The notes below the pieces were generated by a model. That model did no database searches and had not been told where the DNA came from. It was given only the letters and a program-made list of their open reading frames with translations. Shown here piece by piece: positions 1 through 32,702 of a stretch of 32,702 bases of DNA (the first letter of the stretch is position 1; every line of letters begins with the position of its first letter). The DNA lies in assembly GCA_964196605.1 (NCBI GenBank), contig CAXMUQ010000247.1:1-32702 (forward strand), in the 5' to 3' direction. The stretch is from an uncultured Acidimicrobiia bacterium (GTDB lineage: Bacteria; Gemmatimonadota; Gemmatimonadetes; Gemmatimonadales; GWC2-71-9). Both the position numbers and the translations under genes were made by a program.

Positions 1-226
1 GTACCAGAGGGGGAGAGGTGGGCGAACCAAACTGGGCGCCTGAACGCCTGACCGCCCGTCCTCCGGTCAGTCCTGTATCGGGTGTAGATTCAGCCCGACT
101 TCTGCGGTTGCGCGCCTCAGGGAGGGGTCGTAGCTTACGCCCGGAGGAAACCAGGCCTTGGCCGGGTTTGGACTTTATGGATACTCCATTTGCCCAGTAT
201 CAATAACCGGATTAGAGGAGGCGGGA

Positions 227-865
227 ATGTTAAGTCGGCGCTCGTTGGGAGTACTCACGGGATGCCTGGCCCTCACGACGATGATGTCGGCGTGCGGTGT
301 GTCCAGGAATGACCACGATGCGGATATCTCCTCTCTGCGCTCGGAAATGCAGAGTGAGATGGCCCGGCGAGACACGATAGCGGTCGTAGGTCTGTCGGCA
401 GCTATTGCGATCAATATTGAACAGGAGCGTCGTCTCGCCAACCTAGAGGCCGGTATGGCGGCACTCGACGCCCGGATGATTGAGGTCGAAGAACTGGCCA
501 TCAATGCCATCCGCTACAATGCGCCCGTGCACTTTGCGTTCGACAGCTATGAAGTGACCGATGGCAACCGCCCAGCGCTCGATCGGTTCGCCGCGGTGGT
601 CAGCCGCTTTTATCAGGATGCATTGATCACGGTCGAAGGATTTGCCGACCCGGCAGGCGATCCCGATTACAACAAGTGGCTGGGTCAGCAGCGTGCTGAG
701 AGCATCATGCAGTATTTGGTCACGGCCGGCGTCGATGCCGGGCAGTTACGGGCCGTGAGTTACGGGGATGCCGACAACCGGCAAGTCGAGCCCGGTGCCT
801 GGGGCGACAACGGTTCGGCCAACCGCCGCGTGGCGTTCGTGGTCGATTATCGCGAACGCATGTAG
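227..865 (+). CDS. OmpA/Pal-like peptidoglycan-associated lipoprotein (OmpA_C domain)
   Basis: The C-terminal half carries the OmpA_C-type motif set (FAFDSYEV..., VEGFADPAGDPDYNKWLGQQRAESIMQYL, NRRVAFVV). The N-terminus MLSRRSLGVLTGCLALTTMMSAC is a signal peptide with a lipobox-like Cys. I chose the ATG at 227, preceded by GGAGG at 217..221, rather than the ORF-track start at 158. Confidence 0.85.
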   Translation: MLSRRSLGVLTGCLALTTMMSACGVSRNDHDADISSLRSEMQSEMARRDTIAVVGLSAAIAINIEQERRLANLEAGMAALDARMIEVEELAINAIRYNAPVHFAFDSYEVTDGNRPALDRFAAVVSRFYQDALITVEGFADPAGDPDYNKWLGQQRAESIMQYLVTAGVDAGQLRAVSYGDADNRQVEPGAWGDNGSANRRVAFVVDYRERM

Positions 866-961
866 CAGGGACCGGGTTGACGCCCGGCATCGGTATTACT
901 CGATGGTCTACGGGGCCCCGCCGCATGTCATGCGCGGGGCTTCGTGCAATATTCCTCCTGG

Positions 962-2074
962 ATGAATAGACGTCTCCGAATCATGTTCTGGGTATCCTTT
1001 CTAGCTTCGGTCACCCTGTATCTGTCGTTCGGGGTGGATCGCGTCGATCCCAGCCGTCTGCGGCTACCCTCTGGATTCCACATCGCCGAATTCGGCCAGG
1101 CCGAGGGCGCCCGGTCCCTGGCCTTGGGTGCCGAGGGTACCGTGTTCGTAGCTACCATGCGGCAGGGGCGCGTGTACGCCATGGTCGACCAGGACGGGGA
1201 TGGCACCGCCGACGTGGTGCATACCATCGCAACCGGTTTGACGCGACCGAACGGCGTGGCGTTCCGGGACGGATCCTTGTACGTGGGGGAAGTGAGCCGC
1301 ATCCTCCGGTACGACGGCATCGAGACACGGCTCGATAATCCCCCGGACCCAGTGGTCCTGCTGGACGGACTCCCTACCGAAACCCTTCATGGGTGGAAAT
1401 TCCTGCGCTTCGGCCCCGACGGATGGTTGTACTTCCAGGTGGGCGCCCCGTGCAACATCTGTCTGTCCGCCGACGAGCGCTATGCCAGTATCCTCAGGGT
1501 GCGGCCCGACGGATCGGAGCTCGAGGTCTTTGCCCGCGGCGTGCGCAACACAGTGGGGTTCGACTGGCACCCGGACACCGGAGTGCTGTGGTTCACCGAC
1601 AACGGGCGGGACAACCTGGGTGACGACGTCCCGCCCGACGAACTCAACCGGGCGCCCGAGGCCGGTCTCCATTTCGGGTACCCGTACTGCCATGGTGGGT
1701 CCATTCCAGATCCTGAGTACGGCTCCGAGCGAGGCTGCGAGGAGTTCGTGGGTCCGGTACTACGTATGGGTGCCCACGTGGCGAGCGTGGGAATGCGATT
1801 CTACACAGGCGACATGTTCCCAGCCGAGTACAAGCAGCAAATCTTCATCGCCCAGCACGGTAGCTGGAACAGAACAGAACCTGACGGGTACCGGGTGATC
1901 GTCGTTGAAGTCGAGGACGGTGGGGTAGTGAACTCCGAGGTGTTCATTGACGGGTGGTTGGAGGATGGAAGTGCCTGGGGCCGGCCGGTGGATGTTATGG
2001 TGATGCCGGACGGGTCATTGCTCGTCTCCGACGACAAAGGCGGTGTGGTATATCGGGTGACATACGACGGCTAA
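962..2074 (+). CDS. PQQ-dependent sugar (glucose/sorbosone) dehydrogenase family beta-propeller protein
   Basis: Motifs typical of the sorbosone dehydrogenase family: RPNGVAFRDGSLYV, RNTVGFDWHPDTGVLWFTDNGRDNLGDDVPPDELN, GLHFGYPYCHG. There is an N-terminal hydrophobic anchor or signal. The ATG at 962 is in frame with the GTG at 944, so the start is uncertain by 6 codons. Confidence 0.8.
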   Translation: MNRRLRIMFWVSFLASVTLYLSFGVDRVDPSRLRLPSGFHIAEFGQAEGARSLALGAEGTVFVATMRQGRVYAMVDQDGDGTADVVHTIATGLTRPNGVAFRDGSLYVGEVSRILRYDGIETRLDNPPDPVVLLDGLPTETLHGWKFLRFGPDGWLYFQVGAPCNICLSADERYASILRVRPDGSELEVFARGVRNTVGFDWHPDTGVLWFTDNGRDNLGDDVPPDELNRAPEAGLHFGYPYCHGGSIPDPEYGSERGCEEFVGPVLRMGAHVASVGMRFYTGDMFPAEYKQQIFIAQHGSWNRTEPDGYRVIVVEVEDGGVVNSEVFIDGWLEDGSAWGRPVDVMVMPDGSLLVSDDKGGVVYRVTYDG

Positions 2075-2101
2075 GCCGGCCCGGTAAAGCTGAATAGCAA
2101 T

Positions 2102-2134
2102 GCGGCCCTGTCCCTCAGTAGAGGACAGGGCCGC
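2102..2134. terminator. 12-bp GC-rich hairpin between convergent genes (possible bidirectional terminator)
   Basis: GCGGCCCTGTCC (2102..2113) pairs perfectly with GGACAGGGCCGC (2123..2134) around a 9-nt loop. It lies between the stop at 2074 (+) and the stop at 2157 (-). There is no clear T-run. Confidence 0.45.
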
Positions 2135-2156
2135 GTGCGTTGTGATGGGTCAGCTC

Positions 2157-2927
2157 CTAGGACTTGTTTATCCGAATTGACCCGTTCACCGTCTCTAGGT
2201 CCAGCTTGCGACCACCGCTTCCGATGGTGCCGGTGACCTTCCGGGGGCCGAACTTGCCGTGCACCATCAGTGGGAAATCCGAGTAGAAGTCGCCGTTGAC
2301 GGTGGAGGCTTCGACCTCGGCGTTGAATCCCTCCGGCAAGGTCAACTCGATGCTTCCGTTTACCGTCGAGAAATGGGCGCTTCCCTGCCAGTCTGCCCGT
2401 CCGGCTGTGACCTTGATACTGCCGTTCACGGTAGAGGCTTCGGCCCAGCCCTGGGTAGCCACGCTGACGTCACCGTTGACGGTACTAGCTTCGGCGTCGG
2501 CAGTCAGGCCGCGGGCGGTTACGTTGCCGTTCACACTCTTGCCGACGAACAGCACGCCGCTGGGGATTCGCACCTCGAAATCGGCCTCGGCCCGAGTGTC
2601 TTCGGTGTTCATGCGGCCGTCATTACCAGGTGCGCATTCGTTGGGCTTGTTGGATCGCCCGGGGTACATGGCGCAGATGGTAATGCCACCGCTGTGCTCG
2701 ACTACCTCGAAGCTGAGTTCGTCTCGGTCCCGCCCATCTGTCGCGGCAGTGACCTCTACTTCGGCACCATCGGTGTGGACGGCCCGGATGTTCCCGTTGA
2801 TACCCTTGATTTCAATGCTCTTGCCGGCTGCGATCCGGCCATTCCAACTGAAGTCCTGCGCGGTGAGGGTACCACCGGCCAGAAAGGCCAGGGCCGTCAG
2901 GATGTTCAGGATGTTCGAACGCTTCAT
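2157..2927 (-). CDS. Secreted DUF4097-type beta-strand repeat protein (putative adhesin-like)
   Basis: Signal peptide MKRSNILNILTALAFLAGGTLTAQ. The motif [AS]STVNG[SD][IFV] is repeated at least 5 times, which is characteristic of DUF4097. It is the last gene of the ECF cassette. Confidence 0.75.
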   Translation of the reverse strand: MKRSNILNILTALAFLAGGTLTAQDFSWNGRIAAGKSIEIKGINGNIRAVHTDGAEVEVTAATDGRDRDELSFEVVEHSGGITICAMYPGRSNKPNECAPGNDGRMNTEDTRAEADFEVRIPSGVLFVGKSVNGNVTARGLTADAEASTVNGDVSVATQGWAEASTVNGSIKVTAGRADWQGSAHFSTVNGSIELTLPEGFNAEVEASTVNGDFYSDFPLMVHGKFGPRKVTGTIGSGGRKLDLETVNGSIRINKS

Positions 2928-2957
2928 GGTCGGTATCTCCCTAGTGTTATGTCGTAG

Positions 2958-3809
2958 TCAGTTCTGGCCGTCGCCGCGGCGCAGTTCGATGGTGCCGTCG
3001 AACGCTTCTAGGATGATCTCGGCAGAACCGCCACCGAGGGTGAAACTGAATCGCCGGGAATTGCCGCCGATCTTGGAAATCGTGAACGGGAAATCCGACT
3101 CGAACTCCCCACTGAAGGTCGAGACCTTGACCGTGGCATCAACTTCGTCGGGGATGTAGAAGGTGACGTCACCGTCGTGGGTAGACAGGTGGTACCGGCC
3201 ATCAGGGCTGACCGTCCCGGAGTAGTACACCTCGCCGTCGACCGTCGTTGCCTCAACAGATTGCGAAGTGACGCGTTCGAGAGTGACATCGCCATCCACC
3301 GTCGTCGCCTTGATCGAGCCGGCGATGTCAGCCGCAGACACGTCTCCGTCGACTGACTCGACGTGGATCCGGCCGCTGGCGTGCTCCAAATTGACGTCAC
3401 CGTTGATCGATCGAATGGAGACCAAGCCGCGGCCGCCGAGCACCCAGATGTCGCCGTTGACCGTGGTGCCACGCACCGATGCCTCCGTGCCCCTGATGGT
3501 GATATCGGTATTGACGCCGTTGAACACGAACGGCAGCCACGCCGGAACCATTATCTCGTAGTCGGCTCCGTGGGTGGCGTAGCGTCCCCGGCGGCTGATC
3601 CGGATCTCGTTGCCACTACGGTCGACCTTGATGGCGATGTGATCGTCCTCGTCGGTGACGATTCGGACCACATCACGATCCCACACGCCAACCTCGATCG
3701 ATCCGGCGTGGTGGTCGATGAAGAGCCGGTCATCCGCACCAACCGAAAACGAGGTGTCTGCCTGTATCACGGCCGCGAGTGCCAGGATTCCCGAGCAAAC
3801 GGTAAACAT
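2958..3809 (-). CDS. Secreted DUF4097-type beta-strand repeat protein
   Basis: Signal peptide MFTVCSGILALAAVIQA. Repeated motifs TTVNGDI, SINGDV, SVDGDV, TTVDGDV, TTVDGEV and STHDGDV. It starts 15 nt downstream of the anti-sigma gene on the same strand. Confidence 0.75.
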   Translation of the reverse strand: MFTVCSGILALAAVIQADTSFSVGADDRLFIDHHAGSIEVGVWDRDVVRIVTDEDDHIAIKVDRSGNEIRISRRGRYATHGADYEIMVPAWLPFVFNGVNTDITIRGTEASVRGTTVNGDIWVLGGRGLVSIRSINGDVNLEHASGRIHVESVDGDVSAADIAGSIKATTVDGDVTLERVTSQSVEATTVDGEVYYSGTVSPDGRYHLSTHDGDVTFYIPDEVDATVKVSTFSGEFESDFPFTISKIGGNSRRFSFTLGGGSAEIILEAFDGTIELRRGDGQN

Positions 3810-3824
3810 GAGTTCTCCCTTTGG

Positions 3825-4499
3825 TTAGCTCGTGGTTCCCACGAGGCCGGCCGCCTGCCTCATGAGCACGAGTTTTTGTCGCATCGTTGCTGCCAAGTGG
3901 TCCTGCAAATAACCGTTGGCAGGGTCCGCGGCGATGGCTTTTTGTGCCTGTTCGATGGCCCGGTCGATTATGGCCAGGTTAGTCTCTAGAATACCAATTG
4001 TGGTGCTATCCAATTCCCCGCGGCCAGCCTCGAGGATCTGCTGCAGTTCAACCAGTGCCTGGTTGACGGCCACCCGGCTGCCCGGGGTGGTCACCTGAAG
4101 GACCGGAAGGTCCGAGCCCGGAAGCCGCGGAGCGTCACTGGCCGGGCCGGATACCAAGAACCGTCCGACGGAGCCTGACAGGATGACCAAGGCGATGCCC
4201 GCAGCGATGAGTTGCGGGATAGTGAAGCTGATTCGTCGCGAATGCTGCCTTTGTGCTGTCGGAAGATGGTAAATGCCGTCCCCTCCAACAGAGATCCTGC
4301 CGGCGATGCCCTGCCACAGGTCCGATGTTGGCGGCGTGTCGGTCAGGGCGCTCGCTTCGGTAACGACGGTCCGCAGGTCGGCGAACACCACTCGGCACTC
4401 CGCACAATCGACCAAGTGGCGTTCGACAGCCTGCCGGTCGGGAGCGGGCAGCGTCCCGTCTATGTACTCCGATAACTTTGAGGTCCACAGATCTGCCAT
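3825..4499 (-). CDS. Anti-sigma factor, zf-HC2 type, single-pass membrane protein
   Basis: The N-terminus LSEYIDGTLPAPDRQAVERHLVDCAECR matches the H-x3-C-x2-C zinc-binding anti-sigma motif. There is one hydrophobic span (IPQLIAAGIALVILSGSV). It starts 11 nt after the stop of the ECF sigma gene. Confidence 0.8.
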   Translation of the reverse strand: MADLWTSKLSEYIDGTLPAPDRQAVERHLVDCAECRVVFADLRTVVTEASALTDTPPTSDLWQGIAGRISVGGDGIYHLPTAQRQHSRRISFTIPQLIAAGIALVILSGSVGRFLVSGPASDAPRLPGSDLPVLQVTTPGSRVAVNQALVELQQILEAGRGELDSTTIGILETNLAIIDRAIEQAQKAIAADPANGYLQDHLAATMRQKLVLMRQAAGLVGTTS

Positions 4500-4510
4500 T
4501 GGTCCTCTCC

Positions 4511-5086
4511 TCAGCGTGTCAGGTGCTCACGGAGCGCCATACGCGCCCGGTGCAATTGTGATTTTGATGTTCCCTCAGCCAGACCCAGCATCGTTGCTAT
4601 CTCCTCATGGCGGTAGCCCTCGACGTCGTGCAGCACGAATACCTGGCGGGCTCCTTTGGGCAGGTGGGTAAGCGCCTGTTCCAGGTCCATCCCCGCGGCC
4701 GGCTCTGAGCTGCGGCTCGGCATCGTCTGCAGCGGGGCCTCACTCTCTACGAACCGCTTCCTTTGCTGTCCCAAGGTTCCTCGGCGGGCGAGGATGACGT
4801 TGACTGCCAACCGGTGGAGCCATGTTCCGAATGCCGCTTCACCCCTGAAGGTGTGCAACTTTTCCCACGCGCGAACGAAAACGTCTTGGGTTACTTCATC
4901 CGCCAGCTCGAAGTCGATCATCCGCCGGGCCAGACTGTGGACTCGGTCCACGTGCCGGTGGTACAATCGCTCGAAGGCGGAGGCGTCCCCGCTCGCGGCC
5001 AAGGCCACTTCGACGGCGTCCTGATTGATAGCGGTGGTGCGTTGCTGTTTGGTCAGAGCCCCGGCTCCACGGCTAAAGACATCCAT
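4511..5086 (-). CDS. ECF-type RNA polymerase sigma-70 family factor
   Basis: Region 2 (AFERLYHRHVDRVHSLARRM...DVTQDVFVRAWEKLHTFRGEAAFGTWLHRLAVN) and region 4 (LPKGARQVFVLHDVEGYRHEEIATMLGLAEGTSKSQLHRAR). Upstream on the minus strand there is a possible extended -10, TGGTACAAT (+ coordinates 5143..5151), with TTGGCC 17 nt upstream. Confidence 0.9.
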   Translation of the reverse strand: MDVFSRGAGALTKQQRTTAINQDAVEVALAASGDASAFERLYHRHVDRVHSLARRMIDFELADEVTQDVFVRAWEKLHTFRGEAAFGTWLHRLAVNVILARRGTLGQQRKRFVESEAPLQTMPSRSSEPAAGMDLEQALTHLPKGARQVFVLHDVEGYRHEEIATMLGLAEGTSKSQLHRARMALREHLTR

Positions 5087-5257
5087 CGCACTAGGTTTGA
5101 TAGGGTAGTCCCACGTAGGGTTGCAATACCAGCCCAGTCTCGATTGTACCAGCGAACGGCGAAGCGGCCAAGTAGTGCTAATAAAACAGCATCTCGCGGT
5201 TTGCCTAGCTCATGATAGGTTTCTGCTCAACCACAGGCTCACCTCAATGGAGTGGTA

Positions 5258-6931
5258 ATGACCGCGACCACCGCCCCTACACACGCTATCCGGGCCCCGG
5301 TAGGAACGTCGCTTTCGTGCAAGGGCTGGCACCAGGAAGCAGCCCTGCGAATGCTGATGAACAACCTGGACCCCGCCGTGGCAGAGCAGCCGGAAGAACT
5401 CATTGTCTACGGAGGCGGGGGCAAGGCCGCCCGTAACTGGCAAAGCTACCACGCCATTGTGGATACCCTCAGGCGCTTGGAGAACGACGAGACACTGCTG
5501 GTCCAGAGCGGCAAACCGGTGGGCGTATTTCGGACCCATGAGGAAGCGCCCCGGGTGCTGATCTCCAACGCTCAACTGGTACCTCGATGGGCAACGTGGG
5601 ATGAGTTCCGCCGGCTGGACGATCTCGGGCTCACAATGTACGGGCAGATGACAGCAGGTTCCTGGATCTACATCGGTACCCAAGGGATTTTACAGGGCAC
5701 CTACGAGACGTTAGCCGAGTGCGCCAACCGGTACTTTGGAGGTACGCTGGCGGGCCGCTTGGTCGTAACGGCCGGACTGGGCGGCATGGGCGGTGCCCAG
5801 CCGCTGGCGGCGACCATGAACGGCGGAGTTCTGCTCGCGGTCGAGGTCGATCCCGCTCGCGTGAAGCGGCGAGTCGACAGCGGCTACTGCGATCGGATGT
5901 CGACCGATCTGGATGAGGCGCTCGACTTGCTAGGGGATGCCAAGGAAAAGGGAACCGCGCTGTCCGTCGGACTGGTGGGGAATATCGCCGAGGTGCTGCC
6001 CGACCTCGTGAAGCGGGGGATCACACCGGACGTGTTGACGGATCAAACGTCGGCGCACGACCTGCGGTTGGGGTACATCCCGGCCGGACTCGACCTAGCC
6101 GCAGCGGCCGAATTGCGTGAACGGGATCCCCAGGATTACGACAACCGGGTGCTGGATTCGATGGTGGTTCACGTCCAAGCCATGCTCGACCTGCAAGCCA
6201 AAGGGGCCGTCACATTCGACTATGGGAACAACCTGCGCGGTCAGGTGGCGGATCAGCGAGGCATGGACGAGGCGTTTCGGATTCCCGGGTTCGTTCCTGA
6301 GTTCATCCGGCCGCTGTTCTGTCGTGGGGCCGGCCCGTTCCGCTGGGCGGCGCTTTCGGGCAACCCGCAAGACATTGCCGTTACTGACGACGCCGTGTTG
6401 GAGGCGTTCCCTGAAAAGGAGGCATTGGCGCGATGGATCGCTCAGGCGCGGGAGCGAGTCCAGTTCCAGGGGCTACCGGCGCGGATCTGCTGGTTGGAGT
6501 ATGGCGAACGAGCGGAGATGGGGCTCAAGTTCAACTGGTTGGTCAAGAAGGGGAAGGTGGACGCTCCCATCGTAATTGGGCGTGATCACCTCGACACCGG
6601 ATCGGTGGCCTCGCCCAACCGTGAGACCGAGGGCATGATGGACGGTTCCGACGCCATCGCCGATTGGCCTGTGTTGAACGCCATGCTCAACACCGCGTGC
6701 GGAGCCAGCTGGGTATCCCTCCACCACGGTGGTGGGGTGGGCATCGGTTACTCGATTCACTCAGGCATGGTTTGCGTGGCGGATGGCACCGACATGGCCG
6801 ACCGCCGTCTCGACCGTGTGCTGACTGCCGATCCCGGCACCGGAGTCATGCGCCATGCCGACGCAGGGTATCCCGTGGCCATTGAAACCGCGGCCGAGCG
6901 GGGTGTCGACTTGCCGATGATTGACGGCTGA
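5258..6931 (+). CDS. hutU: Urocanate hydratase
   Basis: Full-length urocanase-like translation ([60 protein letters not shown]). The ATG at 5258 has GGAG 5 nt upstream. The ORF-track GTG at 5252 is 2 codons further upstream. Confidence 0.95.
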
Positions 6932-6945
6932 GCGGGTCGGCTTCT

Positions 6946-8184
6946 GTGGCCATTGTCCTCAAGAACATCGGCACGCTCGCCACCTGTGGGTCGGCCGGAA
7001 CGCAAAACGAGATACACACCATCCGCGGGGCTGCCCTCGTGTGGGGTGGTGGTGAGATTCTCTGGATCGGAGCGGAGAGCGATCTCCCCGGAGCGTTCGC
7101 CAATTCTGAGTGTTGGGACGCAGGCGGCCGGCTGGTAGTTCCCGGACTGGTCGATTGTCATACTCACCTTGCCTTCGGCGGTGACCGGGCCGACGAATTC
7201 GAACAGCGGTGCCTGGGTACCAGCTACCAAGCCATCGCTCAAGCGGGCGGAGGGATCGCTGCCACGGTCGGCGCTACACGGGGTACTTCCGAGGCCGACC
7301 TTCAGGACCGAGCTGCTGGGTACTTGCGGGAGATGGTGCGGCTGGGGGTCACCACGGTCGAGGCCAAGAGCGGCTACGGCCTTGATCTGGTTACGGAGCG
7401 CAAGCTGCTGGCGGTCTACCGGGATCTCGGTCAGCGTCAGCCGGTGCGCATCGTTGCCACTTTTCTTGGCGCACATGTGGTGGCGCCGGAGTACCGGGAT
7501 GACCGATCGGGCTACGTCGACCTCGTTGTCGATGAGATGATCCCCTCGGTTGCGGCGCAGGGGCTGGCCAAATTTTGTGACGTCTTCGTAGAGGATGGCG
7601 CGTTCACGGTAGACGAAGCACGCCGTATCCTTCTTGCCGGGCGCCGATTGGGTCTGGAGCCCAAGCTGCACGCGGATCAGCTTGCCGCCGGCGGGGGTGC
7701 CGAGCTGGCGGCGGAAGTGGGCGCGGTGTCGGCTGATCACTTGGAGTACATCACCGATGCGGGCATCGAGGCCATCAAGGCGTCGGGCACTGTGGCGGTA
7801 AGCCTCCCTCTGGCAACGTTGTATCTCAAGCAGACTCCCATGCCCGCTAGACGGCTGATGGACGCCGGCGTGTCCGTTGCTGTGGCTACGGACTTCAACC
7901 CCGGCTCGGCGCCGAACCTCCATCTACCCCTGGCAATGACGATCGCCTGTGTCTTACAGGGAATGTCCCCGGCCGAATCGCTCAAGGGCGCCACCATCAT
8001 CGCGGCTCGGGCGGTGGGGGCGGAGGACCGAGTGGGGTCTCTTGAGCCTGGCAAGGCGGCTGACTTTGCGTTGATTGATGCCGCCGACGTCAATGACTGG
8101 CTGTATCTATATCGGCCGAACGCGTGCCGCCTTACGGTCATAGCGGGCAATACTTGTTGGCAGAGTCCCGAAGGCCTGACTTAG
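6946..8184 (+). CDS. hutI: Imidazolonepropionase
   Basis: Amidohydrolase-type motifs GLVDCHTHLAFGG, KLHADQL and ATDFNPGS, with a length typical of HutI. GTG start 14 nt after the hutU stop. Confidence 0.93.
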   Translation: MAIVLKNIGTLATCGSAGTQNEIHTIRGAALVWGGGEILWIGAESDLPGAFANSECWDAGGRLVVPGLVDCHTHLAFGGDRADEFEQRCLGTSYQAIAQAGGGIAATVGATRGTSEADLQDRAAGYLREMVRLGVTTVEAKSGYGLDLVTERKLLAVYRDLGQRQPVRIVATFLGAHVVAPEYRDDRSGYVDLVVDEMIPSVAAQGLAKFCDVFVEDGAFTVDEARRILLAGRRLGLEPKLHADQLAAGGGAELAAEVGAVSADHLEYITDAGIEAIKASGTVAVSLPLATLYLKQTPMPARRLMDAGVSVAVATDFNPGSAPNLHLPLAMTIACVLQGMSPAESLKGATIIAARAVGAEDRVGSLEPGKAADFALIDAADVNDWLYLYRPNACRLTVIAGNTCWQSPEGLT

Positions 8185-8301
8185 GAAATGCCAGGGCTTG
8201 AGCCAGTCTGTCAGCGGTTTGTCAGGAACCTGGTGGATGGGTATGCGGGGGAGCATCCAGGCTCTAGCTTGGAGTAATGGATTCCTCAGGATCTTGATAT
8301 A

Positions 8302-9962
8302 ATGACTGGTCGTTTCCGCTCTTCCTTCATGGTACTCCTCCTCGTGGTGGCGTTGCTCCTCACGGGAGTCTTGGCATTTCAGGCCTACCGGGCCGAGGAG
8401 TACCATCAGGAAACCGCGGGGAGCGTACTGCAGGACTATGCCGAATTGGCGGCAGAAGAATTGTCGTCCCGGGTGGTGCAGCAGGTCGACTACTACGGCG
8501 CCACCCCATTGTTGAGCTACCTGGCGCAGTCGGTGGGCGGGCAACTTCCTACGCTGGCTGACGCGACGGAGCGTTCGCGGCTACGCCAACCGGCGGCGCT
8601 GGTCTCGGCTTTTTTCAGGATCGACCTTACCGGACCAGATGATACCGCCGGCCTACAGGTCGAAGGCACCTTGGAACCCGAGGCGCGTGGCTGGCTTGTG
8701 GACACGGTGCTGGCTGATGTGGCCAGGACAGCCGAAGAGGAATGGCGTTTCCGTACCTTGTTCGGGCCCGTTGGCAACGGTGGTCTGGTGGTGTTCTATG
8801 CAGCGGTTCAGGACGGAGAACGCCCGATGGGTGTGGTGGGGTTCGTGTCAGATCGGGACGCGCTGGCTGGTGTTGTTGCGGACGCCTACAGCCGAGGTCC
8901 GGTTCTGCCTGACGCGTTAACGCGAGGTCGTGCTGCAGATTCCACAACTTCGGCGGTGGTCACGGGGCCGTACGGCGACGCCATTTATCGCTCGTCCCGC
9001 GAGTATTCTTCGCCTTACACCGCGTCGGCTGCGGTGGCGCCACACCTCGGTGGCATGACGGCGACGGTGTCACTCGATCCCGATTTGACGGAGTCATTGA
9101 TCAGTGGCGGATCGCCCCTCAGGCGGTTGCCTCTGCTGATTGCGTTGTTCGTGTTGTGCGCAGCGATGATAGCGGCGGCTATCGCACTGTGGCGACGAGA
9201 GCAGACCGTGGCGCGTCTACGGAGCGATTTCGTTTCCGGCGTATCGCACGAACTCCGCACCCCGCTAGCGCAGATTCGGATGTTTGCCGAAACGCTGAAG
9301 CTGGGACGGGTGCGGAGCGAAGACGAACGGGACCGATCGCTGGCCATCATCGACCATGAGGCTCGGCGGCTGACGCAACTGGTCGAGAATCTCCTATACT
9401 TTTCTCGTGGTGAACGGCGGGCACAGCGGGTGGAATTGCACCTGGCCGACCTTGGTGAATTGGTGAGCGAAACAGTCGCCACATTCCGCCCGCTCGCCAC
9501 GGCGCGGCAGTGTGAGGTGGTACTGGAGACGGTTAGCGGGGTCATTGCCGCGGTCGACGTGGACGCGGTGCGCCAGATGGTGTTGAATTTGTTGGACAAC
9601 GCCATCAAGTACGGACCGGTAGGGCAGGAGGTCCGGGTAACAGTCGCCACCGTGAACGGGTGCGGCCGGATCACGGTGGAAGATCAGGGCCCCGGGGTTC
9701 CTTCATCTCACCGCTCGAACATCTGGCGGCGTTTCTGGCGAGCGGAGCGCCATCTTGCGAGTGCCATTGCCGGGACCGGCATCGGGCTGGCGATTGTGCA
9801 GGAACTCGCTGCCCTGCAGGACGCGGAGGTATGGGTTGAGAACCGGGATACCGGAGGCGCCCGGTTCGTGATCGCCTGGCCGGGAAACGACGCGATCCCC
9901 GATACCGCCGCAGACATAGTCGGGCATAAGCGGGCACGGTTGAACCAGGCGGCGGTGGCTGA

Positions 9963-9966
<4 letters not shown>
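8302..9966 (+). CDS. Sensor histidine kinase (two TM segments flanking an uncharacterised extracytoplasmic domain; HisKA plus HATPase_c)
   Basis: H-box FVSGVSHELRTPL, N-box LLDNAIKYG, and G-boxes DQGPGV and GTGIGLAIV. The N-terminal TM is MVLLLVVALLLTGVLAF and the second TM is LPLLIALFVLCAAMIAAAIAL. Confidence 0.9.
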
Positions 9967-10649
<683 letters not shown>

Positions 10650-10666
10650 CACCGTGGAGAGGCTCC

Positions 10667-11815
10667 ATGCTGCATTGCCAACGGGACGCTTTCCAGCTTC
10701 CCGCAGACGCGCACTACCTCAATTGTGCTTTCATGTCACCTCTCATGCGCAGCGTGGAGAACGCCGGCGTGGAGGGTATCCGCCAGAAGCGCAATCCGGC
10801 CGACATCCGCCCGGCCGACTTCTTTGATGAGGTGAACCGGGTTAGAGGCCTGTTCGCCCAGTTGATCAAGGCTGGGGACCCGACTCGGGTTGCGGTGGTT
10901 CCGTCCGCGTCCTACGGCCTCACCGCTGCAGCGCGCAATCTGCCCATGGCAGCGGGACAGACGGTGGTTGTGGCGGCCGGGCAGATGCCGTCGAACATGT
11001 ATTGCTGGCGCAGGATCGCTACCGAACGGCAGGGTCACGTGTACACTGTCGCTGCCCCGGTCGGAGGTGACAAGACGTTCACCGAAGCCATCATCGACGC
11101 CATCGACGAACGAACGGCGGTGGTGGCGTTGGGTACGGTGCACTGGTTCGACGGGCGCCGTTTCGACGTCGAGGCCATCGCCGATAGAGCAAGGGCCGTG
11201 GGAGCCAACTTGGTACTCGACGGCACCCAGTCGATCGGGGCCGTGCCGTTCGACGTGGAACGGATCCGTCCCGCCGCCGTGGTGGCGTCGTGCTACAAGT
11301 GGTTGTTGGGGCCGTATTCGGTAACCCTCGCCTGGTACGGTCCCGAGATGGACGGTGGTGTTCCGCTGGAGGAAATCTGGCTGGCGCGGCCCGGTAGTGA
11401 CGATTTCTCCCGGCTGGCTGAGTACAACGACAATTTCAGGCCGGGTGCGGCGCGCTACGATGTGGGCGAGACCAGCAACTTCGCGCTCATGCCGATGGTG
11501 CGCGCCGCGCTTGAGCAATTGGTGGAATGGTCGGTCGAGGAGGTGGCGGCCTACTGTGGTGGTTTAACGGACGAGATCGTTACGGCCTCGGAACGGTTGG
11601 GATATGACATGATCAACGCGCGGGAGCGATCGCCGCACATCGTCGGGATCCGCCTGAGGTCCGACGCTCAAGGTCTGGGGTTAGCTGACGCTCTAGACCT
11701 GAGGAACGTGCAGGTGTCAGTTCGGGGGGATGCAGTACGTGTGTCGCCGCATGTGTACAATGATCGGGGGGATATCGAGGCGTTGGTGGATGCGATGGAG
11801 GCGGCGAGCTCCTAG
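10667..11815 (+). CDS. Class V aminotransferase-fold PLP-dependent enzyme (cysteine desulfurase / Sec-lyase-like superfamily; substrate unknown)
   Basis: HYLNCAFMSPL at the N-terminus, VALGTVHWFDGRRFD, LVLDGTQSIGAVP, and a candidate PLP lysine in SCYKWLLGPY. I chose the ATG at 10667, preceded by GGAGA, over the ORF-track start at 10511, which overlaps the regulator gene. Confidence 0.8.
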   Translation: MLHCQRDAFQLPADAHYLNCAFMSPLMRSVENAGVEGIRQKRNPADIRPADFFDEVNRVRGLFAQLIKAGDPTRVAVVPSASYGLTAAARNLPMAAGQTVVVAAGQMPSNMYCWRRIATERQGHVYTVAAPVGGDKTFTEAIIDAIDERTAVVALGTVHWFDGRRFDVEAIADRARAVGANLVLDGTQSIGAVPFDVERIRPAAVVASCYKWLLGPYSVTLAWYGPEMDGGVPLEEIWLARPGSDDFSRLAEYNDNFRPGAARYDVGETSNFALMPMVRAALEQLVEWSVEEVAAYCGGLTDEIVTASERLGYDMINARERSPHIVGIRLRSDAQGLGLADALDLRNVQVSVRGDAVRVSPHVYNDRGDIEALVDAMEAASS

Positions 11816-11837
11816 TGTGTCGTCGGCAATGTGGCAC

Positions 11838-11857
11838 GGGCGACGGATGTGTCGCCC
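11838..11857. terminator. Hairpin between convergent genes
   Basis: GGGCGAC (11838..11844) pairs with GTCGCCC (11851..11857) around a 6-nt loop, in the 42-nt gap between the stops at 11815 (+) and 11858 (-). No T-run. Confidence 0.3.
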
Positions 11858-12979
11858 CTACGCGGGCCATTGCTGGGTAAGGCAATGGAAGCTTCCCAGG
11901 CCCCAGGCCAGGTCGGTAGAGGGTATTAGGGCAATGCGGCGGGTTGGGAAGCACTGTTGCAGCACGGTGCGGGCGATCTCATCGCGATCCGGATCGTAGG
12001 CTGGGACCAATACCACGCCGTTGGCGATGTAGAAGTTGGCGTAGCTGGCAGGCAGTCTCTCTCCGTCGTGATATACCGGCCGCGGCATTGGCAACTCGAC
12101 GATGCGAAGAGGATTGCCGTCCTGATCCGTCATAGCCTCCAGACGTTCGCGATTGTTCCTGAGGGTGTGATAATTCACGTCTGCGGGGTCGTCCTCGACT
12201 GCGGTAACTACGGTTGAAGGACCGACGAATCGGGTGAGGTCATCCACGTGCCCGTCAGTGTCGTCACCGGCAATCCCGTCACCCAACCAGAGAATGTGTT
12301 CGACGTTGAAGTAGTTTTTAAGGGTTTGTTCGATGTCCGCCTTGGTGTGGTTAGGATTACGGTTGGGGTTGAGTAGGCAGGATTCGGTGGTCAGCAGGGT
12401 CCCGGCACCGTTGACGTCGATGGAGCCACCTTCCATGACCAGGCCGGGCACGAAACGACGCAGGCCATGGTGGCCGGCAATTCTGCCCGGAATGGCGTTG
12501 TCGTTTTCGAATGGCGGATACTTGCCACCCCACGAGTTGTACTCCCAATCGAGGACCGCCTCCTCGGATCGTCCGTCTACCACGCGCTGGAGAAAAATGG
12601 GGCCGTGGTCCCTGGCCCAAGCGTCGTCCGTGGGGAAGTGATGGAACACGACCCTGTCCTGCGCGACGCCGGCACGCGCCAGTAGGCTGCGCACGTCCGC
12701 CTCCATGTCGGGTCCGGTGACGTTGAGGTAGACGTGCTCGTGGGGGACCAGGGTCGCGACGACTTGTACGAAGATGGGCGGGATTCTATCGAAGATTCCC
12801 GGCCAGGACGACTCACGGTGCAGCCAGCTGAGCCACGTCCCCCGATGGGGTGCCCATTCGGGCGGCATGTGAAACCCCAGGTCCGCCGGGGTAGGGGCAG
12901 GAGCCGGGCCGGTCAATCGCGGAAACGGCGCCCGAGGTCCTGATAGGCGTCGATACGGCGGTCCCGGAGGAACGGCCAA
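11858..12979 (-). CDS. aguA: Agmatine deiminase (peptidyl-arginine deiminase, Porphyromonas type family)
   Basis: GFHMPPEWAPHRGTWLSW, DDAWARDHGPIF, WGGKY, EGGSIDVNGAGTLLTTE, the ending GSFHCLTQQ (catalytic Cys) and the overall length. The start is uncertain. The ATG at 12979 gives a 67-nt overlap with aguB. The TTG at 12916 gives a 4-nt TTGA overlap with the aguB stop and still retains the conserved N-terminus. Confidence 0.85.
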   Translation of the reverse strand: MAVPPGPPYRRLSGPRAPFPRLTGPAPAPTPADLGFHMPPEWAPHRGTWLSWLHRESSWPGIFDRIPPIFVQVVATLVPHEHVYLNVTGPDMEADVRSLLARAGVAQDRVVFHHFPTDDAWARDHGPIFLQRVVDGRSEEAVLDWEYNSWGGKYPPFENDNAIPGRIAGHHGLRRFVPGLVMEGGSIDVNGAGTLLTTESCLLNPNRNPNHTKADIEQTLKNYFNVEHILWLGDGIAGDDTDGHVDDLTRFVGPSTVVTAVEDDPADVNYHTLRNNRERLEAMTDQDGNPLRIVELPMPRPVYHDGERLPASYANFYIANGVVLVPAYDPDRDEIARTVLQQCFPTRRIALIPSTDLAWGLGSFHCLTQQWPA

Positions 12980-13806
12980 TGGGTTCTAGCCTGCTCGACG
13001 GCGGAGAGGTCACAGGGGACAACCAGGACTTCCGGTTCTTGCCCGGCCTTGGCCAACACGTTGCCGTAGGGATCCGCTACGAAGCTTCTACCCCAGAACT
13101 CAATGCCGCCACCATCCGACGGCTCGAGCCCCACCCGGTTGGCGGCGACAACGTACACGCCGTTTGCTACCGCGTGACTGCGTTGCATAGTTTCCCAGGC
13201 CATATGTTGGGATTCACCATACTCGGCTTTTTCCTTCGGGAGCCAGCCGATGGCGGTGGGATAGAACAGGATGTGGGCGCCGCCCATGGCGGTCAGCCGA
13301 GCCGCCTCAGGGTACCACTGATCCCAGCAGATCAGCACACCGATCCGGCCGTAGCGAGTGTTCCAGGTAGGGAATCCCAGGTCGCCCGGCGTGAAGTAGA
13401 ACTTCTCGTGGAACTGTGGGTCGTCGGGGATGTGCATTTTCCGGTACTTGCCGAGTAACGATCCGTCGGCGTCGAGCACCGCGGCGGTATTGTGGTAGAG
13501 ACCCTCGGCTCGACGTTCGAAGAGCGACGCCACGAGGACCACCTCGAGTTCACGAGCCAATGGGCTCAGCTGTTCGGTGGTGGGTCCAGGTACCGGCTCG
13601 GCCAGCTGGAAGTTGGCGTGGTCTTCAGCTTGACAGAAGTACCGGGAGCGGAACAGCTCCTGGAGACAGATGATCTGCGCCCCCCGGGCGGCGGCGGAAC
13701 GAATGCCATCGAGAGCGCGTTCAGTGTTATGATCGACGTCGGTGGAGCAGGGCGATTGAACCAGTCCCACCGTCACGGTGCCGGGGGCAGGTGGGTGGGG
13801 TATCAT
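12913..13806 (-). CDS. aguB: N-carbamoylputrescine amidase (carbon-nitrogen hydrolase family)
   Basis: Nitrilase-superfamily motifs: QELF (catalytic Glu region), YRKMHIPD (Lys) and VLICWDQWYPE (Cys). I chose the ATG at 13806 (MIPHPPAPGTVTVGLVQ) over the longer ORF-track start at 13863. Confidence 0.88.
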   Translation of the reverse strand: MIPHPPAPGTVTVGLVQSPCSTDVDHNTERALDGIRSAAARGAQIICLQELFRSRYFCQAEDHANFQLAEPVPGPTTEQLSPLARELEVVLVASLFERRAEGLYHNTAAVLDADGSLLGKYRKMHIPDDPQFHEKFYFTPGDLGFPTWNTRYGRIGVLICWDQWYPEAARLTAMGGAHILFYPTAIGWLPKEKAEYGESQHMAWETMQRSHAVANGVYVVAANRVGLEPSDGGGIEFWGRSFVADPYGNVLAKAGQEPEVLVVPCDLSAVEQARTHWPFLRDRRIDAYQDLGRRFRD

Positions 13807-13861
13807 AGCTGCGTAGTATAATGACCGTGCGCATCTGCGCCACGCCAACGGGGAAGAAAGC

Positions 13862-14329
13862 ATGCCACAGCCGATCTATGTTTGCGAGGCCACCATCCGC
13901 CGCTGGGAGGGCCCGAACCGGACGGTACGTCTCCCGGGGGCCTCCGAGGACATTTCCTTTGGGGTTCATGGGGCCATCGCCCAACACTACGGGCTCGACT
14001 CGATGGATGGACATCGACCGAACGCGACGACGATCGACTACGTCATTGCGGCGGCGGGTGGCTGACTCACCGGCACTTTTGCTGGCGCGCTGGAAGCGCG
14101 CGGGATTTCTCTGGGGCCGGAAGACATATACGGGGACGTGCGCGGTGAGGTCGAGTTGGATGACGGGGTATTGGTGATCAAGCGGATTCACGTTGCCTAC
14201 CGACTCAGGGTGGCGGAAGAACACCGCGTGGTTGCCGAGCGGGTGTTAGGCGTTCACGCCGACAAGTGTCCGGTCGCGAGGAGTATTGCAGGGGCGATCG
14301 GGATTACGACGGGGATCGAGTACCTGTAG
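13862..14329 (+). CDS. OsmC/Ohr-family peroxidase-like protein with an in-frame TGA (14063..14065) at the catalytic-Cys position; candidate selenoprotein (155 codons including the TGA)
   Basis: ORF-track pieces 13862..14065 and 14138..14329 share one frame, and I translated the gap by hand. The result is ...NATTIDYVIAAAGG[TGA]LTGTFAGALEARGISLGPEDIYGDVRGEVELDDGVLVIKRIHVAYRL...HADKCPVARSI.... This mirrors E. coli OsmC NPEELIGAAHAAC(59)FSMAL... and ...KAGC(125)PVSQ. It would be a pseudogene if the TGA is not recoded. Confidence 0.7.
14085..14101 (+). promoter_or_regulatory. SECIS-like hairpin downstream of the OsmC-family TGA
   Basis: GCGCGC (14085..14090), loop UGGAA (14091..14095), GCGCGC (14096..14101). 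The stem starts 19 nt after the UGA. A possible outer helix pairs CCGGC (14070..14074) with GCCGG (14116..14120). Folded by eye only. Confidence 0.4.
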
Positions 14330-14362
14330 GTGCGTACTACGCACGTCGCACAACGCACATGC

Positions 14363-16045
<1,683 letters not shown>

Positions 16046-16102
16046 GGGCGGGGAAGATACCACCGCCTGTGGTATGCAACCAACCCAAAACCGAGGCACG
16101 CA

Positions 16103-16672
16103 ATGCGAAGCTGGCTTGTCGTTCTGTTAGGCGTTGTGGCAGTGCTAGTCCCCCGGGCGGATCTGCCGGCCCAGGAAAACACTCCGCTAGACATAGAGGC
16201 GGAGGCTCCCACCTTTGCGCTTCCGGGGGCAACGGCTAAAGGAATCCTGCCGCATGACGTCAGCTTGGCCGACTTCAAAGGCAAGACGGTGGTTCTGGCC
16301 TTCTTCTACAAGGCCCGGACCAAGGGCTGAACTATCCAAATGCGCGCGTACCGTGATCAGTACGCGGAAATATTTGGAGAGCGGAATGACGTGGTGCTGC
16401 TGGCCATCAGCCGAGATAGCCCTGAAGCGTTGTCGTCGTGGGCCCAGGATGAGGGATTCGAGTTTCGCATGTTGAGTGACGCGGACGGCGCTGTGGGGAA
16501 GGCGTATGGGGCTGTGACCTCCGATGACAGGCTCGACAACCGGAATCTTTTCATTGTCGATGGGGAAGGGCTTGTCGCCCACCGGATGGTTCCCTTCCGA
16601 GAGGTAGATCCTACGGCCTACACCGACCTGGCTGATGCAATCCTGCAAGTGGCTGGTGCGCCAGCTGACTAG
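16103..16672 (+). CDS. Secreted AhpC/TSA (BCP-like) peroxiredoxin with an in-frame TGA (16328..16330) at the peroxidatic-Cys position; candidate selenoprotein
   Basis: ORF-track pieces 16031..16330 and 16340..16672 are in the same frame. Read-through gives ...FKGKTVVLAFFYKARTKG[TGA]TIQMRAYRDQYAEIFGERNDVVLLAISRDSPEALSSWAQDEGFEFRMLSDADGAVGKAYGA.... This aligns by eye with E. coli BCP RVLVYFYPKAMTPGC(45)TVQACGLRD...VLGISTD...FTLLSD...FGV, so T-x-x-[TGA]-T-x-Q corresponds to T-x-x-C-T-x-Q. The start is the ATG at 16103, with signal-like MRSWLVVLLGVVAVLV. Confidence 0.75.
16345..16366 (+). promoter_or_regulatory. SECIS-like hairpin downstream of the peroxiredoxin TGA
   Basis: CGCGUAC (16345..16351) pairs with GUACGCG (16360..16366), giving 7 bp around the 8-nt loop CGUGAUCA. 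The stem starts 14 nt after the UGA. Folded by eye only. Confidence 0.4.
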
Positions 16673-16681
16673 CACTTCTGG

Positions 16682-17938
16682 TCAGGTATCGAGGATCGCC
16701 TCGATCTCCTCCAATCGTCCGTCGATCTCAACGACCCGGGAATCCCGGGCCGTATTCGCAGCCAGGGGCTCTTTTAGGAGGTGCCCCGTCAGGACCGCTA
16801 CGACGCTGTCGTCTTCGCCGATAATCGCGTCGTGTCGCAGGCGTTTCACGCCGGCAACTGCCGCGGCACTGGCCGCCTCACAGCCAACACCGGAGCGGTC
16901 CACTACCGCCTTGGCCTCCAGGATTTCCTGGTCGGTCACGGTGGTCACCAGGCCGTTGGTTGCGCGGATAGCCCGCACGGCCCGGTCGAACGACGCCGGG
17001 TTGCCGATCCGAATGGCGGTGGCGACCGTGTCGGCGACGACTGGCTCGAGTTGTGAAAAACCCGCTGCATAGCTGTGGGCGAACGGCGCGGCACCTTCTG
17101 CCTGTACCGCCGCCAAACGAGGGAGACGGGAGATGAGCCCTGCGCGGAGCGCAGTGCTCAGGGCCCGCCCGAACGCAGAGGTATTGCCCAGATTGCCGGC
17201 TGGGAACACGATCCAATCCGGGGGCTCCCACCGCAGTTGGTGCAGCAGTTCGAGTATGATGGTCTGCTGACCGGCAATACGATACGGGTTGACCGAATTG
17301 AGCAAATAGAGTCCGAAGCGGTCCGCCGCCTGTTCCACCAGTTCGAGGCAGCGGTCGAAGTCTCCGCGAACGGCCACTGTTTGCGCCCCGTATGCTATCG
17401 ACTGGGCACGTTTCTCCGGTGTTACCCTGCCGGTAGGCACCAGTACCAGAGCCTGCAACCCGGCACGGGCGGCGTAGGCGGCAAGGGACGCAGCTGTGTT
17501 CCCGGTTGATGCACAAGCCACGTGCCGGGCACCTAGAAGGACGGCTTGGGTAATACCGACCGTCATGCCCCGGTCCTTGAATGATCCTGTCGGGTTCTGC
17601 CCCTCGTGTTTTAAGGTGAGCCGGTCCGTTTCCGTCCACCGTGCGATGGTGTCCGAAAAGATCAGGGGTGTATTCCCCTCCGGATAGCTGGTGGGTGCAT
17701 CGGTTGGCCGCGGGAGGATCAACTCTCGGTAGCGCCAGACACCGGAAATGTCGACAACGTCCCGTCCGGTGAGGCGAGTCTCGAACCGAGATCGCAGATC
17801 CGCACCAGTCCAAGGGGGAATAGGAACTTCGAGATCGAGGAGTCCACCGCAGCTGCACCGCTGATTGGTGGCTGATGCTCCATAGACCCGGCCGCATGCC
17901 GGGCAGACCAGGCCCATCACCGAAGTTGTAGGGGCCAC
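16682..17938 (-). CDS. thrC: Threonine synthase (with N-terminal Cys-rich zinc-ribbon-like segment)
   Basis: EGNTPL, GSFKDRGM (PLP Lys), ASTGNTAASLAAYAA and the overall length. The N-terminus CPACG...CSCGG is present. The GTG start overlaps the thrB stop by 1 nt (TAGTG). Confidence 0.93.
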   Translation of the reverse strand: MAPTTSVMGLVCPACGRVYGASATNQRCSCGGLLDLEVPIPPWTGADLRSRFETRLTGRDVVDISGVWRYRELILPRPTDAPTSYPEGNTPLIFSDTIARWTETDRLTLKHEGQNPTGSFKDRGMTVGITQAVLLGARHVACASTGNTAASLAAYAARAGLQALVLVPTGRVTPEKRAQSIAYGAQTVAVRGDFDRCLELVEQAADRFGLYLLNSVNPYRIAGQQTIILELLHQLRWEPPDWIVFPAGNLGNTSAFGRALSTALRAGLISRLPRLAAVQAEGAAPFAHSYAAGFSQLEPVVADTVATAIRIGNPASFDRAVRAIRATNGLVTTVTDQEILEAKAVVDRSGVGCEAASAAAVAGVKRLRHDAIIGEDDSVVAVLTGHLLKEPLAANTARDSRVVEIDGRLEEIEAILDT

Positions 17939-18894
17939 TAAGTCTCCGGGGCTACCAAGCTCGCTTCAGGGACGAGACGGGCACCGAGGTGATCGACGTG
18001 CGTTACCCTGGTAGAGCAATCAAAGCCCGCCTTGCTGTAAGCGTGCGCCATGGCCTCGGCAATGCTCTGTCCACTGCTCTCCGTGTGCGCCAACGCGAAG
18101 GCACTGGGGCCGCTGCCGGAAACCGAAACTCCCAGGGCGCCAGCTTCGAGCGCAGCTGCTTTGGCTTCGCGGAAACCGGGGAGGAGTTGGGCCCGCGAAG
18201 GTTCGGCGATTCGGTCGTCGATGGCCCGTCCCAGGAGGGCCAGGTCTCGTTGGTAGCAGGCCGCAACAAGAGCACCCACCTGGGCCGCTTGGTGCATGGC
18301 GATGACCAATGGGATGCTGTCCGGGATACAAGACCTGCCCACGCTAGTCTCCAGCTGATAATCGGGCAGCGCCAGTACCATGCGGAGATTGGGGGGCACC
18401 GGCAACTTGACTATCTCCAGCGGTTGCTCGGAACGGACAAGTACCAAGCCGCCAAAGAGAGATGCGGCCACGTTGTCGATACACCTTCCCGATACTTTCT
18501 CCTCGGCAGTGAGGCACGCCTTTACCACACCAGTCGGCCACAGCGGGTTGTGGAGCAAGCCGTTGGTCGCCACCGCAGCCGCCACGGCCGAAGCAGCACT
18601 CCCGCCTTGGCCTGCCGTCAAGGAAAGGCCCTTTCGCACAGTCAGCTCGATGCCGGTCTCATCTTGCACACCAGCGAGTTTGAGTACTTCGGCGGCGGCA
18701 ATGGCGGCGGTGTGCCATTCGGGATCCGTAGGCAGGTCGGCGTGACCAGGGTCCTTGATACTCACTCCCGGCTCGTCCTTGCGTTCGACGATTGCCGTGT
18801 CTCCCCGGCCAGCGATGGCCATACCGAGGATGTCGAATCCCGGACCGACGTTGCCGATGCTTCCTGGCGCGTAGGCGCCAACCCGTTCAGTCAC
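17938..18894 (-). CDS. thrB: Homoserine kinase (GHMP kinase family)
   Basis: APGSIGNVGPGFDILG at the N-terminus and the GHMP motif LSLTAGQGGSAASAVA. GTG start at 18894. Confidence 0.9.
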   Translation of the reverse strand: MTERVGAYAPGSIGNVGPGFDILGMAIAGRGDTAIVERKDEPGVSIKDPGHADLPTDPEWHTAAIAAAEVLKLAGVQDETGIELTVRKGLSLTAGQGGSAASAVAAAVATNGLLHNPLWPTGVVKACLTAEEKVSGRCIDNVAASLFGGLVLVRSEQPLEIVKLPVPPNLRMVLALPDYQLETSVGRSCIPDSIPLVIAMHQAAQVGALVAACYQRDLALLGRAIDDRIAEPSRAQLLPGFREAKAAALEAGALGVSVSGSGPSAFALAHTESSGQSIAEAMAHAYSKAGFDCSTRVTHVDHLGARLVPEASLVAPET

Positions 18895-19732
18895 AGCCGG
18901 GCGACCCGCTTAGGGATAACGGTGGTTCGGCGCAGAGCCGCACTCCGGCCCGCGAGGGTGGGCGGGACGGTATCATATATGACCAAGGATTCATTGCGTT
19001 CGGCGATGCTGATGCTCCTGCGTTCGGTGCAGTCGTTGGTCCAAGCACGCCACTCGTGCCGTCTCGGCGATCACCCCTCCAGAACACATCCCGGTCGTAC
19101 CTTCGTTGTAACCTGCTGTTCACACCCGTCGGCTGTGCCTGGTAGACCAGTACTCGACTATGTGGGGGCAACGCCCTAGCGCCGCGGGCTGTAGACCGGA
19201 GCCTACAATATTCTGATTCTCGCACCGTTGGGTTGCGACGAGTACGATTTTCCCGGGAAGCATCGTCCGTGGTGCGAGCCTCGGCTTTCCCAATCTATGT
19301 TGTCCGTGGAGCCGGCGTGGCCCGCTAGCTGATCCTCTGCCACTCCAAGAGTCTACAAGTCTATATACTACAAGATGATGGCTGCCTCGGGCGAGACGCT
19401 GGCAGGGCGCCTCATCTGGCCAGAGTGAGGCATGCCGAACCGCTTCGAGGAGCAGCGCCCAAGGCTCCCTAACTGGCCCTCGGGGCTGCAATCATGGGGT
19501 CAGTTCGCCGAAGGCGCTCCCCCCAGGAAGCTGCGATGCAAGTTCTGGGCTCTGGAGGGCGCCACTACAGGGCTCAGCACCAGTATGGGCTGAGTCTGTC
19601 GACGAGACTAGGTAATCTGCGGTAGCGGGGACAGGACCCTCGAATGGTCTGGAAAAGTTCATACTGATCCTCAACTCCTCTTCATAGTCGAAATGGGTAG
19701 ATTGTCATTTCCGTTTATCACGAGAGAAGCCG

Positions 19733-20842
19733 ATGAAGATCGGGATACCGAAGGAAACTCACCCGGGTGAGCAGCGTGTGGGCCTCATTCCAGCAGCTGC
19801 CGGACGACTCGTCAAGGCAGGGTTTGCAGTGGCTGTGGAGCAGGGGGCCGGTGAGTCGGCCGGGTTCCCCGACCACAGCTATGCCGACGCCGGGGTCACC
19901 ATGGTAGGGCCAGGAGCTCTGAGTGATGCCGAGCTGATTTTGAAGGTGCAGCCTCCGACGCTCGACGAGGCAGGCGGGTATCCCGAAGGCAGCGTACTCG
20001 TGGCGTTGCTCCAGCCGGGGCGACTAGACGATGTGTACTCCGAGTTAGGCCGGCGTAACATCACGGCCTTCGCCATGGAACTGGTGCCGCGGACCACCAA
20101 GGCGCAGTCGATGGACGTGCTGTCCTCCCAGGCAACCGTGGCTGGATACAAGGCAGTGCTCGTCGCCGCGTCCGAACAGGGCAAGCTCCTGCCCATGCTA
20201 ACGACGGCGGCGGGCACACTGGCACCGGCCAAGGTATTCATCATCGGGGCCGGCGTCGCAGGACTTCAGGCCATCGCTACCGCGCGCCGATTGGGAGGAA
20301 TAGTTTCGGCGTTCGACGTTCGGCCGGTGGTACGCGAACAGGTCGAAAGTCTGGGCGCTTCCTTCATAGAAGCGGAAGCTGTGGAGGAAGCGGAAGGCGC
20401 CGGTGGGTATGCCAAGGAACTCGCCGAGGAGCAACAGGAGAAGGTACTCGCCGCCATCGCGGGTCATGTGCCGGACATGGACGTGGTCATAACCACGGCG
20501 CAGATCCCGGGCAAGCAGGCTCCAGTGCTGATTACCGAGCAAATGGTGCAGTCGATGCAGCCGGGGTCGGTGATCGTCGACCTGGCGGCAGAGACGGGCG
20601 GTAACTGCGCATTGACGCAGGCTGGGGAGACCCTCGTGGTCGGTGGAGTCAAGGTAATCGGGCCCGTCAACCTGCCGGCGACCGTGCCGCTGCACGCCAG
20701 CCAGATGTATAGCAAGAACCTCACGACGTTCGTCGAGTACATCACCGAAGACGGTGCGCTCACGATCGATCTCGATGATCCCATCACCGGACCCATGTGC
20801 GTCGTCGCGAACGGCGAGGTCCGATTCGGGAGAACCACATGA
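19733..20842 (+). CDS. pntAA: NAD(P) transhydrogenase subunit alpha, part 1 (dI domain)
   Basis: MKIGIPKE...E.RV, and the Rossmann motif FIIGAGVAGLQAIATARRLG. It has alanine dehydrogenase/PNT-like architecture. Confidence 0.93.
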   Translation: MKIGIPKETHPGEQRVGLIPAAAGRLVKAGFAVAVEQGAGESAGFPDHSYADAGVTMVGPGALSDAELILKVQPPTLDEAGGYPEGSVLVALLQPGRLDDVYSELGRRNITAFAMELVPRTTKAQSMDVLSSQATVAGYKAVLVAASEQGKLLPMLTTAAGTLAPAKVFIIGAGVAGLQAIATARRLGGIVSAFDVRPVVREQVESLGASFIEAEAVEEAEGAGGYAKELAEEQQEKVLAAIAGHVPDMDVVITTAQIPGKQAPVLITEQMVQSMQPGSVIVDLAAETGGNCALTQAGETLVVGGVKVIGPVNLPATVPLHASQMYSKNLTTFVEYITEDGALTIDLDDPITGPMCVVANGEVRFGRTT

Positions 20843-21132
20843 GCGAAGGCATTATCCTGGGCGTCGTCGTCTTCACTTTGGCGACGTTCCTCGGGTTCGA
20901 GTTGATTCAGCGTGTGCCCCCGACTCTGCACACTCCTCTGATGTCGGGGTCGAATGCCATCAGCGGCATCACCATCGTCGGAGCGTTGATAATCGCCGGC
21001 GGGGACTTTGGTTGGATTTCTCAGTATGTCGGGTTCGGAGCGGTCGTGTTGGCCATGATCAACGTGGTCGGCGGGTATGCCGTTACCAACCGGATGCTGC
21101 AGATGTTCCGCAAAGATCAGGAGGGATCATGA
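20839..21132 (+). CDS. pntAB: NAD(P) transhydrogenase subunit alpha, part 2 (membrane segment)
   Basis: A 97-aa hydrophobic protein with PLMSGSNAISGI and NVVGGY motifs. An ATGA overlap joins it to the pntAA stop. The ORF-track start at 20797 lies inside pntAA and is rejected. Confidence 0.88.
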   Translation: MSEGIILGVVVFTLATFLGFELIQRVPPTLHTPLMSGSNAISGITIVGALIIAGGDFGWISQYVGFGAVVLAMINVVGGYAVTNRMLQMFRKDQEGS

Positions 21133-22523
21133 TGCCGGCCGGCCTGGTGCCTCTGATCTACCTCGTGTCCGCCGCCCTGTTCATCATGGGCCTGAAGCGG
21201 CTGCAGAGCCCCGATACAGCCCGGAACGGCAACATGATGTCCGGCCTCGGCATGCTCATCGCCATTGTGGTCACGCTCCTCGATCAGCAGATCGTGTCGT
21301 TCCAGGTGATAATCGCCGGTGTGGTTGTGGGTGGTGGGCTTGGTTTCTGGATGGCCCGTTCGGTGAAGATGACTTCGATGCCGCAGATGGTAGCGCTGTT
21401 GAACGGTTTCGGTGGTGGAGCGTCGTTGCTGGTGGCCGGCGCCGAGTTCCTCAAGGCAGACATGCTTGGTGTGCCTCTGGCGATCGAGACCAACATCACC
21501 ATTCAGCTAGGAACCTTTATCGGGTCGATCACGCTCATGGGAAGCCTCGTCGCCTTCCTGAAGTTGCAGGAACTGATGAGCGGCAAACCCATGACGTTCC
21601 CCCTCCAGAAGACATTCAACGCGCTGGTGTTTCTCGCCATCGCCGCCCTGGCAGTCTACCAGGTTGTCGTCCCAGGCGATCAGGCAGAGATCTTCTACGC
21701 CATGATCGGGCTGTCGCTAGTGCTCGGCGGGCTGTTGGTGATTCCCATCGGTGGGGCAGACATGCCGGTGGTCATTGCCCTGCTGAATTCCTATTCGGGT
21801 ATCGCCGCGGCAATGACCGGTTTCGTCATCGACAACCAGGTACTCATCGTGGCTGGAGCGTTGGTGGGTTCATCGGGCCTCATCCTGAGCAACATCATGT
21901 GCAAGGCGATGAACCGTTCGCTGGCCAACGTACTGTTCGGCGCGTTCGGTGGGGACAGCGCTGGGGGATCTACCAAGAGTTCTGAAGGTCTGAGCGTCAA
22001 CGAGGTGTCGGTGGAAGACGCTGCGTTGCGCCTGGCGTACGCGCGGCTGGTCATCATCGTGCCGGGTTATGGCCTGGCGGTGGCCCAGGCGCAGCACGTG
22101 GTGCGGGAATTGGCCGATCTCATTCAGAAGAACGGCGGTGAGGTCAAGTACGCCATCCACCCTGTGGCGGGCCGGATGCCCGGCCATATGAACGTGCTGC
22201 TGGCCGAGGCGAACGTGCCCTACGACCAGTTGGTAGAGATGGAGGACATCAATCAGCAGTTCCCTAGGGCCGACGTTGCCTTGGTGATTGGGGCCAACGA
22301 TGTCGTTAATCCGGCGGCTCACAACGATCCATCCAGCCCGATCTACGGCATGCCGATTCTCGACGTGGAGAATGCCCAGAGCACGATTGTCATGAAGCGC
22401 AGCATGAACCCGGGTTTCGCCGGCATCCAGAACGAGTTGTTCTATCATCAAAAGACCTCCATGTTGTTTGGTGACGCGAAGGTATCTCTCTCTGCCCTGG
22501 TGGGTGAGATCAAGTCGCTTTAG
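21129..22523 (+). CDS. pntB: NAD(P) transhydrogenase subunit beta
   Basis: MMPAGLVPLIYLVSAALFIMGLKRL..., a multi-TM N-terminal half, and a C-terminal dIII NADP(H) domain (PGYGLAVAQAQH, YAIHPVAGRMPGHMNVLLAEA, GANDVVNP). An ATGA overlap joins it to the pntAB stop. The 125 extra N-terminal codons in the ORF track are rejected. Confidence 0.93.
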   Translation: MMPAGLVPLIYLVSAALFIMGLKRLQSPDTARNGNMMSGLGMLIAIVVTLLDQQIVSFQVIIAGVVVGGGLGFWMARSVKMTSMPQMVALLNGFGGGASLLVAGAEFLKADMLGVPLAIETNITIQLGTFIGSITLMGSLVAFLKLQELMSGKPMTFPLQKTFNALVFLAIAALAVYQVVVPGDQAEIFYAMIGLSLVLGGLLVIPIGGADMPVVIALLNSYSGIAAAMTGFVIDNQVLIVAGALVGSSGLILSNIMCKAMNRSLANVLFGAFGGDSAGGSTKSSEGLSVNEVSVEDAALRLAYARLVIIVPGYGLAVAQAQHVVRELADLIQKNGGEVKYAIHPVAGRMPGHMNVLLAEANVPYDQLVEMEDINQQFPRADVALVIGANDVVNPAAHNDPSSPIYGMPILDVENAQSTIVMKRSMNPGFAGIQNELFYHQKTSMLFGDAKVSLSALVGEIKSL

Positions 22524-22538
22524 TCGAGGAGTACGGAA

Positions 22539-23183
22539 ATGCGGATTCTCGGAATTACGGTCCTAGCCGCCGCCATGGCCACGCCCGCCGCGGCCCAGAA
22601 CGCCTGTGATGCCTTTCTAGAGGCCCCTCCCGTGGGGGCCTGGGTTGAGTACGATTTCCAGGGACAGGGGCAGGCCGGGCGTTCGAGGATTGCTGTGGTC
22701 GGCACCGAAACCCGGAATGGGGAAGAGCTCACCTGGTACGAAATGAGCTTCGACGCAGGGGGCCAGAGCGGAGGCGTGAAGATGTTGGGCGAGGGCGGGG
22801 TCTATCGCGCCATGGCCGAAAAGAACATCGTTGAGATGGTGGTCAAGGCCGCAGGACAGCCTGCCATGAAGTTCTCTGGTGCAATGATAGAGCGTATGCA
22901 GAGCCAGATGAACTCGGATCCGGCCGCGGAGTTCGGCAAGGGGTGTGAAAGCGCCGAGCGTGTTGGTGTCGAGTCGATCACGGTACCTGCTGGCACCTTC
23001 GACGCGGTGCACTATCGCCTGACAAGCGGCCAGAAACCCGGTGACGCCTGGATCGTCGAGGGATTGCCCTTGGGGATGATCAAATGGACCGGGTCGGGCG
23101 ACGAAGGCGTCGAGCTGGTCGACCGGGGGGACGATGCCGTCACCCAGATCACCGAGACCCCGATGGAAATTCCCGGCGGCTGA
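22539..23183 (+). CDS. Hypothetical secreted protein (no family recognised)
   Basis: Signal peptide MRILGITVLAAAMATPAAAQ and non-biased composition. It starts 15 nt after the pntB stop on the same strand. Confidence 0.6.
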   Translation: MRILGITVLAAAMATPAAAQNACDAFLEAPPVGAWVEYDFQGQGQAGRSRIAVVGTETRNGEELTWYEMSFDAGGQSGGVKMLGEGGVYRAMAEKNIVEMVVKAAGQPAMKFSGAMIERMQSQMNSDPAAEFGKGCESAERVGVESITVPAGTFDAVHYRLTSGQKPGDAWIVEGLPLGMIKWTGSGDEGVELVDRGDDAVTQITETPMEIPGG

Positions 23184-23500
23184 TCAGGCGCGGTCTTTCG
23201 CGAACCAAAATTCCCTTTCCAGCGTTCAGGTAGTAACCGGCGGAGCCCTCAATGGGCTCTCGTCGGCCGGGGGCATTCCAATAACCGTGGTGGGCCACGC
23301 AGTTTTCGATGAGTGGTGTGCACTCTGGGGCGATTGGCGCCTCTTCCCTTATGTAGTCCAGCGGGCTTGCAGTTGCACATTGCAACGTTTGGAGATGCCA
23401 CCATTTCGTGGTTCCAAACATCATAAAGTGTAGTAGGGCGTTGGGTGCCCAATTGGCAGGTGTGGGGGCAAGTGGTGGCGTTGAAGGGGTTACTAAAGTA

Positions 23501-23529
23501 TTGAATCTTTGGGAGTTAGCTGTTATATT
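23501..23529 (+). promoter_or_regulatory. Putative sigma-70-type promoter for the downstream sigma-factor gene
   Basis: TTGAAT (23501..23506), a 17-nt spacer, then TATATT (23524..23529), about 80 nt upstream of the GTG at 23610. Sequence match only. Confidence 0.4.
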
Positions 23530-23609
23530 CCTGATTGGCTTTGCCCTTTTCGTTTGGCGGGAAGGTTACTCATAGATCGGCGCGTTCTTCGCGCAAGGAG
23601 ACGAACACG

Positions 23610-24506
23610 GTGACAATTACGAAACCTCGCCCGAAGCGCCGTGCCGTACGGCCTGCGCTAATTGCTCGAGCGGTGGACGAAGGCCGTGAGAGTCTGGACC
23701 TCTACCTCGACGAAATCAGCCGGGTGCCGCTCCTCACGCGGGAGCAAGAAATGGCGCTTGCCCGGAAAGCCTTCGGTGGCGACGTCGTGGCCCAGGAGAG
23801 TCTAGCTCGTCACAATGTGCGCTTCGTGGTTTCAGTAGCGAAGAAGTTCCAGAACCGGGGAGTGCCGTTGGTCGATCTGATCGGCGAAGGCAACCTCGGC
23901 CTGATGACTGCGGCCAGGAAGTTCGATCCCGACCGTGGCGTGAAGTTCATTTCTTATGCTGTGTGGTGGATCCGCCAGGCGGTACAGGCAGCCATTGCGC
24001 GGCACGGCCGTCCAGTGCGTGTGCCTCTCAACCGTACGGCCGACCTGAGCCGGTTGGGCCGGACCACGACTTTGTTGAAGGAAAAACTGGGCCGTATGCC
24101 GACTACAGAAGAGTTGGCTGAAGCAACCGGGCTCACGCTGGAGGCGGTTCGCAGCCTCAGCGCTTTGAACTCGGAGGCCGTGCGTCTCGATCACCCGACC
24201 CGCGATGGCGACGGACACGAGCGCATCGAACGGTTCGCCTCAGCGGATCAGGAAGGGACGGACACGAGCACGATTCTCAACAGCCGGACCGAGGGAATCG
24301 ACAAAGCTCTCACTACTCTTCCTCCGCGTGATGCCAAGGTGCTGCGGCTCTACTTCGGGTTGGAAGACGGCAACAGCCGGACGCTCGAGGAAATCGGCCG
24401 GATGATGGGAGTCACCCGCGAGCGCATTAGGCAACTGCGCGACCGGGCGCTCCTCCGTCTCCGGGACGGCGAGACCGGCGAGCATCTGAAAGACCTGGTT
24501 GCCTGA
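23610..24506 (+). CDS. Sigma-70 family RNA polymerase sigma factor, short RpoD/RpoS-like (regions 1.2, 2, 3 and 4; no long region 1.1)
   Basis: LDLYLDEISRVPLLTREQE (region 1.2), NVRFVVSVAKKFQNRGVPLVDLIGEGNLGLMTAARKFDPDRGVKFISYAVWWIRQA (region 2), and LEEIGRMMGVTRERIRQLRDRAL (region 4.2). I chose the GTG at 23610, preceded by AAGGAG (23595..23600). The ORF track begins at 23535. Confidence 0.88.
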   Translation: MTITKPRPKRRAVRPALIARAVDEGRESLDLYLDEISRVPLLTREQEMALARKAFGGDVVAQESLARHNVRFVVSVAKKFQNRGVPLVDLIGEGNLGLMTAARKFDPDRGVKFISYAVWWIRQAVQAAIARHGRPVRVPLNRTADLSRLGRTTTLLKEKLGRMPTTEELAEATGLTLEAVRSLSALNSEAVRLDHPTRDGDGHERIERFASADQEGTDTSTILNSRTEGIDKALTTLPPRDAKVLRLYFGLEDGNSRTLEEIGRMMGVTRERIRQLRDRALLRLRDGETGEHLKDLVA

Positions 24507-24530
24507 TCCAGGACACCAGAGACAAGAAAA

Positions 24531-24562
24531 ATGGCCCTCCATTCGGAGGGCCATTTTTTTTG
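24531..24562. terminator. Rho-independent terminator, probably bidirectional
   Basis: ATGGCCCTCC (24531..24540), loop ATTC, GGAGGGCCAT (24545..24554), followed by T8 (24555..24562) and preceded by A5. It sits between the sigma-factor stop (24506, +) and the acnA stop (24585, -). Confidence 0.8.
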
Positions 24563-24584
24563 GCTGTCGGAGTTCGGCTATCAG

Positions 24585-27377
<2,793 letters not shown>

Positions 27378-27443
27378 TATGATACCCGATAATACGCGGT
27401 TCATGGATGTGCGTGTCGAGTCTAATTATACACCGGAGCCGGA

Positions 27444-27809
27444 GTGTGTCACCCGACCAGGGTTCGCTCCGTAAGGCCCTTGCCCATGCTAGTGCCACAC
27501 ACCATTAGGCGTCAGGACGACGGTCTCATCATAGTGTGGGACGAAGGGGCCGAGGGAAGGCTGCTAGAGGCTCGAGCGCTACGATTGTCGTGCCCTTGCG
27601 CCGGCTGTCACGATGAGATGACCGGTGTCCCCCTGCTCGATCCTTCTCAAGTTTCTGAAGACATTCGGCCGGTTTCGGTAGGGCTGGTGGGGACCTATGG
27701 GCTCCGGGTAACATGGAGCGACGGGCACGACACGGGGATCTATACGTTTGAAGCCCTGCACAGAGTATCCCGGCCCAATGAATCATCCGAGGAGCGTGGT
27801 GATGGCTAG
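27444..27809 (+). CDS. DUF971 domain protein (gamma-butyrobetaine hydroxylase-like N-terminal fold)
   Basis: LIIVWDEG...ARALRLSCPCAGCHDEMTG...GLVGTYGLRVTWSDGHDTGIYTFEAL is typical of DUF971. The GTG at 27444 has GGAG 5 nt upstream. The ATG at 27486 is an alternative start. Confidence 0.8.
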   Translation: MCHPTRVRSVRPLPMLVPHTIRRQDDGLIIVWDEGAEGRLLEARALRLSCPCAGCHDEMTGVPLLDPSQVSEDIRPVSVGLVGTYGLRVTWSDGHDTGIYTFEALHRVSRPNESSEERGDG

Positions 27810-30492
27810 ACGACCGCATAGCTGGGGAATGATCACCGCGTTGGCTTTCGCCCTCGCCGGTCCTCCTCACGCACTCGCCCAGCTTGCTCCTCCCACGACG
27901 GGTGGTATCACTGCCCTGGAAGAAGCTCTCCGACCGCTGGGAGTATACAAGAGACTGCTGATCATCGGAGCTCATCCCGACGACGAGGATACCGAGCTGC
28001 TGACCCTGGCCGTGCGCAAGCACGGTGCAGAGGCGGCATATCTGTCGCTGAACCGAGGTGAAGGGGGACAGAACCTGATCGGCCCCGAATTGGGTGAGGG
28101 GCTGGGGCTGATTCGGACCGAAGAACTCTTGGCAGCCCGTCGCATCGATGGCGCCCGTCAGTTTTTCACCCGAGCCTACGATTTTGGTTACTCCAAATCA
28201 ATCGAGGACACATGGCACCACTGGCCCCGTGACTCGATCCTCAAGGACGTAGTGCGGATCGTCCGCCGGTTCCGGCCCCAAGTCCTCGTCTCGGTGTTCA
28301 GCGGAACCCCTTCAGATGGCCATGGCCAGCATCAGGCGGCAGGCTGGGCTGCCCACGAGGCGTTCCGCGTGGCGGGTGACTCGACGGTGTTTCCGGAGCT
28401 GTTTGCCGAAGAGGGATTGCGTCCCTGGTCTCCCGTCAAATTGTATCGTGGTGCCCGATTCAATCCTCGGTCCGCCACTTTGCGGATTTCCGGCGGCGAC
28501 CTGGATCCGGTGGTGGGGCAGTCGTACCACCAGATCGCCATGCGAAGCCGCAGTCAGCATCGATCGCAGGATATGGGGCGCCTGCAAGGCATGGGTCCGT
28601 CGGAAATCCGTCTCGCGCTGGTGGAGGATCGGTCGGGCACGGATCGTGGCGGCGACGGATTGTTTGCCGGGGTTCGAACGGAATTCCCGGTCGTGATTTC
28701 GGGGATCGGCGGAGACCAACAGACCGTCCAGCGGTTATTAGCCGGGTATGTGACCCGCGTTGCCAACGCCAAGGCTGTCCCACGACCCGACTCACTCGAG
28801 GCGTTGGGGGACAGCCTTGCCCTGGCCTGGTCTGACTTGGTTGCTCTGATGGACGCGGTGGTATCCGCATCCACGGGGGCCATCGGTACCCTAGTGCCTC
28901 CGGTACTACACGATCAAAGCAGACATCTCGCTGAGGCTATTCGCGTATCTCGCGGAGCAGTCTTCGATGTGTATGTAGACAGAAGCCACAGCGTACCGGG
29001 GGATCCTCTGGCCCTTACCATGATGAGCTGGAACACATCCGCCAAAGCCGCCAGTCTCACTATGTGGCCGCAGCAACGCGTAGGCATGCTGAGCCAAGCG
29101 CGTACCGGTGGTGGGTCGGTTGTGGGTGCCGGGGAAGTCGATACCGTCACGGTGGAGCTGATTCCGGATCGATTGGCCGTCAATCCTTACTTCCTCCAAG
29201 CACGCCGAGACGGGGCGATGTACCGCTGGCTGGCACCGGAGGGGGTTTCCGGTCGCGGCCTCTTCAGCGTGTACGGTCTTCCCTTCGGGCCGGCGCCGGT
29301 GCGAGGTGCGTTTACCATGTTGCTCGATACTGGGAGCCTTACGTTTCATCGGGAGGCCTCCTACCGTTACCGCGACCAGGCGACCGGTGAAATCAGGCGA
29401 CCGGTGGTAGTTCTCCCCCGACTCGACGTGATCCTCGAGCCCCGCAATACGGTGTTGCAGGTGGGTGGTGAACCGCGACAATTCACCGTCACAGTTACCA
29501 ACAACACTGAATCGGTGGCCGCTGGCGAGGTCGAGCCGGAGGTGCCCAGCAGCTGGCCCAGAGTGAACTCGCAGGCTTTCAGTCTCGAACCGGGCTCCCG
29601 GGTGACCTTCACGTTCTCGGTAGCGATGCCGGACGACCTCGAGTCGGGGACGTTCCATGTCGGGGCAGTGGCGCGGACCGACGACGGAACTGAATACAGG
29701 CTCGGCGTAGTCACGGTGGACTATCCCCACATTCACGCTCGGACATTCTCGAGAGACGCAGTTTCGACCGTCAAGATTGCGCAGCTCGAGATACCGGATG
29801 TGGCGCTGGTAGGGTATATCCGTGGTGCGGCCGATCGTGTCCCGGAGGCTCTGTGGGATGTGGGGTTGCCGTTGACCATCATCGACGATGCTACGCTGGC
29901 GCAAGGTGATCTGAGCCGCTTCGACGTCATCGTCGTGGGCAGCCGGGCCTACGAGGTCAATGCAACCCTGGTCCAGCACAACGACCGTTTGCTAGACTAT
30001 GCCCAAGCCGGAGGGCTCCTGTTGGTACAGTACCAGCAGTATCAGTTCTTCGATGGTGGCTACGCTCCGTTCCCCATGTCGGTTGGCGGGCGTCCGCTGG
30101 TGGCGGATGGACAGACGAGCGATGGAGCACGCCCGGGGCGAAATACCCACGACCGGGTTGCCGATGAAACGGTTGCTGTCCGCCTGTTGGATCCCGACAA
30201 CCCGGTGGTGTCCCAGCCGAACGTGCTCACCGAGGCCGATTGGGATGGCTGGGTGCAGGAACGTGGTTTGTACTTTGCCCGCAGTTGGGATGCCGCGTAT
30301 GAGACGGCGTTGGAGATGCACGACCCGGGCGAGGGGCCCCTCGAGGGCAGCGTTCTGGTGACCGACGTGGGCGACGGTCGATACATCTACACCGGCATCA
30401 GCTTCTTCCGGCAGCTGCCTGCAGGTGTTCCCGGCGCATACCGGTTGTTCATGAACATGCTGTCGATGAGTAAGTCCAAGGGAGTGTCATGA
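27802..30492 (+). CDS. Large secreted LmbE/PIG-L family deacetylase fused to long uncharacterised middle and C-terminal regions (C-terminal region resembles a class I glutamine-amidotransferase-like/ThuA-like fold)
   Basis: Signal-like MARRPHSWGMITALAFALAGPPHALAQ, the PIG-L motif LIIGAHPDDEDTELLT...NRGEGGQN, and HGQHQAAG. The C-terminus carries FDVIVVGSRAYEVN...GGLLLVQYQQ...YIYTGISFFRQLP. The ATG at 27802, preceded by GAGGAG, overlaps the DUF971 gene end. Confidence 0.8.
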   Translation: MARRPHSWGMITALAFALAGPPHALAQLAPPTTGGITALEEALRPLGVYKRLLIIGAHPDDEDTELLTLAVRKHGAEAAYLSLNRGEGGQNLIGPELGEGLGLIRTEELLAARRIDGARQFFTRAYDFGYSKSIEDTWHHWPRDSILKDVVRIVRRFRPQVLVSVFSGTPSDGHGQHQAAGWAAHEAFRVAGDSTVFPELFAEEGLRPWSPVKLYRGARFNPRSATLRISGGDLDPVVGQSYHQIAMRSRSQHRSQDMGRLQGMGPSEIRLALVEDRSGTDRGGDGLFAGVRTEFPVVISGIGGDQQTVQRLLAGYVTRVANAKAVPRPDSLEALGDSLALAWSDLVALMDAVVSASTGAIGTLVPPVLHDQSRHLAEAIRVSRGAVFDVYVDRSHSVPGDPLALTMMSWNTSAKAASLTMWPQQRVGMLSQARTGGGSVVGAGEVDTVTVELIPDRLAVNPYFLQARRDGAMYRWLAPEGVSGRGLFSVYGLPFGPAPVRGAFTMLLDTGSLTFHREASYRYRDQATGEIRRPVVVLPRLDVILEPRNTVLQVGGEPRQFTVTVTNNTESVAAGEVEPEVPSSWPRVNSQAFSLEPGSRVTFTFSVAMPDDLESGTFHVGAVARTDDGTEYRLGVVTVDYPHIHARTFSRDAVSTVKIAQLEIPDVALVGYIRGAADRVPEALWDVGLPLTIIDDATLAQGDLSRFDVIVVGSRAYEVNATLVQHNDRLLDYAQAGGLLLVQYQQYQFFDGGYAPFPMSVGGRPLVADGQTSDGARPGRNTHDRVADETVAVRLLDPDNPVVSQPNVLTEADWDGWVQERGLYFARSWDAAYETALEMHDPGEGPLEGSVLVTDVGDGRYIYTGISFFRQLPAGVPGAYRLFMNMLSMSKSKGVS

Positions 30493-31529
30493 GATCATTG
30501 GGTCGTTATTCGCAAAGTATTGCTTTGGTGTGTATCGTCGCGCTGTCGGGCTGCGCCGACGACGGGCGGACGCCGGTTCTCGTTTATTCACCGCACGGTC
30601 GTGAGCAGCTCACGCTCCTCGAGGACGCGTTCGAGCGACACCGTCCCGACATCGATGTGCGTTGGTTGGACATGGGGAGCCAGGAGGTCCTGGACAGGCT
30701 CCGCTTCGAACGAAATAGCCCCCAGGCCGACGTGTGGTTTGGCGGGCCGACCACCATCTTCGTGCGTGGGGTGCAGGACTCTCTGTTGGCGCCGTACCGG
30801 CCCGCGTGGGCCGACAAGGTAGGTCCGTGGGGCATCGGGCCGGACGATTTGTATTGGCCGGTCTACCGGACACCGGCGGTGATTGCCTACAACACCGCGG
30901 CCCTTTCGCCGGATAGCGTGCCCCAAGACTGGGATGAGGTGCTCGATCCGAAATGGGCCGATCAGGTGTTGATCCGCGACCCCATGGCAAGCGGTACCAT
31001 GCGGGCCATCTGGGGTCTCATCATCCAGAAGAGTATCCAGGAAACGGGCGATACGGCGCAGGCGATGCAGTGGCTCCGTAGGCTCGACGCCAACACCAAG
31101 ACGTACACTATGAACCCGGCGATCCTGTACCAGAAATTGGCCCGGCAGGAGGGGGTTCTGTCGCTCTGGGACTTGCAGGACATGCTTATCGGGCGGTCGA
31201 AGGGGCAGCCGTTCGGCTATGTGTTCCCGGCCAGCGGCACCGTAGTCATCGAGGACGCCATTGGGCTGGTGCGAGGCGCCAGCCACCCGGAAGCCGCCAA
31301 GGCGTTCATTGATTTCGTGGCCACCGACGAAGCGCTGCTGCTGACCGCGCGCGAGGTGTTCCGTCTCCCGGCGCGGAGCGATCTCCCTGCCGATTCCGTC
31401 CCGGAGTGGATCGCCGAGGTGGAAGCCGACATGAAACCGGTTACCATGGACTGGGAGTTGCTGGCCAGTGAGGGTCCGTCGTGGATGTCTTACTGGGACG
31501 AACACGTTCGTGGCAAGGGCCGCCGGTGA
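30489..31529 (+). CDS. ABC transporter periplasmic substrate-binding lipoprotein (family-1 SBP; iron(III)/thiamine/aminoethylphosphonate-like group)
   Basis: Lipobox ALSGC, and motifs DVWFGG, WDEVLDPKW and IRDPMASGT typical of this SBP group. An ATGA overlap joins it to the upstream stop. Confidence 0.85.
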   Translation: MRSLGRYSQSIALVCIVALSGCADDGRTPVLVYSPHGREQLTLLEDAFERHRPDIDVRWLDMGSQEVLDRLRFERNSPQADVWFGGPTTIFVRGVQDSLLAPYRPAWADKVGPWGIGPDDLYWPVYRTPAVIAYNTAALSPDSVPQDWDEVLDPKWADQVLIRDPMASGTMRAIWGLIIQKSIQETGDTAQAMQWLRRLDANTKTYTMNPAILYQKLARQEGVLSLWDLQDMLIGRSKGQPFGYVFPASGTVVIEDAIGLVRGASHPEAAKAFIDFVATDEALLLTAREVFRLPARSDLPADSVPEWIAEVEADMKPVTMDWELLASEGPSWMSYWDEHVRGKGRR

Positions 31530-31542
31530 GCCTTGGCCCAAG

Positions 31543-32595
31543 ATGACGGATTTCCTGATTCTCGACCGTCTGACCAAACGCTTCGACGGCTTCGCGGCTG
31601 TCGACGATCTTTCGTTGGGTCTGGGCCAGGGCGAGATCCTGGCCTTACTCGGCCCCAGTGGTAGCGGCAAGACCACCACTCTCAGATTGCTGGCCGGTTT
31701 CGAGTGGGCCGACAATGGCCGAGTAGTGGTGGACGGGCAGGATGTAACGCGAGTGGCGCCGGTTGCACGGCGCTTTGGTATGGTGTTCCAGCACTACGCG
31801 TTGTTTCCCCATCTGGACGTGGGGGCCAATGTTTCGTTCGGACTGGAGGGTGGTAGACTCGACCGGGAAGAACGAAAGCGCCGTGTGGCCGAGGCTCTGA
31901 CCCTGGTCGATTTGGCTGGATACGAACGCCGTGAGGTAAGCGAGCTATCCGGCGGCCAACAGCAACGCGTGGCGTTGGCGCGGGCCTTGGCGCCTGAGCC
32001 CCGTATCCTCCTTCTCGACGAACCGCTTTCCAATCTCGATCCATCCCTTCGCGAACGTACCCGCAGCGAGCTGCGCGACCTGATTCACCGAGTGGGTATC
32101 ACCACCGTATTGGTGACACACGAGCAGGAAGAGGCGTTCGATCTGGGTGATCGTATTGCTTTGCTGCGTGACGGCCGGTTGCAGCAAGTCGGCAGTCCAG
32201 ACGAATTGTATCAGGCACCTACCAACCCGTTCGTAGCCGGGTTCGTGGGACGGTCATCGAAGATTACGGGCGAAGTGACCCGGGGGGATCCGACAGTACT
32301 GGTTTCAGGCGGTGTCCGGTGGCCCCTCCCAAGTGGTGCCGACGGATTCACTGGACCGGGCATCATGATGGCACGGCCGGAGGCTTTCATGTTGGTAGAG
32401 CAGGGCAGCGGGATTACTGACGTCACTGTCGGTCTACGACATTTCCTTGGCGCTACTGCACTGTTCAAAGTGGTGACGGATCACGAGACGGTGCTTGAGG
32501 TGGTGGCAGATCCCAATGCGGTTAGTGCGGGTGATCGCGTGGGTTTGGAGTTGACCGGTAACGGAGTTCATGCCTTTCCAGCGGATGACGCATGA
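31543..32595 (+). CDS. ABC transporter ATP-binding protein (PotA/FbpC-like, with C-terminal TOBE-like domain)
   Basis: Walker A GPSGSGKTT, Q-loop, signature LSGGQQQRVALARAL, Walker B LLLDEPLSNLD and H-loop VTHEQ. I chose the ATG at 31543 (MTDFLILDRLTKRF) over the ORF-track start at 31468. Confidence 0.92.
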   Translation: MTDFLILDRLTKRFDGFAAVDDLSLGLGQGEILALLGPSGSGKTTTLRLLAGFEWADNGRVVVDGQDVTRVAPVARRFGMVFQHYALFPHLDVGANVSFGLEGGRLDREERKRRVAEALTLVDLAGYERREVSELSGGQQQRVALARALAPEPRILLLDEPLSNLDPSLRERTRSELRDLIHRVGITTVLVTHEQEEAFDLGDRIALLRDGRLQQVGSPDELYQAPTNPFVAGFVGRSSKITGEVTRGDPTVLVSGGVRWPLPSGADGFTGPGIMMARPEAFMLVEQGSGITDVTVGLRHFLGATALFKVVTDHETVLEVVADPNAVSAGDRVGLELTGNGVHAFPADDA

Positions 32596-32702
32596 GCAGG
32601 CCTCGGCGGGTTGAGGCGTTCGGTTGGTTACTTACCATCTTGCTGGCGTGGCTGGTGGTGTACCCCATTCTACTGGTCCTGCTGGAGAGCGTGCAGGGGC
32701 CA
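32592..32702 (+). CDS. ABC transporter permease, 5' fragment (runs off the window)
   Basis: The ATG at 32592 overlaps the ATPase stop (ATGA). My hand translation is MSRPRRVEAFGWLLTILLAWLVVYPILLVLLESVQGP, a hydrophobic N-terminal TM segment typical of the first span of such permeases. Confidence 0.6.
   Translation, partial: MSRPRRVEAFGWLLTILLAWLVVYPILLVLLESVQGP

Follow-up and report, generated by a model that had tools for sequence, protein, structure and literature searches.

The OsmC-like gene and its catalytic column

The window (the whole 32,702-nucleotide stretch of DNA that was analysed) carries an OsmC-like gene with a single in-frame TGA. Its features are as follows.

13862..14329, + strand: OsmC-like gene, almost certainly encoding a selenoprotein; 155 codons plus a TAG stop, Sec at codon 67
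14063..14065, + strand: UGA read as Sec67 at the peroxidatic-Cys position, judged from same-column TGA in homologues, Cys in others and OsmC structures
14085..14101, + strand: SECIS-type hairpin GCGCGCU-GGA-AGCGCGC, 7 bp with a G-containing apical loop, lying in the codons for G-A-L-E-A-R
14267..14269, + strand: TGT codon of Cys136, a putative resolving Cys in HADKCPVARS, invariant in homologues

In an ORF reading of the window, ORFs 13862..14065 and 14138..14329 lie in the same frame, and the sole stop between the ATG at 13862 and the TAG at 14327..14329 is the TGA at 14063..14065. Read-through of 13862..14329 gave a 155-residue protein, with the residues ...IDYVIAAAGG[TGA]LTGTFAGALEARGI... 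around the TGA and the peptide ...DYVIAAAGG-U-LTGTFAGALEAR across codon 67. The first-pass annotation had described a shared frame with a lone TGA interruption, a 155-codon product and the context IDYVIAAAGG[TGA], and the translation agreed on each point; in all, eight statements of that annotation were examined and all eight held up.

The 155-residue product matched the Pfam OsmC family PF02566 over residues 56-150 (E=4.1e-11; 43.6 bits, cut-off 27.5). Scores with the NCBIfam OsmC and SACOL1771 models were far under their cut-offs, and NCBIfam held no model specific to this type of gene. Full-length homologues measured 154-165 aa, with the alignment beginning at Met1, and bear the JGI label 'uncharacterized OsmC-like protein'. 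At the N-terminal end the subfamily has a motif of its own, FGVH..A.HY, in which His36 and His42 are invariant.

Profile alignments placed the TGA column on the first Cys of T. thermophilus OsmC 1UKK (AAAHAGCFSMAL) and of 2ONF, 2PN2 and 2OPL. Cys136, invariant in alignments A1, A2, A4 and A5, fell on the second Cys of 1UKK, 2ONF, 2PN2, 2OPL and OhrB 2BJO. The two redox positions of the OsmC/Ohr superfamily are present: Sec67 and Cys136 pair with the two Cys of 1UKK and of 2PN2, and their counterparts in 2ONF, 2OPL and 2BJO were matched too. The earlier claims that the TGA occupies the family's catalytic Cys and that a second Cys is kept in HADKCPVARS were both upheld. In the first PDB profile search, a local alignment to OhrB through the common FGGALE motif fell 4 residues off relative to the Cys; this offset was rejected as a local artefact, as 1UKK, 2ONF, 2PN2 and 2OPL all put their Cys on the TGA column.

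Fold was assessed on the Cys homologue P0023, which is 52% identical to the window protein. The column Cys of its AF2 model (pLDDT 96, pTM 0.88) lies within helix 56-78. The top 50 Foldseek matches in the PDB were all OsmC/Ohr proteins (E down to 8e-9), with TM up to 0.76 by query length and 0.86 by target length. The modelled homologue points to membership of the window protein in the OsmC/Ohr fold.

Conservation of the TGA and of the downstream hairpin

A TGA at exactly the Sec67 column was found in 82/82 fetched homologous loci, which span at least 10 phyla. Both flanks were conserved, with invariant residues on either side of the TGA in protein alignments, and neither half contained frameshifts. 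Taxa with the TGA form include Gemmatimonadota, Acidobacteriota, Chloroflexota, Desulfobacterales, Anaeromyxobacter, NC10, Acidimicrobiia, Rubrobacteraceae, Haloechinothrix halophila, Egicoccus, Latescibacterota, Poribacteria and Binatia. One homologue, L003, is carried on the complete Gemmatimonadales chromosome OZ252291.1. Such conservation across species of a UGA together with both flanking coding regions is characteristic of selenoprotein genes.

Among the 120 best listed homologues, 29 carried Cys at the Sec67 column, in keeping with its assignment as the peroxidatic-Cys column, and at least 27 were ~88-aa fragments beginning one codon past it. TGA-free homologues had Cys there, never Trp or Gly, and the TGC or TGT codon was verified in the DNA of L083-L086. 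The column thus shows the Sec/Cys pairing at a functionally important position by which bacterial selenoprotein genes are recognized.

The hairpin at 14085..14101 starts 19 nt after the UGA and was both the MFE and the centroid hairpin. The loop lies 26 nt from the UGA, a spacing that the bSECISearch model allows (16-37 nt). The same hairpin was the consensus structure of 81 sequences: 98.6% of the pair cells were paired, changes were wobble-compatible only, and the loop read GG(A/G/C). Loop position 3 was variable, with E, G or A encoded, while the stem was constant. The gene therefore has a stem-loop just 3' of the UGA with a small, G-containing apical loop, as selenoprotein genes do.

Single-sequence stability of the hairpin was unremarkable for this GC-rich window (z = -1.6 to -1.7). 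There were no double-sided compensatory changes, and covariation statistics gave no information on a stem with so little variation; synonymous-site entropy was therefore used in their place. At four-fold degenerate third positions, codons +7, +8, +9 and +11 had 0.45, 0.09, 0.16 and 0.09 bits, and the 27 other four-fold sites had 1.0-2.0 bits. Synonymous freezing was confined to the hairpin (exact rank test, p=3.2e-5). Three distant Cys forms were without the hairpin (-1.1, -2.7 and -3.9 kcal/mol, compared to -11.2). The closest Cys form, L083 (Pyrinomonadaceae, TGT), kept an identical hairpin, and the hairpin is therefore not strictly tied to the TGA. Its conservation and G-containing loop make it a candidate SelB-type signal. 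A GC hairpin at this place, 19 nt past the UGA, had been picked out in the first-pass annotation; folding recovered it as the MFE structure, with GGA as the loop, and the folding check was favourable in its comparative part as well, with the hairpin conserved and the synonymous sites frozen.

Neighbouring peroxiredoxin, Sec machinery and alternative readings

A peroxiredoxin gene lies 2 kb from the OsmC-like gene on the same contig, and has an in-frame TGA of its own.

16103..16672, + strand: secreted BCP/PrxQ-type peroxiredoxin, a separate gene (Pfam AhpC-TSA E=1.4e-28 across the TGA)
16328..16330, + strand: in-frame TGA at the peroxidatic Cys, in the motif T-K-G-U
16345..16366, + strand: 22-nt hairpin CGCGUAC-CGUGAUCA-GUACGCG

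The peroxiredoxin hairpin has a 7-bp stem and an 8-nt loop, begins 14 nt after the UGA, and was 100% identical in the window and 5 aligned relatives. Six metagenome relatives (52-76% identity) all had TGA at the same column; more distant relatives had TGA or TGC/TGT. A homologue of the peroxiredoxin was absent from the OsmC loci examined, and the two genes are therefore not a conserved pair. The presence of a second Sec-type gene 2 kb away provides organism-level support for the Sec reading. Further in-frame-TGA candidates from a window-wide scan, the GC3 filter of which also missed the peroxiredoxin, were antisense or adjacent-gene artefacts only, such as the tandem DUF4097 genes at 2157..2927 and 2958..3809.

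No selA, selB, selD or tRNA-Sec gene was present within the 32.7-kb window, where Rfam at gathering thresholds and ARAGORN recovered neither a tRNA-Sec nor any catalogued RNA family. Across 86 loci (1.25 Mb), ARAGORN picked up 11 tRNAs but no tRNA-Sec. Scanning 168 loci plus the window (1.65 Mb) for SelA, SelD and SelB motifs yielded a single selB, in the Solibacteraceae MAG L019 (Acidobacteriota); it is a genuine selB, since its product has the winged-helix domains of SelB, and it lies 2.9 kb from the OsmC homologue. A literature search found nothing specific on selenocysteine use in Gemmatimonadota.

Four other explanations of the TGA were weighed. It is very unlikely that the UGA is recoded or read through without selenium, either by reassignment of TGA to Trp or Gly or by near-cognate Trp or Cys at a leaky UGA-C. 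Metagenome gene callers rendered the codon as W in 47 of the 120 best listed homologues, and C follows the UGA in 80/81 sequences; UGA-C is a weak termination context. However, the W translations stem from short contigs, and in P0001, one W homologue that was checked, the DNA codon is TGA. TGA is also the commonest genuine stop in the window, where it ends 14/24 long ORFs, as expected from the first-pass remark that it serves as a normal stop here. Cys as the only residue at this column in TGA-free homologues, the conserved hairpin with its candidate SelB-type loop, and the selB gene close to the homologue in L019 argue further against selenium-free decoding. Some Sec-independent read-through may occur as a side reaction under selenium limitation.

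Less probable still is that the locus makes two products. One would be a 66-residue peptide ending at the TGA, with the hairpin and a T-rich tail serving as an intrinsic terminator or attenuator; the other would be a C-terminal fragment translated from its own start. A simple terminator scan flagged 14086..14102, followed by GGATTTCTCT, and the GTG at 14138 is a possible start of a 63-aa ORF. The T-rich tail is not conserved, however: most A3 sequences have GAGATCCCGGCC-like tails, whereas the hairpin is invariant. All relatives conserve the codons between 14066 and 14137 at the protein level (LTGTFGGALEAR...), neither half alone amounts to an OsmC fold, and the Sec and Cys active-site residues flank the TGA on opposite sides.

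There is scarcely any chance that the gene was inactivated by a TGC/TGT-to-TGA nonsense change and is now decaying. Only one base change would be needed, and gene callers do report two fragments: the OsmC-like gene is called as 67-aa and 63-aa products on a near-identical JGI contig and as adjacent fragment pairs in GenBank, the split that the first-pass annotation had foreseen. Against this, the same TGA stands in every fetched locus with both halves conserved and free of frameshifts; decay among the closest relatives, which had been named as a point against a selenoprotein, was not seen. In L087, an independent JGI assembly with 99.1% identity to the window and 170 mismatches in 18.8 kb, the gene shows 3 base differences, 1 amino-acid change and a retained TGA. 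Comparative sequence data have in effect already refuted the pseudogene reading. A sequencing or assembly error at 14063..14065, with TGC or TGT as the real codon, is equally hard to credit, as nothing specific favours it beyond the general possibility with metagenome contigs, the TGA is universal among relatives, and L087 keeps the TGA of the OsmC-like gene as well as that of the peroxiredoxin gene.

The TGA at 14063..14065 is almost certainly read as selenocysteine. It is the comparative evidence that carries weight here: TGA stands at this column in all 82 further loci, and synonymous sites are frozen nowhere but in the hairpin. We conclude with high confidence that 13862..14329 is one intact selenoprotein gene of the OsmC/Ohr fold in which the codon-67 UGA is decoded as selenocysteine. 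Two "hypothetical" fragments in the source genome would accordingly become one predicted redox enzyme. Many public copies are split into ~66-aa and ~88-aa fragments or carry Trp at the active site, and a dedicated model (conserved UGA plus 17-nt hairpin) would mend many annotations. Together with the nearby Sec-peroxiredoxin, the OsmC-like gene suggests a role for selenocysteine in the peroxide defence of the organism, which is probably related to Gemmatimonadota.

Proposed mechanism and relation to known systems

In the mechanism we propose, UGA codon 67 would be decoded as selenocysteine through the bacterial Sec pathway, in which an mRNA hairpin directly 3' of the UGA recruits SelB loaded with Sec-tRNA(Sec). 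The 17-nt hairpin at 14085..14101, within the coding sequence, would be the recruiting element. Sec67 is predicted to sit on the long central helix, at the place of the peroxidatic Cys of OsmC/Ohr enzymes, and Cys136 at that of their resolving Cys. The selenolate would reduce a hydroperoxide (or carry out another redox step) and then form a selenenylsulfide with Cys136, to be re-reduced by a cellular thiol system. We infer Sec insertion, the organism's Sec machinery, the peroxidase activity, the substrate and the reductant from these features.

The 'OsmC-like protein' has been a catalogued selenoprotein family since 2005, when Zhang, Fomenko and Gladyshev described it from the Sargasso Sea (COG1765/PF02566; PMC1088965), and OsmC-like selenoproteins also appear in 2022 and 2026 reviews (PMC9312934; PMC13188914). 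The first-pass statement that selenoproteome catalogues include OsmC-like proteins was correct (PMC1088965; PMC13188914), and the gene at 13862..14329 is a fresh example of this already listed family. It shares with the catalogued members an OsmC-family domain, assigned by Pfam PF02566, predicted Sec in place of the first redox Cys, the existence of Cys homologues, and a candidate bacterial-type SECIS directly downstream with G in a small apical loop, the form described for bacterial SECIS elements (PMC1088965). It differs in the residues after Sec. The published motif of OsmC-like selenoproteins is UxxT (PMC1088965), whereas the window protein reads U-L-T-G-T, where positions +2 and +4 are Thr and +3 is Gly; the window protein and all relatives fit U-L/M-T/V/A-G-T, in which Gly +3 and Thr +4 are constant. 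The published UxxT may denote a sister subfamily or may be a loosely written motif.

We tentatively raise the possibility that the U-L-T-G-T proteins are a separate subfamily from the catalogued UxxT proteins, unrecognised as yet and marked by a near-invariant 17-nt minimal SECIS; the distinction is drawn from the published motif, and the published representatives AACY01145085, MCS5647933.1 and MBR72571.1 were not among the cluster members listed. If this proposal is true, the subfamily would rank with the most widely distributed selenoproteins in phyla of soil and sediment (Gemmatimonadota, Acidobacteriota, Chloroflexota, Actinomycetota, NC10 and Desulfobacterota); its genes are systematically annotated by standard pipelines as two fragments or with Trp. 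A 17-nt SECIS, GCGCGCUGGARGCGCGY, common across phyla would then imply unusually strict SelB recognition or repeated horizontal transfer. A 2007 Olavius study gave OsmC-like selenoproteins as not detected; in contrast, a later assembly of the Olavius Delta 1 symbiont (L054) carries the TGA form.

Similar to the OsmC/Ohr thiol peroxidases (E. coli OsmC 1QWI/1NYE, 1UKK, and Ohr 1ZB9/1USP/6ECY), the window protein has the predicted fold (TM 0.6-0.76 for P0023) and two redox residues, the first on a long helix and the second in C-P-V/x-x-R/K-S. Sequence identity to these enzymes is only 10-17%, however; the window protein would have Sec for the peroxidatic Cys, and the FGVH..A.HY motif belongs to its own subfamily. 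Sec-containing peroxiredoxins (Prx), catalogued with the motif TxxU (PMC1088965 Table 3), likewise have the peroxidatic Cys replaced by Sec and the SECIS inside the coding sequence, and the window holds a candidate of this kind at 16103..16672. Their fold is that of thioredoxin rather than OsmC, and the hairpin of the window's peroxiredoxin gene is unlike the one at 14085..14101.

As in the SECIS of E. coli fdhF, the window hairpin lies just 3' of the UGA, within the ORF, and has G in the apical loop. It differs in being very short and perfectly paired (7 bp, with a 3-nt GGA, GGG or GGC loop), with no bulged U seen, and in the distance of its stem base from the UGA, which is 19 nt compared to 11 nt in the minimal fdhF element. 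Such a short, invariant and widespread hairpin would be a handy natural minimal SECIS for work on SelB recognition beyond Proteobacteria and Firmicutes.

The OsmC-like gene and its in-frame TGA

The first-pass annotation had described an OsmC-like frame with a single TGA, a 155-residue read-through product and a downstream hairpin, and all of these are present in the window DNA. The gene stands as a single unit, and its surroundings are as follows.

Features at the OsmC-like gene
13862..14329, + strand: OsmC-like gene, ATG 13862 to TAG 14327..14329, one frame with TGA 14063..14065 as its sole interruption
14085..14101, + strand: hairpin GCGCGCU-GGA-AGCGCGC, beginning 19 nt past the UGA
12913..13806, - strand: carbon-nitrogen hydrolase, member of a polyamine pair, divergent from the OsmC-like gene
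11858..12979, - strand: agmatine deiminase, member of the same pair, divergent from the OsmC-like gene
14363..16099, - strand: ABC-F ATPase, convergent with the OsmC-like gene

The translation, with the TGA counted among its 155 residues, reads MPQPIYV...IDYVIAAAGG*LTGTFAGALEARGI...HADKCPVARS...IEYL. With Cys placed at the TGA, it matched Pfam OsmC PF02566 (E=4.1e-11; 43.6 bits, threshold 27.5) over residues 56-150, across the TGA.

A search of 5.8 billion proteins returned 366 matches, and the TGA column was read in the best 120. Among these 120, full-length proteins carried Cys (29, e.g. Pyrinomonadaceae, Tenacibaculum, Pontimicrobium) or 'W' (47) at the column, and at least 27 matches were fragments of about 88 aa starting one codon past it. 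The one 'W' protein checked, P0001, has TGA at this codon in its DNA; 'W' was therefore counted as an artefact, presumably from calling genes on a short contig with TGA=Trp. The ~88-aa fragments represent the C-terminal halves of genes that contain the TGA: upstream of the one from Egicoccus sp. AB-alg2, the frame reads ...DYLVAAAGG[TGA]LTGTFGG.... GenBank holds adjacent accession pairs in which a 66-aa 'hypothetical protein' precedes an 87-aa 'OsmC family protein' (e.g. MFZ0971626.1 and MFZ0971627.1), and no model specific to the OsmC-like TGA family was found in NCBIfam. Public annotation of this family, as 'W' proteins or fragments (matches P0001-P0120 and P0121-P0134), is systematically wrong.

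A genome scan with one genome per species yielded 80 OsmC-like loci, or 82 with those of P0001 and Egicoccus, and TGA occupied exactly the same column in 82/82. The flanks were kept both upstream, (A/T)T(L/I)DY(V/I)(V/I)AA..G, and downstream, L(T/V)GTF(G/A)GAL(E/A/G)AR. The closest TGA loci were from Gemmatimonadota (55-61% identity); others came from Acidobacteriota, Chloroflexota, Desulfobacterales, Anaeromyxobacter, NC10/Methylomirabilota, Acidimicrobiia, Rubrobacteraceae, the isolate Haloechinothrix halophila YIM 93223, Latescibacterota, Poribacteria, Binatia and the Olavius Delta 1 symbiont.

Three other explanations of the TGA were weighed. A change of genetic code is opposed by the use of TGA as an ordinary stop, both in the window (14/24 long ORFs) and in L087 (9/17 called genes), a JGI metagenome contig 99.1% identical to window positions 10527..29312. 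With 170 mismatches, L087 comes from a close relative and was assembled independently; its copy of the gene has three base differences and one amino-acid change (Q41R) and keeps the same TGA, which argues against a sequencing or assembly error. A pseudogene is ruled out by the TGA in all 82 loci and because residues on both sides of it are invariant among homologues (P25, H36, A40, T57 and D59 on the 5' side; G71, T72, L77, G95, V103, L104 and C136 on the 3' side).

The hairpin downstream of the UGA

We aligned the TGA and following 60 nt of 81 OsmC-like TGA sequences. The consensus structure was the same 7-bp hairpin (columns 23-29 / 33-39), with 98.6% of pair cells paired. The frequent stem changes (C39->U, A33->G, C24->U) were all wobble-compatible; because no pair had both of its bases altered, classical covariation gives no signal. 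Constraint was visible at synonymous sites. Third-position entropy was 0.45, 0.09, 0.16 and 0.09 bits at hairpin codons +7, +8, +9 and +11, compared with 1.0-2.0 bits at 27 other four-fold sites around the TGA (exact rank test, p=3.2e-5). The third base of codon +10 was A or G alone, either of which pairs with U29, and that of codon +12 was C or U in 82/83, either of which pairs with G23. The loop starts 26 nt past the UGA and has G at positions 1 and 2. Its third base may be A, G or C, giving E, G or A in the protein, while the stem is unchanged; at this point, then, constraint on the RNA exceeds that on the protein.

Three distant Cys forms without the hairpin folded at -1.1, -2.7 and -3.9 kcal/mol, versus -11.2. 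The closest Cys form (L083:1001..1474, a Pyrinomonadaceae MAG, GCA_045807865.1) has TGT at the column and keeps the exact hairpin GCGCGCUGGAGGCGCGC at -11.2 kcal/mol, which looks like a 'fossil SECIS' of a recent Sec-to-Cys switch. A simple terminator scan flagged the hairpin with the window's ATTTCTCT tail; this tail is not maintained across the aligned sequences.

The TGA/Cys column, conserved flanks and constrained hairpin support the selenocysteine reading that the first-pass annotation had proposed, and on this sequence evidence 13862..14329 is very probably a genuine selenoprotein gene. The practical gain is twofold: an annotation error that is widespread can be corrected, and a putative SECIS has emerged that is both very compact and deeply conserved.

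Two further observations concern the alignment. The Egicoccus locus (L002:5998..6060) was the lone sequence with a non-consensus hairpin, GUGCC-CUCGA-GGCAC, shifted 2 nt in register and built from other synonymous codons (GGT GCC CTC GAG GCA CGT); it appears to have been rebuilt rather than lost. The base after the UGA (alignment column 4, window 14066) was C in 80/81, the Leu codon being always CTN and never TTR. UGA-C is a weak termination context, and the pattern could also reflect GC-rich codon bias.

Catalytic column, fold and proposed mechanism

The family profile was aligned to PDB sequences. The TGA column fell on the first Cys of Thermus thermophilus OsmC 1UKK (LIAAAHAGCFSMAL), Ta0195 2ONF (ASCLLTTF), 2PN2 (SLASCML) and 2OPL (ALSGCLTT), and Cys136 (TGT 14267..14269) on the second Cys of 1UKK, 2PN2, 2ONF and OhrB. 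E-values were weak (0.0016-0.4), and the alignments are consistent with one another and with the significant Pfam match. An offset local alignment to OhrB was discounted as driven by the common FGGALE motif. The AlphaFold2 model of P0023, a Cys homologue, had a pLDDT of 96, and its best 50 Foldseek matches in the PDB were all OsmC/Ohr proteins (E down to 8e-9; TM-scores about 0.6-0.86 by normalisation). In this model the column Cys is inside a long helix, residues 56-78; the second Cys lies where helices 118-134 and 136-141 join.

The locus is a single intact gene of the OsmC fold. Its peroxidatic position shows Sec/Cys pairing, and immediately 3' of this position an RNA element is under selection. 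In the proposed mechanism, SelB with Sec-tRNA(Sec) would bind the hairpin and UGA67 would be decoded as Sec. Sec67 may attack peroxide or another oxidised substrate, Cys136 would resolve the intermediate via a selenenylsulfide, and regeneration of the enzyme would fall to a thiol system, either lipoyl protein or thioredoxin. No characterised member of this COG1765-type branch was found.

Neighbouring genes and known selenoproteins

A second TGA-containing gene lies nearby.

16103..16672, + strand: BCP/PrxQ-type peroxiredoxin with signal peptide (Pfam AhpC-TSA, E=1.4e-28)

Its TGA (16328..16330) is at the peroxidatic Cys, in ...FFYKARTKG[TGA]TIQMRAYRDQY..., and the motif T-K-G-U is the known TxxU motif (PMC1088965). 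Six metagenome relatives (52-76% identity) have TGA at this column, and more distant ones have TGA or TGC/TGT. The hairpin CGCGUAC-CGUGAUCA-GUACGCG (16345..16366, 22 nt) showed no base difference between the window and the five aligned relatives. Gene callers cut the gene into 75-aa and 110-aa pieces. This predicted second selenoprotein-type gene gives organism-level support for Sec use. Another pair flagged by the in-frame-TGA scan, the tandem DUF4097 ('toastrack') paralogues at 2157..2927 (-) and 2958..3809 (-), looks more like two separate genes than a case of recoding; they share a frame, with TGA plus 30 nt between them, and both lie downstream of two genes, one for a zf-HC2 anti-sigma factor (3825..4499) and one for an ECF sigma factor (4511..5086).

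No sel genes or tRNA-Sec were found within the window. An uncultured Solibacteraceae MAG carries a true selB (L019:13336..15267, +), whose product has GTP_EFTU, SelB beta-barrel and SelB winged-helix domains 2 and 3. The gene is 2.9 kb from that MAG's OsmC-like TGA gene, on its downstream side, and a thioredoxin/AhpC-like ORF lies between the two. A pntA-type transhydrogenase alpha subunit gene (AlaDH_PNT; 19733..20842, +) lies a few kb from the OsmC-like gene in the window, and a 54-58% identical gene is likewise near it in eight Gemmatimonadota loci (L003, L004, L006, L007, L008, L010, L012, L043). Because this neighbourhood is common to both, it suggests, but does not prove, a Gemmatimonadota-related origin of the window.

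Two other neighbourhoods were observed. In the window, the OsmC-like gene is preceded at 2 kb by a class-V aminotransferase (SufS/CsdA cysteine-desulfurase type; 10511..11815, +), whose family includes selenocysteine lyases. Two Desulfobacterota loci have homologues of this aminotransferase with 41% identity (L016:9714..10844, L044:7122..8282), each about 6 kb away from the OsmC-like gene; the association is weak. At L084:1..960, a Cys-form homologue immediately follows msrA (PMSR) and msrB (SelR), neighbours consistent with a role in oxidative stress or oxidative-damage repair.

'OsmC-like protein' (COG1765, motif UxxT) was a new selenoprotein family, with a predicted SECIS, in the Sargasso Sea study (PMC1088965), and is listed as a selenoprotein in 2022 and 2026 reviews (PMC9312934, PMC13188914). 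This kind of gene is therefore known, and 13862..14329 adds a member to it. The window's motif, U-L-T-G-T, differs from the published UxxT. The 2007 Olavius study did not detect OsmC-like selenoproteins (0 Sec forms, 3 Cys forms), whereas a later Olavius Delta 1 symbiont assembly (L054) carries the OsmC-like TGA form; the 'Putative redox protein', a new family of that study, might be this form. Going by the published descriptions, the U-L-T-G-T motif and the Olavius discrepancy leave room for a distinct subfamily.

Follow-up and report, generated by a model that had tools for sequence, protein, structure and literature searches.

A well-supported selenoprotein gene of the Gemmatimonadota: a predicted exported peroxiredoxin with an aromatic residue at the canonical proline position

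We found a genuine and well-supported selenoprotein gene on a 32,702-bp contig of a Gemmatimonadota bacterium (the whole of this stretch of DNA is called the window below). The gene occupies positions 16103..16672 of the forward strand and consists of 189 codons followed by a TAG stop (16670..16672). It encodes an AhpC/TSA peroxiredoxin (Prx) in which codon 76, the codon of the peroxidatic residue, is an in-frame TGA (16328..16330, forward strand) predicted to specify selenocysteine (Sec, U76). Judged on its sequence, 16103..16672 is very probably one functional gene, whose product is an exported peroxiredoxin of the 1-Sec type. At present, the gene and more than 100 database relatives are recorded as a 75-aa 'hypothetical protein' and a 110-aa 'peroxiredoxin'. 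With Sec assigned to the TGA, the two fragments become a whole enzyme that includes its catalytic residue, and the Gemmatimonadota (Gemmatimonadales) stand out as likely Sec users.

The start codon at 16103 lies 6 nt downstream of a GAGG on the forward strand (16093..16096), which resembles a Shine-Dalgarno sequence and presumably functions as one. When the frame was translated from this ATG, the TGA at 16328..16330 was its sole internal stop. As a sequence-only reading of the contig had noted, the open reading frames 16031..16330 and 16340..16672 share one frame, with only this TGA and the codons ACT ATC CAA between them. Pairwise pN/pS among the homologous genes that carry the TGA (Sec forms) was 0.32 upstream of the TGA and 0.43 downstream of it, and both halves are therefore translated in the frame of 16103..16672. 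No frameshifts were found in either half of the Sec-form genes. Not one Cys occurs in the translated product, which bears out the 1-Sec design that had been proposed for it.

Profile searches placed the TGA in the catalytic column of the family. A single Pfam AhpC-TSA (PF00578) match covered residues 32-160 and ran through the TGA without a break (E=1.4e-28, 99.8 bits, cut-off 26), and the TGA-bridged product also matched Redoxin. In a phmmer alignment to Mycobacterium tuberculosis AhpE, the TGA column corresponded to the Cys of FPLAFTGIC, and the same column is Cys in 87 full-length homologues. The claim that the TGA falls exactly at the peroxidatic Cys is thus confirmed. The surrounding T-x-x-C/U motif reads T73-K-G-U76, and its Thr (Thr73, codon 16319..16321, forward strand) is found in all Sec forms and is nearly invariant among the Cys forms. 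The read-through context VVLAFFYKARTKG[TGA]TIQMRAYRD had been matched to the signature (P)xxxTxxC. This match held for the peroxidatic column but not for the Pro, which is absent; in its place stands Tyr69 (codon TAC, 16307..16309, forward strand).

Continuation of the peroxiredoxin fold into the downstream half, also suggested from the letters, was borne out by the single Pfam domain, by structure alignment and by Arg147 (codon 16541..16543, forward strand), the conserved catalytic Arg of peroxiredoxins, which lies in NRNLF and occupies an invariant column of the homologue alignment. The fold was tested by proxy on an AlphaFold2 model of P0026, a homologue with Tyr and Cys at the two positions that is 48% identical to the window protein. 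The model had a pLDDT of 88, its top PDB matches were all peroxiredoxins, and it superimposed on AhpE with a TM of 0.9 and an rmsd of 2.2 A; Sulfolobus Bcp4 and Bcp1 were also among its top structural matches. This model supports a thioredoxin-like peroxiredoxin fold for the family of the window protein.

More narrowly defined families gave lower scores. The window protein scored 56.3 bits against NCBIfam PrxU (NF040737, cut-off 270), 24 bits against Prx-SUH (cut-off 298) and 67.7 bits against Bcp/thioredoxin-dependent thiol peroxidase (NF006960, cut-off 140). The top NCBIfam match was PRK09437, thioredoxin-dependent thiol peroxidase, with a score under the equivalog cut-off. Because Tyr69 replaces the Pro of PxxxTxxC, we regard the protein as a variant inside the peroxiredoxin family and not as a canonical member.

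We searched the read-through product against 5.8 billion proteins and obtained a bimodal set of matches. The 31 closest clusters (73-99% identity) were all 107-113 aa long with MRAYRDQY as first residues; gene callers had started these C-terminal fragments at the ATG that follows the TGA by three codons. A second group of 88 full-length matches (~170-270 aa, 48-63% identity) contained ...FFP[RK]ART.GCTIQM..., with Cys at the TGA column. When the N-terminal 75 residues were used as query, 671 matches were obtained, and the best 120 clusters among them were all fragments of 62-82 aa ending in ...FF[Y/F][KR][AV]RT[KS]G. Several of the N-terminal fragments are labelled 'hypothetical protein [Gemmatimonadales bacterium]', and one fragment, P0222, is encoded on a 2.3-Mb contig. 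In the public record for the contig, the window product is likewise present only as a 110-aa fragment.

At the DNA level, the in-frame TGA joined both fragments in 15 distinct sequences, drawn from independent ENA, JGI, Logan and NCBI assemblies and mostly from Gemmatimonadota; the named relatives are Gemmatimonadota MAGs. Pattern scans for related loci included TKGCTIQM (with TGC/TGT) and so under-sampled the TGA forms, and look-ups by fragment protein and by exact sequence were added. In two of the TGA-form contigs (82 kb and 38 kb) the gene order was that of the window, with an ABC-F gene on the opposite strand upstream and thrC and thrB downstream, and the loci L001 and L004 are syntenic orthologues containing the TGA. 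The comparison of orthologues that had been proposed as a check showed that some relatives carry the TGA and others Cys, with the TGA conserved in 15 DNAs. These data bear directly on whether the locus is a pseudogene, or an ordinary Cys peroxiredoxin in which TGC or TGT was recorded as TGA by a sequencing or assembly error. Such an origin would need just a single-base change from TGC, and gene callers do treat the locus as two fragments. Against it, the same TGA came from independent samples and assemblers in genes whose products are 52-99% identical, at least 120 database clusters (90% identity) are N-terminal fragments that stop at the same residue (...FFYKARTKG), and both halves are under purifying selection and free of frameshifts. 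We consider the probability of an error or a pseudogene to be vanishingly small.

We also examined the RNA downstream of the UGA. A 7-bp hairpin had been pointed out at 16345..16366 of the forward strand, and it was confirmed by folding and by 14 aligned Sec forms. This core of a candidate bacterial SECIS (bSECIS) element begins 14 nt past the UGA and comprises the arms CGCGUAC (16345..16351) and GUACGCG (16360..16366), which form the 7-bp stem, and an 8-nt loop (16352..16359, CGUGAUCA). In the minimum free energy (MFE) fold the hairpin extended to 16332..16381 (forward strand), where UCCAAAUG and UAUUUGGA pair in a lower stem that encloses the core. The extended hairpin had an energy of -19.5 kcal/mol (z=-3.4) and none of 200 shuffled sequences folded as well; its lower stem was present in most sequences of the window clade and missing from the other Sec clades. 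A weak GGCC/GGCU mini-helix upstream was the sole result for a longer structure spanning both sides of the UGA.

Every nucleotide of the core element was identical in 14/14 aligned Sec forms. RNAalifold recovered the 7-bp stem from these 14 sequences. Covariation was zero, since no position of the element differs between them, and selection was therefore tested at synonymous sites. Codons +6..+12, GCG TAC CGT GAT CAG TAC GCG (A Y R D Q Y A), were each represented by one codon in all 15 Sec forms, including CGT and GAT, which are unusual in a genome of 62% G+C. Synonymous divergence among the Sec forms was 0.000 in these codons vs 0.52-0.68 in the flanking codons. In the Cys forms (n=7), the same codons specify largely the same residues and showed a synonymous divergence of 0.68. 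Conserved degenerate positions used a single codon in 7/7 cases inside the element vs 3/19 outside it (Fisher p=1.8e-4). At codon +3 the rare CAA was present in 10 of the 15 Sec forms, and CAG in all seven Cys forms. The 21-nt element is identical across lineages whose proteins are only ~52% identical. Since synonymous divergence is zero in the Sec forms only, the hairpin is under selection at the RNA level; this confinement of the zero synonymous change to TGA forms also stands against an error or a pseudogene.

The hairpin was compared with the bSECIS model of bSECISearch as it is summarised in Fig. 2 of PMC13188914. In that summary, the apical loop has 3-9 nt and the upper stem 4-16 bp, a G stands among the first two loop positions and is followed by G or U, the UGA lies 16-37 nt from the apical loop, and the MFE is -7.5 kcal/mol or lower. 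The window hairpin agrees with the summarised model on all four counts: its loop of 8 nt and stem of 7 bp lie within the ranges, the loop starts C-G-U (G at position 2, then U), the distance from UGA to loop is 21 nt, and the core has an energy of -10.7 kcal/mol. The proposed SECIS thus came through the comparison with this published summary, together with the synonymous freezing seen in TGA forms only. Its sequence has no resemblance to that of the Escherichia coli fdhF element, and a search of the whole window with Rfam at the gathering threshold returned no family and no curated SECIS or tRNA-Sec match. Placed inside the conserved AYRDQYA segment, the SECIS would be a clear-cut case of dual coding, and it offers a search pattern for further members.

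The UGA could instead be a true stop, with the downstream part started separately at the ATG at 16340 to give a two-piece or dead Prx-like protein and with the hairpin serving reinitiation or regulation. This ATG lies 9 nt past the TGA and is the one used by gene callers, and a hairpin could in principle serve coupling. However, the Met at +4 is just as invariant where the catalytic residue is Cys (TIQM), which marks it as structural and not as an evolved start. A split would also cost the protein the very residue on which catalysis depends, although Thr73 and Arg147 are conserved, and it would leave the C-terminal piece without a signal peptide. In addition, the loop content and spacing of the hairpin fit the bSECIS model, and a neighbouring OsmC-like gene repeats the arrangement of a TGA at a catalytic Cys with a different hairpin. 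Taken together, these observations make a two-piece product most unlikely.

The OsmC-like gene (13862..14329; Pfam OsmC, E=4e-11) is situated 2.3 kb upstream of the peroxiredoxin gene and carries a TGA at 14063..14065, in AAAGG[TGA]LTG, at the position of the catalytic Cys. It keeps a second Cys (KCPV) and has a 7-bp G+C-rich hairpin with a GGA loop 26 nt downstream of its TGA; the syntenic contig L001 shares both the TGA and the hairpin. OsmC-like proteins are a known selenoprotein family (PMC1088965). This observation goes well beyond chance: when the window was scanned for TGA codons with coding-like flanks, only two fell within recognisable genes, and each of the two stands at the position of a redox-active Cys. 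The other read-through candidates of the window, the one at 14063 excepted, were shadows of opposite-strand genes or ordinary gene ends. Because two independent genes on one contig have a TGA at the catalytic Cys, we argue that the organism probably decodes Sec.

TGA also terminates 14 of the 26 window genes in the ordinary way, so recoding is site-specific, and this stop-codon usage ruled out a general reassignment of TGA. Recoding to a residue other than Sec was considered too, either Cys, brought in on a selC-like tRNA(Cys) by a factor resembling SelB, or Trp or Gly through a changed code. The identity of an inserted amino acid is beyond what sequence alone can tell, and SECIS-dependent insertion of Cys has been described for some bacteria. 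Reassignment to Trp or Gly conflicts with the 14/26 genes that end in TGA, and the in-frame TGAs occur only at two redox-active Cys positions. For Cys insertion, a TGC would suffice without any hairpin, as in many Cys forms. The pattern, with its Cys homologues and a bSECIS, is moreover the standard Sec signature (PMC13188914), and we consider insertion of a different residue very unlikely. On the strength of this signature, we infer that the residue inserted at codon 76 is Sec.

We searched for the genes of Sec insertion in the window and in the Gemmatimonadota loci, and found no selA, selB, selC, selD or tRNA-Sec in these ~100 kb, which are too little to indicate absence. ARAGORN detected no tRNA of any kind in the window and nine Gemmatimonadota loci. 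A literature search found no report of selenoproteins, Sec use or Sec machinery in Gemmatimonadota.

The N-terminus of the window protein had been described as signal-like, and comparison with relatives supports this description. Residues 1-23 (16103..16171, forward strand; MRSWLVVLLGVVAVLVPRADLPA, followed by Q) form a predicted Sec-type signal peptide with a basic start, a hydrophobic core of 12 residues and a putative cleavage site between A and Q of LPAQ. They lie in a ~28-residue extension without counterpart in cytoplasmic Prx structures. All homologues have an equivalent leader, which varies in sequence yet is always signal-peptide-like, and the A-Q at its end is nearly invariant. Given the signal peptide and the lack of a second Cys, we predict that the protein is an extracytoplasmic 1-Sec enzyme.

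The sequence-only reading had called Sec-containing peroxiredoxins a known selenoprotein class, and this proved correct. Prx (TxxU) is an established and abundant selenoprotein family (PMC1088965, PMC1794560, PMC13188914). In the Sargasso Sea data it was the second most abundant such family, with 43 genes (COG1225; PMC1088965), and PrxU of Eubacterium acidaminophilum has been characterised experimentally (Sohling et al. 2001, as cited in PMC13188914). The window protein resembles the known Sec-Prx proteins in its AhpC/TSA fold, in having Sec in place of the peroxidatic Cys, in the bSECIS directly downstream and in its abundant Cys homologues. It differs from them in having YxxxTxxU and not PxxxTxxU, in its signal peptide, in lacking a second Cys and in its lineage, the Gemmatimonadota. 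A 2026 review gives the motif as 'highly conserved PxxxTxxU'. The window protein is therefore a member of a known selenoprotein family, with YxxxTxxU as its motif, with predicted export and with the Gemmatimonadota as its lineage; the general picture of bacterial selenoproteomes is unchanged by it.

Among solved structures, the best sequence match was AhpE of M. tuberculosis (Rv2238c; PDB 1xvw, 1xxu, 4x0x; E=2e-12), and archaeal and bacterial Bcp proteins were also among the best matches. AhpE, like the window protein, has a single catalytic residue, no resolving Cys and a mature domain of ~155 residues. Unlike the window protein, it resides in the cytoplasm and has Cys as its catalytic residue and the Pro in place (FPLAFTGIC), and the two are only ~30% identical. 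The BCP/PrxQ proteins (E. coli Bcp; Sulfolobus) share the C-T-x-Q context past the catalytic residue. The window protein departs from these by having no resolving Cys at +5, by its predicted export and by Sec and Tyr in place of Cys and Pro. In other Sec-PrxQ clades (WFYPKADTPG-U-TAEGCGFRD), by contrast, the Pro is kept and so is the Cys at +5.

These comparisons suggest how the protein might be made and might work. During translation, UGA 16328..16330 would be read as a sense codon and not as a stop: SelB carrying Sec-tRNA(Sec) would bind the stem-loop at 16345..16366 (loop CGUGAUCA), 14 nt downstream, and selenocysteine would be inserted at position 76. Guided by the signal peptide, the product would then be exported through the inner membrane. 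Outside it, Thr73 and Arg147 may activate the selenolate of U76 to reduce peroxides, which would convert U76 to a selenenic acid. Because the protein has no resolving Cys, an external thiol partner would be needed for recycling of the selenenic acid, by a 1-Cys type mechanism as in AhpE. An exported 1-Sec peroxidase raises the question of its reductant outside the cytoplasm. Among the candidates for a periplasmic reductant are TlpA-like proteins with a thioredoxin fold, whose genes flank Cys forms in the loci L170 and L177. Tyr69 would accompany the Sec state in place of the active-site Pro; without the canonical Pro, the standard peroxidase chemistry is not guaranteed for the window protein.

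The residue at the Pro position of PxxxTxxC followed the identity of the catalytic residue. It was Tyr or Phe in all 15 Sec-form DNAs. Among the best 120 N-terminal fragment clusters it was Tyr in 116 and Phe in four, from a search biased towards Tyr forms by a query that itself contains FFYKARTKG. In the full-length Cys forms it was Pro in 86 of 87, and the exception, P0026, combines Tyr with Cys. Other Sec-Prx clades that were seen in passing keep the Pro, so the pairing of Sec with an aromatic residue is specific to the window's family. A pairing of Sec with Tyr vs Cys with Pro at a supposedly universal position is a testable clue to how selenium is accommodated in the active site.

Finally, we examined the history of the two forms by bootstrapped neighbour joining (NJ). 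The window clade was recovered in 200/200 replicates; L009 and L087 grouped with Cys forms in ~90% and L007 in ~93%. Monophyly of the Sec forms was rejected, as it appeared in 0/200 replicates of this crude tree method, and the Sec forms made up at least three lineages among the Cys forms. All Sec forms have the same 21 nt in the element and an aromatic residue at the Pro position, so this crude tree may be read most simply as an ancestral Sec state with repeated conversion to Cys and Pro. Repeated interconversion of Sec and Cys has been reported for peroxiredoxins, with five Cys-to-Sec events inferred (PMC1794560). A further step would be that the choice between Sec and Cys is coupled mechanistically to the active site (Tyr or Phe with Sec, Pro with Cys), with Sec ancestral and lost to Cys several times. 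We put this forward tentatively, as a proposal that could well be wrong. If true, the direction would be the reverse of the one that earlier comparative studies inferred for Prx, the family would offer a natural series for what proteins must change when swapping S for Se, and the Gemmatimonadota would hold a sizeable stock of aerobic-soil selenoproteins that has gone unrecognised. A TGA at the same column was also found in ~45 further loci with other Prx types, from Methylomirabilota/Rokubacteria, Acidobacteriota and Verrucomicrobiota.

The Gly codon directly 5' of the UGA (16325..16327 in the window) was found to be GGC in all 15 Sec forms of the peroxiredoxin, while the Cys forms use GGG, GGC, GGT or GGA at the same place. 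The -2 codon relative to the UGA is nearly always AAG. This codon usage could mean that Sec insertion favours a particular codon context, or it could stem from a small GGCC/GGCU helix predicted 5' of the UGA.

Three homologous proteins may be transitional forms. P0026 (locus L177, 1501..2076) combines Tyr at -7 with Cys and has lost the hairpin (DTYRDRYP). P0010 (locus L170, from 1741 onwards) has Pro and Cys, yet its hairpin is kept, the single difference being CGC in place of CGT in the loop. In the read-derived record P0042 the Sec column is occupied by Leu, the sequence context being FFFKARTRG.

The peroxiredoxin gene is convergent with the threonine synthase gene thrC (16682..17938, minus strand). 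Only 9 nt lie between the peroxiredoxin stop (TAG, 16670..16672) and that of thrC, so there is no room for an intrinsic terminator between the two. The order peroxiredoxin-thrC-thrB is kept in the related loci L001, L004 and L166, and the same adjacency was also found with the Cys forms of L172 and L179. In two unrelated contexts (L170/L171 and L177) the Cys-form exported peroxiredoxin adjoins a thioredoxin-fold protein of 164-168 aa, encoded on the minus strand at 3262..3606 and 2073..2579, respectively; both neighbours match Pfam AhpC-TSA/Redoxin/Thioredoxin_8 and are TlpA-like. This protein may be the reductant that serves the 1-Cys/1-Sec peroxiredoxin outside the cytoplasm. The window copy has no thioredoxin-fold gene of this TlpA-like kind as a neighbour.

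A second gene of the window, OsmC-like (13862..14329, plus strand; Pfam PF02566, E=4e-11), contains an in-frame TGA at 14063..14065 in the context DYVIAAAGG[TGA]LTGTF and retains a second Cys (HADKCPV). It is probably the gene that the note counts as its first candidate selenoprotein. The UGA is followed, after 26 nt, by a G+C-rich hairpin of 7 bp that has a GGA loop, and both the TGA and the hairpin are kept in the syntenic locus L001 (5985..6470). OsmC-like proteins are an already known selenoprotein family (PMC1088965). Both TGA-containing genes are terminated by TAG (16670..16672 and 14327..14329), a sample too small for interpretation; TGA terminates 14 of the 26 window genes.

A TGA at the peroxidatic column was also observed in about 45 loci of other peroxiredoxin types from soil and sediment metagenomes and MAGs (L012-L070, L092, L097, L099, L106, L110, L113 and L118), the taxa being Methylomirabilota/Rokubacteria, Acidobacteriota and Verrucomicrobiota. 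Three types were seen: the PrxQ-like WFYPKADTPG-U-TAEGCGFRD, whose resolving Cys lies at +5, AWFPKAFTGG-U-TAEC and AFFPAAFTGG-U-TKEF. The canonical Pro is present in all of these loci.
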